64,000 nucleotides of DNA, taken from contig OY762911.1 of assembly GCA_963666565.1 (NCBI GenBank), forward strand, positions 1,632,001 to 1,696,000, written 5' to 3'. Below are positions 1 through 64,000 of this stretch, piece after piece. Within the stretch, counting starts at the first letter, position 1, and the number at the start of each line of letters is the position of its first letter. The position numbers and the translations under genes are program-made. The DNA is from Thermoanaerobaculia bacterium (GTDB taxonomy: Bacteria > Acidobacteriota > Thermoanaerobaculia > Multivoradales > Multivoraceae). The notes below the pieces were generated by a model. The model ran no database searches. It was not told the DNA's origin and worked only from the letters and a program-made list of their open reading frames with translations.

Positions 1-438
1 GACGCGCTCGCCGTGCCGCCGATCTACGCGATGCAGGTCCAGTTCTTCAAGCAGGCGAAGTACTTCGCCGACATTCCGCTGATTCCGATGATGGGGGCGA
101 TCCTCGTCACGAAGCGGGCGTGGAACCGGATCTCGGAAGCGGACCGGAAGGTGATGATCGCCGCCGGCCAGCGGGCCGAGGACAGGATCTTCGAGACGAT
201 TCCCGCGATCGAGCAGACCGCGGTGGGGCTGATGGGGGGCCAGGGGCTGGAGGTCGTGCCGATCGTGGGCACCGAAGTCGAGGACGACTGGGTCGAGATC
301 GCCAGGGACTTCGCGGCCAGCATGCGCGGGAACACCGTGCCGGAGGCGATCTTCGACCGGGCGGCGGCGGTTCGGGACGCGTATCGCCGGCAGCAGGAGA
401 CGGCCGCTCCGTCCACCGGGTCGGACAGCGGCAACTAG
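1..438 (+). CDS. dctP: TRAP transporter substrate-binding protein DctP (5'-truncated by window)
   Basis: Frame open from base 1; C-terminal DctP-like sequence (LVTKRAWNRISEADRKVM); directly upstream of a DctQM fusion. Confidence 0.75.
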   Translation, partial: DALAVPPIYAMQVQFFKQAKYFADIPLIPMMGAILVTKRAWNRISEADRKVMIAAGQRAEDRIFETIPAIEQTAVGLMGGQGLEVVPIVGTEVEDDWVEIARDFAASMRGNTVPEAIFDRAAAVRDAYRRQQETAAPSTGSDSGN

Positions 439-466
439 CCAGCGGCCTTTCAACCCGGGTCCTTGC

Positions 467-2419
467 TTGACTGAGAGCGCCGCAGCGGCCCGTCCCTGGG
501 GGCCGGTGCGCTTCCTCCATCGGGCCGAGGACGGTCTCTCGATCGTCCTTCTCGGCGCGATGGTGCTCCTGCCCCTGGCGGAGATCGTCGTCCGCCGGCT
601 CGGCACGGGCATTCCGGGCGCGCTTCCGTTCGAGCAGCACCTGACCCTGTGGGTCGCGTTCCTGGGCGCGGCGATGGCGTCGCGCGAAGGGCGGCTGCTC
701 GCCCTGGCCACCGGCAACTTCCTGCCGGAGGGCCGGTTCCGCAGTGCGGCGGCGGTGTTCACCGGCGGGATCAGCGCGATGGTTGCGACCCTGCTGGGCA
801 GGGCCAGCCTGGACCTCGTCCGGATCGAGTACGAAGGCGGCATCGAGATGGCGGCCGGCGTACCCGTGTGGGTGGGGCAGGCGGTCATGCCGGTCGGCTT
901 CGCGCTCCTGGCGCTGCGGCTGGCGTGGAAGTCGTCGGAACTCTGGGCGGGCCGCGCCTTGGCCGGGTTCGGCATCGTGCTCGGTCTGTGGATCGGCGCG
1001 AACGCCGACTCCTTCGCGGATCGCACCGCGGCGCCCTGGCTCGTGCTGATCCTCGCTTCGACGCTGCTCGGCGGCCCCATCTTCGCCGCCCTCGGCGGCG
1101 CCGCGGTGTTCCTGTTCCTGTCCGACTGGGTGCCGCTCGCCGCGATTCCGGCCGAGAGCTACCGGCTCGCCGTGTCGCCGACCCTGGCGGCGATTCCGCT
1201 GTTCACGCTGACCGGTTTCCTGCTCGCCGAGGGCGGCGCCTCGGAGCGGCTGCTGCGAGTCTTCCGCGCCATGTTCGGCTGGGCGCCGGGCAGCACCGCC
1301 GTGGTGTGCGCCGTGGTCTGCGCGTTCTTCACCGTCTTCACGGGCGGTTCCGGCGTCACCATCCTGGCGCTGGGCGGCGTGCTCTTCACGGCACTCTCGG
1401 CCGATGGCTACCGGGAGCGCTTTTCGCTCGGCCTCCTTACCGCGTCCGGTTCGCTCGGCCTTCTGCTGCCGATGGCACTGCCGCTCATTCTCTTCGGCAT
1501 CGTCGCCGAAGTGCCGATCGAGGACCTGTTCATCGGCGGGATCCTGCCGGGCCTCCTGCTGATCGCCCTGATCGCCGCCTGGGGCGTCCGGGAGGGTCTG
1601 CGCAGCGGCGCCGGCAAGGCCCTTGCCGTGGCCGCTGAGGAAGACCGCGGCATCCGGGACGTCAGTTGGGAGCGGTTCCCTTCCGTGTTTCGAAGGCGCC
1701 TGCCCATCGTCTGGGAACGGTTGCCGCCTGCCGTCAGGCGGTTCCTGTGCAGTGAGTTCGTGCGCGCTCTCTGGTCCGGCAAGTGGGAGCTGCTGCTGCC
1801 TGTCGTGGTCGTTGGATCGTTCTTCAGCGGCTACGCGACCCTGGTCGAAACGGCGGCCCTGGCGGCTCTCTACGCCTTCGTCGTCCAGTGCCTGGTGCAT
1901 CGCGACGTGAGGCTGGGCAAGCCTCTTCTGGCCGTCGTCCGGCAGTGCGCCGTGCTGGTGGGCGGCGTGCTGATCATCCTGGTGGCGGCCATGGGTCTGA
2001 CGAGCTGGCTGGTCGACGCCCAGGCGGCCCAGGCCCTCGTCGATCTCGTGCAGAACAACATCGAGTCGAAGATCGTCTTCTTGCTCGCGCTCAACGTCTT
2101 CCTGCTCCTGGTCGGCTGCCTGATGGACATCTTCTCGGCCACCGTCGTCGTCGTGCCGCTGATCATCCCGCTCGGCCTGGCCTTCGGCGTCGACCCGATC
2201 CACCTCGGGATCATCTTCGTGGCCAACCTGGAACTCGGCTACCTGACGCCGCCGGTGGGCCTCAACCTGTTCCTGGCGTCCTACCGCTTCGAACGGCCGC
2301 TGCTCGCGGTCTACCGGGCCGCCGTTCCGGCGCTGATCATTCTCGGCTTCGGCGTCCTGCTGATCACGTATGTTCCTGTGCTCACCCTGGGGCTGCTCGA
2401 GTTGCTGGGGAGAACCTGA
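467..2419 (+). CDS. dctM: TRAP transporter fused DctQ-DctM permease
   Basis: 650 aa, highly hydrophobic; DctM motifs AIPLFTLTG, GVDPIHLGIIFVANLELGYLTPPVGLNLF; N-terminal DctQ-like helices. Confidence 0.9.
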   Translation: MTESAAAARPWGPVRFLHRAEDGLSIVLLGAMVLLPLAEIVVRRLGTGIPGALPFEQHLTLWVAFLGAAMASREGRLLALATGNFLPEGRFRSAAAVFTGGISAMVATLLGRASLDLVRIEYEGGIEMAAGVPVWVGQAVMPVGFALLALRLAWKSSELWAGRALAGFGIVLGLWIGANADSFADRTAAPWLVLILASTLLGGPIFAALGGAAVFLFLSDWVPLAAIPAESYRLAVSPTLAAIPLFTLTGFLLAEGGASERLLRVFRAMFGWAPGSTAVVCAVVCAFFTVFTGGSGVTILALGGVLFTALSADGYRERFSLGLLTASGSLGLLLPMALPLILFGIVAEVPIEDLFIGGILPGLLLIALIAAWGVREGLRSGAGKALAVAAEEDRGIRDVSWERFPSVFRRRLPIVWERLPPAVRRFLCSEFVRALWSGKWELLLPVVVVGSFFSGYATLVETAALAALYAFVVQCLVHRDVRLGKPLLAVVRQCAVLVGGVLIILVAAMGLTSWLVDAQAAQALVDLVQNNIESKIVFLLALNVFLLLVGCLMDIFSATVVVVPLIIPLGLAFGVDPIHLGIIFVANLELGYLTPPVGLNLFLASYRFERPLLAVYRAAVPALIILGFGVLLITYVPVLTLGLLELLGRT

Positions 2420-2471
2420 TGCGCCGCCGATCCCTGGCCGGGCGGGCGCTTCGCCCGGATGGAGTTCGTCC

Positions 2472-3026
2472 ATGAATTGGAAACGACTGCAGAGCGTCGC
2501 CGTCGTCTGGTCGGCGGTCTTCCTGGGGCTGGCGATCCTCACGGTCGCCGGCGTCCAGATCGTCCCGCGAGGCGCTCCAGGCCTGGTCTGGGCGCTGCAC
2601 GTTCTGGTGGCGGCGGTCGGCTTCCTGTCCGGCATCGCGGCGACCCGGCGGCGAGCCGAGATCGACGTCGAGCGCTGGAAGCTGGTGGAAGACCCCGACC
2701 TCACCTCGGGCGAACGGGAACACGCCCACCGCGAGGCCGAGTCCCTGTTGCGCCGTGCCAGCGCCCAGTTCCTGCTGACCGGCGTGACCCTGGGCGGCTG
2801 GCTCGCCTACCAGTTGCGCTCCGAGCGCCCCGAAGCCGGTGCAGCGGTGACCCGCGTCCTCGGCGGCGAGGCGCCCGACGTGCCCGCCTCCGGCCAGACC
2901 CTGACCGAGGCTCTCGCGCCCGAGCCCGTCTACACCCCGAGCCCCTCCGATCTGCTGATCGCGACACCCCTGATCGCCTTCGGACTCGGCATGCTCTGGG
3001 CCCGCTACCGAGCCAGCCGCACCTAA
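2472..3026 (+). CDS. Hypothetical membrane protein
   Basis: ATG 2472 after GGAG; about 4 hydrophobic segments; host-like codon usage. Confidence 0.6.
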   Translation: MNWKRLQSVAVVWSAVFLGLAILTVAGVQIVPRGAPGLVWALHVLVAAVGFLSGIAATRRRAEIDVERWKLVEDPDLTSGEREHAHREAESLLRRASAQFLLTGVTLGGWLAYQLRSERPEAGAAVTRVLGGEAPDVPASGQTLTEALAPEPVYTPSPSDLLIATPLIAFGLGMLWARYRASRT

Positions 3027-3328
3027 CGCAGTTGCGCCACCGTGGCGCCCCAGCCGCCCCCGCCCGGCCCGCCGCTCCTGAACCCGACCACCCGCGGATC
3101 CCGCTCCAGCACCTTCCGCACGATCTGCCGCTGCACCCCGACGCCTCGCCCGTGGATGATCCGCACCTCGCGGAACCCTCTCTCGTAGGCGGCGTCCAGG
3201 TAGCTCTCGACCACGTCCTTCACCTCCCGCGGCTGAAACGGATGCAGGTCGATCTCATCGCCGATGGGAACCTCGACGACGTCATCGGGCGAGAGTTCGT
3301 CTTCCGGGTTCCTTTCTGAAGAAGACAC
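3023..3328 (-). CDS. Smr/MutS2-domain protein
   Basis: IDLH...VRIIHGRGVG...GGWGAT Smr signature. Start taken at GTG 3328 because the longer ORF runs into a palindromic element. Confidence 0.85.
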   Translation of the reverse strand: MSSSERNPEDELSPDDVVEVPIGDEIDLHPFQPREVKDVVESYLDAAYERGFREVRIIHGRGVGVQRQIVRKVLERDPRVVGFRSGGPGGGGWGATVAQLR

Positions 3329-3355
3329 GGGCTGGGGTTGTTCAGAGAGAATCGC

Positions 3356-3532
3356 GCAGTGAGGGGATCGGGAGGGGAGGCTCCCAGCGGACTGGAGCCA
3401 AGCGACTCCCGACGACCTTACGGCAACCGCCGTCCTGGCGGAGCGCCGGCGACCGAAGCGAGCGCTGACCTTCCCTCCACCAAGAGAGCGCGAGCGTCCG
3501 CTGGGAGCCTCCCCTCCCGATCCCCTCACTGC
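3356..3532. repeat. Palindromic MITE-like element copy E1 (perfect 37-bp terminal inverted repeats)
   Basis: GCAGTGAGGGGATCGGGAGGGGAGGCTCCCAGCGGAC (3356-3392) and its exact reverse complement (3496-3532). Confidence 0.85.
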
Positions 3533-3537
3533 TCCGC

Positions 3538-6483
3538 TCAGAACAGCTTCAGCACCGCAATGAAGGCGCTCCAGCCGTCGTCGGGGCCAGCCAGGGCGTG
3601 GCCGACGTCCATGTTGACGACGGTGCCCCAAGGGCCGATGAAGGTGCCGACGATGCCGGCGCCGGCGAGCAGTTCGCGGTCGAGGCCGGAGGCTGGGTCG
3701 GTGGCCCAGGCGGCGTCGCCGACGAGGTCGATGCGGAAGATCTCGCCGAGCTCGAAGCCGTAGCTCACGTGGGCGGCCGCGGCGCGTTCGGCCCGCACCT
3801 TGTCGCTCTGGTAGCCGTGGACGTTGACGTCGGAGAAGAAACCGAACTCGTACTTGCTGAACCGGTCGAGATCGCTGCCGTCGACGTACTCAAGGGCCAC
3901 GCCGAACTTCTGGAACTTCGGCAGATGCCAGGTCTTCGCGACGCCGACGTTCCAGAGCGTGTAGCTGTCCGGCGTCACGCTGCCGCCGCCCAGGCCCCAG
4001 GGCTGCCAGTCGCCGCGCAGGTTCCACGAGCCGCCGGCGACGATCCGGTAGCCCGAGCGGATGTAGCGGACGATGGCGCCGGCGCTGTGGCTCAGGTGGT
4101 CCGACGGCAGCACGAAGTCCTCCGCCGTGTCGTCGGCGCGCTGGAACTTGTTCCAGGACAGCTCGTAGCGGAGGTCGAGCTTGACGAAGCTGCCGAGCGG
4201 CCGGCCCAGGCTGAAGTCGATGTTCGGGCGCAGCCGCTCGACGCTCTCGGCCGGCGACTCGACGCCGTCGCGGTAGAGCACGTCCTCGCCCGCGAACGCC
4301 AGCGCGAAGACGTCGACCCCGGCGTCCCAGCGGGAGCCGAACAGGCTCGGGTTGGCGATGTCGGCGAGGATGAGCGGCCCGGCGATGAACAGGTCGGCCT
4401 GGGTGCCCGTGCCGCGCCAGTCGAACGACAGCCAGTTCACCCCGCCCAGCGGCAGCGGCCCGTCCTGGGCCTCGTCGTAGAAGGCGCCGCCGAGGATGAA
4501 CATCCGGGTCTTGTCGTCCTCCTTGACCACCCGTTCGCCTGTCTCCTGGTCGAGTTCCAGGTAGCGGAGGCCCGCCTCCGTGTCTCGCACCATCGTTGCC
4601 TCGGAGGCCAGGGTCGCGTCCCGGCGGGCGTCGAAGTCGGCCGGGTTGATCCGTATCCCGCTCAGCTCGATCTCGCGTTCGACGATCGTCGTCGCGTTCA
4701 GGACCGAGAACAACTGCTGCCCCACGACCCGGGTCGGCAGCCAGTAGGACGAGCGCTCCCACGCCGCCGGGCGTCCGTCCAAGTCCACCGGCGCGTAGAA
4801 CGTGGTCTCGTCGTTGGACAGGACGTCGCCGGTCAGGCCGAGTTGAACGGCGCGCGTCTTCACCCGCGCGTACGTCTCGCGGTCCACCCAGACCGTGCCG
4901 CGGAACAGGCTCCGTCCCTCGGCCAGGGCGGCCGCCGGCTCGAAGTCGACGACCCAGGCGTCGCGGCCCTCCACCGTCGCCGTGCCTCGCAGGCGGTAGC
5001 GGTACTCCCTGGTGAACGTGATCTCGGCCGGCATCGCCGCCGCCTTCTCCGGCTGGATCAGCGGGATCTCGGGGATCCGCTTGCGCCGCCAGCGAATGCC
5101 GTTGACGAAGAAGCTGTCCCAGGCCCAGTCGAAGCCCGCGCCCTGGCGGAAGAAGAAGGGACCCTGGAAGGTCGCGTCCACCGACTGGACGCCGGTTCCG
5201 AGCTGGAAGCGGAGCGACGTCGTGTTCGTGGCGCTGTAGTTCGCGATCCGCCGCGACTGGTCGTCCTCGAAGGCCTGGAGCCGCCGCAGGATCTCGCCGA
5301 CCGGGATGCGGCGGGTGTCGGCGACCGTCAGCGCGTCCTCGATGCTCTCGGTTCCGTCGAGTCCGACCGCCAGATCCCGTTCGAGCCGGAAGACGAAGGG
5401 CTCCGCGGCGTCCCTCAGTTCGAGCTCGTAGCCGTTCCGGGTCCGGCGTCCGCCGAAGACGAGGTCCGATTCGCCGGTCGCCGGGTCGAACCGGGCCGGC
5501 GAGCCGATCTGCCGGTCGCCGAAGCGGAGCGTGAACGGGCCGCCCGTGTCGGGCGGCGAGAGGACGACCCGCAGGCTGAGGTCCTCGCCGCGCACGAAGC
5601 TCCAGGCGTCGGCGCCGGCTGGCGTGGAGTAGGGGTCGAAGGCGACGTCGCCCGAGAACTCCTGGGCGATCAGGCGGGCGTCGCGGACCGTCGCGGCGTC
5701 GGCGGCGGCTTCGCCGGAGAGCTCGAAGAACGAGAGGGAGGCGCCCGCCTCGGCTTCGGCGGCCGCGCGCACCAGCGCCTCGCCGGCCTCGCCGGACGCC
5801 GGGCCGGCCTCGACGGCGACGAGCGCGTCCGGGTCGAGTTCCCGGATGAGCTGCTTCAGTTCGGCAATGCCGGCCGCGCGGCCGGCGCCGGTCCCGCGGC
5901 CAGCCCGGAACGAGACTCCGTCGATGTAGGCGTCGAGTTCCTGGGCGTAGAGGGCGCGGACCAGTTCCGGGTCGGGCGGCAGAGGCTCGGTGACGACGGT
6001 GGCGTCCGGCTGGGCGCCGGTGACGGCGACGGACGCCCGCTTCAGCGCCAGGGCGTACTCCTGGACGGTCGACGGCTCGTTCAGGAGCTCGCCGGGCCAG
6101 ACGAGCTGGAAGAAGGCGCCGGCCTGCGCGGATCGGGCGAGGTCGGCGAGCCGTTCGAGTTCCGGCGTCAGGTCGTCGCCGCCGTCCGCGGCCGGCGGCG
6201 GCGCGGCGAAGCGCACCGCGTACCACGGCAGCGCGCCCGCCGCCGCGAGGGTCGATGCGGCCTCGCGCGCGGCCGTTGCCGCCGCGTCGTCCACGAGATC
6301 CACCGGCCACTTGACGACCAGCACGGCTTCCTCCGGCAGTGCCGGCAGCGTACCCAGAAGGTCCGCGACGGCAGCCGGGTTGCCGGTCGCCAGGCCGACG
6401 CAGGGGTTGCAGGGCAACTGCGCCAGCGCCGGCAGGGCGCCCGCAAGGAGGAGCAGGGTCGCGACGGTTGTTCGTCTGAGCAT
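3538..6483 (-). CDS. Large secreted/outer-membrane protein (C-terminal beta-barrel-like, central LolA/RseB-like region)
   Basis: Signal peptide (ALPALA-Q); alternating aromatic strands and terminal Phe (VLKLF); central YRYRLRGTATVEGRDAWVVDFEP...GTVWVD segment. Confidence 0.6.
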   Translation of the reverse strand: MLRRTTVATLLLLAGALPALAQLPCNPCVGLATGNPAAVADLLGTLPALPEEAVLVVKWPVDLVDDAAATAAREAASTLAAAGALPWYAVRFAAPPPAADGGDDLTPELERLADLARSAQAGAFFQLVWPGELLNEPSTVQEYALALKRASVAVTGAQPDATVVTEPLPPDPELVRALYAQELDAYIDGVSFRAGRGTGAGRAAGIAELKQLIRELDPDALVAVEAGPASGEAGEALVRAAAEAEAGASLSFFELSGEAAADAATVRDARLIAQEFSGDVAFDPYSTPAGADAWSFVRGEDLSLRVVLSPPDTGGPFTLRFGDRQIGSPARFDPATGESDLVFGGRRTRNGYELELRDAAEPFVFRLERDLAVGLDGTESIEDALTVADTRRIPVGEILRRLQAFEDDQSRRIANYSATNTTSLRFQLGTGVQSVDATFQGPFFFRQGAGFDWAWDSFFVNGIRWRRKRIPEIPLIQPEKAAAMPAEITFTREYRYRLRGTATVEGRDAWVVDFEPAAALAEGRSLFRGTVWVDRETYARVKTRAVQLGLTGDVLSNDETTFYAPVDLDGRPAAWERSSYWLPTRVVGQQLFSVLNATTIVEREIELSGIRINPADFDARRDATLASEATMVRDTEAGLRYLELDQETGERVVKEDDKTRMFILGGAFYDEAQDGPLPLGGVNWLSFDWRGTGTQADLFIAGPLILADIANPSLFGSRWDAGVDVFALAFAGEDVLYRDGVESPAESVERLRPNIDFSLGRPLGSFVKLDLRYELSWNKFQRADDTAEDFVLPSDHLSHSAGAIVRYIRSGYRIVAGGSWNLRGDWQPWGLGGGSVTPDSYTLWNVGVAKTWHLPKFQKFGVALEYVDGSDLDRFSKYEFGFFSDVNVHGYQSDKVRAERAAAAHVSYGFELGEIFRIDLVGDAAWATDPASGLDRELLAGAGIVGTFIGPWGTVVNMDVGHALAGPDDGWSAFIAVLKLF

Positions 6484-6498
6484 TGGCTATCGGATCCT

Positions 6499-7527
6499 CT
6501 ACGATGGTTCGCTAGTTCGTGTTTCTCCGGCGCGGCGCCAGAACTCGTCAGCCAGATCGCCGGCGAGCACGATCTCGGGCCGCAGCTCGACGTCGAAGCG
6601 GTCCCGCACGGCCTGGTGAGCAGCGACCATCAGGTCGAGAACGTCGGCGGCGCGGGCGTTCTTCCGGTTGACGATCACGTTCGCGTGGCGTCGGCTGATC
6701 TCGGCGCCGCCGGCCCGCATGCCCTTCAGGCCGCAGGCCTCGATCAGGCGGCCGGCGTAGTCGCCCTCCGGGTTGCGGAACACGGAGCCGGCGTTCGGCT
6801 TGCCGGAGGGCAGGCTCAGCCAGCGGCGGCGGTTCAGTTCGTCGATCCGCCCGAGCGCGGCGTCGCCGTCGCCGCGCCGCAGCCTGAACTCGGCGCGGGC
6901 GACCACCGCGTCCGTGCCCTGAAGGTTCGTCGTCCGGTAGCCCGGCTCGAGGTCCGCGGCGGCGAGCGTCTCGACGGGACGCCCCGGCCGCGCCACCCGC
7001 ACTTCGGCGAGCACGTCGCGGATCTCCGTGCCGTAGCAGCCGGCGTTCATCACGACGGCGCCGCCGACGGTCGAGGGGAAGCCGGCCAGCGCCTCCAGCC
7101 CGAGCAGGCCCTGCTTCGCGGTGTCCCGGGCCAGCCTCGCGAGGGTGGCGCCGGCGCCTGCGCGGACCGTCTCGCCCTCCACCTCGACCTGTTCCAGCTC
7201 GCCGCGAAGGCGGCAAACGACGCCGCTCATGCCGGCGTCCGGAAACAGCACGTTCGAGCCGTGGCCGTGGACGTGCAGCGGCAGCCCGGCGTCGCGGGCC
7301 GCCGTCAGCACGCCGGCGAGCGCCGCCTCCGCGTCGACCCGCACGAACAGCTCGGCCGGGCCGCCGATCCGCAGCGTCGCGACCGAGGCGAGCGGCGCGG
7401 CCTCGCGCACCTCGACGCCGGGGATCGAGGCGAGCCGATCCCGGGTTTTCCGGTTGACGCCTTCGGGGGGCTGCAATACGCTGACCGCTCCCTTGCCGAT
7501 GTTGGCTGTCACGTTCTTCCACGCCAC
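6499..7527 (-). CDS. murB: UDP-N-acetylenolpyruvoylglucosamine reductase
   Basis: RIGGPA, GSNVL, GGAVVMNAG, AGSVFRNP, HANVIVN motifs. Confidence 0.95.
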   Translation of the reverse strand: MAWKNVTANIGKGAVSVLQPPEGVNRKTRDRLASIPGVEVREAAPLASVATLRIGGPAELFVRVDAEAALAGVLTAARDAGLPLHVHGHGSNVLFPDAGMSGVVCRLRGELEQVEVEGETVRAGAGATLARLARDTAKQGLLGLEALAGFPSTVGGAVVMNAGCYGTEIRDVLAEVRVARPGRPVETLAAADLEPGYRTTNLQGTDAVVARAEFRLRRGDGDAALGRIDELNRRRWLSLPSGKPNAGSVFRNPEGDYAGRLIEACGLKGMRAGGAEISRRHANVIVNRKNARAADVLDLMVAAHQAVRDRFDVELRPEIVLAGDLADEFWRRAGETRTSEPS

Positions 7528-7734
7528 GTCGCCGAGCGTCCGCAGCGGCCAACTCCCGAGCTCCGTTCAACCGTCTGACGATCCGGGAGAACGCCGAACC
7601 GGTCGCGCGGGAGTATAGCCACGCGCAGTTCCGGCCATGCCGTCGGGGCGGCGCCGCGGCGGCTTTCCGGGGCGCGACGCCGGCAACCTCTACGGCCCTC
7701 CATGCCCCACCAGCAAAACAGGAGAAAGCGAACC

Positions 7735-8811
7735 ATGAAGCAGAGCCGCGCGAACGGAAAGAAGGGAGCGGGCCGGCAGGAGGCCATCTCGGGCGCGTTG
7801 ACCCAGATCGAACGGCAGTTCGGCAAGGGGGCGATCATGCGCCTGGGCGAACAGGAGAACCTCGGCATCGAGTCCATCTCGACCGGATCGCTCGCCGTCG
7901 ACCACGCCATCGGCACCGGCGGATTCCCGCGGGGCCGGGTGGTCGAGGTGTACGGCCCGGAGTCGAGCGGCAAGACGACGCTCGCCCTGTCGGTCACGGG
8001 GCAGGCGCAGCGCGCCGGCGGCACCGCCGCCTTCATCGACGCCGAGCACGCCCTCGACGCCGAGTACGCCGAGAAGATCGGCGTCAACATCGACGAGCTC
8101 CTCGTCTCGCAGCCGGACAGCGGCGAGCAGGCGCTCGAGATCGCCGAGATGCTGGTGCGCTCGAACGCGCTCGACATCGTCGTCATCGACTCGGTCGCCG
8201 CGCTGGTTCCGCGGGCCGAACTCGAAGGCGAGATGGGCGACTCCCACGTCGGCCTGCAGGCGCGGCTGATGTCCCAGGCGCTCCGCAAGCTGACGGCGAT
8301 CGTCGCCAAGTCGAGGACGACCCTCGTCTTCATCAACCAGATCCGCGAGAAGATCGGCGTCATGTTCGGCTCGCCCGAGACGACGACCGGCGGCCGCGCA
8401 CTCAAGTTCTACTCCTCCGTCCGCATCGACATCCGGCGCATCGCGGCGCTCAAGGACGGCGACCAGGTCGTCGGTTCGCGGGTCCGGGTCAAGGTGGTGA
8501 AGAACAAGGTCGCGCCGCCGTTCCGGGTCGCCGAGTTCGATATCGACTACGGCGAGGGCATCTCGCGCGTCGGCGAACTGATCGACCTCGGGGTCCAGCA
8601 CAAGCGGGTCATGAAGAGCGGCGCCTGGTTCTCGGCCGGCGACACGAGGCTCGGCCAGGGCCGCGAGAACGCGAAGCAGTTCCTGCGCGACAACGGCGAC
8701 CTCGCCGACGAGATCGAAGGCCACCTCCGCGGCGAACTCGGTTTGCCGCCCATCGTCGTTGCGGGCGCCGACGCCAGCGGCGGCGAGCAGGCCGCGGCGG
8801 CGGCCGGATAG
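7735..8811 (+). CDS. recA: Recombinase A
   Basis: [37 protein letters not shown]; AGGAGA upstream of ATG 7735. Confidence 0.99.
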
Positions 8812-8846
8812 CGGCGGCGGCTCCCGCCTTCGGCTGGACGTCCGCC

Positions 8847-8870
8847 GGGTGCGCGGGTCTTCTGACCCGC
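8847..8870 (+). repeat. REP-like hairpin repeat type A (GGGTGC-GCGGGTC-TTCY-GACCCGC)
   Basis: One of ~17 copies in the window; 7-bp stem, 4-nt loop. Confidence 0.85.
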
Positions 8871-8947
8871 TCTCGGGCGAAGCCGCTTGGGACAGGCTAT
8901 TCTCTGGGCCGCGCGGAGAGATTCCGGATCGAGCGAAGGGAGAGGTC

Positions 8948-9499
8948 ATGAAGAAGATCGAGAATCGGGCATGGTTGCGGCGGCCGGTCGTCGCGTTGAC
9001 GTTCGTGGCGGCAGCCCTGTCGCTGCTGGCCGCTTGCGGCGGCGGCGAGGGCGGAGTCGCCGGGGCGCGGGCCGGCTTCATCGCGGAGATGGGTTCGTTC
9101 TCGGTCGTGCAGCCTCCCGCGGCCGCGGAGGAGGCGACCGAAGGCGCCGAGGCGGAGGCCGAGGCGGCCGCCGACGCCGAAGGGACCGAGGAATCGGCCG
9201 AACCGGTTGAACCCGCGACGGTGACGGTCCTGCTCGACTTCCTGATTCACAACGAGGGCGCCGGCGCCCTCGACGGCGTCACCGTCGACCTCACGATCGC
9301 CGGCCCGGACGGCAACGAGAAGGAGCGCCGCCTCCTCTGGGTCGAAACCGCCGGCCTGACCAAGGGCTCGCAGCGGCAGGTCGCCCACGAACTGACCGAC
9401 GTCGCCTACGTCGACGGCGACGGCTTCCACGTCGAAGTCCGTCACCCGATCCCGATGGAAGAACGCGGCGACTACCGGGAGTTCGACGCCGAGAACTGA
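8948..9499 (+). CDS. Hypothetical lipoprotein
   Basis: ATG after GAGG; lipobox LAAC; acidic linker. Confidence 0.7.
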   Translation: MKKIENRAWLRRPVVALTFVAAALSLLAACGGGEGGVAGARAGFIAEMGSFSVVQPPAAAEEATEGAEAEAEAAADAEGTEESAEPVEPATVTVLLDFLIHNEGAGALDGVTVDLTIAGPDGNEKERRLLWVETAGLTKGSQRQVAHELTDVAYVDGDGFHVEVRHPIPMEERGDYREFDAEN

Positions 9500-9525
9500 G
9501 GTCCTCTGCAGGCCGACAACGACCA

Positions 9526-9699
9526 GTCCGCGGCGGGATGCGGGGAGGGTCCCAGCGGGCTAGAGACGAGCGACTGCCCGCGACCCTCCATCGATCTCCG
9601 ACGCGGCGGAGCGAAGTCGACCGCAGCGAACCCCCAACCCCCCATTCACCAAGAGGGGGTGAGCGTCCGCTGGGACCCTCCCCGCATCCCGCCGCGGAC
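9526..9699. repeat. Palindromic MITE-like element copy E2 (33-bp terminal inverted repeats)
   Basis: GTCCGCGGCGGGATGCGGGGAGGGTCCCAGCGG (9526-9558) and reverse complement (9667-9699); interior alignable to E1; lies between convergent genes. Confidence 0.85.
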
Positions 9700-9716
9700 G
9701 GGTACCCGCCGCGACG

Positions 9717-11141
9717 TCAGTACGCGTTCTCTCTCAGCCCGCGGCGCAGCGTCAGCCACAGGATCTGGAGGTCGAGGCGGAGGCTCCAGTTTTCGATGTA
9801 GTAGAGGTCGTACTGGATGCGCTTGCGGATGGAGGTGTTGCCGCGCCAGCCGTGGACCTGGGCCCAGCCGGTGAGGCCGGACTTGACGCGGTGGCGGAGC
9901 ATGTAGTTCGGGATCTTGTCGCGGAACTCGCGGACGAAGGCGGGGCGTTCGGGGCGGGGACCGACGAAGGACATGTCGCCCAGGAAGATGTTCCAGATCT
10001 GGGGCAGCTCGTCGAGCGACCAGCGGCGCAGGAAGGCGCCGAAGCGGGTGCGCCGGGGGTCGTCCTCCGTTGCCCAGACCGGGCCGGTCTTCGATTCCGC
10101 GCCGACTCGCATCGAGCGGAACTTCAGGATCATGAAGGAGCGGCCGTCCAGGCCCATCCGCTCCTGGCGGTAGAAGAGCGGCCCCCGGTCCTCCAGCTTG
10201 ATCAGCAGCGCCACGACCGGCAGGAAGGGCAGCAGCGCGACCATCGCGCCGGCCGCGAGGACGATGTCCAGCGTACGCTTGGCCAGGCTCGACCAGCCCT
10301 CCATCGGCACGTGCGAGAGGTTGATGACCGGCGTGCCGTCGACGTCCTCGATCTCGGCCCGCAGGGTCGCGTACTGCAGGACGTTCGGGACGAGCCGAAT
10401 CTCGATCAGTTCGTTGCCGATGCGGTCGAGCAGGTCGAGGATCTTGCGGTGGGCGGCGAAGGGCAGGGCGATCATCACCTGGTCGACGCCGTTCCGTTCG
10501 ATCGTCTCCTCGAGTTCGTCCAGGGCGCCCAGGACCGGCACGCCGGCGGGTGCCGCGTGCCGCTTCTCCGGGTCGTCGTCGAGGAAGCCGACGACCTCGT
10601 AGCCGAGTTCCCGGTGGCGCACCAGCTTGGCCGCGATCTCCTCGCCGCTGTCGCCGGCGCCGACGATCAGGATGCGGCGCACGTTGTGGCCGCCGCGGCG
10701 AACCGTGCGCAGGACGGCGCGGGTGACAAGCCGCAGGAGCGCGACGAGGAAGATGTCGGTCGCGATGAACAGGGCGAAGAACGCCCGGCTATAGGAGAAG
10801 GGGTCGTCCGAGCCGGCCTGGGTCAGGCGGTCGAACGTCAGGACCGAGGTCAGGATGACCAGCGCCAGGATGGTGGCGACGACGATGCTGATCGTCTCGT
10901 CCACCCGGCTGTGCCCCCGGCGGATGCGGTAGAGGCCGTGGAAGTAGAAGACCGTGGGCCAGATCAGGACGATGAACGGCAGCATCCTGAGGTAGGGCTC
11001 GAAGTCGGGCACCGACTTCGTGATTTCGATGACCGGCTGGACGAACCGCAGGTACCAGGCCAGGAAGAAGGCGCCGACGGTCGCGGCGATGTCCGTGCCG
11101 AGGTTGAGGGCGGCGGTGACGCGAAGTTGCCTGTGGAGCAC
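9717..11141 (-). CDS. Undecaprenyl-phosphate glucose phosphotransferase (WcaJ-like)
   Basis: KFRSM, DDPRRT, LDELPQ, MSFVGPRPERP, GLTGWAQV, DLYYIENWSL. Confidence 0.93.
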   Translation of the reverse strand: MLHRQLRVTAALNLGTDIAATVGAFFLAWYLRFVQPVIEITKSVPDFEPYLRMLPFIVLIWPTVFYFHGLYRIRRGHSRVDETISIVVATILALVILTSVLTFDRLTQAGSDDPFSYSRAFFALFIATDIFLVALLRLVTRAVLRTVRRGGHNVRRILIVGAGDSGEEIAAKLVRHRELGYEVVGFLDDDPEKRHAAPAGVPVLGALDELEETIERNGVDQVMIALPFAAHRKILDLLDRIGNELIEIRLVPNVLQYATLRAEIEDVDGTPVINLSHVPMEGWSSLAKRTLDIVLAAGAMVALLPFLPVVALLIKLEDRGPLFYRQERMGLDGRSFMILKFRSMRVGAESKTGPVWATEDDPRRTRFGAFLRRWSLDELPQIWNIFLGDMSFVGPRPERPAFVREFRDKIPNYMLRHRVKSGLTGWAQVHGWRGNTSIRKRIQYDLYYIENWSLRLDLQILWLTLRRGLRENAY

Positions 11142-11249
11142 GGTCTTCAGTCCTGCGGGGCCGGCGCCGCTCGGTCGCGCGCGCGCCGGATGCTAGCAGT
11201 CCGCGCGGCGCCCGAGCCGCGCTGACGGGCATGGAACTGGCTGTCCGCC

Positions 11250-11323
11250 GGGTGCGCGGGTCCTCCGACCCGCTGGGTGCGCGGGTCTTCCGACCCGCTG
11301 GGTGCGCGGGTCTTCCGACCCGC
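11250..11323 (+). repeat. Three tandem REP-A copies (25-bp period)
   Basis: 11250-11273, 11275-11298, 11300-11323. Confidence 0.9.
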
Positions 11324-11343
11324 CCGGATGAACGCGCCGGCCG

Positions 11344-12489
11344 TCAGGCCGGCGCCCTTCCGGCGAGAACCTCGCGGTAGATGTCGAGGGTGCTCCCGGC
11401 GGTCCTGTCCCAACGAAAACGGGAGGACCGTTCGGCGCCGCGCTCGGCCAGGCGCCTCGCGTGGTCGCGGTCGGTCATGCAGAGCTCGATCGCGTCCGCG
11501 ATCTCCTCGACCTCGAGCGGGTTGACGAGTTCCGCGTAGCCCTTCGCGATCTCCTTGAGCGACGAGGTGTTCGAGGTGACGACCGGCACGCCCGAGGCCA
11601 TCGCCTCGGCGACCGGCAGTCCGAAGCCCTCGTACAGGGTGGGGTAGAGGAACAGGCTCGCCCCCTGGTACAGGGCCGGAAGGACCTCGCCGTCCACGTG
11701 GCCGAGCAGGCGGATGCGGTCGCCGATCCCGAGCTGGCGGGCCCGGCGTTCCAGCTTGAAGTCGCTGCCGGGCCGGGCGCCGACGCAGACGAGCGGCGCC
11801 TCGAAGCCGGCACGCGACCGGGCCCGCGCGTAGGCCTTGATCACCCGGTCGAGGTTCTTGTGGGGCTTCGGGTTGCCGACGAACAGCAGGTAGGGCCGGC
11901 TGACGCCGGCGCCGTCCAGGGCGGCGCCGAGTTCGTCGTCCGCGAGCGGCCGGCGGAAGCGGTCCTCGACGCCGTTGTAGACGACGCGGACCTTCTCGGG
12001 GTCGACGCGGAAGTAGTTGAGTACGTCGTCGCGCGTGTTGCGCGACACGGCGACGATCCGGTCGGCCCGGGCGACGCTGTGGCGGAACATCCCCTGGGCG
12101 TACAGGGACGCGGCGCGGTTGGGCAGAAAGCCGGGATAGAGCAGGTGGATGATGTCGTGGATCGTGACCACCGTCGGGCAGGGCACGATCGCCGGCAGGA
12201 CGTAGTGGGTGGCGTGGTAGAGGTCCAGCCGGGACCGCGAGATGCGCCAGGTCATCGTCCCGATCTCGCGCAGCGAGTACACCGGCGCGCGTTCGACGAC
12301 GCACCGGAAGTTCGGCGGCAGGTCGGCCGCGAAGTTCCGGTCCTCGGGCCGCACGAACAGGACGTACTCGTTGCCGCCGCCGGCGCCGCCCGCGGCCTCG
12401 ATGCTGGCCAGGCCGCGGATGAGGTTCGCGACGTAGACGCCGATGCCGAAGTCGCGCACCTTGCGGGCGTCGATGCCGATCCTCGCCAC
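11344..12489 (-). CDS. GT4 family glycosyltransferase
   Basis: VVTIHD, KPHKN, YEGFGLPVAEAMASGVPV. Confidence 0.92.
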   Translation of the reverse strand: MARIGIDARKVRDFGIGVYVANLIRGLASIEAAGGAGGGNEYVLFVRPEDRNFAADLPPNFRCVVERAPVYSLREIGTMTWRISRSRLDLYHATHYVLPAIVPCPTVVTIHDIIHLLYPGFLPNRAASLYAQGMFRHSVARADRIVAVSRNTRDDVLNYFRVDPEKVRVVYNGVEDRFRRPLADDELGAALDGAGVSRPYLLFVGNPKPHKNLDRVIKAYARARSRAGFEAPLVCVGARPGSDFKLERRARQLGIGDRIRLLGHVDGEVLPALYQGASLFLYPTLYEGFGLPVAEAMASGVPVVTSNTSSLKEIAKGYAELVNPLEVEEIADAIELCMTDRDHARRLAERGAERSSRFRWDRTAGSTLDIYREVLAGRAPA

Positions 12490-12528
12490 GGGGCAAGCCT
12501 AGCGCCGCGCTGCCGGGCGCGGCAGCCG

Positions 12529-12558
12529 TTGACAAGTGGTGGCGACCGTTCGTAGCCT
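12529..12558 (+). promoter_or_regulatory. Putative sigma70 promoter of yceD-rpmF-plsX-fab cluster
   Basis: TTGACA (12529-12534), 18 nt, TAGCCT (12553-12558). Confidence 0.5.
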
Positions 12559-12670
12559 TCCGGGTTTGCGCGGCGGCCGCCTTGCCGGAGTCGCGGCGGT
12601 CCGTGAACGAGACGGCGCGGGAGAGGCGGCTCGCGGTTCGAGACGGCGGACGTCTGACGGTGAGAATGGG

Positions 12671-13246
12671 ATGCATCTGCAGCTCGACCAGGCCCGTAAC
12701 GGCCCCCTGCACTGGCGCGATGCCATAAGCGTCGCCGCCGACGATCTGCGCCGCGACGAAGCGCTCGTCCTGGGCGACGTCGACTGCGAAGGCAGCCTGA
12801 CCTTCACCGGGCCGGACTTTCTGCTGCAGGCGCGGCTGCGCTACCGCTGCCGGCTCCGTTGCGACCGTTGCCTGACGCGGTACGAGGAGGACGTCGACCT
12901 GCCGCTGGCGTTCGTCGTCAGGGAGGACGGCGGAGACGCTCCGGCGGCCGCCGACGGCGCCGCGAACGGTGCCGGGGACGAACACGGCGCTCGCGAACTG
13001 GCGCCCGAGGATCTCTCGACGGTGGCCGCGGTGGACGGCGCCGTCGACCTGTTCCGGCTCGTCCGCGAGCACGTCGACCTGAACGTCCCGATGAAACCCA
13101 CCTGCGACGCCGCCTGCCGCGGCCTGTGTCCGCAGTGCGGCGCCGACCGGAACCGGGAAGCCTGCGACTGCGTCGCCGAGCGGGTGGATCCGCGCTGGGC
13201 CGCTCTCGAGGCGGTCCGCGAACGGCTTGTGGATAATCTGAGCTGA
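12671..13246 (+). CDS. yceD: YceD/DUF177 protein
   Basis: CDRCL, C...CRGLCPQCG...C, DPRWAAL; precedes rpmF. Confidence 0.9.
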   Translation: MHLQLDQARNGPLHWRDAISVAADDLRRDEALVLGDVDCEGSLTFTGPDFLLQARLRYRCRLRCDRCLTRYEEDVDLPLAFVVREDGGDAPAAADGAANGAGDEHGARELAPEDLSTVAAVDGAVDLFRLVREHVDLNVPMKPTCDAACRGLCPQCGADRNREACDCVAERVDPRWAALEAVRERLVDNLS

Positions 13247-13279
13247 CCGGCTACCCAGCCACGAAAGGAACGGAAGAAG

Positions 13280-13465
13280 ATGCCCAATCCCAAACGGCGG
13301 CACTCGAAGGCGCGCCGGGACCGGCGGCGGTCCCATGACGCGCTGAAGCGTCCCGCCGGCTCGCTTTGTCCGAACTGCGGCGAAACCAAGCTGCCTCACC
13401 GCGCCTGCAGCCACTGCGGCCACTACCGCGGGCGCGACGTGATCGACGTGGAGGACGTTCTCTAG
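13280..13465 (+). CDS. rpmF: 50S ribosomal protein L32
   Basis: [22 protein letters not shown]...[11 protein letters not shown]. Confidence 0.97.
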
Positions 13466-13498
13466 CCCGGGCGCTCCCGCGCCGCCGGCGTTGATCCC

Positions 13499-14560
13499 AT
13501 GACGAATCCGTCCCCCGCACCCGGCCCGACGGTGATCGCCGTCGACGCGATGGGCGGCGATCACGCCCCGCGGGCCGTGGTCGAGGGGGCGCTGCTGGCG
13601 GCCCGCGAGGACGGACTCCGGCTCCTCCTCGTGGGCCGGCGGGAGGACCTGGAACGGGAGATCGAGGAACTCGAGCCGGCGGCGAGGGCGCGCGGCCGGA
13701 TCGAGATCGTCCAGGCCCGCGAAGTCGTCGGCATGGGCGAGTCGGCACTGGCGGTGCGCCGCAAGCGCGACTCCTCGGTACGGGTCTGCGCGCGGCTGGT
13801 CAGGGAAGGCCGGGCCGCGGCGATGCTGACCGCCGGCAACACCGGCGCCGCCCTGGTCGCCGGCAAGATGGTCATCGGCGTGGCGCCCGGAGTCGACCGG
13901 CCGGCCCTCGCCGTCGTCATGCCGCGCCGCGACGGCAGCACGATCCTGCTCGACGCCGGCGCCAACGTCGATTCCAAGCTGCGCCAGCTCCGCCAGTTCG
14001 CGGTGATGGGCCACTACCTGGCGCAGCAACTCCTGAGCCTGGAGTCGCCGCGGATCGGCCTGCTGTCGATCGGCGAGGAGGTCGGCAAGGGGACGGAGTT
14101 TGTCCGCGAGGTGTTCAAGGCGCTCGACGCGACCGGGCTGAACTTCGTCGGCAACGTCGAGGGCGGCCACGTGTTCGACGGCGCCGTCGACGTCGTCGTC
14201 TGCGACGGGTTCGTCGGCAACGCGATCCTCAAGAGCGCCGAGTCCCTGGGCGAGTTCGTGGGCGGGCAGTTGCGGGACGAAATGGGGCGCACCTGGCGGT
14301 CGCGGCTCGGTTACCTGTTCGCCCGTCCGGCCTTCGAGCGCTTCAAGCGCCGGCTCGACTACAGCGAGTACGGCGGCGCGCCGCTGCTCGGGCTGCGGGG
14401 CGGCTGTTTCGTGGCGCACGGCCGCTCCTCGGCCCACGCGATCCACAGCGCCGTGCGGCGGGCGGTAGAGTTCTGCGAAGCCGACATTCACCTCAAGGTC
14501 AGCGCGAAGCTCTCCGAGGTCGCCTTCGAGACGCGCTCGAAGGCGGTGGTGGCGGGATGA
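13499..14560 (+). CDS. plsX: Phosphate acyltransferase PlsX
   Basis: IAVDAMGGDHAP, AGNTGA, DAGAN, CDGFVGN, YGGAPLLG. Confidence 0.96.
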   Translation: MTNPSPAPGPTVIAVDAMGGDHAPRAVVEGALLAAREDGLRLLLVGRREDLEREIEELEPAARARGRIEIVQAREVVGMGESALAVRRKRDSSVRVCARLVREGRAAAMLTAGNTGAALVAGKMVIGVAPGVDRPALAVVMPRRDGSTILLDAGANVDSKLRQLRQFAVMGHYLAQQLLSLESPRIGLLSIGEEVGKGTEFVREVFKALDATGLNFVGNVEGGHVFDGAVDVVVCDGFVGNAILKSAESLGEFVGGQLRDEMGRTWRSRLGYLFARPAFERFKRRLDYSEYGGAPLLGLRGGCFVAHGRSSAHAIHSAVRRAVEFCEADIHLKVSAKLSEVAFETRSKAVVAG

Positions 14561-15600
14561 CGAACGGTCTCCAGGGAAACTCCTCGAACGGAACGCGGCG
14601 GGTCCGGATCGCCGGCACGGGCCGCTCGGTGCCGGAGCGGGTCCTCACCAACGCCGACCTGGAGCGCATCGTCGACACCACGAACGACTGGATCGTCGGG
14701 CGCACCGGCATCGAGCAGCGCCGGGTCGCGTCCGACGAGGAGTACACCTCGGTCTTCGCCGTCGACGCCGCCCGCAAGGCGCTGGAGATGGCCGGGGTCG
14801 AGGCGTCGGACGTGGACCTCGTGCTCATCTCGACGGTGACGCCGGACATGCCGTTCCCGGCCACGGCCTGCCTGGTGCAGGAGGAACTCGGCGCGAAGGG
14901 CGCCACCGCGTTCGACCTGAACGCCGGCTGCACGGGCTTCGTCTACGGGCTCTCCGTCGCCCGCCAGTACGTGTCGAGCGGCGCCGCCTCCACCGCCCTG
15001 GTCATCGGGGCCGAGTCGCTGACGAAGTACACGGACTACGAGGACCGCGCGACCTGCGTGCTGTTCGGCGATGGCGCCGGCGCGGTCGTGCTGCGCGGCG
15101 AGGATCCGCCCGAGCCTTCGAGCGAGAACGGGCTCTCCGGCATCCTCTCGGTGGCGATCCACAGCGACGGCTCGCTCGCTCACCTGCTCGAGATGCCGGG
15201 CGGCGGCAGCCGCAATCCTCCGAACCGTCCGGAGACCCTGGAGGCGCGTCTCCCCTTCATCCGCATGCTCGGCAACGAGACCTTCAAGGTCGCGGTGCGG
15301 ACCCTGGCCGAAGTGTCCGGCGAGGTGCTCGCCGGCGCCGGCCAGCAGCCCGAGGACGTCCGGTGGCTGATTCCCCACCAGGCGAACCGCCGGATCATCG
15401 ACGCCGTGGGCCGCAGGATCGAGGTGCCGGCCGACCGCGTTTACGTCAACGTCGAGCGCTACGGCAACACCTCGGCCGCCTCCATCCCGATCGCCCTGGA
15501 CGAGCTGAACCGCGACGGCCGGATCGATCCCGGCGACCTGGTCCTGATGGCCGCCTTCGGCGCGGGCCTCACCTGGGGCGCGGCCGCGGTGCGCTTTTGA
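14557..15600 (+). CDS. fabH: 3-oxoacyl-ACP synthase III
   Basis: AGCTGF, LFGDGAGA, PHQAN, YGNTSAASIP. Confidence 0.96.
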   Translation: MTNGLQGNSSNGTRRVRIAGTGRSVPERVLTNADLERIVDTTNDWIVGRTGIEQRRVASDEEYTSVFAVDAARKALEMAGVEASDVDLVLISTVTPDMPFPATACLVQEELGAKGATAFDLNAGCTGFVYGLSVARQYVSSGAASTALVIGAESLTKYTDYEDRATCVLFGDGAGAVVLRGEDPPEPSSENGLSGILSVAIHSDGSLAHLLEMPGGGSRNPPNRPETLEARLPFIRMLGNETFKVAVRTLAEVSGEVLAGAGQQPEDVRWLIPHQANRRIIDAVGRRIEVPADRVYVNVERYGNTSAASIPIALDELNRDGRIDPGDLVLMAAFGAGLTWGAAAVRF

Positions 15601-16526
15601 GCGGGACGGCGTACGTCTTTCCGGGCCAGGGCTCGCAGCGGGTCGGCATGGGCCGCGCTCTCGCCTCCGCCTTCCCCGAGGCGCGGGCGGTGTTCGAGGA
15701 GGCGGACGACACGCTCGGCTTCTCGCTCTCCGGGCTCTGCTTCGACGGTCCCGAGGACGAACTCCAGTTGACCGCGAACACCCAGCCCGCGATTGTCGCC
15801 ATGTCGGTCGCGGTGCTTCGCTGCTACGGGGCGCAGAGTCCGCCGCCGGAGGCGCCGGCCTTCGTCGCCGGCCACAGCCTGGGCGAGTACTCGGCGCTGG
15901 TGGCGGCCGGAGCGCTGGAACTCGCCGATGCGCTGCGGCTGGTGCGGGCGCGCGGCCGGGCGATGCAGCGGGCGGTGCCGGTCGGCGAGGGCGCGATGGC
16001 CGCGATCCTCGGCCTGAGCGAGGAGGACACGGCAGCGGCGTCGGCCCGGGCCGCGAGCGAGACCGGCGGCGTCTGCCAGCTCGCGAACCTGAACGCGCCG
16101 GGACAGATCGTCATCGCCGGCGCGGCCGCGGCGGTCGAGCGCGCGACGGAGCTCGCGTCCGAGGCGGGCGCGCGGCGGGCGATCCCGCTGCCGGTGTCGG
16201 CGCCCTTCCACTGCGCCCTGATGGCGCCGGCGCGCGAGGCGATGGAACCCCTGATCCGGGAGGTGCCGATGGCGGACCCGCAGGTCCCGGTCGTGTGCAA
16301 CGTGGACGCGGCGGCGGTGACGACGGCGGCGGCGGCGCGGGACGCGCTGGTCCGGCAGATCGACGGCGCCGTGCGCTGGTCGGAGTCGGTGGCGCTGATG
16401 GCGTCGCGGGGCGTCGAGCGGCTGGTCGAGATCGGACCGGGCAAGGTGCTGTCCGGGCTCGCGCGGCGCATCGAGCGGCGCCTGAAGGTCCGGGCGATCG
16501 CGGCGCCGGAGGATCTGGCCGGGTGA
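15597..16526 (+). CDS. fabD: Malonyl-CoA:ACP transacylase
   Basis: FPGQGSQ, GHSLGEY, SAPFH; TTG start overlapping the fabH stop. Confidence 0.95.
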   Translation: MSGTAYVFPGQGSQRVGMGRALASAFPEARAVFEEADDTLGFSLSGLCFDGPEDELQLTANTQPAIVAMSVAVLRCYGAQSPPPEAPAFVAGHSLGEYSALVAAGALELADALRLVRARGRAMQRAVPVGEGAMAAILGLSEEDTAAASARAASETGGVCQLANLNAPGQIVIAGAAAAVERATELASEAGARRAIPLPVSAPFHCALMAPAREAMEPLIREVPMADPQVPVVCNVDAAAVTTAAAARDALVRQIDGAVRWSESVALMASRGVERLVEIGPGKVLSGLARRIERRLKVRAIAAPEDLAG

Positions 16527-17269
16527 CGGTTTTCGACCTGGGCGGCAGGACGGCGCTGGTCACCGGGGCCTCGCGCGGCATCGGCCGCGCCGCGGCGCTG
16601 TTGCTGGCGCGGCAGGGTGCGCGGGTGGTCCTCGCCGCCCGCAACGAGGAACTGCTCGGCGAAGTCGCCGGCGAGATTCGGGCGCGCGGCGGCGAAGCTC
16701 ATCCGACGGCGCTCGACCTGGCTGACCACGACTCGATTCCCGGCGCCGTCCGCGGATTGCCGAAGGACTTCGCGGCCGTCGACATCCTGGTGAACAACGC
16801 GGGCGTCACCGCCGACAACCTGCTGGCGCGAATGACCCTCGAGCAGTGGCGGCGGGTGATGGACGTCAACCTGACCGGCGCCTTCGTCCTGACCAAGGCG
16901 CTCGTTCGCGGCATGATGCGGCGGCGCCACGGCCGGGTGGTTTCCGTGTCGTCGGTGGCCGGCGTGGTCGGCAACGCGGGCCAGGCGAACTACGCGGCCT
17001 CCAAGGCCGGCCTGATCGGGTTCAGCAAGTCGCTCGCGCGGGAGCTCCTGAGCCGCGGGATCACGGTGAACGTGGTGGCGCCGGGCTTCATCGAGACGGA
17101 CATGACGGCGGCCCTGCCGGACGGGGCGGGCGAGCGCTTCCTCGAGCAGCACGGCCTGGTCCGGCTGGGCACGGTGGAGGACATCGCGGCGGCGGTGCTC
17201 TACCTGGCGAGCGACGAGGCGTCCTACGTCACCGGCGAGGTGCTGAGCGTCAGCGGGGGCATGACCTGA
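16523..17269 (+). CDS. fabG: 3-oxoacyl-ACP reductase
   Basis: [24 protein letters not shown]; GTGA overlap with fabD. Confidence 0.95.
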
Positions 17270-17384
17270 GCCCGCGTCGGGACGGCGGGCGCGGCATTGG
17301 ACGGATCGCCCCGGTGGTGGCATAGTCTCTGCTGCCCGCGGGTCCCAGACGCCAAACCTGCCCCTACTCTCGAGAGGAACCAGA

Positions 17385-17618
17385 ATGTCCGTAGTCGCAA
17401 AGGTCAACAGCATCATCGTCGAGCAGCTCGGAGTCGATGCCGACGAAGTCACTCCGGAGGCGAGCTTTACCGACGACCTCGGCGCCGACTCGCTCGACAT
17501 CGTCGAGCTGGTCATGGCCTTCGAGGAGGAGTTCGGCATCGAGATCCCGGACGAGGACGCCGAGAAGATCGGCTCGGTCAAGGAGGCCACCGACTACATC
17601 CAGGCTCACGGGTCCTAG
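17385..17618 (+). CDS. acpP: Acyl carrier protein
   Basis: [20 protein letters not shown]. Confidence 0.98.
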
Positions 17619-17677
17619 GGCCGGGAGTCGTCGCAGCGTTTCCGCCGCGCTGTCGCATGTCGAAGTGGCCGCCCACC

Positions 17678-17755
17678 GGGTGCGCGGGTCCTCCGACCCG
17701 CATTGGGTGCGCGGGTCTTCCGACCCGCATTGGGTGCGCGGGTCTTCCGACCCGC
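17678..17755 (+). repeat. Three tandem REP-A copies (27-bp period)
   Basis: 17678-17701, 17705-17728, 17732-17755, between acpP and fabF. Confidence 0.9.
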
Positions 17756-17776
17756 TTCCGCCGGGACTCGTGACGG

Positions 17777-19018
<1,242 letters not shown>

Positions 19019-19144
19019 CGCGCGCCTGGGTGCGTGTGTCCTCCGACCGCTGGCGCCGAGGGCGGCCGGGAGGTTCGCGGCGGGCTGCTAGTATCGTCGT
19101 CTCAATCAGTTACAGCAGGTGCCGCGCGCCAGAAAGGAACGGAC

Positions 19145-19876
19145 ATGGCTGCATCGACCTCTTCGAACCCCGCCACCAGGATGGGAGGGCTGGCTCTGCT
19201 CGTCGGAGTCGTTCTGCTGTTTGTCGCATCGTTCCTCCTTCCCGGGGGCGTGCTCAACCCGGTGGACCAGACCGACTTCCCTCTGGCCCTTGAGACGATG
19301 GCCGCGAACGCCAGCGCCGCGCATCTGGCGTCGATGCTGTCGATCGGCGGGATGTTCCTCTACATGTACGCCGCCTCCACGTGGCTCCGCCTGCCCGGAA
19401 CGACCGGGTTCGGCGGCGCCTGCCTGCGGTTGGGGGCGTTCGCGAGCATGTTCGGCTGGAGCCTCTACCTCGTCGCGATGGGCATGAGGCAGTTCAGCGT
19501 CCACCTGATGCAGCGCGGCATGCAGCCCGGCGCCGATCAGGCCATGCTGGAGTCCTTCGCCCTCAGCGCCTACGCGGCGATGGCCGGCATCGTTGTGGCG
19601 CTGGTCAGCGTCTATCCGCTCGCGTCCATCCTGGTCGGCATCGGCCTTGCCTCGCGTTTCGACTCGGTGGGCCTCTTCAAGGTGGCCTCCTGCGGCTTCG
19701 TCGTTCTCGGGGTCGTGGCAAGCATCAACCACATGGTCCTTCAGCACGTCCCCACGATCGATCCCAGGGTTCTCCTGGTGAACGACAACGGCATGCAAGC
19801 GCTCGGGTCGCTCTGCTTCGTCATCATCGGGATCGGGATGTACCGCGGCAGGAGCGAACTCACCTCGGAGGACTGA
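19145..19876 (+). CDS. Hypothetical membrane protein (~6 TM)
   Basis: ATG after AAAGGA; strongly hydrophobic. Confidence 0.65.
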   Translation: MAASTSSNPATRMGGLALLVGVVLLFVASFLLPGGVLNPVDQTDFPLALETMAANASAAHLASMLSIGGMFLYMYAASTWLRLPGTTGFGGACLRLGAFASMFGWSLYLVAMGMRQFSVHLMQRGMQPGADQAMLESFALSAYAAMAGIVVALVSVYPLASILVGIGLASRFDSVGLFKVASCGFVVLGVVASINHMVLQHVPTIDPRVLLVNDNGMQALGSLCFVIIGIGMYRGRSELTSED

Positions 19877-19936
19877 CCGGCGGCAGGGAGGCGCCGGCCT
19901 CCGGCCGGCGCGTCTTTCCGGCCGCTTCCGGCGGCA

Positions 19937-19960
19937 GCGGGTCGGAAGACCCGCGCACCC
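19937..19960 (-). repeat. REP-A copy
   Basis: GCGGGTCGGAAGACCCGCGCACCC on the + strand. Confidence 0.85.
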
Positions 19961-19997
19961 GGCGGAAGGCCCGCGCCACTCCGGTCGCGGAGCCTGC

Positions 19998-20026
19998 TTG
20001 ACACTCCGTGCCTTCCGGTGCAGTAT
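19998..20026 (+). promoter_or_regulatory. Putative sigma70 promoter of the aro-his-trp operon
   Basis: TTGACA (19998-20003), 17 nt, CAGTAT (20021-20026). Confidence 0.55.
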
Positions 20027-20071
20027 GCGCGCTCCTGGAGCCGTTCCGACCCGTTCCGCCTTCGCCTCGTC

Positions 20072-20176
20072 ATGAACTCACCGGCCAGCACTCCCGCGTT
20101 CGTCGCCGCCTCCGTCGCTTCGGCGACCGGCGTCGTCACGGCTTCCTGGTGGGCTCACGGTCACGGCAAGGGCTGA
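20072..20176 (+). CDS. Putative attenuation leader peptide with Trp-Trp and His-x-His codons
   Basis: MNSPASTPAFVAASVASATGVVTASWWAHGHGKG*; lies between the promoter and a terminator in front of his+trp genes. Confidence 0.75.
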   Translation: MNSPASTPAFVAASVASATGVVTASWWAHGHGKG

Positions 20177-20220
20177 ACCGGGGTCAGGTCCCGGTACGCG
20201 GTCCGGGACGAGGGCGAGCG

Positions 20221-20258
20221 AAAGACCTCCTTCCGGATCGAAGGAGGTCTTTTCGTTT
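20221..20258 (+). terminator. Attenuator terminator hairpin (also contains the aroD SD)
   Basis: AAAGACCTCCTTC/GAAGGAGGTCTTT 13-bp stem, 6-nt loop, T-rich tail. Confidence 0.8.
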
Positions 20259-21768
20259 GAGTTCGACAACCGAGAATCCGCCGCGAGCCACCCTGGTGGC
20301 GTCGCTGACCGAGGCGCCCGGCGCGTCCGGCGACGAGGTGCGCGCTCTCTCGGAACAGGCGGACTGCCTGGAGGTGCGAGCGGACCTGGTCGGCGAAGTC
20401 GGCGTCGAGTGGTTGCGGGAGCGGTTCGCGGGCGAGCTCCTCTACACGCTGCGGAGCGAGGCGGAAGGCGGTCGCGGGCCGGTCGAGCCGGAGCGCCGCG
20501 CGGCGCTGCTCTCGGCGGCCCGCGGCTACGACCTGGTCGACATCGAGGCGGACCGCGACCTGGGCAGGACCGTCCTGGACGCGGTCGAACCGGGACGACG
20601 CGTCGTTTCCTGGCACGGGCGGGCCGGAGACGTGAAGGCCCTGCGGGGCCGCCTGAGGCAGGTTTCCGGGGTCGAGGCGCGGCTCTGCAAGCTGGTCGCC
20701 GCCGCGGAGAACTCCGGCGAGGAGCTGGCGCCGCTGGAACTGCTGCTCGAGGAGGGCCGGGAGGACGTCGCGGCCTTCTCGATGGGCGCCGTCGGCGCCT
20801 GGACCCGGCTGGTGGCGCCTCGCTTCGGCGCGCCGTGGATCTACGGCGCCGCGGGGCCGCTCGCCGCCGCGCCCGGCCAGCCGTCCATCGAACGGCTGCG
20901 GGCCGACTACGACCTGCCGCGCCTGCATTGGGCCAGACGGCTGTTCGGCGTCGTCGGCCACCCGACGGCGCACAGCCTGTCGCCCAGGCTGCACAACGCC
21001 GGCTATCGGGACCGGGGCGAGGAGGCGCTCTACGTCGCCTTCGACGCGCCGTCGTTCGAAGAGTTCTGGAGCGAGGTCGCGCGAAGCGACTTCTTCGACC
21101 GCGCGGGCCTGCCCCTGGGAGGCCTGAGCGTCACCGCGCCGCACAAGGCGGCTGCGCTGGCGGCGGCGTCGGAGGCCGGTGACCTGGCGGTGCGCACGGC
21201 GGGCGCGAACACCCTGCTCCCCGGCGCCGGCGAGGCGGCCGGGAGGCCGTGGCGGGCCGAGAGCACCGACCCGGAAGGGGTCGCGGGTCCGCTCCTGCGC
21301 CGCGGCATCGACCTGGCGGGCCGGCCGGCGGCGGTCATCGGCGCCGGCGGGGCCGGGCGTGCGGCCGCCGCCGGTCTCGCCGCGGCGGGCGCCGAAGTCG
21401 CGCTCGCCAACCGCACGGAGTCGACCGGCCGGGCGGCCGCCTCGTCGCTCGGCGTCGCCTTCGTGCCGCTCGATGAACTGGAACCGGGCGCCTTCGACAT
21501 TGTGGTCAACGCCACCTCGCTCGGCGGGCGGCCCGGCGATCCGCTGCCCTGCGACCCGGCGGCGGTCCGTCCCGCGGCGGCCGCGGTCGAGCTGGTCTAC
21601 GGCGGCGGCCCGACGCCCTGGGGCCGGGCGCTCGCGGACCGGGGCGTCGCCGTGGTCGACGGCCGGGAAGTGCTGCTGCATCAGGGACTGGCGCAGTTCG
21701 AGGCGATGACGGGGAAGGACCTGCCCTTCGAGGTCGGCGCAGCGGCCCTGGGTCTGGAGGCGCGATGA
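20257..21768 (+). CDS. aroE: Fused type I 3-dehydroquinate dehydratase / shikimate dehydrogenase (AroD-AroE)
   Basis: N-term EVRADL, YTLRSEAEGG, APGQ; C-term GHPTAHSLSP, SVTAPHK, GAGGAGRA, VNAT; TTG start 9 nt after GAAGGAGG. Confidence 0.88.
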   Translation: MSSTTENPPRATLVASLTEAPGASGDEVRALSEQADCLEVRADLVGEVGVEWLRERFAGELLYTLRSEAEGGRGPVEPERRAALLSAARGYDLVDIEADRDLGRTVLDAVEPGRRVVSWHGRAGDVKALRGRLRQVSGVEARLCKLVAAAENSGEELAPLELLLEEGREDVAAFSMGAVGAWTRLVAPRFGAPWIYGAAGPLAAAPGQPSIERLRADYDLPRLHWARRLFGVVGHPTAHSLSPRLHNAGYRDRGEEALYVAFDAPSFEEFWSEVARSDFFDRAGLPLGGLSVTAPHKAAALAAASEAGDLAVRTAGANTLLPGAGEAAGRPWRAESTDPEGVAGPLLRRGIDLAGRPAAVIGAGGAGRAAAAGLAAAGAEVALANRTESTGRAAASSLGVAFVPLDELEPGAFDIVVNATSLGGRPGDPLPCDPAAVRPAAAAVELVYGGGPTPWGRALADRGVAVVDGREVLLHQGLAQFEAMTGKDLPFEVGAAALGLEAR

Positions 21769-22832
21769 AGATCTCCGCGGGCCTGCCGACCGGAGTGTCG
21801 GCCGCTCTCTTCGACAGCGCCAGGCGGCGCCGGCGCCTGGAGGCGCGCCTTTCGGGTCTGCTGGAGGAACGCGGCTTCGCCGAGGTCCTGCTGCCCATCC
21901 TCGACTACTTCGAACCGTACCGGCCGTTGCTGACGGGCCGGCGGCTGGAGCAGCTCTACCGCTTCGTCGACCGGGACGGTCAACTGCTCGTCCTGCGCGG
22001 CGACTTCACGCCGATGCTGGCGCGGCTGCTGGCGCCGCACCTCGACGAACTGGAGTTGCCGCTGCGCCTCTACTACCGGGGCGATGTCGTGCGGCACCAG
22101 CCGCTGCGTCCGGGCCGGATGCGCGAGTACTCCCAGTTGGGCGCCGAACTGCTCGGCGGCGACGAGGCCGAGGCGGACGAGGGGATGCTGACGCTGTTCC
22201 TCGACCTGCTGCTCGAGGCGCGGGGCGCCGAAGGGGACGCTCTGTCGGGAACCGGCGCGGGAAGCCAGCCAGAAGGCCGATGCACCGACAGTGAGTCTGA
22301 GGCCGAGCGCACTGGCGAGGACGCGGCGCTTCGGGTCGTGCTCGGCGCGGCGGGAGCGCTCGACGAGGCCCTTCTGGCTGCCGGCGAGCAAGAAGCCTCC
22401 GACCTTGCGTTGCGGATCGCCAGCCGCGACCGGGCCGCGGCGCGCCGGGCCGGCCTGGCCGAGGTCGTCGAACGCGGCTACCCGTCCGACCTCTCCGTTC
22501 TGGGCGAGGCCGCCGGCGCGGTGTCCGAGCTGGTCGCCCTGCGCGACCGACTGGCCGCCGCGTACCGGTCCCGCGGCATCGAGATCGAGGTCGACCTCGC
22601 CGAGTTCGCCGCCGCCGCGCTCGACAGGCGCATCGGCGTGGCCGCGGGTCCGCGCGGCTACTACGACGGCCTGATGTTCGCGGCCTACGCGCCGGGGACG
22701 GCCCTGGCCCTCGGCGTCGGCGGCCGCTACGACCGGGTGTTCCGCTCGCTCAGCGGCGACTGCTCCGCGGTCGGCTTCTCGTTCGGCCTCGATCTGCTGC
22801 TGGAACTCGGCGCCGCGGAGGCGCGGTCATGA
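21765..22832 (+). CDS. hisZ: ATP phosphoribosyltransferase regulatory subunit
   Basis: LRGDFTPMLAR, REYSQLGAE, YYDGLMF, GGRYD; next to a short HisG. Confidence 0.9.
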   Translation: MKISAGLPTGVSAALFDSARRRRRLEARLSGLLEERGFAEVLLPILDYFEPYRPLLTGRRLEQLYRFVDRDGQLLVLRGDFTPMLARLLAPHLDELELPLRLYYRGDVVRHQPLRPGRMREYSQLGAELLGGDEAEADEGMLTLFLDLLLEARGAEGDALSGTGAGSQPEGRCTDSESEAERTGEDAALRVVLGAAGALDEALLAAGEQEASDLALRIASRDRAAARRAGLAEVVERGYPSDLSVLGEAAGAVSELVALRDRLAAAYRSRGIEIEVDLAEFAAAALDRRIGVAAGPRGYYDGLMFAAYAPGTALALGVGGRYDRVFRSLSGDCSAVGFSFGLDLLLELGAAEARS

Positions 22833-22908
22833 TCGCGTTCCGCATGTCGCCCGGCTTCTCGTTCGGTCTCGATCGTCTGCTCGAACCTGGGACGGCGGAG
22901 GCACGGTC

Positions 22909-23547
22909 ATGATCGCGTTCGGTCTTCCGAAGGGGCGCAACCTCGGTCCGGCGCGCGCCGCCCTCTCGGCCGCGGGGCTCAACCTCGACGGTCTCGGTTC
23001 CTCGCGGCTGCGCCAACGGTTTCCCGATCAGTACGTGCTGGAGACGCCGGTCGAGGTGTTGCTGCTCAAGGACTGGGACCTGCCGCTCTACGTCGAGCAT
23101 GGGATCGTCGACTGCGCGATCGTCGGTTCGGACGTGCTCGAGGAAACGCAGCCCGACGTCTTCCGGCCGCTCCAACTGCGTGACGGCAGGAGCCGCCTGT
23201 CCCTGATCGCCGAAACGCCCGGCCTGCCGAAGCGGAGCGGCCAGCTCCGGGCGGCGACCCGCTATCCGGCCTGGGCCGCGCGGCTGCTGGCTGAGCGAAA
23301 CCTCCACGTCGAGGTGATCCACCTGACCAGTTCGATCGAACTCGGCCCGCTGCTCGACCTGACGGACGTGGCGGTAGACATCGTGCAGACCGGCGGCACG
23401 CTGCGAGCCCACGACCTGCACGAAGTCGAGGTGCTGGCGGAGGTGGCGCCGACTTTCGTCGTCAACCGGGCCTCGTTCCACGCCCACCGGCGCCGCCTGA
23501 GCCGGCTGCTCGGCGCGCTCGAAGAACGGGAGGCGGGCGATGACTGA
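22909..23547 (+). CDS. hisG: ATP phosphoribosyltransferase (short form)
   Basis: LPKGR, DLPLYVEHG, ATRYP, DIVQTGGTL. Confidence 0.9.
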   Translation: MIAFGLPKGRNLGPARAALSAAGLNLDGLGSSRLRQRFPDQYVLETPVEVLLLKDWDLPLYVEHGIVDCAIVGSDVLEETQPDVFRPLQLRDGRSRLSLIAETPGLPKRSGQLRAATRYPAWAARLLAERNLHVEVIHLTSSIELGPLLDLTDVAVDIVQTGGTLRAHDLHEVEVLAEVAPTFVVNRASFHAHRRRLSRLLGALEEREAGDD

Positions 23548-25195
23548 GTCGCGTTCCGGTGTGCCTGAGGCGGTGGAGGCTGGCATGGCCAAGGCGCCTT
23601 CCGCGCCTGAAGAAGCGGAGGCCGGCGTGGCCAGCGTGCGCTCCGGCGTGCTTCGGGTGCTCGCCGCCGGAGGTCCGGCCGGCCGGGAGCGGCTGGAACT
23701 CCTCGACCGGCGGGGCCGCGGCGGCATCGCCGCGGAGATCCGCCAGACGGCCGCCGAGATCGTCGACTGCGTACGCGCCGGCGGCGACGCCGCCCTGCTC
23801 GAAGCGGTCGCCCGCTTCGACGGCTACCAGGCGGAGACGGCGGATTCCGCTACGGTGGAACGGGCTGCCCGCTGGGTGCGCGGGTCTTCCGACCCGCTGC
23901 CGCCGGAGGCGGCGGAAGTACGCACCGCCCGGAAGGCCGGCGCCGCTCTCGTCGCCGGCCTTCGGCCGGCGGCCCTGTCGTCCGGGCTCGGCCGCTCCGC
24001 AGCGCCGCCCGTGAGCGGGTCGGAAGACCCGCGCACCCAGCGGGCGGCCCGTTCGATGGAAGCGCGGTCGGCCACGGCGCTGCGCCTGACCGGCGGCGGC
24101 GACGCCGGCGACGAAGTCGCGCCCTCCGTCCTCGCCGCCATCGACCGGGCCCGGGACGCGATCGAGACTTGGCATCGCGCCCTGCTGCGCGGCTCCGGCG
24201 TCGAACGCGTCGAGCGCGACGGCGTCACGATCGAGGAGCGCCGAATCGCCATTCGCCGCGTCGGCCTCTACGTGCCGGGCGGCCGCTTCCCCTATCCCTC
24301 GACCGTGCTGATGACCGCGATACCAGCGCGGCTCGCCGGCGTGGAGGAGATCGTCGTCGCCACGCCGCCCCGGGCGTATCTGGAGAGCCCGGTGCTGCGG
24401 CACGTCCTGGACCTCGCCGGAGTCGACGAGGTGTGGGGCATGGGCGGCGCCCACGCGGTCGCGGCGCTTGCCTACGGCACGGAGTCGATCCGCCCCGTCG
24501 ACCTGATCGCGGGACCGGGCAACGCCTGGGTCGCGGCCGCCAAGCAGCATGTCGCCTCGGACGTCGGCGTCGACCGGGACGCCGGGCCGTCCGAGGTCGT
24601 CGTCGTCGCCACCGCGGGCGCGCCGGCGGAGTGCGTCGCCGCCGACCTGCTGGCGCAGGCGGAGCACGACCCGCTGGCGGTCGCCGTCCTGGTCACCGAC
24701 TCCGCCGACCTTGCCGCCCGCGTCGCCGCGGAAGTCGACCGGCAACTCGCCGGCCTGCCGACGGCGGAGACTGCGGCCGCGGCTCTGGATCGCCACGGCG
24801 CGGCCTTCGTCGCCGCCGACTTGGACGAGGCGCTCGCGCTCGCCGAGCGCATCGCCCCGGAGCACCTGCAGTTGATCGGCGGCGCCGCCGAGGCGCGCGC
24901 GGGCGAGCTCCGCAACGCCGGCGCCGTGTTCGTCGGCGCGTCGTCGCCGGTCGCGTTCGGGGACTACGTCGCCGGCCCCAGCCACGTCCTGCCGACGGGC
25001 GGCAGCGCGCGCTTCTCCTCCGGCCTCGGCACGGACGACTTCCTGCGCCGCAGCCACACCGTCCGCTTCTCGGACGAGGCCGCGGCGGCCTGGGCCGGCG
25101 CGGTCGAGACCCTGGCGACCACGGAGGGGCTCGCCGCCCACGCGGCGGCCGCGCGGTTGCGCCGCGAGTCCGGCGACCGGGAGGCCGCGCCATGA
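23540..25195 (+). CDS. hisD: Histidinol dehydrogenase (with ~66-aa in-frame REP-doublet insertion)
   Basis: GLYVPGG, GPGNAWV, AGPSE, QAEH, APEHL, GDYVAGPSHVLPT. Confidence 0.92.
   Translation: MTESRSGVPEAVEAGMAKAPSAPEEAEAGVASVRSGVLRVLAAGGPAGRERLELLDRRGRGGIAAEIRQTAAEIVDCVRAGGDAALLEAVARFDGYQAETADSATVERAARWVRGSSDPLPPEAAEVRTARKAGAALVAGLRPAALSSGLGRSAAPPVSGSEDPRTQRAARSMEARSATALRLTGGGDAGDEVAPSVLAAIDRARDAIETWHRALLRGSGVERVERDGVTIEERRIAIRRVGLYVPGGRFPYPSTVLMTAIPARLAGVEEIVVATPPRAYLESPVLRHVLDLAGVDEVWGMGGAHAVAALAYGTESIRPVDLIAGPGNAWVAAAKQHVASDVGVDRDAGPSEVVVVATAGAPAECVAADLLAQAEHDPLAVAVLVTDSADLAARVAAEVDRQLAGLPTAETAAAALDRHGAAFVAADLDEALALAERIAPEHLQLIGGAAEARAGELRNAGAVFVGASSPVAFGDYVAGPSHVLPTGGSARFSSGLGTDDFLRRSHTVRFSDEAAAAWAGAVETLATTEGLAAHAAAARLRRESGDREAAP
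23858..24054. mobile_element. REP doublet (REPIN-like) inserted in frame in hisD
   Basis: Inverted REP-A copies 23874-23897 and 24015-24038 with extended arms; spacer homologous to the intergenic doublet at 50085-50221. Confidence 0.8.
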
Positions 25196-26334
25196 GCGGC
25201 CGCGCCGAACGGGCGGCCGCCCTGGTGCGGCCGGAGGTGCGCGACCTGTCGGTCTACTCGCTGCACCAGGTCGAGGCCCGCTACAAGCTCGATCAGAACG
25301 AGGCGCCCTGGGACCTGCCTGGGTCGCTCAAGCGGGAGGCGCTGGCCCGGCTGGCCGACCGGCCCTGGTCGGAGTACCCGGACTTTCACGCCGACCGGCT
25401 GCGCCGGCTGATCGGCGACCTGCACGAGTGGCCCATGGAGGGCGTCCTGGTCGGCAACGGCTCCGGCGAACTCCTCGCGACCGTGCTCGAGGGGGTCGTC
25501 CGCCCCGGCCAGGAAGTGCTCATCTGCGACCCGAGTTTCAGTCCCTACAGGACCTTCGTCGCGCGCGCCGCCGGCGTGCCGCGGCATCTGGAACCGGCTC
25601 CCGACCTGGGCCTGCAGATGGACGCACTCCAGGCCGAGGTCGACCGCGACCCGCGGCGGCCGGCGCTCCTCTGCACGCCGAACAACCCGACCGGCGCGGC
25701 GGCGGCGCCCGAAGCGGTGGAGCGCCTGGCGCGGTCCCTGGACGCGGCCCTTCTGCTCGACAACGCGTACGGCGAGTTCTGCCGTCACGACTACCGGCCG
25801 CTGCTGCGGGCGAACCGGAACATCGTCCTCTTCCGGACCCTGTCGAAGGCCTGGTCCCTGGGCGGAATCCGGCTCGGCTACCTGCTCGCCGCGCCCGAAC
25901 TCGTCGCCCAGTTGATCAAGGTCAAGCTGGCCTACAGCGTCGGCCATGCCGCGGCCGCGATCGGCGAGGTGGCGCTGGAGCACGCCCGCCGTTTCCCTCG
26001 CCGGATCGCGGTAGTGCTGGCGCGGCGGAGCCAGTGGGCCGCGATGCTCCGGGAGTTCGGCTTCGAGGTCTTCGAGTCGGAGGCGAACTTCCTGCTCGCC
26101 CGCCACCCGCGCTGCGGCGAGATCCGCGACGGTCTGGCGGCCGCGGGCATCCTGATCCGGGACGTCAGCGGGTACCCGGGGCTGGCGAACTGCATGAGAA
26201 TCGGCATCGGCGCCGGGCCGGCCCTGCGCGCGACCCGCCGCGCGCTGGCCGGGATGTCGGGGGCCGCCGGCGCGAAAGCGCCGGCGCACCCGGTTTCCGC
26301 CGCGCAAGCCCCGAACGGGGGAGGAGAACGATGA
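25192..26334 (+). CDS. hisC: Histidinol-phosphate aminotransferase
   Basis: LDQNE, YP, GNGSGE, PNNPTG, DNAY, RTLSKAWSLGGIRLGY. Confidence 0.93.
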   Translation: MSGRAERAAALVRPEVRDLSVYSLHQVEARYKLDQNEAPWDLPGSLKREALARLADRPWSEYPDFHADRLRRLIGDLHEWPMEGVLVGNGSGELLATVLEGVVRPGQEVLICDPSFSPYRTFVARAAGVPRHLEPAPDLGLQMDALQAEVDRDPRRPALLCTPNNPTGAAAAPEAVERLARSLDAALLLDNAYGEFCRHDYRPLLRANRNIVLFRTLSKAWSLGGIRLGYLLAAPELVAQLIKVKLAYSVGHAAAAIGEVALEHARRFPRRIAVVLARRSQWAAMLREFGFEVFESEANFLLARHPRCGEIRDGLAAAGILIRDVSGYPGLANCMRIGIGAGPALRATRRALAGMSGAAGAKAPAHPVSAAQAPNGGGER

Positions 26335-26948
26335 GAACAGCGTCGATCGACCGGAGAACGTCCGAGACCCAGGTCCGCGCCGAACTGTCGCTCGACGGCG
26401 GGGACCGCCGGATCGACACGCCGAACGGGTTCTTCAGCCACATGCTGGACGCGCTGACCCGCCACGGCGGCCTGGGGCTAGACCTCGCGGCCCGCGGCGA
26501 TACGGAGATCGACCTCCATCACACGGTGGAGGACACCGGAATCGTGCTCGGCGACGCGCTCCGGGAGGCGCTCGGCGACCGCGCCGGGGTGCGCCGGTTC
26601 GCGCACGCCTACGCTCCGCTCGACGAGGCCCTGGCGCGCGCCGTGGTCGATCTCTCGGGCCGGGGTTCCTTCCACTTCCGGCTGCCGCCGGACCTGGAGC
26701 AGGCGTGGGTGACGACCGAGTTCCCGCTCACCCTGGTGGGCGACTTCTTCGGCGCCCTGGCCGACCGCGGCCGGCTGACCCTGCACCTGGACGTGCTCCG
26801 CGGGCGCAACCCGCACCACGTCGCCGAGGCCGCCTTCAAGGCGGCGGCGCTCTCATTGCGCGAGGCAGTGTCGCTCCGGCCGGCGGCGTCTCCGGGGGCG
26901 GAAGGGGCCGCCGACGTACCGAGCACGAAGGGGAGCCTCACCGCATGA
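26331..26948 (+). CDS. hisB: Imidazoleglycerol-phosphate dehydratase
   Basis: HHTVED, PLDEAL, NPHHVAEAAFKA, VPSTKG. Confidence 0.95.
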   Translation: MRTASIDRRTSETQVRAELSLDGGDRRIDTPNGFFSHMLDALTRHGGLGLDLAARGDTEIDLHHTVEDTGIVLGDALREALGDRAGVRRFAHAYAPLDEALARAVVDLSGRGSFHFRLPPDLEQAWVTTEFPLTLVGDFFGALADRGRLTLHLDVLRGRNPHHVAEAAFKAAALSLREAVSLRPAASPGAEGAADVPSTKGSLTA

Positions 26949-27718
26949 CCGGCGCGGCGACATCCCGGGAAGCCGGGCTACCCGCCGGTATCCGGCGCGC
27001 TTCCCCCGCGTCGCAGTTCGCCCGGCCCGCGGGCGCGGGCGTCCGCGCGACGGTGATCGACGCCGGGGTCGGCAACATCGGCAACCTGGTGCGGGCGCTC
27101 CGCCACCTGGGCGCCGAGGTCGAGATCACCTGCGACCCGGCAACGATCCGCGCCTCCCGCTGCCTCGTGCTGCCGGGAGTCGGCGCCTTCCGGCCGCCGC
27201 GCGAGGTCCTGCGCGGCGCGCCCGAGGAGGCGATCCGGGCCGCCCTCGAAGGCGGCGCCACCCTGCTCGGCATCTGCATCGGCTACCAGCTCCTGTTCGA
27301 CGGCAGCGAGGAGTTCGGGACGACGGACGGCCTCGCGCTGCTTCCCGGCCGGGTTACCGAACTGCCCGGCGGCGTACCGCTGCCCCACATCGGCTGGAAC
27401 CGCGTCTTCGCGGTCGAGGACCACCCCCTGCTCGCCGGCTCGACGAACGACGACCACTACTACTTCGTCCACTCCTTCGCGCCCGAGGGCGTCCCGGAGG
27501 AGTCGGTCCTCGGGCGCTGCCGGCATGGCCGCAGTTTCCCGGCGATCGCCGGTCGCGGCCGGGTCGCCGGCACCCAGTTCCACCCCGAGAAGAGCGGCGC
27601 CGCCGGCCTGCGGCTGCTGAGCAACTACCTGGCCTGGGCCGGCGACCTCGCCGCCGGCGCCGATGGAGGAGCCCCGGAGGGCCATGGAGGAACACATGCA
27701 ACTGCTGCCGGCCATTGA
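26945..27718 (+). CDS. hisH: Imidazole glycerol phosphate synthase glutaminase subunit
   Basis: LPGVGAF, GICIG, PHIGWN, YFVHS, QFHPEKS. Confidence 0.93.
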   Translation: MTGAATSREAGLPAGIRRASPASQFARPAGAGVRATVIDAGVGNIGNLVRALRHLGAEVEITCDPATIRASRCLVLPGVGAFRPPREVLRGAPEEAIRAALEGGATLLGICIGYQLLFDGSEEFGTTDGLALLPGRVTELPGGVPLPHIGWNRVFAVEDHPLLAGSTNDDHYYFVHSFAPEGVPEESVLGRCRHGRSFPAIAGRGRVAGTQFHPEKSGAAGLRLLSNYLAWAGDLAAGADGGAPEGHGGTHATAAGH

Positions 27719-28493
27719 CCTGCGGCGCGGCCAGGTCGTGCGCCTTATGCGCGGCGACGACGCCCGCCGCACGGTCTACGACGCCGACCCGGGCGCCGCT
27801 CTCCGCCGCTACCGCGAGGCGGGGGTGGCCCGCGTCCACGTCGTCGACCTGGACGCGGCGTTCGGCGGCCCGCCGCAGCGCGGCGTCGTCGAAAGACTCG
27901 CGCGGCAGGCGCCGGCCGCCGCAGGAAAGGGGTCCAAGGCTGACGTGGAAGCGCGGACGTCCAGTTCGCCGTCCGGGGCGGCGCCGCGGGCCGGCATCCA
28001 GCTCGGCGGCGGCCTGCGCGACCGCGAGGCGGTGGAGTGGGCCTTCGCGGCCGGCTGCGAACGGGCCGTCGCGACCTCGCTCGTCGTGCGCGACTTCGAC
28101 GCGTTCGCAGACCTCTGCGGTGACTACCCGGGCCGCATGGTAGCGGCGCTCGACATGGACGGCGGCGAGGTCCGCCTTGCCGGCTGGACCGAGTCGGCCG
28201 ACCGTTCGCCGGCGGCGCTCTGCGCGCAACTCGCCGGCCTGCCGATCGCCGCCGTGCTCGTGACCGACATTTCGCGGGACGGGATGATGCAGGGCCCGAA
28301 CATCGACCTCGCCTGCCGGATCGGCGACCTGGCCGGAGCGCCGGCGATCCTCTCCGGCGGCGTCCGCTCGGCGGCCGATCTCGAAGCCGCGGCGCGGCGG
28401 CCCGAACTCGAAGCCGCGATCGTCGGCCGTGCGCTCTACGACGGTTCGCTCAGCCTGAACGAGGCAATTGCAGCCTGCGGGAGCTCGCCGTGA
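27696..28493 (+). CDS. hisA: ProFAR isomerase
   Basis: [42 protein letters not shown]. Confidence 0.92.
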
Positions 28494-29299
28494 GAGCCAC
28501 CATCGAGCCGACCGGCCTGACCCGCCGGATCATCCCGTGCCTCGACGTCGCCGCCGGCCGCGTCGTCAAGGGCGTCCAGTTCAAGAACCTGACCGACCAC
28601 GGCGACCCGACCGAGGCGGCGGCGCGCTACGCCGCCGAGGGCGCCGACGAGATCGTCTTCCTGGACATTATGGCCGCGCCCGAGCGCCGCGACACGGACC
28701 TGGACTGGGTGCGGCGGACGGCCGAGCAGGTGTTCATCCCTCTGAGCGTCGCCGGCGGGGTGCGCAGCGTCGAGGATGGCCGGAAGCTGCTCCTGGCTGG
28801 CGCCGACAAGCTGGGGATCAACACGGCCGCGGTCGCCGAGCCGGAACTGCTGACCCGCCTCGCCGAACGCTTCGGCAGCCAGTGCGTCGTGCTCCCGGTG
28901 GACGCGAAGCGCCGCGAGGAAGACGGCGCGGACGGCCCGCGCTGGGAGGTCGTCACCCACGGCGGCCGCACGCCTACCGGACTCGACGCGCTCGAGTGGA
29001 TCGAGGCCGGCATCGAGCGCGGCGCCGGCGAGATCCTGCTCACCAGCATCGACAGCGACGGCACGAAGGAGGGCTACGACCTGGAACTGCTGCGCCGGGC
29101 CTCGGCGCTCTCGCCCGTGCCGGTCATCGCCTCCGGCGGCGCCGGTACGCTGGAGCACTTGGCCGACGCGCTCGAGACCGGCGCCGCCGCGGTGCTTGCC
29201 GCCTCGATCTTCCACCAGTCGACCTACTCGGTCGGCGCGGTCAAGGACTACCTCGGCCGGCGCTACCCGATCCGCCTTGAGACAGGAGAGAACACGTGA
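28490..29299 (+). CDS. hisF: Imidazole glycerol phosphate synthase cyclase subunit
   Basis: [35 protein letters not shown]. Confidence 0.96.
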
Positions 29300-30057
29300 C
29301 GGAAGCGACGATCGACCCCGCGGCCCTCACCTACGACGACCGCGGCCTGCTGCCCGTCGTGGTCCAGGACGTGCTCTCGGGCGCGGTGCTCATGCTCGCC
29401 TACGCGAACCGCGAGGCGGTGGAACTGACGCTCGCCACGGGTCAGGCCCACTTCTTCAGCCGCTCCCGCCAGGAGCTCTGGCGCAAGGGCGCCACCTCGG
29501 GCAACACGCTGGCCGTGGTCGAGGTGCTCCAGGACTGCGACCGGGACGCGCTGCTGGTGCGGGCGCTGCCGGCGGGGCCGGCGTGCCACAACTACACGCG
29601 GAGTTGCTTCGAGCCGAACGTGGCCGAGTTCGAGCTCGGCTGGCTGGCGCACATCCTCGCCGAGCGCGCCTCCGCGCCGCCGGAGGAGAGCTACACCGCG
29701 CGCTTGGTCGGCCAGGGCGTGGACCGGATCGCCCGCAAGGTCGCGGAGGAGGCGGGGGAGACCGTGATCGCCGGGGTGCGCGCCGACGCCGAGCCCGGGT
29801 CGGTAGAACGCCGCGACGATCTGGCCGCCGAGACCGCCGACCTCGCGTACCACCTGCTGGTCCTGCTCCAGGCCACCGGTGTCGAACTCGCCGACGTGGC
29901 CGCCGAACTTGGACGGCGCCACCAGGAAGCGCGGGGAACCGGCCGTGCGCCGGGTCCGCCGGCGTCCGCATCGGCTACCGGATGCGGGTCGGAAGACCCG
30001 CGCACCCGGCGCGCGCGGCGGCAGGTTGCGGGCAAGACCGGGAAGGAGCCGTCATGA
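29296..30057 (+). CDS. hisIE: Bifunctional PR-AMP cyclohydrolase / PR-ATP pyrophosphatase
   Basis: [34 protein letters not shown]; C-terminal tail contains a REP-A copy (29984-30007). Confidence 0.93.
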
Positions 30058-31565
30058 CCCGCCCTGCCGCGGCCCTCGCCCACACCCGGGACTTCCTCGC
30101 CGACACCTCGACCCCGCTCGGCGTCTACCGCAAGCTGGCCGCTCAGGCGGAAGCGGCGGGAGGCGCAGGATCCCGGCGCTTTCTGCTGGAGAGCATCACC
30201 GGCGGCGAGCACGTCTCGCGCTACAGCTTCCTGGGCGCGAGCCCCTCCCGGGTATGCCGCGTGCATCTCGACCGGCTCGAGATCGAGGATCTGCGGAACG
30301 GCGGCGAGGTCCGGGTCGAGAAGGGCAATCCGCTGCCGAAGCTGCGGCGCCTGCTCGACGGCGTGGCCGCGGACCAGGCGCCGCCGCTGCCGTTCGCGGG
30401 CGGCTGGGTCTTCGCCTTCGGTTTCGACGCCATCCGCCTGGTCGAGCCGCGCCTGGTCGACCATCCGGCCGGGCGACCGCCGGACCCGTTCGGCCTGCCG
30501 ATCGCGACGCTTGCCCGCTTCGACGACGTCCTCGTGTTCGACCACGCGCGCCAGCGGATCGTCGCGGTGGCGAACGAGATCGAGGGCGAGAGCACAGCGG
30601 CCGACGCGGAAGCGCGGCTCGACGCCTTGCAGGCGGTGCTCGAGAGCCGGGGCGAGGCGATGGCGGCGCGGGTCGAGGACCGGGGGATCAAGGCGGAGAC
30701 CGCCGCTCCCACGCTGAGCGACGAGGAGCACGGCCGGGCGGTCAACGTGGCGAAGGAGTACATCGCCGCCGGCGACATCTTCCAGGTCGTGCTCGCCCGG
30801 CGCTGGAAGATCGACCTCGGCGTGCCGCCGGCGACCGTCTACCGGGCGTTGCGGCTGGTGAATCCGTCGCCGTACATGGTGCTGTTCGAGGCGCCCGAGG
30901 TGTCGCTGATCGGCGCTTCGCCGGAGATGCTGGTGCGGCGCACGGGGCGGCGGCTGGAAGTGCGGCCCATCGCCGGTACCCGGCCGTGCGGGGGGACGGC
31001 GGCCCGGGACCGGGCCCTGGCCGAGGAGCTCCTCGCCGACCCGAAGGAGCGCGCCGAGCACGTCATGCTGGTCGACCTGGGGCGCAACGACCTCGGCCGG
31101 GTGGCGTCGCTGGGCAGCGTCTCGGTCGCCGACTTCATGGTCATCGAGCACTACAGCGACGTGATGCACATCGTCAGTTCGGTGGAGGCGGAGCAGGCCC
31201 CCGAGGCCGGGAACGGCGCCGGTTCGGCCCTCGACGCGCTGCTCGCCTGCTTCCCGGCCGGCACGCTGTCAGGCGCGCCGAAGATCCGCGCCGTCGAGAT
31301 CATCGACGAGCTGGAACCGGAGGCGCGCGGCATGTACGGCGGCTCCGTCGGCTACTTCTCGTTCGGCGGCGACATGGACGCTTGCATCACGATCCGCACG
31401 CTCGCGGTCGTGAACGGCGAAGCCTCGATCACCGCGGGCGGCGGCATCGTCGCCGATTCCGAGCCGGCGCGCGAGGCCCAGGAGACGCGCGACAAGGCCG
31501 CGGCGCTGCTGCGGGCGGTGGCCCTGGCGCGCGACCTGGAGGGCCGGCGGGAGTCCTCGCCATGA
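30054..31565 (+). CDS. trpE: Anthranilate synthase component I
   Basis: LLES, NPSPYM, PIAGT, EHVMLVDLGRND, GTLSGAPK. Confidence 0.95.
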   Translation: MTRPAAALAHTRDFLADTSTPLGVYRKLAAQAEAAGGAGSRRFLLESITGGEHVSRYSFLGASPSRVCRVHLDRLEIEDLRNGGEVRVEKGNPLPKLRRLLDGVAADQAPPLPFAGGWVFAFGFDAIRLVEPRLVDHPAGRPPDPFGLPIATLARFDDVLVFDHARQRIVAVANEIEGESTAADAEARLDALQAVLESRGEAMAARVEDRGIKAETAAPTLSDEEHGRAVNVAKEYIAAGDIFQVVLARRWKIDLGVPPATVYRALRLVNPSPYMVLFEAPEVSLIGASPEMLVRRTGRRLEVRPIAGTRPCGGTAARDRALAEELLADPKERAEHVMLVDLGRNDLGRVASLGSVSVADFMVIEHYSDVMHIVSSVEAEQAPEAGNGAGSALDALLACFPAGTLSGAPKIRAVEIIDELEPEARGMYGGSVGYFSFGGDMDACITIRTLAVVNGEASITAGGGIVADSEPAREAQETRDKAAALLRAVALARDLEGRRESSP

Positions 31566-32140
31566 TCCTCGTCATCGACAACTACGACTCCTTCACCTAC
31601 AACCTGGTGCAGATGCTGGGAGGCCTGGGCGCGGCGCTTCAGGTGGTGCGCAACGACGTCGAGAGCGTGCCGGATCTGCTCGCGCGCGACGCCGGCGGGA
31701 TCGTCCTGTCGCCGGGTCCGGGGCGGCCGGAGGACGCCGGTGTCTGCATCGACCTGCTGCGCGCGCGGCCCGACGTGCCCCTGCTGGGAGTCTGCCTCGG
31801 GCACCAGGCGCTCGGGGCCGCGTTCGGCGGCACGGTCGACCGGGCCGGCGTGCTGATGCACGGCAAGACCTCCGAAGTCGAGCACCGCGGAGTCGGCCTG
31901 CTCGCCGGCCTGCCGTCGCCCTTCGTCGCCACCCGCTACCACTCGCTCGCCGTGGAGGAGGACAGCCTGCCGGCGTCGCTCGAACCGCTGGCGTGGAGCG
32001 AGGACGGCACGCTGATGGCGATGAGGCACCGGGAACTGCCATATTGGGGCGTCCAGTTCCATCCGGAGTCCGTGCTGACCGACACCGGCCCGGAGTTGCT
32101 CCGGAACTTCCTCGATCTGTGTGGAGGCGACGATGATTGA
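31562..32140 (+). CDS. trpG: Anthranilate synthase component II
   Basis: IDNYDSFTYNL, SPGPG, GVCLGHQ, RYHSL, QFHPES. Confidence 0.95.
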   Translation: MILVIDNYDSFTYNLVQMLGGLGAALQVVRNDVESVPDLLARDAGGIVLSPGPGRPEDAGVCIDLLRARPDVPLLGVCLGHQALGAAFGGTVDRAGVLMHGKTSEVEHRGVGLLAGLPSPFVATRYHSLAVEEDSLPASLEPLAWSEDGTLMAMRHRELPYWGVQFHPESVLTDTGPELLRNFLDLCGGDDD

Positions 32141-32174
32141 TCTCAACCCTGGGAGTCGACGCTGCGCGACCGCT

Positions 32175-32198
32175 GGGTGCGCGGGTCTTCCGACCCGC
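32175..32198 (+). repeat. REP-A copy between trpG and trpD
   Basis: Exact 24-mer. Confidence 0.85.
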
Positions 32199-32284
32199 CG
32201 CCGCCGAAGGCGGCCAGTTTCATGCGCGTCAGCGGCCGACGCGAAGGCCCCTGCCGCGCCCTTCCGCCAAACGGGAGGCGACCG

Positions 32285-33325
32285 ATGACCGATCTCAATC
32301 TCTCGGCTCTGTTGCGGGCGGCAATCGCCGGGGAGGACCTGCCCGCGGCGACGGTGGAGGAGTTGTTCGGCCGTCTGATGGACGGCGAACTCTCCGAGGT
32401 GTGGAAGAGCGCGTTCCTCGTCGCGCTGGCGGCGAAGGGCGAGTCGGTCGGCGAGATCGCCGGCGCCGCGCGGGCGATGCGGGCGCGCGCCGCGCGGGTC
32501 GAGCACGGAAGCTCCGGCGCGATCGACACCTGCGGCACCGGCGGCGACGGCCGCGGCACGTTCAACATCTCGACCGCGGCCGCGCTGGTCGCGGCGGCGG
32601 GGGGCGCCCGGGTCGCCAAGCACGGCAACCGGGCGGTGTCGAGCCGGTCCGGGTCGGCGGACGTGCTGGACGCGCTCGGCGTGACGCTCAGCGGCGACAC
32701 GCGGGCTCTTGGGCGTTGCCTGGACGAGGTCGGCATCGCCTTCCTGTTCGCGCCCATGCTCCATCCGGCGATGGCCCAGGTCATGCCGGTGCGGAAGGAA
32801 CTCGGCGTGCGCACCCTGTTCAACGTGCTGGGACCCCTGACCAACCCGGCCGGCGCGAAGCGCCAGTTGATCGGCGTCTTCTCGCCCGATCTCGTCGAGC
32901 CGATCGCGCGGGTGCTGCTGGAACTCGGCAGCGAGCACGCGCTGGTCGTCCACGGCGACGGCCTGGACGAGATGACGACGACGGGGACGACCGCCGTCGC
33001 CGAGGTCCGGGACGGCGCGGTCGGCACGTACGACGTCCGGCCCGGCGACTTCGGGCTGGCCGAGGCGTCGCCGGAGGACCTGGTCGGCGGCGACCCCGAA
33101 CGGAACGTCGAGTTGATGCGTGGCGTGCTCGGAGGCGGGGAAGGCGCGCTGGCCGACATCACATGCCTGAATGCCGGGGCCGCGCTCTACGTGGCCGGCC
33201 GGGCGGATTCGCTGGCCGCCGGCGTCGCCGCGGCGCGGGAAGTCCAGCGCTCTGGCGCGGCCGCCGCGAAGCTCGACGAACTCGTCGGCTGGGCCGGCTG
33301 GGGCGATGCGGGCGGCGGAGACTGA
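32285..33325 (+). CDS. trpD: Anthranilate phosphoribosyltransferase
   Basis: DTCGTGGDG, NIST, KHGNR, GSADVL, GLDE; ATG after GGAGG. Confidence 0.96.
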   Translation: MTDLNLSALLRAAIAGEDLPAATVEELFGRLMDGELSEVWKSAFLVALAAKGESVGEIAGAARAMRARAARVEHGSSGAIDTCGTGGDGRGTFNISTAAALVAAAGGARVAKHGNRAVSSRSGSADVLDALGVTLSGDTRALGRCLDEVGIAFLFAPMLHPAMAQVMPVRKELGVRTLFNVLGPLTNPAGAKRQLIGVFSPDLVEPIARVLLELGSEHALVVHGDGLDEMTTTGTTAVAEVRDGAVGTYDVRPGDFGLAEASPEDLVGGDPERNVELMRGVLGGGEGALADITCLNAGAALYVAGRADSLAAGVAAAREVQRSGAAAAKLDELVGWAGWGDAGGGD

Positions 33326-33378
33326 GACGTGCCTGAAGTTCCCGACACTGGCCAGCCTGGGCCGGAGGTCGCCGCCAC

Positions 33379-34491
33379 GTGAGCGCGGAGACCGAGACCG
33401 TGTCCGACGTTCCCGACATCCTGCGGCGCATCTGCGAGCAGCGTCGCCGCCGCGTGGCTGCTGCGGGCTCCGTACTGGGTGCGCCGGCCTCCCGGCCCGC
33501 ATCCGGCGCCGTGTCAGGGCACGCGGGGATTCAGCGCGCACCGGGTGCCGCCCATGGGCACACGCGCATCCAGCCCTCGGTTGGCGCCGCGATGACGGCG
33601 CCTCCGGTTGCGCTGCCTGCCGGCGCCCCCGGCCGCCGATTCCTCGATGCGATCTCCGCCCGCCGGGGCCGTGCCGTGATCGCCGAGATCAAGATGGGCT
33701 CGCCCAAGCTCGGCGACCTGCGCGGCCGCTTCGATCCGGTCGCCCGGGCCGAGACCTACGCGGACGCCGGGGCGGCCTGCTTGTCGGTCGTGGTCGAACC
33801 GGATTTCTTCCACGGCAGCTACGACCTGCTCGCCGAATGCGTTGCCGCGTCCGGCCTGCCGGCGGTGGCGAAGGACTTCGTGGTGTCGGACGCACAGCTC
33901 GAATGGGCGCGCGACGCCGGCGCCTGCGCCGTGCTGCTCATCGCGGCCCTCCACGACGCGGCGGAACTGCGCCGCCTGGCCGGGCTCGCCCGCGGCCTCG
34001 GGCTCGTGCCGCTGGTCGAGACCCACGACGAGGCGGACTTCGAGAAGCTGGCGCCTCTGGAGACCGGGGCGGTGCGATCTCGCGCCGCCGGTGAACCGCG
34101 TGGCGGGCCCGCGATCGGTCGCGCGGCGGGCGCCGCGGACTCCGAGTGGGAACTGGTCGGCATCAACAATCGCGACCTGCGCACCTTCGACGTCGACCTC
34201 GACCGCAGCGCCGACCGCGTCGACCGGCTGCCGGCATCAGCCCTCAAGGTCGCCGAGTCGGGCATTCACGGCGCGGCCGACGTGGAGAAGCTGCGTCGGG
34301 CCGGCTTCGACGCCTTCCTCATCGGCGAACGCCTCGTGCTCTCCGGCGATCCGGCCGCCGCCCTGGCCGAACTACTGGGTGCGCCGGCGTCCTCGCCGGC
34401 ATCGAGCGCGACGCCGCGAAACGGCGAGCCCGAGTCGGATGACCACGACCACGGGGATGGCGGTCCGGAAGCGGTGCAGGTGACCCCATGA
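33379..34491 (+). CDS. trpC: Indole-3-glycerol-phosphate synthase (with insertions)
   Basis: IAEIKMGSP, KDF, LVETH, GINNRDL, VAESGI, LIGE; alternative start GTG 33400. Confidence 0.9.
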   Translation: MSAETETVSDVPDILRRICEQRRRRVAAAGSVLGAPASRPASGAVSGHAGIQRAPGAAHGHTRIQPSVGAAMTAPPVALPAGAPGRRFLDAISARRGRAVIAEIKMGSPKLGDLRGRFDPVARAETYADAGAACLSVVVEPDFFHGSYDLLAECVAASGLPAVAKDFVVSDAQLEWARDAGACAVLLIAALHDAAELRRLAGLARGLGLVPLVETHDEADFEKLAPLETGAVRSRAAGEPRGGPAIGRAAGAADSEWELVGINNRDLRTFDVDLDRSADRVDRLPASALKVAESGIHGAADVEKLRRAGFDAFLIGERLVLSGDPAAALAELLGAPASSPASSATPRNGEPESDDHDHGDGGPEAVQVTP

Positions 34492-35291
34492 AGGTCAAGA
34501 TCTGCGGCGTCACCACCCCCGCCGACGCCCGGCTCGCCGTCGACCTCGGCGCCGACTTCATCGGCCTCAACTTCTACCGTCCCAGCCCGCGCTGGATCGA
34601 CGTCGACCAGGCGGCCCACATCCGCCGCGGCATCGGCGACCGGGCCCGCACCGTCGGCATCTTCGTCGACCCCACGCGCGACGAACTCGAGGCCATCGAC
34701 CGCAAGGTCGGCCTCGACTACATCCAGTTCAGCGGCGACGAGAGCCCGGAACTCGTGGCCGAGTTCAGCGAACGCGCCATCCGCGTCCGCCGCGTCGGCG
34801 GTGCCGCGGCCCCGTCCGCGCTCCGAGCAGCCCGTGGTGGAGGTCGCGCTGCATTCGAGCGGCCATGCATCCCGCCCAGCGTCGTTGCTCCTCGGTCGAG
34901 TATGGCCCGATACGCTCCCTCGTCGCGCCTTGCTGGACGGGCGCCTGACCGCTCTCGGTGCGACACGGACCTCCACCACGGGCTGCTGGACGAGGACTGC
35001 TGGGCGATCCTGATCGACCGTGCCCACGAGAGCCTCTACGGCGGCTCCGGCGAGAGCTGGGACTACGCCGCGGCCGCCGACCTCGTCCGCACGCCGGCTG
35101 GCTCCGGCGAGCCGCGCCGCCTGTTCCTCGCCGGCGGCGTCCGCCCGTGCAACGTCGCCGAGGTCGCGGCGGCGGTGCCGGGCGCCTACGCCGTCGACAC
35201 CTGTTCGGGCGTCGAGTCCGCGCCGGGCCGGAAGGACCGCGCCAAACTGGAGCAGCTCTTTGCCAACCTGAGAACGGGAGCAGCACGATGA
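34488..35291 (+). CDS. trpF: Phosphoribosylanthranilate isomerase (with 54-aa MITE insertion)
   Basis: KICG, SPR, QFSGDE, GGSG, LAGG, SGVE..PGRKD. Confidence 0.9.
34826..34987. mobile_element. 162-bp MITE with 20-bp perfect TIRs inside trpF
   Basis: AGCAGCCCGTGGTGGAGGTC ... GACCTCCACCACGGGCTGCT; length divisible by 3. Confidence 0.85.
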
Positions 35292-35361
35292 GAACACCGG
35301 GTACGCCGGCATCCGCCGAAGGCGGTTCCGCCCGCCGTTCGCCCAACATGGAGGTGGCCCG

Positions 35362-36608
<1,247 letters not shown>

Positions 36609-36612
<4 letters not shown>

Positions 36613-37439
36613 GCCGCCCGGGCCAGACGCCATCCGCCGACGGGGCCATCGCCGCCGCTTTCACTCGCTGCGAGGGCGAGCGCCGCTCCGCCTTCATCCC
36701 CTTTCTCGTCGCCGGCGACCCGTCCCTCGAGGCCACGCCCGACCTTCTGCGCGCCCTCGTCGCCGGCGGCGCCGACGTCATCGAACTCGGCGTCGCCTTC
36801 AGCGACCCGATCGCCGACGGCCCCACCATTCAGCGCGCCTCGCACCGCGCGCTGGCCGCGGGTTCTTCGCTCAGCGCCGTACTCGGCATCGTGGAGCGCC
36901 ACCGCGAGGAACTCGGCGTCCCGATCGTCCTCTTCACGTACTACAACCCGGTACACGCCCGCGGCGTCGAGACGTTCTCCCGGCAGGCCGCCGAAAGCGG
37001 CGTCGACGGCGTCCTCTGCGTCGACCTGCCGCCCGACGAGGGCCTGCGCGAACTTCAGCCCGCGCTGGCCGAACGCGGGGTCGACTCCATCTACCTCATC
37101 GCCGCCACCAGCACCGGCGAGCGGATCGACCGAGCGGCCGCGGCGTCGAACGGCTTCGTCTACTACACCGCCCGCTCCGACGTCACGGGCGAGCGCGAGG
37201 ATCTGATCCCGACGCTCGCCCGCGAAGTGAAGCGCGTCCGCCGGCGGGTCGACCTGCCGGTCGCCGTCGGCTTCGGAATCTCGACCCCCGAGCAGGTCGA
37301 GGAAGTGGCCCGGGTGGCCCACGGAGTCGTCGTCGGCAGCTCCCTGGTTCGCCTGGTCGAAGAGAACGCCGCGGAACCGGACCTCGTGGCGCGGCTGGAA
37401 CGCCGCGTTGCCGAACTGACCGCGCCGTTGCGCCGGTAG
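36609..37439 (+). CDS. trpA: Tryptophan synthase alpha chain
   Basis: [32 protein letters not shown]. Confidence 0.96.
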
Positions 37440-37513
37440 AGGCGGCGGTCAGCCGCCCACCTTGAACTCGGTAGTTGGTGCCGGGCGCCTCGGCGGGGAC
37501 GTCGTTGGGCCGC

Positions 37514-37921
37514 TCAGAGCAGCGCGGCCGTGAAGGGGTTCACGAGCGCGACGCCGCAGCCCATGAAATCGCGGCTGTTGCGGGTGGCGAGGGGAAGTTG
37601 GTGCTCCAGGGCCGTGGCTGCGATCAGCATGTCGGCCTGCGTCCGCGTCTCGCCGGTGGCCTGCAAACGGCCCCTGAGGTTCCCGGCCCGGCGCGCGATC
37701 GCCAGCGTTACGGGGAGCACTTCGCAGAACGCCGGGAGGAACTCGTCGAACCAGATCTCGGCGCGCTGCAGGGGCTTCCAGGAGAGGCCGTAGCGAACCT
37801 CCTCCACGCTGATCGCGCTGAGGGCGAAGGGCGGCTTCACGGTGGCCGCCCAGCGCTCGACGTTGGGATCCGGGTGCGGACGGGAGAGTTCGGCCACGAT
37901 GTTCGTGTCGAGGAGGATCAC
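37514..37921 (-). CDS. vapC: PIN-domain toxin (VapC-like)
   Basis: ILLDTNIVAE, DMLIAATAL, ATRN..DF. Confidence 0.9.
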   Translation of the reverse strand: MILLDTNIVAELSRPHPDPNVERWAATVKPPFALSAISVEEVRYGLSWKPLQRAEIWFDEFLPAFCEVLPVTLAIARRAGNLRGRLQATGETRTQADMLIAATALEHQLPLATRNSRDFMGCGVALVNPFTAALL

Positions 37922-38235
37922 GCCTCATTCCTGTCCGCGGGTTCGCTCCCGTGGTCGTCGTGGGCCGGCCAGCCCTCTCGGTTGACGCGCTCGCCGACCT
38001 GAAGCTCCCAGTCTTCGTCGGCGCAGAGGGCTCGAAACTCCGTGAAGATGTCGGCCAGGCTGCGGTCGAGCCGATCCCGTTCCCGGCTCTCGGCCTCGTC
38101 GAGAATTTCCGGGCTGACCACGGCCGCCACCAGTTGATCCCGGTTGTAGATCCTCTGAGGCTCGGTTCGCGATCTGCGCACGACTTCGGAGAACTGCTGC
38201 TTCGCGGCGCCAATGCGCCAAGAGGTTGTGTCCAT
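37918..38235 (-). CDS. Antitoxin (Phd/YefM-like)
   Basis: WRIGAAKQQFSEVVRRS..EPQ.I N-terminus; 4-nt overlap with the toxin. Confidence 0.8.
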   Translation of the reverse strand: MDTTSWRIGAAKQQFSEVVRRSRTEPQRIYNRDQLVAAVVSPEILDEAESRERDRLDRSLADIFTEFRALCADEDWELQVGERVNREGWPAHDDHGSEPADRNEA

Positions 38236-38244
38236 TATGGACAC
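38228..38244. promoter_or_regulatory. Palindromic operator over the antitoxin start
   Basis: GTGTCCAT-T-ATGGACAC perfect inverted repeat. Confidence 0.6.
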
Positions 38245-38359
38245 GTTAGATGCCTTTAGGTGGACAAGTCAAGTGGCCGCGCACGCGATACCGCTTCGTC
38301 ACGCTTCCGCGGTTACCTGCCGGTACGCGACGCGCAAGCGCGAACGGCGGCGGGGTGCC

Positions 38360-40177
38360 TCAGTCCGCCGCCGTCCCGGCCTCCGGCGTCGGTACGGACA
38401 CCGATTCTCGGATCAGCGAGGTGACCCCCGTCGTCTCGTCGCGGACGCCGACCGCGACCTGGTAGTCGCCCTCCGGCAGGTTCATCGCCACTTCGACCCG
38501 GTAGGCGCCGTCGACTTCCGGGACGCCCCGTGCTCCGCCGAGGGCGATCGTCTTCTGCCGGACGGTCGTTCGCGCGCCCTTCTCGTCCTCGACGGCGACG
38601 AGCCAAAGCCGGATCCGGGCGCTCGCGTCGCCGGTCGAGCCGTCCTTGCCGGGAAGGACCGCGACCGCCTCGGCCGGCACGCTGACGCCGACCGCCAGCT
38701 CGTGGGCATTCTCCTCCAGCGGCGTCGTGCCGCCGAACTCGACGCTCGCTCCGAGCGGATTCTCCGCGGCGCCCAGGTAGGCGACCGACAGCAGCCGCTC
38801 GGCGAGCCGTTCGTCCAGCGGCTTGTCACGGTAGGTGCGGCGGTACTCGATGCGGCGGCCCTGGGCGGCGCCGGGCGCGAGCAGGACCCGGATCTGCCGC
38901 ACCCGTTCAGGCCTGCGTTCGCCGGCGACGAAACCGAGGGAGTAGGAGGCGGCCAACTGCCTCGAGACGTCGTCGAGGAGGATCGCCAGGTCGTTGGCGT
39001 TGATCAGCGCCTTGCCGCCCGTCTCCTGCGCGAGCAGGTGAAGCCCGCTTTGCGCGTTCATCGAGCGCAGGCTGACGTTCTGGAAGCTGGGCCCCATCGC
39101 TGGATTGTCCAGCGAGATGTCGCCGCCGGCGCTTCGCACGCCGGCTGCGTCCAGGCCGTAGAAGGTGACGCGGTTGGCGTTGGCGTGAGCCGCTATCCGG
39201 TTGAAGCGGCGGCTCTCGTCGTACTGCGTCATCTCCGACACCGTCTCGGACGGGGCGCTGGTACGCAGGTCCCTGCAGATCTCGTTGCCGAGGTAGTCGA
39301 GCACCGAAATCCCCGGCCGCTGTGGCAGGCCGTCCGTGACGTGAACGACCGCCTGCTTTCCCGGCACTCCGGCGAGCGTCGTGACCAGATCGGCGAGGCC
39401 GTCGACCGCGATGGCGGTGTTCGTCGCCTGCTGGTCCGCGTGTTGCCTCGCCAGCGACAGCATCTCGCCCCAGTTGTCGATGCAGGGCCGGCATCCAGGC
39501 GACAATGCACAGAACTCGTAACTGTCGATGATGCCCCTGATCGCGAACCGCCGGGCGCCGTCGCCGTTCTGGATCGCGCGCGGCGATCCCTTCGGCACGG
39601 CCGCGGCGGCGGCCAGAATCGCGTCCAGGTCGCGCGTCGGCGGCACGAGCACCTCGAGCCGGTTGACGAACCGGGCGAGCATGAAGCTCGCCTCCAGGTC
39701 CCGCCACGGTTCAACGGCGGCCTCCAGGCGCCGGAGCAGGCGAGTGCGGTGAGACGGGAAGATGTTCGGGTCGTCCAGGTAGAAGACGACGGTCAGCGGA
39801 CCGCCCTCGTCGCCGGCCCTCGACTCGTCGCGGACGATCGCACGTCCCTTCTTGCGGCGGCGGGTCCGTTCCTCCTCCACTGAAACCGCCGACTCGAAGA
39901 AGTTCGCGATCTCGACCGGCTCGCCATCGACGTACAGCTCGAAGTCCTCGCGAACGAGGCCCTTGACCGGACGGCCCTTCCTGTCGGTGACGACGACGTC
40001 GACTTCGACGACCTGGACGTCCACAGCGTCGACGAAGGGCTGGCTCGTCCGGGCCGGTTGGGCGGTCTGAGAGGGCTGAGCGGGCTGCGCCAGCAAGGCC
40101 GCGGCACCGGCGAGCAGGGGAAGCAGCGCCAGGCTCCTTGCGGGTCTTCGATTGTGGACGTTCTGTGTCACCGGCAA
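38360..40177 (-). CDS. VWA-domain protein, acidobacterial type
   Basis: Signal peptide, VEVDVVVTDRKGRPVKGL.REDFELYVDG, GKQAVVHVTDG, LAQETGG, YSLGF. Confidence 0.85.
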   Translation of the reverse strand: MPVTQNVHNRRPARSLALLPLLAGAAALLAQPAQPSQTAQPARTSQPFVDAVDVQVVEVDVVVTDRKGRPVKGLVREDFELYVDGEPVEIANFFESAVSVEEERTRRRKKGRAIVRDESRAGDEGGPLTVVFYLDDPNIFPSHRTRLLRRLEAAVEPWRDLEASFMLARFVNRLEVLVPPTRDLDAILAAAAAVPKGSPRAIQNGDGARRFAIRGIIDSYEFCALSPGCRPCIDNWGEMLSLARQHADQQATNTAIAVDGLADLVTTLAGVPGKQAVVHVTDGLPQRPGISVLDYLGNEICRDLRTSAPSETVSEMTQYDESRRFNRIAAHANANRVTFYGLDAAGVRSAGGDISLDNPAMGPSFQNVSLRSMNAQSGLHLLAQETGGKALINANDLAILLDDVSRQLAASYSLGFVAGERRPERVRQIRVLLAPGAAQGRRIEYRRTYRDKPLDERLAERLLSVAYLGAAENPLGASVEFGGTTPLEENAHELAVGVSVPAEAVAVLPGKDGSTGDASARIRLWLVAVEDEKGARTTVRQKTIALGGARGVPEVDGAYRVEVAMNLPEGDYQVAVGVRDETTGVTSLIRESVSVPTPEAGTAAD

Positions 40178-40277
40178 GCGACCCTATTGGAATTTTCGTC
40201 GGACTGTACGACCGACTGGAGCAACCTCGGTGCCGGAAACCGTCGCGATCGGCCATCGGGCTAGATTCCGTGGCCAG

Positions 40278-41351
40278 ATGACGCTACGCCTGACCGCCGC
40301 GCTCCAGGCAGTCGTCGCCGGCATCCTCTTCTCGACCGGCGGCGCCGCCGTCAAGGCGACGGAACTCGACGCCTGGCAGGTCGCCGGGATCCGCTCCCTG
40401 ATCGCGGCGGCGGCGCTGCTGATCGCGATTCCGGCGGCGCGGCGGTGGGCCGGCGGCGAGGGCCGGTCGCGGCCGGGCAGCGGCCCGGCGTGGTGGCGCG
40501 ACCGGGCGCGGCGCCGGGCGCTGCGGCTCACTCTGGGGATCGGCTGCTGCTACTGCCTGACTCTCGTGCTGTTCGTCCACGCGGCCAAGCGGACGACGGC
40601 CGCGGAGACGATCTTCCTGCAGTCGACGGCGCCGCTGTTCGTGCTGTTGCTGTCGCCGCTCCTGCTGCGGGAGCGGCTGGCGGGGCGGCAACTCCTGTTC
40701 GTGCCGCTGTTCGGGGCGGGCCTGGCGATGGCGTTCTTCGGCGGCGCGGACGCGGCCGCCACCGCGCCGGATCCGCGTGCCGGGAACGTGCTGGCCACCT
40801 TCTGCGGGCTGGCGTACGGGCTGACCCTGATGGGCCTGCGCGCCGCCGGCCGTCCGCTGCCGGCGTCGCTGGCGGCGCGGGAGTCGTCGGATCTTCCGAG
40901 AGCTGGCGCGCCGACCTTCCGGCGGGCGGCCGCCGTTTCGGGCGGAGCGTCTTCCGGGGTGGACGGCGGCGTCGTCCGCGCGCCCGGCATCGCGGCCGCG
41001 GCCTGCGGCAACGCGATCGTCTGCCTCGCCTGTCTGCCGGCGATGGCGCTGCCACGGTCCGTCGCTGCCGCCGACCTGGCGATCGTGGCGTACCTCGGGC
41101 TGTTCCAGGTGGCGTTCGCGTACGTCCTCGTGACCCGGGCCGCCCGCTTGCTGCAGGCGCCGGTTCTTGCCCTGCTGTTGCTGCTGGAGCCGGCGCTGAG
41201 TCCGTTCTGGGCGATGTGGCTCCACGGGGAGCAGCCGCATCTGCTCACCTGGTTGGGGGGTGCGGTCATCGCGGCGGCGACGGTGCTGCTGGCGACGGTG
41301 GCGGGGGAGGGAGAAGGAGCGAGGCCTTCGGCCTCGCGCGGCGTTTCCTGA
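40278..41351 (+). CDS. EamA/DMT family transporter
   Basis: About 10 TM; LFSTGG, LQSTAPLFV..LSPLLLRE, LLEP..SP.W. Confidence 0.85.
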   Translation: MTLRLTAALQAVVAGILFSTGGAAVKATELDAWQVAGIRSLIAAAALLIAIPAARRWAGGEGRSRPGSGPAWWRDRARRRALRLTLGIGCCYCLTLVLFVHAAKRTTAAETIFLQSTAPLFVLLLSPLLLRERLAGRQLLFVPLFGAGLAMAFFGGADAAATAPDPRAGNVLATFCGLAYGLTLMGLRAAGRPLPASLAARESSDLPRAGAPTFRRAAAVSGGASSGVDGGVVRAPGIAAAACGNAIVCLACLPAMALPRSVAAADLAIVAYLGLFQVAFAYVLVTRAARLLQAPVLALLLLLEPALSPFWAMWLHGEQPHLLTWLGGAVIAAATVLLATVAGEGEGARPSASRGVS

Positions 41352-41516
41352 AGCCGGCGGGGACGCCGGCGCACCCGGTGCGTGATGGCTCGTGGAGCTG
41401 GTTCTGCTAAACAAACGGCCGTAGCGGCGTTTTCACCACTGAACCCGACTGAGGGCGCCGGCCTCGACCGGCGCCTGGAACCTGGGAGACGCCGTTTGAC
41501 CGCCGCCGCCATTTCG

Positions 41517-42107
41517 ATGACCGAAGAGCCTCCCGCCGGGCCTCCGCCGGCGATTCCGACCAGGGCCGCAACCTGGCTCGAGGACCTGTTCGAGGAACAC
41601 CACCGGCAGATGTTCCATACCGCGTACCGCGTCCTGGGCGACGCCGGCGACGCGGAGGACGTGCTGCAGACGGTCTTTCTGCGGATGCTGAACCGGCCGC
41701 CGCAATCGCTCGACACCGGCAGGGCCGGCGGCTATCTGCGGCGTGCCGCGATCAACGCCTCGCTCGACCTGATCCGCGCCCGCAAGCGCTCGCGCCTGGT
41801 GGCGCTGGACCAGCAGGTCCTCGAGGAGGTCGGACCGGCCGTCGACCCGGCGAGCGATCCGGCGCGACGGTTCGCCTCGCTGGAGCTCCGCGACCGCTTG
41901 CGGCGGGAACTCGCCGAGGTCAGCCCGCGCGCCGCCGAGATGTTCGTGCTGCGCTACTTCGAGGGCTACCGCAACTCGGAGATCGGACCGATGATGGACA
42001 CGTCGCGCATGACGGTCGCGGTGACGCTGCACCGCCTGCGCAAGCGCCTGGGCGCCGCGTTGGCGGACGAGGAAGACGAGACAGGAACCGAGAGGGCGGA
42101 ACGATGA
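41517..42107 (+). CDS. ECF sigma factor
   Basis: AYRVLG..DAEDVLQTVFL, YLRRAAIN, FVLRYFEG..NSEI. Confidence 0.9.
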   Translation: MTEEPPAGPPPAIPTRAATWLEDLFEEHHRQMFHTAYRVLGDAGDAEDVLQTVFLRMLNRPPQSLDTGRAGGYLRRAAINASLDLIRARKRSRLVALDQQVLEEVGPAVDPASDPARRFASLELRDRLRRELAEVSPRAAEMFVLRYFEGYRNSEIGPMMDTSRMTVAVTLHRLRKRLGAALADEEDETGTERAER

Positions 42108-45088
42108 ACGACCGCAAGCAGGCAAACCGAATCTTGATGGACACCGCGCGGGCGATCGCCGCGGAGCGGCCGGCCGCCGAGGTTGAGAACGCGGCCGTCG
42201 GGCGGGTACGCCAGGCAATCGCCGCCGCCGCGGCTGCCGCGGGCGGCGCGCCCGCGAGCGCCGTCCCGACCGAAACCAACGGCGTTTCCGCCGAGACCGG
42301 CGATGCCTCGAACGCGACCCTGGCCTCCTGCGCCGACTACCAGGCGCGGATGCCCGCCCTGGTCGCCGGCACGCTGCCGGAGGCGCAGCGTCTCCTCGTC
42401 GAGGACCACGCGCGCGAGTGCATCCCGTGCCGCAAGCGCCTGCAGGCGGTGCGCGCCGGCCGGGCCGTGTCCGATGCGCCCGCGGGACCCGCCGCGCCGG
42501 CGCGGGTCGGTCGCTACTACGCGGCCGCGGCGGCGCTGGTCGGCGTCGCAGCCGCGGGCGTCTGGCTCGGCCAGCGCCTCCTGCTGCCGCCCCAGGACGA
42601 CCTCCTCCAGGTACGGAGCGTCGACGGTCGCACGTTCCTGGCCGGTTCCGGCGGCGGCGCCGGCCTCGTGGCGCTCGCCCCGGGCGACACGATCGACGGC
42701 GGCGATCGGGTTCGCACCGGCGCCGGCAGCCGGGCGGTCTTCGAGCTCGCCGACGGCTCGCGCCTGGAAGCCGCGGGGCTCACCGCGTTCCGCGTGGACG
42801 CCCGCCGCCAGGGCCACCGCGTCCGCGTGGACCAGGGCAGCATGATCGTCCAGGCGGCGGCTCAGGGGAACGGTTCCCTGGTCGTCTCGACCGAGGAGAT
42901 GCTCGTCTCGGTCAAGGGCACGATCTTCGCCGTCACCCACGGCGTCAAGGGATCGCGGGTGTCCGTGATCGAGGGCGAGGTCGAGGTGGAGCAGGGCCGC
43001 GTGCGGCACAGCCTGCTCGCCGGCGACCAACTGCGGAGCCGGACGACCCTGGCCGCGCTGACCCTGCAGGAAGAGGTCGGCTGGAGCCAGGACGCCGAGC
43101 GCTACCTGGCGCTGCTCGAGGAGTTCAAGGCCCTGCGCAGCGAACTGAACCAGTTGATGGAGGCGGCGGAACCCCGGCACTCGACGAGGCTGCTCGACCT
43201 GATGCCCGCCGACACCGCGGCCTACCTGGCCGTCCCGAACGCCTCGGCCACGTTGAGCGACCTGTTCGAGCTGGTCCGCTCGCGGATGGAGTCGAGCGAT
43301 CTGCTGGCCGAATGGTGGGCGGAAGTCGAGGCGTCGGGCGCGATCGCCGCGGCCGACGACGTCGTCGCGACGCTGCGCGAGTTCGGCGACGCGATGGGCG
43401 ATGAGACCGTCGTGGCGTTCGTTCGCGACGAAACGGCGCCCCTGATCGTGACCGAGGTAACCGACGCCGCCGCGCTGCGCGCCGCGCTCGAGGCGCACCT
43501 TGGAGAGCTGCAGGCCGGAAGCGGCGCGGCGCCGGTCCGGGTTCTGGACGACCTGGACGACCTGGGCGAGCGGGGCGACTTGGGCGAGCAGGACAGTGCG
43601 GCCGGCGACGGCGGCCTCCTGGTCTGGATCGCCGACGATCTCGCCGCGGCCTCGACCTCGCCGGCCGTGCTCCGCGCGGTGGCCGCGAACCGGCAGGAGG
43701 CCGCCGACAACCCCTTCGTCGGTTCCCGGCTCCACGGCCGGCTCGCCGAACGCTACGCCGAAGGCGCCGAGATCCTGGGCGCCATCGACCTGGCGGCGAT
43801 CCTCTCCGGCGAACTGGCCGGCGACGACGAAGCCGAAGACGACGGAGAAGGCGCCGCGCAGTTCGCCTTCACCGGGCTGGACAAGGTCCAGGACCTGGTC
43901 GTCTCCCGCAGCCAGGACGGCGACCGGGCCAACCTCACCGCGACCGTCAGCTTCGACGGCGAACGGTCCGGCATGGTCTCGTGGCTGGGAGAACCGGGGG
44001 CGAACGGGGCGCTCGAGTTCTTCTCTCCCGACGCCTCGTTCGTCACCGCGGGCGTCATCGAGGATCCGGCGACGATCTGGGACGATCTCGTCGGCTTCAT
44101 CGAGGAGCAGGGCGGCGAGATCGACGCGCCGCTGGCCGAGGCCGAGGCAGAGCTGGGGCTTTCGCTGCGCGACGAGTTCCTCGAGCACGTCGGCGGCGAG
44201 TACGCGGCCGGCATCGACGGACCCGTTCTGCCCGCGCCGGCATGGAAGGCGGTGGCCGCCGTCTACGACGCGGACGCGCTCCAGGGCTCGATCGAGACGC
44301 TGGTGGCCAAGGCGGCGGAGATGCTGGCCGAGGCCGAGGGAGACGGGCTCGCGCGGCTCGTCCTGGACGAACGGGAATCGGGCGGCCGCACCGTCTACCG
44401 CCTCGGCTTCGAGACCGCGGAGGACGCGGCGGACGCCGAAGCCGACGACGCGGCGAGCGCCGACGGCGCGGAAGACGCGGACGACGTGGACCCGGAGGAA
44501 GCGCTCGGGTCCCTGCTCGAAACTCGGGAGATCCTCTATGCGTACTTCGATGGGTACATGGTGAGCGCCTCCAGCGTGGCAGCGATCGACGCCGCGATCC
44601 GGTATCGCGGCAGCGGCGCGTCGCTCGTGGACAGCCAGCAGTTCCTCGACCTGCTGCCGCCGAACGGCTACGCCGACTTCTCGGCGGTCGTCTACAACCG
44701 CCTGGCCGACACGGCGAGCGAACTGCTCGGCATGCTGCCGACCGGCGCGGTGGACGACGAGCGGCAGGGTCTCGTCCAGGCGATCGAGGAATCGATCAGC
44801 AGCGTCGGTCCGGCGCTCTACACCGTGTACGCGGGCCGGAGCGAGATTGTCGTGACCTCCAGCGGTCCCAGCTTGCTGGCGTTCTCGGGGTTGGGGCAGG
44901 TGCTCGGCCTCGGCGCGCTGCTGGAGGCGATCCGGGACGAGGACGAGGACGAGGCCGGGCCGGGGGCCGATGTGGTCGCCGGCCTGGCAGCCGGCGAGGA
45001 CGCCGGCGCACCCGGTTTGCGGGCGGCGGCCGCCGACTTGGCCGTCGACGGAGCCGGCGGGGGCAGCTACTTGAGGCCCGCCGCTTGA
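42104..45088 (+). CDS. Anti-sigma-like protein: zinc finger (HxxxCxxC), TM, FecR-like domain, large periplasmic domain
   Basis: HARECIPC; hydrophobic helix; [25 protein letters not shown]; ATGA overlap with the ECF gene. Confidence 0.75.
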
Positions 45089-46119
45089 CGACGGGCGCCG
45101 CGAGGTCTCGGGCTTCGCCGCTCCGCGGCGGCGCCCGGAGCGGGTCGGAAGACCCGCGCACCGACGGTTCGGCCGGCGCGGCGCCGGTCATCGACCTCGA
45201 CGGCCTGGGGGTCCGCTTCGGCCGGCACCGGGTCCTGGACGACCTGCGCGGCGCCTTCTCGGGCCGGGCGATCGGCCTTCTGGGGCCGAACGGCGCCGGC
45301 AAGACGACCCTGCTCAACACGTTGCTCGGCTTCTACAGGCCGACCGCCGGCACCGCCCGCCTGTTCGGCATGGACGTCGCGAAGCAGGGCCGCGACCTGC
45401 GCCGGCGGGTCGGCTACATGCCGGAGCGGGACGCCTTCATCGCCGGCATCTCCGGCGTCCGGTTCGTCCGCCTGATGGGTGAGATCTCCGGGCTGCCGCC
45501 CGAGGCGGCGCTCGAACGCGCGCACGAGGTCTTCTTCTACGTCGGCCTGGGCGAAGCGCGCTACCGCAACGTCGAGACCTACTCGCTCGGCATGAAGCAA
45601 CTGCTGAAGCTGGCGCAGGCGATCGTCCACGGGCCTAGCCTGCTGTTCCTGGACGAGCCCACGAACGGGCTCGACCCGCCGGCCCGGGTCCGCATGCTGC
45701 GCCTCATCCGGGAAATCCGCGATTCCGGCAAGGCGACCGTCGTCGTCTCCTCGCACCTGCTGCGGGACGTGGAGGAGTGCTGCGAAGAGGTGCTGGTGCT
45801 GAACCGCGGACGGATCGCCACGTACTGCAATCTGGCCGAAGAGCGGCGCGCCAACCGGCGCTTCCTCGAACTGGACCTCGCCGCGGAGCGCGAGGGCGCG
45901 GGGAGCGCCTTCCGGGCCGCGATCGAGGGGCTCGGCTGCGAGGTGGGCGTGGTCAACCGTCGCCGGATCAAGGCCGTCCTGCCGCCCGGCGTCGAGGTGC
46001 GCCACATCTACGCTTCGGCGATCGAGCAGGACATCGTCATTCGGCGGCTCGACTACAAGCGGACCTCGCTGGAGGACATCTTCCTCCGGGCGATGGAGGG
46101 CGACGATGGCCGTCTATGA
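45085..46119 (+). CDS. ABC transporter ATP-binding protein
   Basis: [23 protein letters not shown]; start uncertain; N-terminal extension contains REP-A (45140-45162). Confidence 0.9.
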
Positions 46120-46978
46120 CCACGGCTACAAGGGCTACGACGGGCCGCTGATGCCGGCGCGCAGCCGGTTCCTCGTCATCAGCCGGTACGGGCTGCGCGA
46201 CGCGTTCTCTTCGCGGCTGTTCCTCGCCTTCTTCGCGTTCTGCTTCGCCTGGCCGCTGGCGCTGCTGGTCGCCATGTACCTGCGCTACAACGCGGAGGCG
46301 CTCGCCGTCGTCAATCTCGACTCGACGGACCTGCTCGACTTCCTGCAGGTGAACGCCTGGTTCTTCCAGAACGTCTTCCTGCGGAACCAGTTGATGCTGG
46401 GCTTCGTCCTCGTCCTGGTGACGGGGCCGTCGCTGGTGTCGGCGGATCTCCGCAACCGCGCGATGCCGCTCTACCTCTCGCGGCCGCTGACGCGGACCGA
46501 CTACGTGCTGGGCAAGCTCGTCGTCCTCGGCGTGCTGGTGTCGGCGATCACCTGGGCGCCGGGGCTGCTGCTGTTCGCCATCCAGGCTTCGCTCGGCGGC
46601 CGGGAGTGGCTGGTGGAGCACTGGCGGGTCGCCCCGGCCATGGTCGTCGTCTCGGCGGCCTGGATTCTCTGCATGTCGCTGCCGATGCTGGCCATCGCGG
46701 CCTGGGTCAAGTGGAAGCCGTGGGCGCGGATCGTGTTCCTGGGCCTGATCATGGTCGGCTCGGCGTTCGGCGAGTTCTACAAGGCGTTCTACGACTCCTG
46801 GCTCGGCAGCATGGTCGTCGCCTTCGACGTGGCGGACAGGCTCTCCGCCGCGGTGTTCGGCGCGGAGTCGCGTCTGGAGATGCCGGCAGCGGCGGCCTGG
46901 GTGGCGGCCGCGGGGCTCGCGGCGCTGTCGGCGGCCTTGCTCTATCGGCGCGTGCGCGCCTTCGAGGTCGTCAGGTGA
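46106..46978 (+). CDS. ABC-2 type permease
   Basis: 6 TM; [16 protein letters not shown]. Confidence 0.85.
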
Positions 46979-47931
46979 GCGATGACCGCAATATCGTCCT
47001 CCGCGACGTCTCGAAGTTCTACGGCGACGTGCTGGGCGTCAACCGGGTCGACCTGGTCATCGAGCCGGGGATCACCAGCCTGGTGGGGCCGAACGGTTCG
47101 GGCAAGAGCACCCTGATGAACCTGCTGGCGGGGCTGCTGCGTCCCACGCGGGGGGAGATCCGCGTCCTCGGCGTCCCGGTCGGCCGTCCGTGGGAGCAGT
47201 TCCGGAACTTCGGCTACTGCACCCAGTTCGACTCCTTCCCGCGCGGCGTCAGCGGCTGGCAGTTCGTCTTCTCCTACCTGCTGCTGCACGGGCTGGAGCG
47301 GGGAGAGGCGGAACGCCTGACCGCGCGGGCGCTGGAGCGGGTCGGACTGATCGACGCTGCCCACCGGCGGGTCGCCGGCTACAGCAAGGGCATGCGCCAG
47401 CGGATCAAGCTGGCCCAGGCGATCGCCCACGGACCGCAGGTCATGGTGCTGGACGAACCGCTGAACGGCCTCGACCCGATGGTGCGCGCGGAGACGATCG
47501 ACCTCTTCCGCCAGCTCGCCCGCGAAGGCCAGCACGTGCTCATCTCCAGCCACATCCTTCACGAAGTCGACCTGCTCTCCGACCGGGTGATCCTGATCTC
47601 GAACGGCTACATCGTCGCGGAAGGCGAGGTGCCCGGCATGAGGGCCGAGGTCGAGGAGGCGCGGGAGCGGCCGGCGCAGGTCTTCGTCCGCTGCAATCGC
47701 CCGAAGTGGCTCGCCGGGCAGGCGTTCCAGCTCGACCACGTGACCGAGGTCCAGCTCCACGACGACGGCGGCGGCATCCACCTGCGGACCCGCGACGCGG
47801 ACCGCTTCCTGCGGCTGGTGGCCGAGCTGGTCGCGGAGGGCGGCGTGGAGGTCGAGGCGGTCGGGCCCGCCGACAGCGACCTGCAGGCGGTCTACCGCTA
47901 CCTCGTGAACGAAGACGAGGAGCCGTCGTGA
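46975..47931 (+). CDS. ABC transporter ATP-binding protein
   Basis: [25 protein letters not shown]. Confidence 0.92.
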
Positions 47932-48779
47932 CGGTGGCCCCCGGGGCGGCGGCGCGCGGGGTGGACTGGCCGCTGCTCGGCCGCCAGGTCCTTGGGCTGG
48001 TGCGCCTGGAACTCCGCCGGCTGCTGCTGACCCGCCGGGCGCTGCTGCTCGGCATCGCCGCGGCGATGCCGGTCGTCATCGTCCTGCTCGTCGCCACGGT
48101 GCCCGTCGGCGGCCAGTCGGTGCTGGAGCGGTTCGGCAGCCGCACGGTGTACGAGACGATCTTCGAGACCGTCTTCCTCGGCGCGATTCTGTTCTTCGGC
48201 TGCCTCTACGTGTTCTTCAACCTGTTCCGCGGCGAGATCCTGGAGCGCAGCCTGCACTACCTGCTGCTCGCGCCCGTGCGACGAGAGCTCGTGGTGCTCG
48301 CCAAGTTCGCGGCGGCGGTCGCCGCGGTGGCGGCGCTGTTCATGGCCAGCACCGCGCTCAGCTACCTGACGACCTACGCCGGCGTCGGTGTGCGGGTGGC
48401 GCTGGACGACCTGACGGCCGGCCCGGGTGGCGCGCACCTGTTCGCATACCTCGGCGTCACCCTGCTCGGCTGCATCGGCTACGGCGCCCTGTTCACCCTG
48501 ATCGGCATGGTGTTCCGGAACCCCATCGTCCCGGCCGCCGCTCTCTACTTCTGGGAGATGCTCCACTTCCTGCTGCCGCCGGCGCTCAAGAAGCTCTCCG
48601 TCATCCACTACCTGAAGGGCCTGCTCCCGGTGCCGCTTCCGGAGGGCCCGTTCGCCGTCGTCGTCGAACCGCCGCCGGCCGCCGTATCCGTCCTCGGCCT
48701 GCTGGCCTTCGCCGCCGTCGTCCTGGCTCTGACGGCCCTGATCGTGAGGCGGATGGAGGTCCGCTACACCGAGGACTGA
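47928..48779 (+). CDS. ABC-2 type permease
   Basis: 6 TM; [20 protein letters not shown]. Confidence 0.85.
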
Positions 48780-48942
48780 CGGGTGCGCGGGTCTGCCATC
48801 CGTGCGCCCGATGACGGACGCACGGACTGGGACGCTGGCGGCGCGGATACGCGCCAGGGTGCTGGCCCGCTGCCGCCGTAGGCGGCGGCAAGACGCGTCG
48901 GCCGAAGGCCGGCTCCTCTCCCCATCTGCCACCATTGCTCCC

Positions 48943-49368
48943 ATGGCCACGTTCGACATCGGCGGCCTGGCGATCCCCGAGCAGGCACTGACCTTCAAGT
49001 TCGTCCGTTCCTCCGGGCCCGGCGGGCAGAACGTGAACAAGGTCGCTACCGCGGCGCAGTGCCGCCTCGACCTCGACGCGGCCGGCATCGAGGGCGCCCT
49101 GCGGCGCCGCCTGGAGAAGGCTGCCGGGAAGCGCCTCACCGTCGGCGGCGAGATCGTCGTGTCAGCTGAAACCCACCGTACCCAGGCCCGCAACCGGGAA
49201 GCGGCGCTCGCTCGCCTCGCGGAGCTGATCGAAGAAGCTCGTCGGGAACCCCGCCCGCGCCGGCCGACCCGGCCGTCCGCCCGCGCTCGCGAGCGCCGGC
49301 TTCAGGACAAGCGCCGGCGCGGCGAGACGAAGAAGCGCCGCGCCGCGGTCGATCTCGATGGGGACTAG
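48943..49368 (+). CDS. arfB: Alternative ribosome rescue factor B
   Basis: SSGPGGQNVNKV, RTQARNRE, basic tail RRPTRP..RRL..K. Confidence 0.92.
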   Translation: MATFDIGGLAIPEQALTFKFVRSSGPGGQNVNKVATAAQCRLDLDAAGIEGALRRRLEKAAGKRLTVGGEIVVSAETHRTQARNREAALARLAELIEEARREPRPRRPTRPSARARERRLQDKRRRGETKKRRAAVDLDGD

Positions 49369-49426
49369 CGCCGCACAACCTGTCGCAGGCCCCAGGTTGG
49401 TCCGAGCACCGATGTCCAGCCCAGTC

Positions 49427-49587
49427 GGGTCAGGAGGGGTCGGCGCACATGTGCCTCTGAACGAGCGACGGCCAAAGCCTCCGCGGAAGCCGACGTCGAA
49501 CCGGAGCGAGTGAAGCGGAGCGAGCGCAACCCCCTCGCATCTCCTCTCAAGCGCGAGCGTCACCTGGGCGCCGACCCCTCCTGACCC
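49427..49587. repeat. Palindromic element copy E3 (20-bp perfect TIR core)
   Basis: GGGTCAGGAGGGGTCGGCGC / GCGCCGACCCCTCCTGACCC; shares GAGCGAC, CGGAGCG and AGCGA-helix-GAGCGTC with E1/E2. Confidence 0.7.
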
Positions 49588-49640
49588 AAGACGGGCGGGT
49601 GCGTCCGACGCCGCTTCGCTGCGTTCTGCGGCAAAGCCTC

Positions 49641-50036
49641 CTAGCGCAACGCCTTCCGGCACGAAACGGTCGTGAACTGCCCGCGGTCCGCTGTCACCAG
49701 GTCGATCTCGATGTCCTGGCCCCGGCTCAGCTCGTCCCACACCGGATGGTCGAGCGACGGGCAGGCGATCTCGCCGGCCATTCGCTCGCGCTGGCGGCCG
49801 GGCATGTTCATCAGGTCGCCCGCGAACTCCGGGATCACCTGGACCCGGTGAACGAGACGGTCCACCCGTTCCAGTTCCCTGCCGACCCATACCCTGGTCC
49901 ATCCCTGACGCAACCGCTGCGGCGACGGGAAGTCGACGCCGTGACGGTAGACCAGATCGGCGCCGACGTGCGGCGGAGAGCCGCACGAGACGGGCGCCAC
50001 GGCGGCGACGAGCAACGGAAGAAGCAGGCGGCGCAT
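49641..50036 (-). CDS. Hypothetical lipoprotein
   Basis: MRRLLLPLLVAAVAPVSC signal; conserved-looking Cys pair. Confidence 0.6.
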   Translation of the reverse strand: MRRLLLPLLVAAVAPVSCGSPPHVGADLVYRHGVDFPSPQRLRQGWTRVWVGRELERVDRLVHRVQVIPEFAGDLMNMPGRQRERMAGEIACPSLDHPVWDELSRGQDIEIDLVTADRGQFTTVSCRKALR

Positions 50037-50084
50037 CGCGCCGGAGAAACTACCGCACTCCGCTCGAACGCGACAGTGCGACTT

Positions 50085-50221
50085 GGGTGCGCGGGTCTTC
50101 CGACCCGCTGCCGCCGCAGGCGGCGTCCGGAATCGTCGCCGGCCCTTGGCCGACGGCCGTGTTGTCCGGGCTACGCCGCTCGGCGGCGTCGCCCTGGGCG
50201 GGTCGGAAGACCCGCGCACCC
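50085..50221. mobile_element. Intergenic REP doublet (REPIN-like)
   Basis: REP-A 50085-50108 (+) and 50198-50221 (-) inverted around a palindromic spacer. Confidence 0.8.
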
Positions 50222-50257
50222 GGCGAAGTCCAGCAAGGCTGAGGCTAAGCTCCGCCC

Positions 50258-51583
50258 ATGCGCGCAGCGGCCCTCCTCGTCTTCGCCTTCGCAACGGTCG
50301 CACCCGCCCTCCAGGCCGACGACTGGCCCCAGTGGCGCGGCGATGAACGCCGCGGCGTCTGGCACGAGGACGGCATCATCGAGCGCTTCCCCGAAGACGG
50401 CCTCCGCTTCGCCTGGCGGGCGCCGATCGGCCCCGGCTACGGCGGCCCGGCGGTCGCCGCGGGCCGCGTGTTCGCGACCGATTTCGAGCGCCTGCCCGGC
50501 AACCGCGGCCGCGAACGCCTGCTGGTCCTCGACGAGCGGACCGGCAAACAGCTCTGGGAGCACGCCTGGGAGACCGAGCTGGCCGGCCTCATGCCCGCCT
50601 ACGCGAACGGCCCGCGCGCCACGCCCACCGTAGACGGCGACCGCGTCCATGTCCTCGGCTCCGCTGGCTACCTGGCGGCGCTGGCCGTCGACGACGGCCG
50701 CGTGCTCTGGCGGCACGACCTGGTCGCGGACTACGGAGCGCCGATCCAGCCCTGGGGCTTCGTCGGCGCGCCGCTCGCCGACGGCCGCCAGATCGTCGTC
50801 CTCGTCGGCGGCGAGCCGGACGCCATGGTCGTCGCCTTCGACCGCGAGAGCGGCGACGAACTCTGGCGTTCGATGGAAGTGGACAACGAGCCGGGCTACA
50901 ACCCGCCGGTCATCTACGAACTCGGCGGCCGGCGGCACCTCGTCGTCTGGCATCCGAAGGGCATCGCCGGCCTCGACCCGGACGGCGGCGAGGTGTTCTG
51001 GCGGTTCCCCTACGAAGTGGAGTACGGCCAGACGATCGCGACGCCGATCCAGGACGGCGACCAGCTCCTCGTCTCCTCCGCCTCGCACGGCTCCACGCTG
51101 ATCGAGGTCGCCGGCCCGTCAGGCGGCAAGCCCGAGGCCAGGATCGTCTGGAAGGGCAAGAGCAGCAGCAAGCAGAACCTCGACGGCCTGCACGCCTTCA
51201 ACTCCACGCCCGTCTTCGACGGCGACATGATCTACGGCATCGGCGGCCAGGGAGCGCTCCGCGCCATCGACCGCGCCACCGGCAAGGAAGTCTGGGCGAC
51301 CTTCGAGCCCAGCGAAGACGCCCGCATCGCCACCGCCTTCCTGGTCCGCAACGGCGACCGCTACTTCATCAGCAACGACCGCGGGGAACTGATGATCGCC
51401 CGCCTGAGCCGGGACGGCTACCGCGAGATCGACCGGACCCGCCTGCTCGAACCGACCACCCGCAGCATCCGCATCCGCCGCGAACTCGGCAAGCTCCTCT
51501 GGGTGCACCCCGCCTACGCGAACGGCCACATCGTGCATCGCAACGACCGGGAGATCGTGCGGGCCTCGCTGCTCGCCGAGTAG
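50258..51583 (+). CDS. PQQ-like beta-propeller repeat protein
   Basis: Signal peptide, DWPQWRG, repeated AxDxxxGxxxW motifs, PAYANG. Confidence 0.85.
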   Translation: MRAAALLVFAFATVAPALQADDWPQWRGDERRGVWHEDGIIERFPEDGLRFAWRAPIGPGYGGPAVAAGRVFATDFERLPGNRGRERLLVLDERTGKQLWEHAWETELAGLMPAYANGPRATPTVDGDRVHVLGSAGYLAALAVDDGRVLWRHDLVADYGAPIQPWGFVGAPLADGRQIVVLVGGEPDAMVVAFDRESGDELWRSMEVDNEPGYNPPVIYELGGRRHLVVWHPKGIAGLDPDGGEVFWRFPYEVEYGQTIATPIQDGDQLLVSSASHGSTLIEVAGPSGGKPEARIVWKGKSSSKQNLDGLHAFNSTPVFDGDMIYGIGGQGALRAIDRATGKEVWATFEPSEDARIATAFLVRNGDRYFISNDRGELMIARLSRDGYREIDRTRLLEPTTRSIRIRRELGKLLWVHPAYANGHIVHRNDREIVRASLLAE

Positions 51584-51607
51584 GCGGACCGCCGGTGCGC
51601 CTACTCG

Positions 51608-52531
51608 TCACGGGGCCGCCTCCGTGACGCACCGCTCCACGAACGGCATCATCGCCGCGACGCAGTCGGCCGGCCTCTCGAGCTGGAGGAGGTGCGTCGT
51701 GTCCGGCACGAAGTCGTAGTCGAGGGCGAGGATCTCCCTGAGGTCCACGGTGGGGAGAAACGAGAAGGGCACCGTGGGGTCCGAGCCGACGATCTTCGCG
51801 GGACACGAGACGCGGCTCAGGTCCGCCGCTCCCGCCCAGCGAGGGCCTTCCAGGGAAATCCTCGCTTCGTACTCTCGCGGACAGCGCAGTTCGTATCCGT
51901 CGCCGTTCGAGGCTTGCCGAAGCGTTGTGCGCGCGATGAGTTCGGGCGCGCCGGGGCAGAGAAGCTGGAAGCTGGGAGCGCGAAGGACGCGGTCCATGAA
52001 CTCCTCGACGCTCGCGAAGCGTTCACGGCGCCTCAGGGCGGCCTGGCCCAGGCGGCCGAGCATCTTCTCCACCTTCTCGACATCCTCGGGCCGGCAGCCT
52101 GGGGGGCAGACGACCGGGTCGAACAGAACGAGAGCCGAGTACGCCGACTCGCGACTGGCGTGAACGAGCGCCGACTGCGCCGACACCGAGTGGAACACGC
52201 CGATCTTCGACTTGAATCCGAAGTGCCGGTCGATCGCCTGCGCGATCGTCGCGTGGTCTTCGACGAAGGCGCCGATGTTGTGATCCTCGCCGCGTCCGAC
52301 CGGGTTCCATCCGTGGTTGCGGAGGTCGAAGAGAACGACGTCGAACCTGCCGGTGAGCAGCGACCAGAAGGGGTAGTAGGCGTCGGCGGCGAACCCGTTG
52401 CAGTGACTGACGACGAGCCTGGGACCGCCGGGGTTGCCGTGCCGCCTGAGAACGATCGTCGCGCCATCGGCCATGCGGGCTTCGGCCGTCGCCAAGGGCT
52501 TCGGCACTTCCCAGCGTTGCGGTTGGTTCAT
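51608..52531 (-). CDS. Alpha/beta hydrolase fold protein
   Basis: SHCNGF, DLRNHG, HSVSA elbow, THLLQLERP. Confidence 0.8.
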   Translation of the reverse strand: MNQPQRWEVPKPLATAEARMADGATIVLRRHGNPGGPRLVVSHCNGFAADAYYPFWSLLTGRFDVVLFDLRNHGWNPVGRGEDHNIGAFVEDHATIAQAIDRHFGFKSKIGVFHSVSAQSALVHASRESAYSALVLFDPVVCPPGCRPEDVEKVEKMLGRLGQAALRRRERFASVEEFMDRVLRAPSFQLLCPGAPELIARTTLRQASNGDGYELRCPREYEARISLEGPRWAGAADLSRVSCPAKIVGSDPTVPFSFLPTVDLREILALDYDFVPDTTHLLQLERPADCVAAMMPFVERCVTEAAP

Positions 52532-52595
52532 CGGTCGGGCGGGCTTGGCGGAGAACGCTTGATTCTAGCGGCGTGCTGTGTGCTAAGTTCGGCCC

Positions 52596-52835
52596 ATGCG
52601 ATTGCACATCGCGCTGGACGACGACCTCGTGGCCGAACTCGACCGGCGTGCCGGCCCCAGGCAGCGTAGCGCCTTCATCGCTGAACTGATCCAGCGGGGA
52701 CTCGACGACGAACGGCGCTGGGACGACATCGAAGCGGCGCTTGGCGGCATCTCCGACACGGGCCACGAGTGGGACGACGACCCGGCGGAGTGGGTGCGAC
52801 GCCAGCGGCGCGGCGACCGTCGGCGTTCAGGCTGA
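52596..52835 (+). CDS. RHH/CopG-type antitoxin
   Basis: MRLHIALDDDLVAELDRRAG..RSAFI; precedes a PIN gene. Confidence 0.8.
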   Translation: MRLHIALDDDLVAELDRRAGPRQRSAFIAELIQRGLDDERRWDDIEAALGGISDTGHEWDDDPAEWVRRQRRGDRRRSG

Positions 52836-52837
52836 CC

Positions 52838-53227
52838 TTGAGCCGCCTGTTGCTCGATTCGACCGTGCTCATCGACGCCCTTCGGGGCCGTCGGGCGGCT
52901 GCGCAGGTAGCGGCTCTTCGCCGGCAAGGGACCGAGCCGTGGGTATGCGTCGTTTCGGTGGATGAGATCTGGAGGGGCATTCGACCCGGTGAAGAGTTGG
53001 CGGCGAGGAGGCTCTTCAGGGGCCTTCGTCTCGCTCCTCTGGGGAAGGCCCAGGGAATGGTGGCCGGCCGCTGGCGCCGCGAGTTCGCCGAGATGGGCGT
53101 CACGTTGCACCAAGCCGACTGCCTGATCGCCGCGGCCGCCGTCGGCGTCGGCGCCGCATTGGCCACGGCCAACGTGCGCGACTACCCGATGGCGGCGGTC
53201 GAGGTGAGAGAATGGCCAGTGGGTTAG
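52838..53227 (+). CDS. vapC: PIN-domain toxin (VapC-like)
   Basis: LLLDSTVLID, DCLIAAAA, ATANVRDYP; TTG start. Confidence 0.88.
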   Translation: MSRLLLDSTVLIDALRGRRAAAQVAALRRQGTEPWVCVVSVDEIWRGIRPGEELAARRLFRGLRLAPLGKAQGMVAGRWRREFAEMGVTLHQADCLIAAAAVGVGAALATANVRDYPMAAVEVREWPVG

Positions 53228-53633
53228 GGTATCGGCCGGAGGCCCAAAGGCCGCGCCGTTCCCCAGGGAGTCGCTCGGAGCCCGAGCGGTCCTGTTCACC
53301 TTTGAGCAAGGACGCGGAAGCCGAAGCGGAGACCATGTAGAGCCGCAACGCCGGGTTGGTGCCTCATGCGACATGGAGAGCGCCATCCGTGGACACCGCT
53401 TGCAGACTCTGGGACTCCGCTCCACCCTTGGACGCCGTTGCTTCAATCTCCGAATGTAGGCATGAAGCCCGCGCGGGCGTCGGCGCCTTGATGTCGCAAC
53501 TTCCTCCGGCGGCCGCGTGGCACCGACTCCCGGTGATTCTTGGTTTGTGTACAATGGTCGAATCCAAGCAGCTCATGCCAACGGCGCAACGGCTCGTGTC
53601 GCAGAGCGCCGAAAAGTCCTGGGGACACTATAG

Positions 53634-54731
53634 ATGAGAAAAGAAACGAATGAATGGAGCGTCCGCATGCTCGCGGACCTTAGGCCTCGAATCAACGTCG
53701 AGGCGGAGTACCAGCGCAGCAGCGTCTGGTCGCGGGCACAACAGGCGCTCTTGATTGACTCGATTCTCAGAGGCTTCGATGTTCCTAAGATCTACCTCAG
53801 GAAGCTGCCAGATGGAAGTCCTCATCTCTTCGATGTTGTCGACGGGAAGCAGCGGCTTACAGCCATCTGGTCGTTCCTCGAGGATGATTTACCACTCCTG
53901 AAGACAGCCGAGACCTTTCCGGAGGTGGGTGATCTAGGCGGTCGGTCATGGTCAGAGCTTCCGGATCCGGCCCGAGATCGGCTGCAGTTCTCCAGCATTA
54001 CCGTATCGAAGCTGGAGAACGCGTCGGAAGACGACATTCGGGAGTTGTTCCTTAGACTCCAAAAGGGTGAGCCACTCAAGGCTGCGGAGAAGCGCAATGC
54101 TATGGTGGGTCCCGTACGCGACTTCGTCGCGGACACGCTGGCCTGCCATCCGTTCTGGTCTAAGTCTGGAATTCGGGAGGCACGACTTGGCTGGCATGAG
54201 CATTCAGCCATCGTTCTCTCCCTTGCAATACAAGGTGGACCAACCGGAGTAAAGGGAGCGGACCTTCAGCAGCTCTACAGCGAACAGGACTTCGATGCTA
54301 GCGGCGATGCGGCAGAGCGCGCTGTGAGTGTTCTTTCGGCCTTGGAGACGGTGGAGGACGCGGAGGGAGACGCTCTCATTCGCAACCGGTGGGCGGTAGT
54401 GGATTTGGCTGTCGTTGTGATGCGACTTCATCTAGAGGGGCGAACGGTTGACCCGGTGCTCCTTTCTAGCTTCTTTCAGGGCTTCGAGACGGAGCGCTTG
54501 AGGGTTGGACGGGAGCTAAGGAACCTGCAGACGGAGGTCATCGAGTTGTCGACCGATGAGTCGGGTGACGATCTCACGATCTTCCTGCCTTCGGCGGCGC
54601 CCGACATGTTGGTGTACTACCTAGCGTTTTCCAGGGAGGGGGCAAGTAAGGAGAGCGTCCAGAAGCGTACCGACGTCATGTACGAACGTTACATGCAGTT
54701 CTGTGCGTCGGGAAGCGAGGACCCCGAGTGA
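53634..54731 (+). CDS. DUF262 (GmrS/SspE-N-like) protein
   Basis: YQRSSVW, LIDSILRG..P, VVDGKQRLTAI, FLRLQKGEPL. Confidence 0.88.
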   Translation: MRKETNEWSVRMLADLRPRINVEAEYQRSSVWSRAQQALLIDSILRGFDVPKIYLRKLPDGSPHLFDVVDGKQRLTAIWSFLEDDLPLLKTAETFPEVGDLGGRSWSELPDPARDRLQFSSITVSKLENASEDDIRELFLRLQKGEPLKAAEKRNAMVGPVRDFVADTLACHPFWSKSGIREARLGWHEHSAIVLSLAIQGGPTGVKGADLQQLYSEQDFDASGDAAERAVSVLSALETVEDAEGDALIRNRWAVVDLAVVVMRLHLEGRTVDPVLLSSFFQGFETERLRVGRELRNLQTEVIELSTDESGDDLTIFLPSAAPDMLVYYLAFSREGASKESVQKRTDVMYERYMQFCASGSEDPE

Positions 54732-55456
54732 GATTCTCTCGGCCAGTTCTGTTCAGGGCGGCTAGGGTTCTGGCGGTGGTGGTACTTGGCGTACTCGGGG
54801 TCGTGGCTAGTGGTAACTCCGTGGGGATGGGCGTAGCTGCCGGTCTTTGCGGTGTTGCGGTTGTTGTTCTAGAGGTGGGGAGCGCGCGTTGGGAAGGTCG
54901 TTCGGCAAATCCGCTTGGTGCGAAGCATGACGCGGTTCTCGGTCGGGCGATGACCCTGATAGCAGATCTCGCGCAGCTAGCCGGAAGGGAGTACGATCTT
55001 TGGGTGGTGGATTTGTATCTTCCGAAGTACGAGCTATTGGCGTGGTCCCCTTCTCGCTCGGGAACGTTGGGGTTAGCCGTGCACTTGGCGTTGACGGATA
55101 CCCGGAGCGTTCCCAATCAGTTGGATGTCGACGACTCCCTCATAGGATCCGTCTTTTCGGAGTGTCGGCCCGCGCACTGGTGGGATGAGACGCTCGCATC
55201 TTCGGCGGACGAAAATCGGTGGTGGGGGCTTGACGAGAAGAGCAGAGAGCGGTTTCGGGATGAGGAGTACGGTGTGATGAGTGCTTTTCCTGTGGTGAGT
55301 AGCCTGGGTACCGACTGTTGCGGTGTGCTTGTCGTGCACGTCAGGCGCGACGTCGAGGCCGCGACCAAGGCGCTTTCGGTGCTTCGGCAGGAGGAGGGGA
55401 AGCGCAGAGTAGCGGCGGCCTGCCGTGACATGTTCAACCAGTTGAGGTCGGCATAG
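54728..55456 (+). CDS. Hypothetical protein with two N-terminal TM helices
   Basis: GTGA overlap with DUF262; two hydrophobic segments, then a soluble domain (possibly GAF-like: VMSAFPVV...CGVLVVH). Confidence 0.6.
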   Translation: MRFSRPVLFRAARVLAVVVLGVLGVVASGNSVGMGVAAGLCGVAVVVLEVGSARWEGRSANPLGAKHDAVLGRAMTLIADLAQLAGREYDLWVVDLYLPKYELLAWSPSRSGTLGLAVHLALTDTRSVPNQLDVDDSLIGSVFSECRPAHWWDETLASSADENRWWGLDEKSRERFRDEEYGVMSAFPVVSSLGTDCCGVLVVHVRRDVEAATKALSVLRQEEGKRRVAAACRDMFNQLRSA

Positions 55457-55547
55457 GGTTGGCGGAGGCTCGGAGACTCAGGGGTCGTACCGGGTAGGAG
55501 GGCAGGGAAGAGAACGGTTGAGTGGTCAAGTGACCCGGAGAGCGGCG

Positions 55548-56390
55548 TCACTTGTGGCATGCCAAGCACACCTTCGCCTGTCCATAGAGATCGTCGATAT
55601 CCAGAACCTCGGCGTCCGGCCGTAGCGGATTGGGCTGCAGCGTCGCTCGCGTCCGCGCTAGTCGCCGCTGATGATCTTGTCGAATCTGCTCGACGCGCTC
55701 CGGTCGTTCCAGTTCGATCAGGGACTCGCCCTGACTCCAAGTGAAAGGCGACCCGTGTTCAACGGCGGTCTTCTCGTAGGCCTTGGCCTCTTCGAACGCG
55801 TCCGGATGGCGCTCCCTTAGGCGAACCCACTCGATCTTCTGCTGGAAGAAGCAGAACGTGCAGCCGCTCCGAGTGCGCCACTCGTAGTATGTCGGCAATC
55901 CCAATCCGGCGCTGTAGAGGAGCTCAAGCACGCCTTCCTTGTTGATTCCGGCTTCCTTCAAGGGCAAGCGCACCTTGAGGTTCTCGCGTTTTGAGGAGTA
56001 GCCCTCGCGGTACTCTTCGTCGGCCCGGATGGCGACGTAGCTGGTCACTGTGGTGCCCTCCTCAAGTGCTGGTCGGACCCAACTTTCGAAGGGGCGCAGC
56101 TTGAGCATGCGGGTGCACCAGCGGCTCTGAGCGGACGGCAGGAAGTCGTTGTATCGCTTGAGCCAGAAGTCGAAGTCGCGGTCCGGGTTGAGCCGGAGAA
56201 TCGGCTTGCCCAGGAATCCTTCGAGGCGATTGAGGAACTCATAGACCTCTGGAAGTTCCTTGCCGGTGTCGGTGAAGAAGTAGTCGATGTCGAGGTCGGG
56301 ATGGTTCTGGCGCATGTGTACGGCCAGAGCGGCGCTGTCTCGACCGCCCGAGAGACCCAGGACGTGCCATTCGGTCCGTTCACTGCTCAT
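55548..56390 (-). CDS. PAPS-reductase-family protein (SspD/DndC-like)
   Basis: LSGGRDS PP-loop, DTGKELPE, RWCT, RSGCTFC, C-terminal CLACHK. Confidence 0.85.
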   Translation of the reverse strand: MSSERTEWHVLGLSGGRDSAALAVHMRQNHPDLDIDYFFTDTGKELPEVYEFLNRLEGFLGKPILRLNPDRDFDFWLKRYNDFLPSAQSRWCTRMLKLRPFESWVRPALEEGTTVTSYVAIRADEEYREGYSSKRENLKVRLPLKEAGINKEGVLELLYSAGLGLPTYYEWRTRSGCTFCFFQQKIEWVRLRERHPDAFEEAKAYEKTAVEHGSPFTWSQGESLIELERPERVEQIRQDHQRRLARTRATLQPNPLRPDAEVLDIDDLYGQAKVCLACHK

Positions 56391-59300
56391 GAGGTGCCGG
56401 GCTCCGCGTCATCCGCCCCGGTGGCCGAAGGGGAGGCCAAGTAGCGGGCACTTACTTCGGCGAGCGCCGCAAGGACGATGCTGCGGCGCCCGTTTCCGGC
56501 CTCGGTCAGGACGGCATCGAGCCTTGAAGCGAGCGACTCGACATCCGGCCGGTCGAGGTCCCCTACCGCGAACTCGTCGTGCAGGGTGGCCGGAGCGCCT
56601 TCCAGGCCGACGACGACGGCCATCGAGTGGCGCTTGTCGACGCGGCCCTTGACGCGGGCGAAGGCCTCGGCGCGAAGGAAGCCCTGGGCCAGGGCTGCGA
56701 TCTCGACGGTGGCTCGGTCGATGTCGGGATCAACCCAGGCTTGCGGCGGCTTGTTGACTGCCAGGCTGGCGAGCCCTTTGATGTCGTCCTCGGTCCCCTC
56801 GAAGCGGGACAGCCGGACGATGAAGGCCTCGAGACGGTGGTCGCCGCCCAGCTCACGAATGTTCTCGGCGCGATGCCGCAGTTCGCCGAGCATGGCAGGT
56901 GAGGAGTTCGGCACCTGAAGCTCCGAGAGCAGGACCTCTCGCAACCGGCCGAGCATCGCAGGCCATGCCTCGATGAGCTCCGACAGGCCCTGCCGCACGC
57001 GTTCCGCGATGCGCGCAGCAGCATCTTCTTCGGCATCGGCATGAGGCTCCTTCAGGAGCTCGGGCATGTCGTCGAACAGGAGGCGGTTCGGGTCCTTCGC
57101 TTGCCGGAACAAGTGGCGGATGTCGCGAGCGTTGCGCGAGAGTCGCTGCGTACGGCCTGTCCAGGACGGCAGCCTGTCGTGGATCGCTACCAGGCCTCTG
57201 GCCACGTCGATCGGTTCCAAGTACGCGAGTGCGTTGGCGGGGTCCAGGTCCCGAACGACTTCCGCCAACTCAGCGAGTAGTTGCCTGGAAACGCCGCCCA
57301 GGTCCATCCACCGAAACTGAATGTCCGATGCGTCTCGCACCAGGAAGTCGAGGTCCAGGTCCGTGATACGGGTTTGGAACACGCGTTCCCGGTAGAAGGC
57401 CAATTCGCTGTGGTGAGACAGCAGAAGGGCCACCGAGAGTACGGGGAGGAGGCCGTCTTTGATGCCGAGCGGGGGCTGGCGCCAGATGTCGTGGATTTCG
57501 CTGACCGCTACAGCGCGATGGGCGTTGCTCACGAGGAAGTCCCGGGCCGCTTGCCATGCAGGCGCCAGGTGGTGAGTGTCCGAGAGACCCGGCTCGGGCG
57601 CCATGAAGCGCCAGCCGTCCTCCGATCTTCGGTACAACCCGGTCGCCAACAGGAGGGAAACGAAGAGGCCTGCTTCGGCCGGAAACGCCTCGATGCCGAG
57701 CCGTGTCTCGCCCTCGTTCAGCACCATGCGCCGGAGAAGGGCGTTCTGCGCGGCGACAGCGTTGCTCGATGGTCTTGCCCGACCGAGGAGTTCGTTGTGG
57801 AGCCTGGGCGCGTCGTGGAACCGGGCATCGGCCAAGTCGGAGGCCAAGGCGCTCAGGCCGGCGCGTGAGAGTTGAGCGGGCCGTGCATCCTTGCCGTACC
57901 AGGACGCGCTGTCGAACATTCGCGTGATCTCGGTTTCGAGGCTCTGCTCCACGGCTTCGATGCGTGCGTGAACCTCAGCACGAGCGACGCGGTCCCCTTG
58001 CAGCTCGGGAGTTTCGTCCCGCACCCGTTCCAGTGCGGTCAGTTCTCTCGCCAAGTCTCGGATGCCCCATGCGCTGGGGGAGAATCCCGCGAGGACGTCC
58101 CACTCACCGGAGGAGTCGGCGGCATCTCGACACAGGGCCCTCGCTTCGTGCTCCGATTCGCCTTGGGTGGGAATCCCTAGGAGGAAGGCCCCGATCGAGC
58201 CCTGTTGCGGGGAGAAGTCGGCGGCGGCTTGCCCCAACTCCTCCAAAGGCAGAACACTGACATCGAACCACCGGAGGGCCCCTGTCTGGTGGTAGTGGCG
58301 CTTCGCCACGACGTGATCAAGTTCGGTCGACGTGCGCAACACGCGGAAGTCCAGCGCACCGGGTGCGAGAGTTTTGGCTTCGAGCGCTCGGTCGATGTCG
58401 AAGTCGCTGCCCTCGAAGACCGCCCAAGCGTTGGAGAACTTCCGGAAGACTATGAGTGAGCGATCACGCAGGCCTTCCAGAGCGGTAGCGATCTCCTTAG
58501 CCTCGTGTTCCCGGCAAGCCAGCCCAAGTAGCTCTTCGCTAGCCGTCAGGCCGGAGCTTTCCTTGAGCAGGTCCAGGAGCGCGATCACCTTGAGCAGCCT
58601 CTGATCCAGTTCGTCGCATCCCATAGCTTCGCTTCGGCCGAGGGCGTAGGAGGCGAGCGACCAGCGGTGGCTATCCGGCGACACGAGGATCGACGGTTCC
58701 AGGTTGGCGCGCAGATAGTCCCAGAGGCGGTCGGGGGTGTAGATCTCCTCTTCGTTGGCGGTGCGCAAGAAGTCCTGGAAGCCGAGAGGTTCGGCTGAGT
58801 TGAGGAATGCGAACAGGCTCCTCTGGTTCTGTCCGAAGCGACGCCGAGAAAGCGGGCCCAGCAGGCAGGCGACGATGGGGTGCAAGGGCCAGCAGTCGTC
58901 CAGCCTTTCGGCCAGGGTGGTCGATGTCCGCCGTGAGAGTTGGGCTACCTGCGCCGCCAGTTGGCGCGGTCGCTGCGGCCGATGCCCGTTCTCGATCGCT
59001 CGGCCGAGAAGCTCGATCTGTTCCTCGCCGGCCGTGTTGATCGGCAGGTCTACGAACCGGCCCTGGATCTTCGCCCAGTCGTCGCGGGCCTCTCGCGAGA
59101 GCCGATGCGCGTACTCGGCGAAAGCCTGATGGAGGATTCCGACGATGATGAGCCGCCCGCCGCTTCGAGACGCGCGTTCCGCCAATCGTTGAAAGAGGTG
59201 GATGTCGGACCCGTCGTGCGCCGCCGCTTCGAGGAACTTGCCCATCTCGTCGATGAATACGAAGAGACCGCCGCCTGCGCGGGGGTGCCGACCCGCGAGC

Positions 59301-59758
59301 TCCTCCAGCGCGTCAAGGACGCGCGTCTCCGTCCAGGAGTCCGGCGGCAGCCACTCCGACGCTTCGATCGCTTGACCGATGACTCGGGCCGGAGCGTCGC
59401 GCCGGGCGGACACGGGGAGGACCAGCCAGCCACGGGTCCGTGGCGGAAGGGCGCCGGTTAGCGCGTCGAACGTAGCTTCGCCCAGCAGGGATTGGGCCTC
59501 GTTCCGGAGGCGCTTCGCGCCGTTCAGCGCTGCGCCCAGGACGACCGCCAAGCTAGACTTGCCGGCGCCGTAGGGCCCCGTCCAAGTGAACGCGCCCTGT
59601 CCGGTGCTTGCTACGTGGTGGGCCATGATCTCAAGGGCTTCGGCTGAAGAGCGGGGGCAGATGAACCCTTTCAGGGCGGACGGGTCGCTCATGTCCGAGC
59701 CGATGTTGATGGCGCGTTGGTAGCGCCGCGCTACGTGGACCCGTTCTGCCAGCGTCAC
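56387..59758 (-). CDS. Large P-loop ATPase (SspC-like)
   Basis: GPYGAGKS Walker A, FIDEMGK Walker B, KIQGRF, WPLHP, GQNQRSLF; GTG start overlapping the DUF4007 stop. Confidence 0.82.
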   Translation of the reverse strand: MTLAERVHVARRYQRAINIGSDMSDPSALKGFICPRSSAEALEIMAHHVASTGQGAFTWTGPYGAGKSSLAVVLGAALNGAKRLRNEAQSLLGEATFDALTGALPPRTRGWLVLPVSARRDAPARVIGQAIEASEWLPPDSWTETRVLDALEELAGRHPRAGGGLFVFIDEMGKFLEAAAHDGSDIHLFQRLAERASRSGGRLIIVGILHQAFAEYAHRLSREARDDWAKIQGRFVDLPINTAGEEQIELLGRAIENGHRPQRPRQLAAQVAQLSRRTSTTLAERLDDCWPLHPIVACLLGPLSRRRFGQNQRSLFAFLNSAEPLGFQDFLRTANEEEIYTPDRLWDYLRANLEPSILVSPDSHRWSLASYALGRSEAMGCDELDQRLLKVIALLDLLKESSGLTASEELLGLACREHEAKEIATALEGLRDRSLIVFRKFSNAWAVFEGSDFDIDRALEAKTLAPGALDFRVLRTSTELDHVVAKRHYHQTGALRWFDVSVLPLEELGQAAADFSPQQGSIGAFLLGIPTQGESEHEARALCRDAADSSGEWDVLAGFSPSAWGIRDLARELTALERVRDETPELQGDRVARAEVHARIEAVEQSLETEITRMFDSASWYGKDARPAQLSRAGLSALASDLADARFHDAPRLHNELLGRARPSSNAVAAQNALLRRMVLNEGETRLGIEAFPAEAGLFVSLLLATGLYRRSEDGWRFMAPEPGLSDTHHLAPAWQAARDFLVSNAHRAVAVSEIHDIWRQPPLGIKDGLLPVLSVALLLSHHSELAFYRERVFQTRITDLDLDFLVRDASDIQFRWMDLGGVSRQLLAELAEVVRDLDPANALAYLEPIDVARGLVAIHDRLPSWTGRTQRLSRNARDIRHLFRQAKDPNRLLFDDMPELLKEPHADAEEDAAARIAERVRQGLSELIEAWPAMLGRLREVLLSELQVPNSSPAMLGELRHRAENIRELGGDHRLEAFIVRLSRFEGTEDDIKGLASLAVNKPPQAWVDPDIDRATVEIAALAQGFLRAEAFARVKGRVDKRHSMAVVVGLEGAPATLHDEFAVGDLDRPDVESLASRLDAVLTEAGNGRRSIVLAALAEVSARYLASPSATGADDAEPGTS

Positions 59759-60711
59759 TAGGCCACCTTCTCGCGGCCGGACAGTACGTAGTCCTGCTCG
59801 ATGAAGTCGAGCGCTTCGGCCTCGCCCACCGTGTGCGTGCGGATCAACTGCTTCAGTCCCGCGGTCTCGGACCACCGGTACACGCCCCCGGTGTCTTCTT
59901 CCATTCCGAGGAGCCGGTCTGCGAGCGCGTCCTCGTCCAGCAGGAACACCCTGCCGGGCGATCCCGGCTCGTGGGCGAGAGCTTCGAACGACAGCGTCGC
60001 GGCGGCGGAGTAGAGATCCCAGAACTCGGTCACGGCCAGAGCGAACACGCCGGCTCCGAGCGTCGGCTTCTGACCTCGCATGAAGCGGAAGCCGTCACGG
60101 CTTCCCGCGGAGCGGATCAGGCCGAGTTCCGTCAGCGGCGACTCCAGGGCGTCCTCGTAGCTCGCCTTGGCCGAGGTTGGGCGTCGAACGTAACTGCGAA
60201 CGAAGCACTTGACGTCGTTGGCGATCGTGGTTGCCGCCGCTCGTGGCCACCGCCGGTCCTGCTTGAGCTTCAAGATCCCTTGAACCAGCGCATCGCGCTC
60301 GAACGTCATGGACGGATAGTGACCGAACGCCCAGAACCATGTCGTGTTTTTCGGGTTTCCGCAGAGGCGCCAGTGAACGAGCCAAGTCGTCGCCGGGACC
60401 TCCATGTAGGGGTCGAGACCGTCGTCGGCGAACAGGCGTCGCCCGAGTTCGGTAGGCGAGGGCTTGCCGCTCGTCTCCTCGACCACGCCGGCGGCACCGG
60501 CCCAATGGCGCATCGATGCCACCATGTTCCGCCCGACTCCGAACCGGGCGATCGCGTCATCCGCCAGGAAGACGGACTTACCCCCGGCCGGCTCGCCACC
60601 GGTCGCCACCGCGTCGAACGCCTTCTTTAGCCATCCGTAGCGGAGCGGGAAGGTCTCGTGCCCCGAGAGCTTCGGCCGGTATCCGTCTTCGTATAGAGGG
60701 CCTCGGAACAT
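59758..60711 (-). CDS. DUF4007 protein (SspB-like)
   Basis: SGHETFPLRYGWLKK, FGVGRNMVASMRHW, DPYME, W..HW.L, PGRVF.L, ETAGL.Q. Confidence 0.9.
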   Translation of the reverse strand: MFRGPLYEDGYRPKLSGHETFPLRYGWLKKAFDAVATGGEPAGGKSVFLADDAIARFGVGRNMVASMRHWAGAAGVVEETSGKPSPTELGRRLFADDGLDPYMEVPATTWLVHWRLCGNPKNTTWFWAFGHYPSMTFERDALVQGILKLKQDRRWPRAAATTIANDVKCFVRSYVRRPTSAKASYEDALESPLTELGLIRSAGSRDGFRFMRGQKPTLGAGVFALAVTEFWDLYSAAATLSFEALAHEPGSPGRVFLLDEDALADRLLGMEEDTGGVYRWSETAGLKQLIRTHTVGEAEALDFIEQDYVLSGREKVA

Positions 60712-60723
60712 CGGTCTGCGGGG

Positions 60724-60798
60724 CTGGACGCTGTGTCCAGTTCGACAGTAGGCCATTCCGTTGCTAGCGTCAAGGCCGCGCCTGGACTCCGCGTCCAG
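60724..60798. promoter_or_regulatory. Divergent promoter region with two CTGGAC-N5-GTCCAG palindromes and a minus-strand sigma70 promoter
   Basis: Palindromes at 60724-60740 and 60782-60798; TTGACG (60773-60768), 17 nt, TACTGT (60750-60745) on the minus strand. Confidence 0.65.
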
Positions 60799-60809
60799 CC
60801 GCCTCCTGC

Positions 60810-61988
60810 ATGCGCGACGGCGAGATCATCTACGCCGACTATCAGGCGACAACTCCTGTCGACCCGCGTGTGGTCGACCGGATGGCTCCGTACTGGAACG
60901 AGGCCTTCGGCAACCCGCACTCTAGCGACCACATCGTCGGGTGGCGGGCTGCTCAGGCCGTCGAGGATGCCGCGGACTCAGTTGCGGGCTTGATCGGCGC
61001 CGACGCCGACGAGATCGTCTTCACGTCGGGGGCCACAGAGGCGAACAACCTCGCGTTGTTCGGCTTGGCGCGACGAGCGCCGCCGGGCCGTAATCGCATT
61101 CTCGTCAGCGCCATCGAGCACAAGTGCGTCCTTGCCACCGCACGGGCGCTTGCGGCCCGCGAGGGCTTTGTCGTGGAGAGCCTTCCTGTGGACCGGGAGG
61201 GTGTGGTAGCCCCGGCGGACTTGGAAGCGCGAGTCGGCGATGACGTGCTCGTCGCATCCGTCATGGCGGTGAACAACGAGGTCGGGACGGTTCAGGACGT
61301 GCCGGGCTTAGCGGCGGTTCTTCATGCTCGCGGCATACCCCTTCACTGCGATGCCGCGCAGGGGCCTTGCGGCATGTGGGTTGGCGACTTGGCCTCACAG
61401 GCCGACTTGATCAGCCTCTCTGGTCACAAGATGTACGGTCCGCAGGGAGTTGGCGCGCTGTACGTGAGTCGCGATCTTCAGACTGCCCTCGAGCCCCTTA
61501 TCTACGGTGGCGGGCAGCAGGACGGCCTTCGGTCCGGCACTGTGCCACTGCCGCTCTGTGCCGGCCTGGGTAGTGCGGCCGTTTTGCTCACCGGCCCGAA
61601 GGCTACGGAGGAGCGTAAGGAGCTCCGGAGGCTGCGGGACCGGTTTGTAGATCTCCTCCGTGCCGGCACCTACCGGCTGTCGGGGAACGGTCCCGCCACC
61701 GGTGGCCATCCGGGCAACGTCAACCTCCGGTTTCACGGCTACGATGCACGGGACGTGTTGGCGGCGCTGCAACCGCGCCTCGCGGCATCGACAGGTGCGG
61801 CCTGTGCTTCCGGCATCCCCGAGCCGTCGCACGTGCTTCGAGCCCTTCGCCTCAGTGGCGACGCATGCGACGAGTCTATTCGGTTCAGTTTCGGCCGATT
61901 CACGACCGAGGAAGAAGTCGAGGCTGCCGCCGCGCTCGTGCTGCGGGCGTTGGCGTCGCTCCCTGTAGGCCCCCCGCTGGACTGCTGA
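60810..61988 (+). CDS. Cysteine desulfurase (IscS/SspA/DndA-like)
   Basis: DYQATTP, FTSGATEANN, HCDAAQ, SGHKMYGPQG, STGAACASG. Confidence 0.92.
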   Translation: MRDGEIIYADYQATTPVDPRVVDRMAPYWNEAFGNPHSSDHIVGWRAAQAVEDAADSVAGLIGADADEIVFTSGATEANNLALFGLARRAPPGRNRILVSAIEHKCVLATARALAAREGFVVESLPVDREGVVAPADLEARVGDDVLVASVMAVNNEVGTVQDVPGLAAVLHARGIPLHCDAAQGPCGMWVGDLASQADLISLSGHKMYGPQGVGALYVSRDLQTALEPLIYGGGQQDGLRSGTVPLPLCAGLGSAAVLLTGPKATEERKELRRLRDRFVDLLRAGTYRLSGNGPATGGHPGNVNLRFHGYDARDVLAALQPRLAASTGAACASGIPEPSHVLRALRLSGDACDESIRFSFGRFTTEEEVEAAAALVLRALASLPVGPPLDC

Positions 61989-62190
61989 GCCGTGCGGTCT
62001 GAGTGCTACAGTCCGCCGACTTGAGGTCAGGACCCTTGGCTGCAACGAGCAGCCCTGCGGACGCCTGACGCCCTGGAGTTGTTCGTGTGGCACGACGGAA
62101 GAGCTTCGGCCCCGATGCTCTCGGGTAAAGCCCGGAGCGTTCCTCTGACGTTGCCGCAGCGGTTCATCTCAGCATGGCGGGCAGGCTGAA

Positions 62191-63813
62191 GTGCCCTGCC
62201 CGGTGGTTGGCGGCCCCGGTCTCACGGTAGGCCGATTCCTCGATACGATTCCGGACCGAGAGGTTCGCCGCCTCTTGGAGGGCCGCACCTTGGCGCTTCT
62301 GAACGTCGTCTCGGGTTGCGAGGTCGAGGGTCCGCGACTGCGCCTAGCGGTCCGAGCGATGGTGGACTTCGGTGCGCTTCTGGAAGAGTCGAGGAGCCGG
62401 GCACTGGTGCTCGGCCTGCTCCCTGAGCCCAAGCGCGCCGAACTGGGTCACCGCCTTGGCAGGAGCGTGTCCTCGGATGCCGCAGAGAATTGGACCAAGG
62501 CCGATGTCAGCGGCCTTCGTGCCTTCTTCGGACTACTGGAGGACGATCGAGTTGTACCCTCGCCGTTGGCAGCGCCGGTCGAATCGGTCGTGCCCGCCTA
62601 CGGCCTGTTCGATCATCAGCGCGCTGCCGTTCGACGGTTGCTGCCCCTGCTGGCTGAAGACGAGCGTCGAGCGGTGCTGCACTTTCCCACCGGTGCGGGA
62701 AAGACGCGGACGGCGATGCACGTGGTCGCAAAGGCGCTGCGAGACGTTGAACCTTCGGTGGTGGTCTGGCTCGCGTCTGGCAGGGAGCTACTCGAGCAAG
62801 CTCTGCAATCCTTCAAGGAGGCCTGGACACGTCTCGGCACAAGGCCTCTGCAGCTTGGAACCATGTCTGGCAACCGGATGCCTGATCTGGCCGACTTCAA
62901 AGATGGGTTCCTCGCCGTCGGCCTGGAGAAGGGCTGGGCCGTACTCTCGCGGACGGACCCTGACTGGGCTGTGCGACTTGCACCACGTGTGCGATTGGTC
63001 GTCTTCGATGAGGCCCATCGGAGCACCGCACAGACCTATCGCCGCCTTACCGATGATCTGACCCTCGACTATCGCTGTGCACTCCTGGGACTGACTGCAA
63101 CGCCTGGTCGAACCTGGGCAGACATCGACGAGGATGGGGAGTTGGCCGACCTATACTCCAGGGCCAAAGTCGCGCTAGAGGTTCCTGGAGGTGGCAATCC
63201 GGTGAAGTACCTGATTGAGGGTGGCTACTTGGCTCGGCCGTTGTTCCGAACACTCTTCGCTAAACCCGGCGTCGAGATCGACGAGCAGGAAGTCGCCCGG
63301 ATCGCGAGAGCGATGGAGATACCGGAGAAGACCGTCGCTGCTCTGTCGGTGAGTGAACAGTATGTAACGGCCGTGCTTCAAGCGATCGAGGGCCTGCTTC
63401 GTGCTGGGCACCAGCGAGTTCTGGTCTTCGGTGCGAGTGTTGACCAGGTGCTCTTGCTGTCGGGTATTCTCCTTGCGCGCGGAATTCGTGGCTGGGCGGT
63501 CACAGGTCTGACGTCCCGTAGAGATAGAGACCATGCGATTCAGGAGTTCACGGCTGAGGACGACGTGCCCCGAGTTCTTGTGAATTTCGGAGTGCTGACA
63601 ACCGGGTTCGACGCGCCGAAGGCGAGCGCGGTAGTGATCGCAAGACCTACGAAGTCACTCGTCTTGTTCAGCCAGATGGTGGGACGAGCCATCAGGGGAG
63701 AGAGAGTCGGAGGTACGGCAACTTGCGAGATCGTCACCGTTGTGGATCCGAGCCTGCCTGGTTTCGGCGATGTGGCGGAGGCGTTCTTGAACTGGGAGGA
63801 CGTATGGCAATGA
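62191..63813 (+). CDS. SF2 DEAD/DEAH (ResIII-like) helicase
   Basis: PTGAGKT, DEAH, GLTATP, TTGFDAP, QMVGRAIR; start uncertain. Confidence 0.88.
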   Translation: MPCPVVGGPGLTVGRFLDTIPDREVRRLLEGRTLALLNVVSGCEVEGPRLRLAVRAMVDFGALLEESRSRALVLGLLPEPKRAELGHRLGRSVSSDAAENWTKADVSGLRAFFGLLEDDRVVPSPLAAPVESVVPAYGLFDHQRAAVRRLLPLLAEDERRAVLHFPTGAGKTRTAMHVVAKALRDVEPSVVVWLASGRELLEQALQSFKEAWTRLGTRPLQLGTMSGNRMPDLADFKDGFLAVGLEKGWAVLSRTDPDWAVRLAPRVRLVVFDEAHRSTAQTYRRLTDDLTLDYRCALLGLTATPGRTWADIDEDGELADLYSRAKVALEVPGGGNPVKYLIEGGYLARPLFRTLFAKPGVEIDEQEVARIARAMEIPEKTVAALSVSEQYVTAVLQAIEGLLRAGHQRVLVFGASVDQVLLLSGILLARGIRGWAVTGLTSRRDRDHAIQEFTAEDDVPRVLVNFGVLTTGFDAPKASAVVIARPTKSLVLFSQMVGRAIRGERVGGTATCEIVTVVDPSLPGFGDVAEAFLNWEDVWQ

Positions 63814-64000
63814 CGAACAAAGGCGAACAGCTCACCTTTCCGATCATCGATACGAAGATGACGGTTGAGGCGATGCGCGACAGTGGCTACAAGTCCACGA
63901 CGCATGCCTTGGCTGAGTTGATCGACAACGCGATAGAGGCCGACGCCACGTCGATAGAGATCTTCGGCCTAAGCCGCCGGGATCAGAGAACGAACAGATC
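63810..64000 (+). CDS. GHKL/MORC-type ATPase (3'-truncated by window)
   Basis: MTNKGEQLTFPIIDTKMTVEAMRDSGYKSTTHALAELIDNAIEADAT...; ExxxN N-box; ATGA overlap with the helicase. Not in the supplied ORF track. Confidence 0.8.
   Translation, partial: MTNKGEQLTFPIIDTKMTVEAMRDSGYKSTTHALAELIDNAIEADATSIEIFGLSRRDQRTNR

Follow-up and report, generated by a model that had tools for sequence, protein, structure and literature searches.

A candidate leader-peptide attenuator with Trp and His codons before an aroDE-his-trp operon in Thermoanaerobaculia

The leader region and the operon behind it

Seventeen genes, all on the + strand and running from 20257 to 37439 in the order aroDE-hisZGDCBHAFIE-trpEGDCFBA, follow a short leader region in the window, by which we mean the whole 64,000-nt stretch of DNA that was analysed; coordinates below are window positions on the + strand. 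A fused aro-his-trp operon had been read at this place in an earlier note on the same DNA, and protein family models agree. The source is a bacterium of the Thermoanaerobaculia (Acidobacteriota) close to 'Candidatus Multivorans', an organism known from metagenome-assembled genomes only. Features of the leader region and operon, with five conserved segments numbered in order, are as follows.

19998..20026, + strand: promoter-like site read from the sequence, with TTGACA (19998-20003), a 17-nt spacer and CAGTAT (20021-20026)
20072..20176, + strand: leader peptide ORF of 34 codons plus stop, from ATG 20072 to TGA 20174-20176, reading MNSPASTPAFVAASVASATGVVTASWWAHGHGKG
20147..20152, + strand: tandem Trp codons TGG TGG, the only Trp codons of this leader ORF
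20156..20164, + strand: His-Gly-His codons CAC GGT CAC, with the only His codons of the ORF (20156-20158 and 20162-20164)
20177..20183, + strand: segment 1, ACCGGGG, beginning 1 nt past the leader stop; its partner is segment 2
20188..20195, + strand: segment 2, GTCCCGGT; alternative partners are segment 1 and segment 3
20202..20213, + strand: segment 3, TCCGGGACGAGG; partners are segment 2 (via 20203-20209) and segment 4 (the antiterminator)
20220..20237, + strand: segment 4, with the terminator 5' arm (20220-20233), overlapping the segment 3 partner (20226-20237)
20240..20256, + strand: segment 5, the terminator 3' arm plus a T-rich tract, TCTTTTCGT; it contains the aroDE SD
20257..21768, + strand: aroDE, fused 3-dehydroquinate dehydratase/shikimate dehydrogenase, TTG start, with NCBIfam aroD and aroE domains
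21765..37439, + strand: hisZ, hisG, hisD, hisC, hisB, hisH, hisA, hisF, hisIE, trpE, trpG, trpD, trpC, trpF, trpB and trpA, by NCBIfam matches, with trpD by Pfam

The promoter-like sequence is present as the earlier note gave it, and TTGACA-17-CAGTAT is retained in three related loci (L002, L003 and L004), 45-47 nt upstream of the leader ATG. A consensus promoter scan did not list the site at 19998..20026, because CAGTAT matches TATAAT at only three of six positions. Five other loci (L013, L034, L037, L038 and L040) carry TTGACA-17/19-TAAGCT.

The 34-codon ORF likewise proved to have Trp and His codons only near its end, which reads WWAHGHGKG. The two His codons of the window leader are non-adjacent, with Gly between them, and the last lies 17 nt upstream of the segment 1 core. 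The caveat that no clear SD precedes ATG 20072 holds: no SD-like motif was found before the leader ATG in the window or in its clade.

Between leader and aroDE stands an intrinsic terminator candidate, described earlier as a 13-bp stem (20221-20252) and placed by a terminator scan at 20220-20253, where 14 pairs close a 6-nt loop and CGTTTG follows. This stem is the sole strong site among three terminator-like sites returned by the scan of 18000-37500, which accepted the 14-bp stem followed by TCTTTTCGTTTG. The aroDE SD, GAAGGAGG at 20240-20247, sits inside the terminator 3' arm just upstream of the TTG start at 20257, an arrangement that the earlier note had pointed out and that we find again. 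The choice of TTG 20257 is supported because many AroDE homologues of 504 aa, at 70-87% identity, align from residue 1. The trpD gene is the frame 32177-33325 (Pfam PF00591 and PF02885); an overlapping ORF considered for trpD, 32137-33336, matched no NCBIfam or Pfam model and was set aside. Gene order in the operon is the same in nine related loci (L001-L004, L041, L006, L019, L030 and L037), up to the limit of each locus.

Recurrence among relatives and the Trp/His codon signal

Upstream of aroDE, 46 Thermoanaerobaculia-type loci were inspected. In 27 of them, a short ORF with a tail of Trp and His codons precedes aroDE and is followed by the same hairpins, so that the check on orthologous leaders proposed in the earlier note comes out in its favor. 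Because the same architecture repeats in 27 related loci, the feature lies far beyond chance. These 27 loci plus the window give an alignment of 28 elements. In every one of them, the ORF ends in a C-terminal tail rich in W and H, with its stop 3-10 nt ahead of segment 1; the CCGGG core of that segment is near-invariant and, in all 28, starts 3-10 nt past the first base of the stop.

A covariance model, R1, was built on these elements and searched against the window plus 79 loci, 1.38 Mb in all. The search returned exactly the 28 elements, with E <= 4.3e-09, and the next best match had E = 0.0019; the weaker matches were reverse-strand echoes of the terminator plus one at 8241-8342 of L066 (E = 0.0039). 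No second copy was found by R1 before trpE or elsewhere in the window. Distribution follows operon content. The leader is present in none of 12 loci that, within the locus, lack a his or trp operon after aroDE, and the element is missing from none of 20 aroDE-his loci.

The element has no counterpart among known RNA families. A search of 19850-20350 with all 4227 models of Rfam 15 at E <= 10 matched no leader family, the best match, RNAI, scoring 23.2 bits where the gathering score is 47, and seven relatives searched at gathering score returned tRNA only. No T-box or metabolite riboswitch model matched in either search. In the full-text articles searched, no Trp+His leader, no aro-his-trp operon and no account of attenuation in Thermoanaerobaculia came up.

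Trp accounts for 52 of the 336 codons in the last twelve positions of the 28 leaders (15.5%), compared with 0.8% in the operon proteins, and His accounts for 77 of the 336 (22.9%), compared with 2.1%. Read in the other two frames, the same tails give one Trp and no His, and three Trp and three His; the N-terminal remainders of the leaders hold one Trp and eleven His in 504 codons. Because the codon signal is frame-specific, translation of the leader is favored. Trp codons occur in 27 of the 28 leaders, L014 having none, and most of the distant relatives show runs of three or four consecutive His codons (HHH or HHHH). The rare codon CAT supplies 37 of the 77 leader His codons, compared with 26 of 211 His codons in the aroDE genes of those loci.

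The number of His codons changes with the genes downstream. All 20 loci with his genes downstream of aroDE have two to four leader His codons, while the five leader-bearing loci in which trpE directly follows aroDE have 1, 0, 2, 0 and 3 (p = 0.005 by a one-sided Mann-Whitney test that makes no correction for phylogeny). Those five fall at no fewer than three places in the AroDE tree. L020 and L009 have leader tails with no His codon; against a strict match of codons to genes, L038 keeps HHH with trpE directly after aroDE, and L010 keeps H-I-H. Spacing is conserved as well. Of 27 His-bearing leaders, 23 have 13-19 nt between their last His codon and the segment 1 core. In L022 and L024 it is the final His of HHH that stands 16-17 nt from the core. 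The distance from His to stop varies from zero to three codons and that from stop to segment 1 from 3 to 10 nt, in compensating direction.

The SD is tied to the terminator throughout the alignment. An SD-like purine block lies inside the terminator 3' arm in all 28 elements; in the 24 for which the scan placed a start codon, that codon is 4-12 nt further on. At least five T residues occur within 9 nt after the 3' arm in 22 of the 28. T tracts are poor in L013, L020 and L022 and in three relatives of the window, L001-L003; because these six elements lack a good T tract, termination would not be universal.

Alternative pairings and a proposed relay

Two mutually exclusive states can be drawn from the five segments. 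The terminating state combines the 2:3 hairpin (in the window, GTCCCGG 20188-20194 with CCGGGAC 20203-20209; dG -14.6 kcal/mol) with 4:5 (core dG -18.0 kcal/mol). Across the alignment, 90.4% of its 570 cells are paired and 9 of 21 pairs show changes on both sides, a number that none of 500 shuffles reached. Taken separately, the 2:3 helix is paired in 93.8% of cells, with 3 of 8 pairs changed on both sides, and the 4:5 helix in 88.2%, with 6 of 13.

The read-through state combines 1:2, a 7-bp hairpin in the window (20177-20183 with 20189-20195; dG -10.6 kcal/mol), with 3:4 (20202-20213 with 20226-20237), which in the window forms 11 bp with one C/C mismatch (dG -16.6 kcal/mol). Both pairings are conserved. 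The state is paired in 88.1-89.0% of cells, compared with 33-66% for slid partners, and the 3:4 helix in 91.8-92.9% over the 28 sequences. Its covariation is not significant in the model-fitted alignment, where only 2 of 18 pairs show two-sided changes, a result that 199 of 500 shuffles equal. What supports this state is conserved pairing potential only, because its segments are nearly invariant.

The antiterminator proposed in the earlier note was a different one, in which GGGGTC/AGGTC (20180-20190) pairs with GACCTC and encloses GTCCCGG/CCGGGAC. Only 61.6% of 164 cells are paired under that scheme; the pairing of GGGGTC 20180-20185 with GACCTC 20224-20229 is no better than slides of +1 to +3 columns (56.7-60.4%), and its first pair can form in one of the 28 sequences, the window itself. 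It is rejected as a conserved mechanism. The GTCCCGG/CCGGGAC hairpin exists, and its place is in the terminating state.

Folded as far as segment 4, the window RNA gives 1:2 (7 bp) plus 3:4 (11 bp) when segment 1 is free and 2:3 when segment 1 is masked. In the ensemble, when the front edge of the ribosome is placed 12 nt past the first base of the A site, the window is expected to form 9.8 pairs of 3:4 with the ribosome stalled and 4.9 with it at the stop codon. The window thus switches both by MFE and in the ensemble at +12; over all loci, equilibrium folding gives the switch in no more than a third to a half. By MFE, leaving segment 1 free yields the read-through fold in 14 of 28 loci, masking it yields 2:3 in 21 of 28, and both halves of the switch are seen in 9 of 28; in the window's five closest relatives (L001-L004 and L041), 2:3 persists even with segment 1 free. 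The ensemble result depends heavily on the assumed footprint, with a switch in 11 of 28 at +9, 9 of 28 at +12 and 2 of 28 at +15, at which edge the window itself ceases to switch. At +12, the counts by stall site are 9 of 28 for the last Trp or His codon, 13 of 27 for the first Trp codon and 13 of 26 for the first His codon.

No conserved upstream partner for segment 1, a 'segment 0', was found. Folded untranslated, from 15 nt before the ATG to segment 4, nine elements take the read-through form, ten the terminating form and eight a mixed one (n = 27, with L010 left out because of N bases). In the full-length MFE of the window, segment 1 pairs with the 5' UTR, a pairing not general among relatives. 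With folds so divided, no single behavior is predicted for the untranslated RNA.

Taken together, the conserved architecture and the frame-specific codons make a ribosome-mediated leader-peptide attenuator before the 17-gene aroDE-his-trp operon the probable reading, to which we give a probability of roughly 0.75. The dual Trp+His attenuator of the earlier note thus keeps its core, with strong comparative support, and loses its antiterminator; a relay through five segments fits the conserved pairing and spacing better. In this relay, the 34-codon leader would be translated while the RNA behind it folds. With Trp-tRNA and His-tRNA replete, the ribosome would reach the stop codon and cover segment 1, its front edge stopping short of segment 2 (20188 onward), whereupon segments 2 and 3 would pair as the GTCCCGG/CCGGGAC hairpin, leaving segment 4 free for segment 5; the 4:5 pairing would act as an intrinsic terminator and would bury the aroDE SD. 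Under starvation, the ribosome would stall at the Trp codons (20147-20152) or the His codons (20156-20164), its front edge short of segment 1. Segments 1 and 2 would then pair, and segment 3 would be released to pair with segment 4, blocking the terminator and opening the SD. Shortage of either amino acid would open the operon, so the leader would work as an OR gate, at the levels of both transcription and translation. Leader translation, the choice of fold by ribosome position, termination, and the sensing of both amino acids are parts of this model that we infer from sequence comparison; on that footing, one leader most likely turns on the operon when either Trp or His is short.

A wider reading, which we put forward tentatively and with somewhat less than even confidence, is that the elements form a class spread across Thermoanaerobaculia, defined by the five-segment relay, the two-pathway OR gate, control of termination and SD by one hairpin, an ON state when untranslated, and codons remodelled along with the operon. 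Such elements would be ON by default when untranslated, unlike trp, because no conserved partner holds segment 1. His codons may have decayed in at least two his-less lineages and may have been kept in L038, where the loss of his genes looks recent.

Several other explanations deserve weight alongside the attenuator. The attenuator might act mainly or only on translation, with the 4:5 hairpin chiefly an SD sequestor and termination minor or absent, as might be read from the SD in every 3' arm with its start codon close behind in 24 elements, and from T tracts kept in only 22 of 28 (the poor ones being those of L013, L020, L022 and L001-L003). Opening a single SD would need translational coupling or mRNA stabilisation to reach 17 genes, and the 16 his and trp genes farther down would be poorly regulated if only aroDE translation were controlled; the window, moreover, has a 14-bp stem with TCTTTTCGTTTG that passes a terminator scan, and the same 22 elements that keep a T tract can be counted on this side too. 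We think this version unlikely, and it moves the emphasis within one mechanism more than it competes with that mechanism. That the leader senses one amino acid, either Trp with incidental His codons or His with incidental Trp codons, seems improbable. The window has just two Gly-separated His codons, L020 and L009 have none in their tails, and L014 lacks Trp; a Trp-only sensor, however, would not account for His at 77 of 336 tail codons against 2.1%, for HHH and HHHH in most of the distant relatives, for His-to-segment-1 spacing held at 13-19 nt, or for His codons in 20 of 20 his loci, reduced in three of five his-less ones and enriched in the rare CAT, and a His-only sensor is at odds with Trp codons in 27 of 28 leaders.

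Farther from the attenuator are two explanations that make the ORF a by-product or an accident. The hairpins could serve to bind a protein or a small ligand, as in a riboswitch or protein-dependent attenuator; segments such as GTCCCGG and CCGGGACGAG are conserved by sequence more than by covariation, as with a sequence-specific binder, and the leader ATG has no SD in the window clade. The same conservation is expected because each segment must pair with two partners and is anchored on the SD, and a binding site would leave unexplained why Trp and His are enriched in one frame only, why the stop sits fixed beside segment 1 and why the His spacing is constant; nor does any Rfam family match (window at E <= 10; seven relatives at gathering score). 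We regard it as very improbable. Hardly credible at all is a hairpin that merely terminates the upstream gene, 19034-19876, with the ORF arising by chance. A terminator does stand between two co-directional genes here, but it lies 344 nt past the upstream stop and behind the conserved promoter-like site, and the upstream gene has a GC hairpin of its own at ~19891-19911. The upstream neighbor also differs among relatives (fabF in L003, a homologue of 19034 in L002), yet the element stays with aroDE, missing from none of the 20 aroDE-his loci and present in none of the 12 his/trp-less ones. Comparative data already contradict this explanation.

Comparison with known attenuators

If the attenuator is as proposed, a single leader appears to integrate shortages of two amino acids across pathways, over a 17-gene, 17-kb aro-his-trp supraoperon, and one hairpin appears to serve both termination and SD masking. 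Because his loci keep their His codons, several his-less loci have lost them and one apparently recent case has kept them, the joint change of codons and operon can be studied directly; should the lineage-wide class prove real, it would offer a natural series of attenuator specificity evolving with operon content. To our knowledge, nearly all documented leader-peptide attenuation comes from Proteobacteria, Actinobacteria and a few Firmicutes. Leader-peptide attenuators have been predicted by comparative genomics in Actinobacteria (PMC1262725), and a His leader is described for Bacillus hisZ/hisS (PMC2965389). In the portions of these two papers considered here, the systems are, like that of the window, predicted classical attenuators outside Proteobacteria, some with SD-sequestering hairpins; in the same portions, each has single-amino-acid specificity and none is from Acidobacteriota. 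For this uncultured, environmentally common class, R1 provides an annotation model for a regulatory element otherwise unannotated.

The aromatic supraoperon of B. subtilis, aroFBH-trpEDCFBA-hisC-tyrA-aroE, is under TRAP. It resembles the window in joining aromatic and trp genes and a his-named gene in one large unit whose trp genes are preceded by an attenuator; it differs in that control is mediated by the TRAP protein, responds to Trp only, includes hisC alone and uses an internal attenuator.

Among ribosome-mediated systems, E. coli trpL has tandem Trp codons three codons before its stop, a terminator before the first gene, and mutually exclusive hairpins. The window shares with it the short leader, WW three codons before the stop and the intrinsic terminator, and would share the exclusive hairpins and the logic of a first switch segment that is hidden under a ribosome at the stop and free when the ribosome stalls at the regulatory codons. 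The window has no sequence or Rfam similarity to trpL and differs from it in having five conserved segments where trpL has four, hence one extra relay hairpin; in regulatory codons that lie outside any conserved pairing segment; in having no conserved upstream partner that would make untranslated RNA terminate; and in a terminator 3' arm that doubles as the SD of the first gene, besides its His codons. The hisL leader of Salmonella and E. coli has seven consecutive His codons and six segments. In it, a relay of several alternative hairpins separates leader from terminator and consecutive His codons sense His; a like relay and a like sensing of His are proposed here for the window. The hisL-like His runs (HHH or HHHH) occur in most relatives, the window itself having H-G-H only. 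Unlike hisL, the window adds Trp codons, and trp and aro genes would be controlled as well.

Leaders that answer to several amino acids are known in thr (Thr and Ile), ilvGMEDA (Ile, Leu and Val) and ilvBN (Val and Leu), where shortage of any one relieves termination. As in the window, one leader peptide carries codons for more than one amino acid. The His and Trp pathways are linked by their use of PRPP and by the paralogues HisA/TrpF and HisH/TrpG. In the thr and ilv systems the amino acids have a pathway or branch point in common, whereas those of the window belong to separate pathways joined only by operon fusion.

A leader and its hairpins ahead of the aro-his-trp operon

The 17 genes from aroDE to trpA all lie on the forward strand without sizeable gaps, with a convergent ORF downstream of the trpA end at 37439. 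An earlier note had proposed that they are governed by a combined Trp and His attenuator, and the sequence agrees with its description of a promoter, a leader ORF, a GC hairpin and a terminator containing the aroDE Shine-Dalgarno (SD) sequence.

Features of the window around the element (leader plus hairpins)
17777-19018: fabF, upstream of the element
19034-19876: ORF without an assigned family, upstream of the element
19998-20003 and 20021-26, forward: promoter-like site, TTGACA, 17 nt spacer, CAGTAT (read in the sequence)
20072-20176, forward: leader ORF, ATG 20072 to TGA 20176, peptide MNSPASTPAFVAASVASATGVVTASWWAHGHGKG (read in the sequence)
20188-94 / 20203-09, forward: GC hairpin GTCCCGG/CCGGGAC (read in the sequence)
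20220-20253, forward: terminator stem, 14 pairs, 6-nt loop, then a T-rich tract (terminator scan)
20240-47, forward: aroDE SD GAAGGAGG in the 3' arm of the stem, nine bases upstream of TTG 20257
20257-21768, forward: aroDE (NCBIfam/Pfam)
following aroDE, forward: hisZ, hisG, hisD, hisC, hisB, hisH, hisA, hisF, hisIE (NCBIfam/Pfam)
ending at 37439, forward: trpE, trpG, trpD (frame 32177-33325), trpC, trpF, trpB, trpA (NCBIfam/Pfam)

The stem at 20220-20253 is the sole strong one of three terminator-like sites detected in a scan of 18000-37500. A scan of 19850-20350 against Rfam gave no family match, even at E <= 10. The earlier caveat that ATG 20072 lacks an SD is borne out, with none upstream of the leader ATG in the window's clade; by eye, GGGA- or GGAA-like motifs precede it in several distant relatives. 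At 19878-19925, directly 3' of the stop of the ORF at 19034-19876, a GC-rich hairpin (GGCGCCGGCC/GGCCGGCGC) precedes GTCTTTCC and is probably the terminator of that ORF; its fold z-score is only -1.7. Two long forward ORFs overlap at 32137-33336 and 32177-33325, and Pfam anthranilate phosphoribosyltransferase domains (trpD) occur only in the latter; the former was rejected as trpD, being a high-GC shadow frame, though relatives gave tblastn matches to it.

Leader codons and operon content among relatives

A profile search of genome contigs with a 24-protein AroDE alignment (A1) matched 600 stretches, 214 of them encoding relatives, and the best 80 of these yielded 79 loci (L001-L079). Metagenome genomes labelled Thermoanaerobaculia or Holophagales supply AroDE homologues at 70-87% identity; the closest loci, at 79-83% AroDE identity, are labelled "Candidatus Multivorans" or Thermoanaerobaculia and are placed by NCBI taxonomy in class Thermoanaerobaculia, phylum Acidobacteriota. 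The 360 nt before aroDE were inspected in 46 Thermoanaerobaculia-type loci (L001-L044, L054, L077), and the remaining 33, more distant, were screened by covariance model only.

Trp and His codons, whose conservation in orthologous leaders was a suggested check, do recur: in 27 of the 46 inspected loci, a short ORF with a Trp/His-rich C-terminus precedes the same hairpins and SD-bearing stem, with tails such as WWAHGHGKG (the window's clade), AWGWRGHHHHSVS, AWWGHVHHHAVT, GGWWHGVHHHGA and QWRWHGHVHP. Of the 336 codons that close the 28 leaders (12 each, the window's included), 52 encode Trp and 77 His, against an operon protein background in the window of 0.8% Trp and 2.1% His (5278 residues), kinship among loci being ignored. 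The remaining two frames of the same tail DNA encode 1 Trp and no His, and 3 Trp and 3 His; the N-terminal leader parts, not conserved in sequence, hold 1 Trp and 11 His in 504 codons. The rare codon CAT supplies 37 of the 77 leader His codons versus 26 of the 211 His codons that aroDE has in these GC-rich loci, an excess that fits selection on decoding, shared ancestry being ignored here too. Both His codons of the window leader (tail 20138-20173) are CAC.

Gene order was mapped in each locus by tblastn. In the window and 19 loci aroDE is succeeded by his genes; every one of these 20 carries a leader, its tail containing 2-4 His codons, and 19 of them also have Trp codons. The exception, L014 (VVVHHHPVI; 8030-8232), is the sole leader having His codons but no Trp, and its contig stops at hisF, leading to the testable prediction that no trp genes lie beyond. 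Where trpE immediately follows aroDE, five of 12 loci have a leader, with tail His counts of 1 (L007), 0 (L009), 2 (L010), 0 (L020) and 3 (L038). Loci with no his or trp operon following aroDE within the locus, counting L028 (a weak 30% hisZ-like match) and L042 (a trpG-like match), have a leader in none of 12 cases. Leader-bearing L022, L024 and L034 have contigs too short downstream for an operon type to be assigned. His counts are higher in aro-his than in aro-trp leaders (one-sided Mann-Whitney p = 0.005, phylogeny ignored).

In an AroDE tree of 44 loci and the window (without the partial L024, L077 and L045-L079), the five aro-trp leaders occupy at least three places: L007, L009 and L010 group with the aro-his-trp loci L006 and L019 in a supported clade, L020 adjoins L023, and L038 sits on a short branch nested inside L034, L037 and L040. 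The simplest reading is that the his block was lost repeatedly, after which His codons decayed in L007, L009 and L020. L038 and L010, the clearest departures from a strict codon-to-gene match, would then be recent losses with His codons still present. The L038 leader (9820-9992) retains Trp codons and HHH though trpE directly follows aroDE with no his genes between, and it looks like a case of recent his loss in which the His codons have yet to decay.

Several further observations concern the loci themselves. Within its first aroDE codons L041 (9930-10032) has an in-frame tandem repeat of 27 nt (3.8 copies, 98% matches), which also occurs just past the aroDE start in L001, L002 and L003, but not in the window at 19900-20600; because it adds 9-residue units N-terminally, AroDE homologue lengths spread over 504-552 aa. 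Several loci (L007, L029, L044, L041 and L054) show aroDE, trpE, trpB or trpA in at least two tblastn pieces or with in-frame stops; metagenome assembly or frameshift errors are most likely, rather than true pseudogenes. L011 has neither a leader nor his/trp genes downstream of aroDE; by eye, a near-consensus promoter (TTGACA, 18 nt, TGTAAT) stands immediately upstream of aroDE (9870-10000).

Alternative folds and ribosome position

Five pairing stretches follow the leader stop and form a candidate relay (segments 1-5: 20177-83, 20188-95, 20202-13, 20220-37 and 20240-56). Helices 2:3 and 4:5 together would give a terminating fold with the SD hidden; 1:2 and 3:4 together would give a read-through fold. 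MAFFT gave a first alignment of the 28 elements (A2), and R1, a covariance model built on the terminating fold, a second (A4). Across the window and 79 loci (1.38 Mb), R1 matches only the 28 elements, the next best having E = 0.0019; a weak match (24 bits, E = 0.0039) lies in the Terriglobia locus L066 (8241-8342), some 1.7 kb upstream of its aroDE. The terminating fold, also the RNAalifold consensus, is paired in 90.4% of 570 cells, with nine of 21 pairs changed on both sides, a result matched by none of 500 shuffles.

The antiterminator originally proposed, GGGGTC/AGGTC (20180-20190) with GACCTC in the terminator 5' arm, did not hold up: 61.6% of 164 cells are paired, and 56.7-60.4% still are when the partner is shifted by +1 to +3 columns. 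Just one of 28 sequences has the first pair. Segment 1 is instead a near-invariant CCGGG block, found in 28/28 at 3-10 nt past the first base of the stop codon and complementary to segment 2; segment 3 (CCGGGACGAGG) can base-pair with the terminator 5' arm (CCTCCTTCCGG). This 1:2 plus 3:4 fold pairs 89.0% (A2) or 88.1% (A4) of cells, versus 33-66% for slid controls. Its covariation is not significant (2/18 pairs; 199/500 shuffles equally good) because the columns barely vary; matching changes within 3:4, seen by eye in L006 and L021, are only partly caught by a fixed-column count because of a one-base deletion in L006. Such strong conservation would arise because the inner segments each fit two partners, in a chain anchored on the SD. 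Segment 1 showed no conserved partner farther upstream, and therefore an untranslated leader may, unlike that of trp, default to read-through.

Among the 27 His-bearing leaders, 23 place their last His codon 13-19 nt before the core of segment 1, despite 0-3 codons between this His and the stop; the nearer His is to the stop, the farther segment 1 lies from it. L022 and L024 have an additional His after an HHH run whose last His is 16-17 nt from the core, and the outliers L007 (24 nt) and L009 (51 nt) are aro-trp loci. By the usual figure, the stretch protected by a ribosome reaches about 12 nt past the first A-site base. A ribosome on the stop codon would thus cover segment 1 and not segment 2; one paused at His or Trp codons would leave segment 1 free.

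Helix energies in the window are -10.6 (1:2), -14.6 (2:3), -16.6 (3:4) and -18.0 (4:5 core) kcal/mol, making the antiterminator almost as strong as the terminator. The suggested check of alternative folds gave mixed results across the family. Window RNA cut at segment 4 forms 1:2 plus 3:4 with segment 1 free and 2:3 with it masked, and in the +12-mask ensemble 9.8 pairs of 3:4 are expected when stalled versus 4.9 at the stop. By MFE, both halves of the switch appear in 9 of 28 loci. In the ensemble with a +12 mask, the switch appears in 9 of 28 when stalling is placed at the last Trp or His codon, in 13 of 27 at the first Trp and in 13 of 26 at the first His; with a +15 mask only 2 of 28 switch, the window also failing because masking begins to reach segment 2. 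All these counts are equilibrium values that ignore co-transcriptional folding order, the feature classical attenuators exploit. The window's sensitivity to His may be low because it has only two His codons; Elf and Ehrenberg, in the abstract of PMC1183508, emphasise the fraction and choice of regulatory codons.

Two predicted outputs and known systems

An SD-like block lies within the 3' arm in 28/28 elements, with the aroDE start codon 4-12 nt past it in the 24 where the scan placed a start. In 22/28 the arm is followed by a T tract, counted as five or more T in 9 nt; the tract is poor in L001, L002, L003, L013, L020 and L022. SD masking is therefore the predicted universal output and termination the usual one; the window is predicted to have both. 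The aroDE start, usually TTG, falls inside the T tract (GTTTTG; 20254-20259 in the window, and equivalents), so that a single short stretch serves as U-tract and initiation codon.

Neither a Trp+His leader nor an aro-his-trp operon is described in the full-text literature searched, which does not extend to surveys in subscription journals, and the portions consulted of PMC2965389, PMC4833913 and PMC1262725 mention no Acidobacteriota attenuator with an assigned function. On comparative evidence, the element is a well-supported candidate for classical leader-peptide attenuation. The closest known system in geometry is trpL, with two Trp codons three codons ahead of its stop, and in relay design hisL. 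Leaders sensing several amino acids are known (thr, ilv); the element differs from known leaders in its phylum, in the predicted sensing of two amino acids from separate pathways, in the 17-gene aro-his-trp unit behind it, in a proposed odd-numbered relay, and in a terminator arm that doubles as the SD.

Follow-up and report, generated by a model that had tools for sequence, protein, structure and literature searches.

Analysis of a 64,000-nucleotide stretch of Thermoanaerobaculia DNA (the window) and of the genome around it points to a genuine Ssp modification core whose dedicated effector is probably an operon of three enzymes: an SF2 helicase, a MORC-like GHKL ATPase and an HKD/PLD nuclease. 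Judged from sequence, this trio is probably an undescribed set of enzymes that destroys foreign DNA and stands beside DNA-marking genes in many bacteria; a search of the open literature turned up no link between the trio and Ssp. The region as a whole would be a phosphorothioate (PT) defence cassette of 13.4 kb, acquired horizontally and made up of three modules.

Comparison with a same-genus genome delimited the inserted island, which spans 53229..64000 in the window and, continuing past it, ends at window-equivalent 66665 for a total length of about 13.4 kb (no strand assigned). Homology with that genome ends at window position 53228 and picks up again at window-equivalent 66665, the stop codon of the PLD nuclease gene, the other genome having about 1.26 kb of different DNA at the site. 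The 13.4-kb insertion comprises exactly nine genes and nothing else. The G+C content is 59-68% in the island and 68-75% in the flanks; no tRNA was found near the island ends, and no repeats of at least 11 nt common to both ends were found. ORF, Pfam and PADLOC analysis placed every gene named in a preliminary description of this DNA where it had been reported, including a DUF262 and membrane protein pair on one side of the core and an SF2 helicase and GHKL ATPase on the other. As that description had supposed, the island continues beyond the window, and in the whole-genome copy the GHKL gene is followed by a gene for a 307-aa HKD/PLD nuclease that ends the island. This nuclease lies outside the window and was hence invisible to the preliminary description.

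The Ssp core is, from its sequence, almost certainly genuine. Its earlier assignment to SspB, SspC and SspD with SspA held up against PADLOC HMMs, which matched across 55548-61988 with E values from 1e-101 to 0. SspD, a PAPS-reductase-like PP-loop enzyme (55548..56390, minus strand), matched PADLOC SspD at 1.5e-134 over model positions 2-277 of 277 and Pfam PAPS_reduct at 6.7e-07, with its PP-loop (SGGRDS at 14-19) and CxxC motifs (at 177 and 275) intact. The large ATPase SspC (56387..59875, minus strand) matched PADLOC SspC from residue 42 (E=0, 1247.8 bits) and, more weakly, BrxC (PADLOC, 5.5e-111), and has an intact Walker A motif, GPYGAGKS, at 100-107; its coordinates are those of the longest ORF, with the real start probably near residue 40. 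SspB (59758..60756, minus strand) matched its PADLOC model at 1.3e-101 and Pfam DUF4007 at 5.4e-84. The cysteine desulfurase SspA (60810..61988, plus strand) matched PADLOC SspA at 1.2e-122, PADLOC DndA at 4.1e-119 and Pfam Aminotran_5 at 1.7e-74, with NCBIfam IscS and DndA matches under their cut-offs, and keeps the catalytic signature of SGHK plus a C-terminal Cys. The sspD, sspC and sspB genes overlap one another (by 4 nt between sspC and sspD) and sspA lies divergent from sspB on the opposite strand, the overlapping DUF4007-ATPase-PAPS-reductase arrangement with a divergent desulfurase that had been described. Since their family membership is strong, SspA, SspB, SspC and SspD would put single-strand PT marks on host DNA.

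The SspABCD-SspE system of Xiong et al. 2020 is reportedly a PT-sensing defence. Canonical SspE, PglZ and BrxL had been judged absent from the island, and PADLOC indeed gave no match to any of them among its ORFs; PbeB/C/D were likewise not found at the island. The best SspE trace in the genome is partial, scores just 19.8 bits and lies outside the island. The island shares with SspABCD-SspE the same four modification families (SspA, SspB/DUF4007, SspC and SspD) and a DUF262 protein in the locus (accessible portions of PMC8092258 and PMC12065111), but its DUF262 protein lacks DUF1524/HNH, no DUF1524/HNH (GmrSD_C/DUF1524) match occurs elsewhere in the genome (97% complete, one contig), and the locus instead has a GAF-like membrane partner for DUF262 together with the helicase/GHKL/PLD trio.

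The trio genes overlap or abut on the plus strand, and catalytic motifs are kept in all three enzymes. The first encodes a 540-aa SF2 helicase (62191..63813; ResIII 4.5e-20, DEAD 4.2e-13, Helicase_C 1.9e-12) whose motifs GAGKT, DEAH, TATPGR and QMVGRAIRG show at least 95% conservation across 73 homologues. Its closest solved relatives by sequence are RadD (1.4e-16) and SauUSI (3.5e-12); the NCBIfam RadD match (6.6e-28) is far under cut-off, and other family matches are all weak (PADLOC PbeA, 1.4e-18; TIGR04095, 36 bits against a cut-off of 600). The 644-aa GHKL ATPase (63804..64000 in the window and on to window-equivalent 65738; HATPase_c_3 6.3e-19) starts from an ATG at 63804 behind GGAGG, with a 10-nt overlap with the helicase stop. 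Its Bergerat motifs (E65-N69, D102xGxG106 and G128-G135) and S5 motif (G369-R377) show no variation across 12 sequences (alignment A1), and its closest solved relative is human MORC2 (1.5e-08). The 307-aa nuclease gene (window-equivalent 65742-66665) begins 3 nt past the GHKL gene; its product has a PLDc_2 match of 5.7e-05, under the Pfam curated cut-off, and residues H88, K90, G101, S102 and N104 invariant in 35 sequences (alignment A2). In a structure model with a pLDDT of 91.4, the N-domain best matched the PLD nuclease domain of SauUSI (Z 15.2, rmsd 2.4 Å over 142 residues) and also matched Nuc, BfiI and NucT.

From comparative genomics, we consider it likely that the trio is functionally coupled to Ssp. 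With the GHKL protein as the sole start, the best 80 of 193 confirmed relatives yielded 78 loci, a set of best-scoring relatives that includes many kin and in which 26 are actinomycete loci of one arrangement. At least two of SspB, SspC and SspD were present in the available DNA of 68 of these 78 loci, and all three in 65; among the 61 loci with at least 8 kb on both flanks, SspBCD stood beside the trio in 59, strong comparative evidence for the earlier suggestion that the island carries a different effector module, or two. Seven of the ten loci without Ssp have just 6-3513 bp of upstream DNA, too short to show it. Throughout the 78 loci of this best-80-of-193 set the order helicase-GHKL-PLD was constant, and the Ssp genes were placed and oriented around it in at least six ways. 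Two SspBCD lineages each accompany trio proteins 54-88% identical to those of the island, and SspC is 54-87% identical to the island's in 8 loci and 22-29% in 60. By record titles, the trio loci come from Acidobacteriota, Latescibacterota, Gemmatimonadota, Proteobacteria, Nitrospirales, Spirochaetia, Binatia, Actinomycetota, Chloroflexota, Caldisericales and Bacteroidota. Annotated plasmid loci gave 13 matches, and in six of the seven examined the helicase and GHKL genes have DUF4007, ATPase and PAPS-reductase genes as neighbours. Five of these six carry a PLD family annotation on the third gene; its counterpart in Aminobacter encodes a 359-aa hypothetical protein.

It is improbable that the trio works independently, as a restriction or abortive system merely co-located with Ssp in a defence island. 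Defence genes do tend to cluster, no PT-reading domain was recognised in any trio protein, and more distant relatives occur away from Ssp: three syntenic Chloroflexota loci have the helicase and GHKL genes only, with neither Ssp nor nuclease, and an Agrobacterium plasmid shows no Ssp within 7-10 kb of its set of helicase, GHKL and hypothetical genes. However, the direct adjacency of SspBCD in nearly all full-flank loci of the best 80 of 193, across six arrangements and two Ssp lineages, argues against mere co-location, as do the nine-gene content of the island and the lack of a modification gene of the trio's own. SspD is itself rare: of 401 genomes sampled from the phylum, only 8 have it, and the island finding therefore lies far beyond chance. 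The seven other SspD-bearing genomes of this sample lack the trio, which is therefore one of several Ssp partners.

We propose that the trio operon would be the dedicated restriction module of the Ssp system. In a presumed division of labour, the GHKL dimer would serve as an ATP-gated DNA clamp or switch, the SF2 helicase would translocate along DNA, and the dimeric single-HKD nuclease would nick or cut DNA that lacks the host PT pattern, an action resembling that of DndFGH and SspFGH. That the target is unmarked DNA we suggest tentatively. In one metagenome-assembled genome (locus L032), sspD is internally deleted with no second copy in the genome and the trio is apparently intact, a combination that would not be expected of a trio killing unmarked self DNA. 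This locus favours a rather unlikely alternative, in which the trio is coupled to Ssp but acts like SspE, stimulated by host PT to damage incoming DNA and inert when PT is missing; SspE is a precedent for such a PT-stimulated effector (accessible portions of PMC8092258 and PMC12065111). On the other hand, operons of helicase, GHKL and HKD nuclease elsewhere pair with methylases, as in classical restriction (PMC2292703, accessible part). Two further patterns, both small in number, fit self-toxicity better than SspE-like action: sspD and the helicase gene are gone together, through one deletion, in two loci, and the sole Ssp-less lineage among the best 80 of 193 (Chloroflexota) is also without the nuclease.

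It is very improbable that the trio instead serves the marking machinery, for example by processing SspB nicks or clearing misplaced PT as a MutL-like clamp working with a helicase and a nuclease. GHKL/MutL proteins, helicases and nucleases do cooperate in repair, and the top family match of the helicase is to the repair helicase RadD. Against this role, most Ssp clusters manage without the trio (absent in 7 of the 8 SspD genomes of the phylum sample), characterised SspABCD systems require four genes only (as far as the accessible text of PMC8092258 goes), and the closest structural relative of the nuclease is a restriction nuclease domain. In addition, three loci in which a trio gene is split by a 1.3-2.6 kb insertion still keep Ssp.

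Comparison of the restriction trio with known systems revealed partial likenesses. SspFGH, raised as an open question for the right-hand genes, is likewise a three-gene restriction partner of SspBCD and likely shares the logic of damaging PT-less DNA. It is described, in the accessible part of PMC8092258, as including a Walker-A protein and one with an FtsK-like C-terminus, and otherwise as showing no recognisable homology; compared by description only, the island genes, plainly an SF2 helicase, a MORC-type GHKL and an HKD nuclease, do not fit. Comparable too are the operons of MORC, SFII helicase and nuclease predicted in 2008 to be ATP-dependent restriction machines (Iyer, Abhiman and Aravind; accessible portions of PMC2292703), as we propose for the trio. 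They likewise combine an SFII helicase and an HKD-type nuclease with a GHKL protein in which the MORC S5 motif accompanies the four Bergerat motifs. Their modification partners are DNA methylases, whereas that of the island is the SspABCD backbone-sulfur machinery; Dnd and phosphorothioation have 0 occurrences in the accessible text of that article. In DndBCDE-PbeABCD, PbeA unites an HKD nuclease and an SF2 helicase in one protein encoded beside PT genes (PMC10853773, accessible part), and SauUSI, whose PLD domain resembles the island nuclease, holds PLD nuclease and helicase within one ATP-dependent restriction enzyme; in the island nuclease and helicase have a gene each, on either side of the MORC ATPase gene. 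Unlike the proposed trio, SauUSI targets modified DNA and works without an associated modification system.

The third module would be an optional add-on tied to Ssp loci, a ParB-like DUF262 NTPase with a GAF-like membrane partner, and it is reasonably likely to be PT-linked. The 365-aa DUF262 protein (53634..54731, plus strand) matched Pfam GmrSD_N (5.7e-17, residues 23-156) and, in PADLOC, NsnA (5.2e-25, best) and PD-T4-2_A (9.5e-10), with no nuclease domain, DUF1524 or NCBIfam match. It consists of the DUF262 domain and a C-terminal helical region, and its motifs QR..xW (27-32) and DGKQR (70-74) are invariant in 8 homologues (alignment A5). The gene for the 242-aa partner (54728..55456, plus strand) overlaps it by 4 nt. 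This protein, which has two hydrophobic N-terminal helices, matched no family in Pfam, PADLOC or NCBIfam; an AlphaFold2 model of moderate confidence (pLDDT 70) placed helices at 6-26 and 31-59 before an alpha/beta domain, for which GAF domains topped the Foldseek PDB matches (2qyb, E 8.6e-5, TM 0.60 of target). A GAF lead was found in the Atlas for 13-20% of cluster members of this small family (70 clusters at E<=1e-3 among 1.84 billion representatives).

The pair is rarer than the trio, occurring in 9 of the 78 loci from the best 80 of 193 GHKL relatives and in one metagenome locus. Ssp genes are visible in nine of these ten, moderate comparative evidence for a second module. In the nine loci where sspD is visible the pair adjoins it, even where a Pbe-like restriction module takes the place of the trio. 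No killing domain is recognisable in the pair. Its two proteins most likely represent an SspE-like sensor and, encoded apart from it, a non-nuclease effector or signalling partner. We rank this above an unlikely alternative without an effector module, in which the DUF262 protein is a DndB-like limiter of PT marking and the GAF-like membrane protein its signal input. The nuclease-less architecture corresponds to that of DndB, of NsnA and of SspE in its N-terminal and middle regions (accessible portion of PMC12065111), GAF domains are mostly ligand sensors, and DndB-family genes lie next to the Ssp cores of two same-genus genomes and occupy the pair's slot in other loci. Yet the Pfam DndB model did not match the DUF262 protein, a profile comparison with the DndB-family protein of locus L009 showed no similarity either (probability 0.3), and a weak GIY-YIG nuclease-like protein before the DndB-family occupant of the slot suggests sensor-effector pairs, not regulators. 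The DUF262 protein thus described resembles the ParB-like sensors Menshen NsnA, PD-T4-2 and DndB, but the NsnB ABC ATPase and NsnC of Menshen are absent from the island, where the partner belongs instead to the small GAF-like membrane family, here seen only at Ssp loci. A natural fusion (P0153) joins this partner family to a DUF262 protein 56% identical to that of the island.

Database searches identified the divergent gene cluster near the right end of the window as an SspABCD core. The overlapping sspD-sspC-sspB operon (55548–60756, minus strand) matched the PADLOC models for SspD (1.5e-134, with the model fully covered), SspC (E=0) and SspB (1.3e-101), and the divergently transcribed gene (60810–61988, plus strand) matched PADLOC SspA (1.2e-122) and Pfam Aminotran_5 (1.7e-74), providing the cysteine desulfurase of the system, a part that SspA or an IscS substitute can fill. 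SspD, the PAPS-reductase-like protein, has the PP-loop motif SGGRDS at residues 14–19, SspC has a Walker A motif and SspB is a DUF4007 protein (Pfam, 5.4e-84); a motif check found all catalytic signatures of the core intact. These results uphold the assignment of the four genes made in the preliminary description, and an ORF listing and family scans bore out every other item that it had observed in the window. Residues 176–264 of SspD (55548–56390, minus strand) also gave a weak, sub-cut-off Radical_SAM match (0.00025, 21.7 bits). With CxxC motifs at both 177 and 275, this part of the protein may serve in sulfur relay or hold an iron-sulfur centre.

The core is flanked by two further sets of genes. 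On its left, the gene for a 365-aa DUF262/GmrSD_N protein (53634–54731, plus strand) overlaps by 4 nt that for a 242-aa membrane protein (54728–55456, plus strand). On its right, an SF2 helicase gene (ResIII/Helicase_C; 62191–63813, plus strand) is followed on the same strand by a GHKL ATPase gene (HATPase_c_3; 644 aa), which starts at ATG 63804 behind a GGAGG, overlaps the helicase stop by 10 nt and runs past the window. The island had been expected to extend further, and the next 20 kb completed the GHKL gene and revealed, 3 nt after its stop and also on the plus strand, a gene for a 307-aa PLD-like protein (PLDc_2) ending at window-equivalent position 66665 (window numbering continued past the right end). 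The G+C content of the island is 59–68%, compared with 68–75% in its flanks. By its gene content, this is a genuine SspABCD island of non-canonical type.

Comparison with the described partners of phosphorothioate (PT) marking set both flanking modules apart. SspE is a DUF262 domain fused to DUF1524/HNH, whereas the DUF262 protein of the island has GmrSD_N only, with no nuclease part and no PADLOC SspE match; SspE can be excluded because DUF1524 is lacking, and genome-wide there was no GmrSD_C/DUF1524 match and only one 19.8-bit partial match to the SspE model, located elsewhere. The preliminary description had left open whether the right-hand genes were SspFGH. They are not, by the authors' own account of that system in the available text of PMC8092258. 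As described there, SspG is accompanied by a Walker-A protein and by one whose C-terminus is FtsK/SpoIIIE-like; the ResIII/Helicase_C, HATPase_c_3 and PLDc_2 proteins do not fit this, and no island protein has an FtsK-type domain. BREX type 4, which combines PglZ and BrxL with BrxP and BrxC, is excluded because neither PglZ nor BrxL matched any island ORF, in agreement with the earlier observation; in addition, the BrxC and BrxP scores fall below those for SspC and SspD. PbeABCD comprises PbeA (an HKD-helicase fusion), PbeB, PbeC (an ABC ATPase) and PbeD (DndE-like), but its common ground with the island is the helicase superfamily alone, since the helicase core matches PbeA weakly (1.4e-18) and the island has nothing that matches PbeB, PbeC or PbeD. 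Menshen consists of NsnA, the ABC ATPase NsnB and the effector NsnC; NsnA is the best match of the DUF262 protein (5.2e-25), but the next gene belongs to no family and no ABC ATPase lies beside the NsnA-like gene in the island.

The three right-hand genes (hereafter the trio) encode proteins whose catalytic motifs are well preserved. Motifs I, II (DEAH), III and VI of the helicase are kept at 95% or more among 73 homologues, and among proteins of solved structure it is closest in sequence to RadD and to SauUSI, a restriction enzyme. In an alignment of 12 GHKL sequences, the Bergerat motifs E65-N69 (N-box), D102xGxG106 (G1) and G128-G135 (G2) are invariant, and the best solved relative (PDB) is human MORC2. 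Residues 369–379 fit the signature S5-domain motif of MORC proteins, GhXhhpXXRhl (Iyer et al.; PMC2292703, in the portion available), with E378 in place of 'h' as the single deviation, and G369-V-S-L-V-R-A-H-R377 is invariant in the same alignment. The third protein has a single HKD motif, with H88, K90, G101, S102 and N104 invariant among 35 sequences. In its AlphaFold2 model (pLDDT 91.4), the N-terminal domain matches SauUSI's PLD nuclease domain (Z 15.2, rmsd 2.4 Å over 142 residues), and structure searches also returned Nuc, BfiI and NucT for this domain. The C-terminal half is helical (residues ~150–290) and poorly conserved; matches to the N-terminal PLD domain took up the lists of both structure searches made with the model, and every Protein Atlas score for the C-terminal half was below 0.9. 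PDB sequence searches gave no matches for the nuclease or for the DUF262 protein, and no trio protein reached an NCBIfam cut-off.

The concept nearest to the trio comes from Iyer, Abhiman and Aravind (PMC2292703, as far as its available text goes), who described operons of MORC, SFII helicase and nuclease genes and predicted that these work with methylases in restriction-modification. The GHKL and S5 motifs and the helicase/nuclease operon organization of those systems are all found here; in contrast to their DNA methylase as the modification partner, the island has no methylase and SspABCD stands in its place.

Association with Ssp is the rule among relatives of the trio. At least 2,664 GHKL homologues were found at E≤1e-10, many of them ~70% identical and spread across phyla. 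When the GHKL alignment was run against a single genome from each species, 193 relatives were confirmed; from the 80 that scored best came 78 loci, which we annotated by tblastn with the window's ten proteins. At these loci of the best-scoring relatives, at least two of SspB, SspC and SspD were present in 68 of the 78 and all three in 65, and among the 61 loci with at least 8 kb on both sides the former count was 59. The helicase and PLD proteins were both detected in 70 of the 78. Of the ten loci lacking Ssp, seven extend no more than 6–3513 bp upstream. L061, L072 and L080, the remaining three, are syntenic loci of Chloroflexota, counted as one event, in which a helicase-GHKL pair 37–38% identical to that of the island is flanked by rhamnose-catabolism genes and CopCD genes. 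Both the nuclease and Ssp are absent there, and the pair may be what is left of a system that has been domesticated. Gene order within the trio is constant in all loci and the Ssp genes take at least six arrangements relative to it (upstream collinear, upstream inverted, sspA in either orientation, downstream). SspC is 54–87% identical to the window's in eight loci and 22–29% identical in 60, and the trio proteins are similar across both groups, which argues that the trio has been exchanged between Ssp lineages.

Plasmids carry the same cassette. Of 13 plasmid records with a GHKL relative 31–37% identical, seven were examined, and in six of these the DUF4007, ATPase and PAPS-reductase genes adjoin the helicase and GHKL genes. 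The third gene is of the PLD family on five, namely Trichormus variabilis ATCC 29413 plasmid A, Roseobacter litoralis pROLI83 and plasmids of Hymenobacter, Pannonibacter and Mesorhizobium, and encodes a 359-aa hypothetical protein on the Ssp-positive Aminobacter plasmid. RefSeq names the plasmid homologues 'DEAD/DEAH box helicase', 'ATP-binding protein' and 'phospholipase D family protein'. Agrobacterium tumefaciens plasmid pAtCFBP7129b (L088) has no Ssp within 7–10 kb and may represent a different pairing of the helicase-GHKL unit; its gene order there is helicase, GHKL, a 359-aa hypothetical, two hypotheticals and a very large FtsK/SpoIIIE-domain gene. On the Hymenobacter sp. GOD-10R plasmid (L090), a 612-aa DUF262 domain-containing protein (12296–14134) directly follows the Ssp and trio cassette and, by its sequence, may be SspE-like and coexist with the trio.

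Within the phylum, SspD was found in eight of 401 sampled genomes and a full-length GHKL protein in this genome alone, indicating that Ssp has several partners, of which the trio is one. In a sister species (G196; L082, L084) the same Ssp core, with 78.5% DNA identity over 6.3 kb, lies at another chromosomal place, and where the trio would be there are a DndB-family gene and, ahead of it, a 427-aa gene of no known kind; the same core with other neighbours shows that PT systems are built from exchangeable modules. In another same-genus genome (G186:C1 ~451–481 kb; L083) the site equivalent to that of the island is 'empty', but only ~10–20 kb from it is another Ssp cluster, divergent in sequence from this one and accompanied by a DndB-family gene.

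Six of the 78 loci show decay. L028 and L043 have lost both sspD and the helicase gene in one go, and neither genome has another sspD; in L023, L040 and L042, Ssp was kept and the helicase, GHKL or nuclease gene is split by an insert of 1.3–2.6 kb (insertion sequences or other); and in L032, sspD is internally deleted and the trio intact. Five of these loci fit a restriction module that would be harmful without marking, but one does not, and six loci are too few to decide the direction of attack. Among L023, L040, L042, L016 and L021, transposase genes (DDE_Tnp_1, IS66) are also found in the slot that separates sspD from the helicase gene.

We infer that the trio very probably serves the Ssp system as its restriction arm, a role in which it appears to be undescribed. 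In the main texts of the open literature we found no paper linking Ssp or phosphorothioation to a GHKL/MORC ATPase partner, although an earlier mention, for example in supplements, is possible. Among recent comparative studies of PT and BREX systems, neither MORC nor GHKL is mentioned in the main texts of PMC10853773 and PMC12839542, and helicase, HATPase and PLD are all unmentioned in the available text of PMC12914056. In the full reading, the trio would be an undescribed, widespread PT-coupled restriction class, joining SspE, SspFGH, DndFGH and Pbe as a partner of PT marking; its prokaryotic MORC protein would read, or be gated by, the DNA-backbone mark; and a variable slot beside sspD would recruit ParB-like sensors, with the GAF-like-fold membrane partner here and a GIY-YIG-like one elsewhere. 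Taken jointly, we hold these propositions to be slightly favoured. In eukaryotes the MORC family is known for epigenetic silencing; if the reading is true, the family would also be linked to the reading of an epigenetic backbone mark in bacteria, and an epigenetic input would be defined for the first time for prokaryotic MORC ATPases. According to the part of PMC8092258 at hand, just ~15% of 2,678 surveyed sspBCD clusters were accompanied by SspE or SspFGH, the known restriction partners; for one recurrent class among the others, the cassette provides a concrete answer that can be tested. Cultured, tractable carriers include, besides the Trichormus and Roseobacter strains, many Streptomyces and Kitasatospora genomes.

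The DUF262/membrane pair is, as judged from the comparative loci, a second, optional and rarer module of the island, found in nine of the 78 loci and sitting between sspD and the helicase gene in collinear forms; with the conserved trio it substantiates the earlier suggestion of a non-canonical Ssp island with two modules. The DUF262 protein retains the QR..xW and DGKQR motifs in an alignment of eight sequences. Its partner matches no family and has two hydrophobic N-terminal helices; for its soluble domain, predicted with a pLDDT of 70 overall for the model, the top Foldseek matches were GAF domains, and the Atlas lead was likewise GAF. A complex prediction for the two proteins scored 0.01, with the mark at 0.32, which counts neither way. 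A search of 1.84 billion representatives at E≤1e-3 placed no more than 70 clusters in the partner family, and one member, P0153, is fused to a DUF262 protein 56% identical to that of the island; the fusion could be real or the result of a frameshift in the gene call. Elsewhere the slot is taken by a DndB-family protein, preceded in L009 and L022 by a protein of 154 aa that matches GIY-YIG weakly; profile comparison of the DUF262 family with the DndB-family slot protein of L009 found no similarity. With the pair here and a GIY-YIG-like and DndB-family combination elsewhere, a ParB-like protein with a variable partner emerges as a recurrent Ssp accessory. A metagenome scan with the partner profile returned one locus (L085, 176–11155), in which sspD is followed by genes for a PbeA-like HKD-helicase fusion, an ABC-type ATPase (AAA_23), a protein of 160 aa and a methyltransferase-like protein, and then by the pair and an integrase gene. 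Here Ssp is thus combined with a Pbe-like module, of a kind normally described with Dnd.

Comparison with five same-genus genomes showed that the two flanks of the island adjoin each other there. Homology to one of them (G381) stops at 53228 and restarts exactly at the PLD stop codon, window-equivalent 66665, defining an insertion of 13.4 kb that contains just the nine named genes and one doubtful ORF of 93 aa (53356–53637), which has no matches and for which collinear loci have no space. No tRNA genes or integrase were found near the island, its ends have no repeats of 11 nt or more in common, and a promoter and terminator scan of the island gave nothing above shuffled sequences. An ORF at 52583–53554 (minus strand) was rejected as a spurious antisense frame, being R/S/P-rich and matchless, and the 377-aa gene to the right of the nuclease gene was assigned to the flank that the genome has in common with G381 (74% in DNA). 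Just left of the island lies a PIN/VapC-type toxin gene (52769–53227, plus strand; Pfam PIN 3.1e-09, NCBIfam VapC sub-cut-off), which belongs to the conserved flank, outside the insertion, because it is also present in G381. Short sequences of ~55–210 bp at 48781–48871, 49406–49612 and 50084–50221 of the window and at ~15736–15791 of locus L002 recur in dozens of copies, with 73–97% identity, throughout the five same-genus genomes, and look like small dispersed repeats of REP or MITE type.
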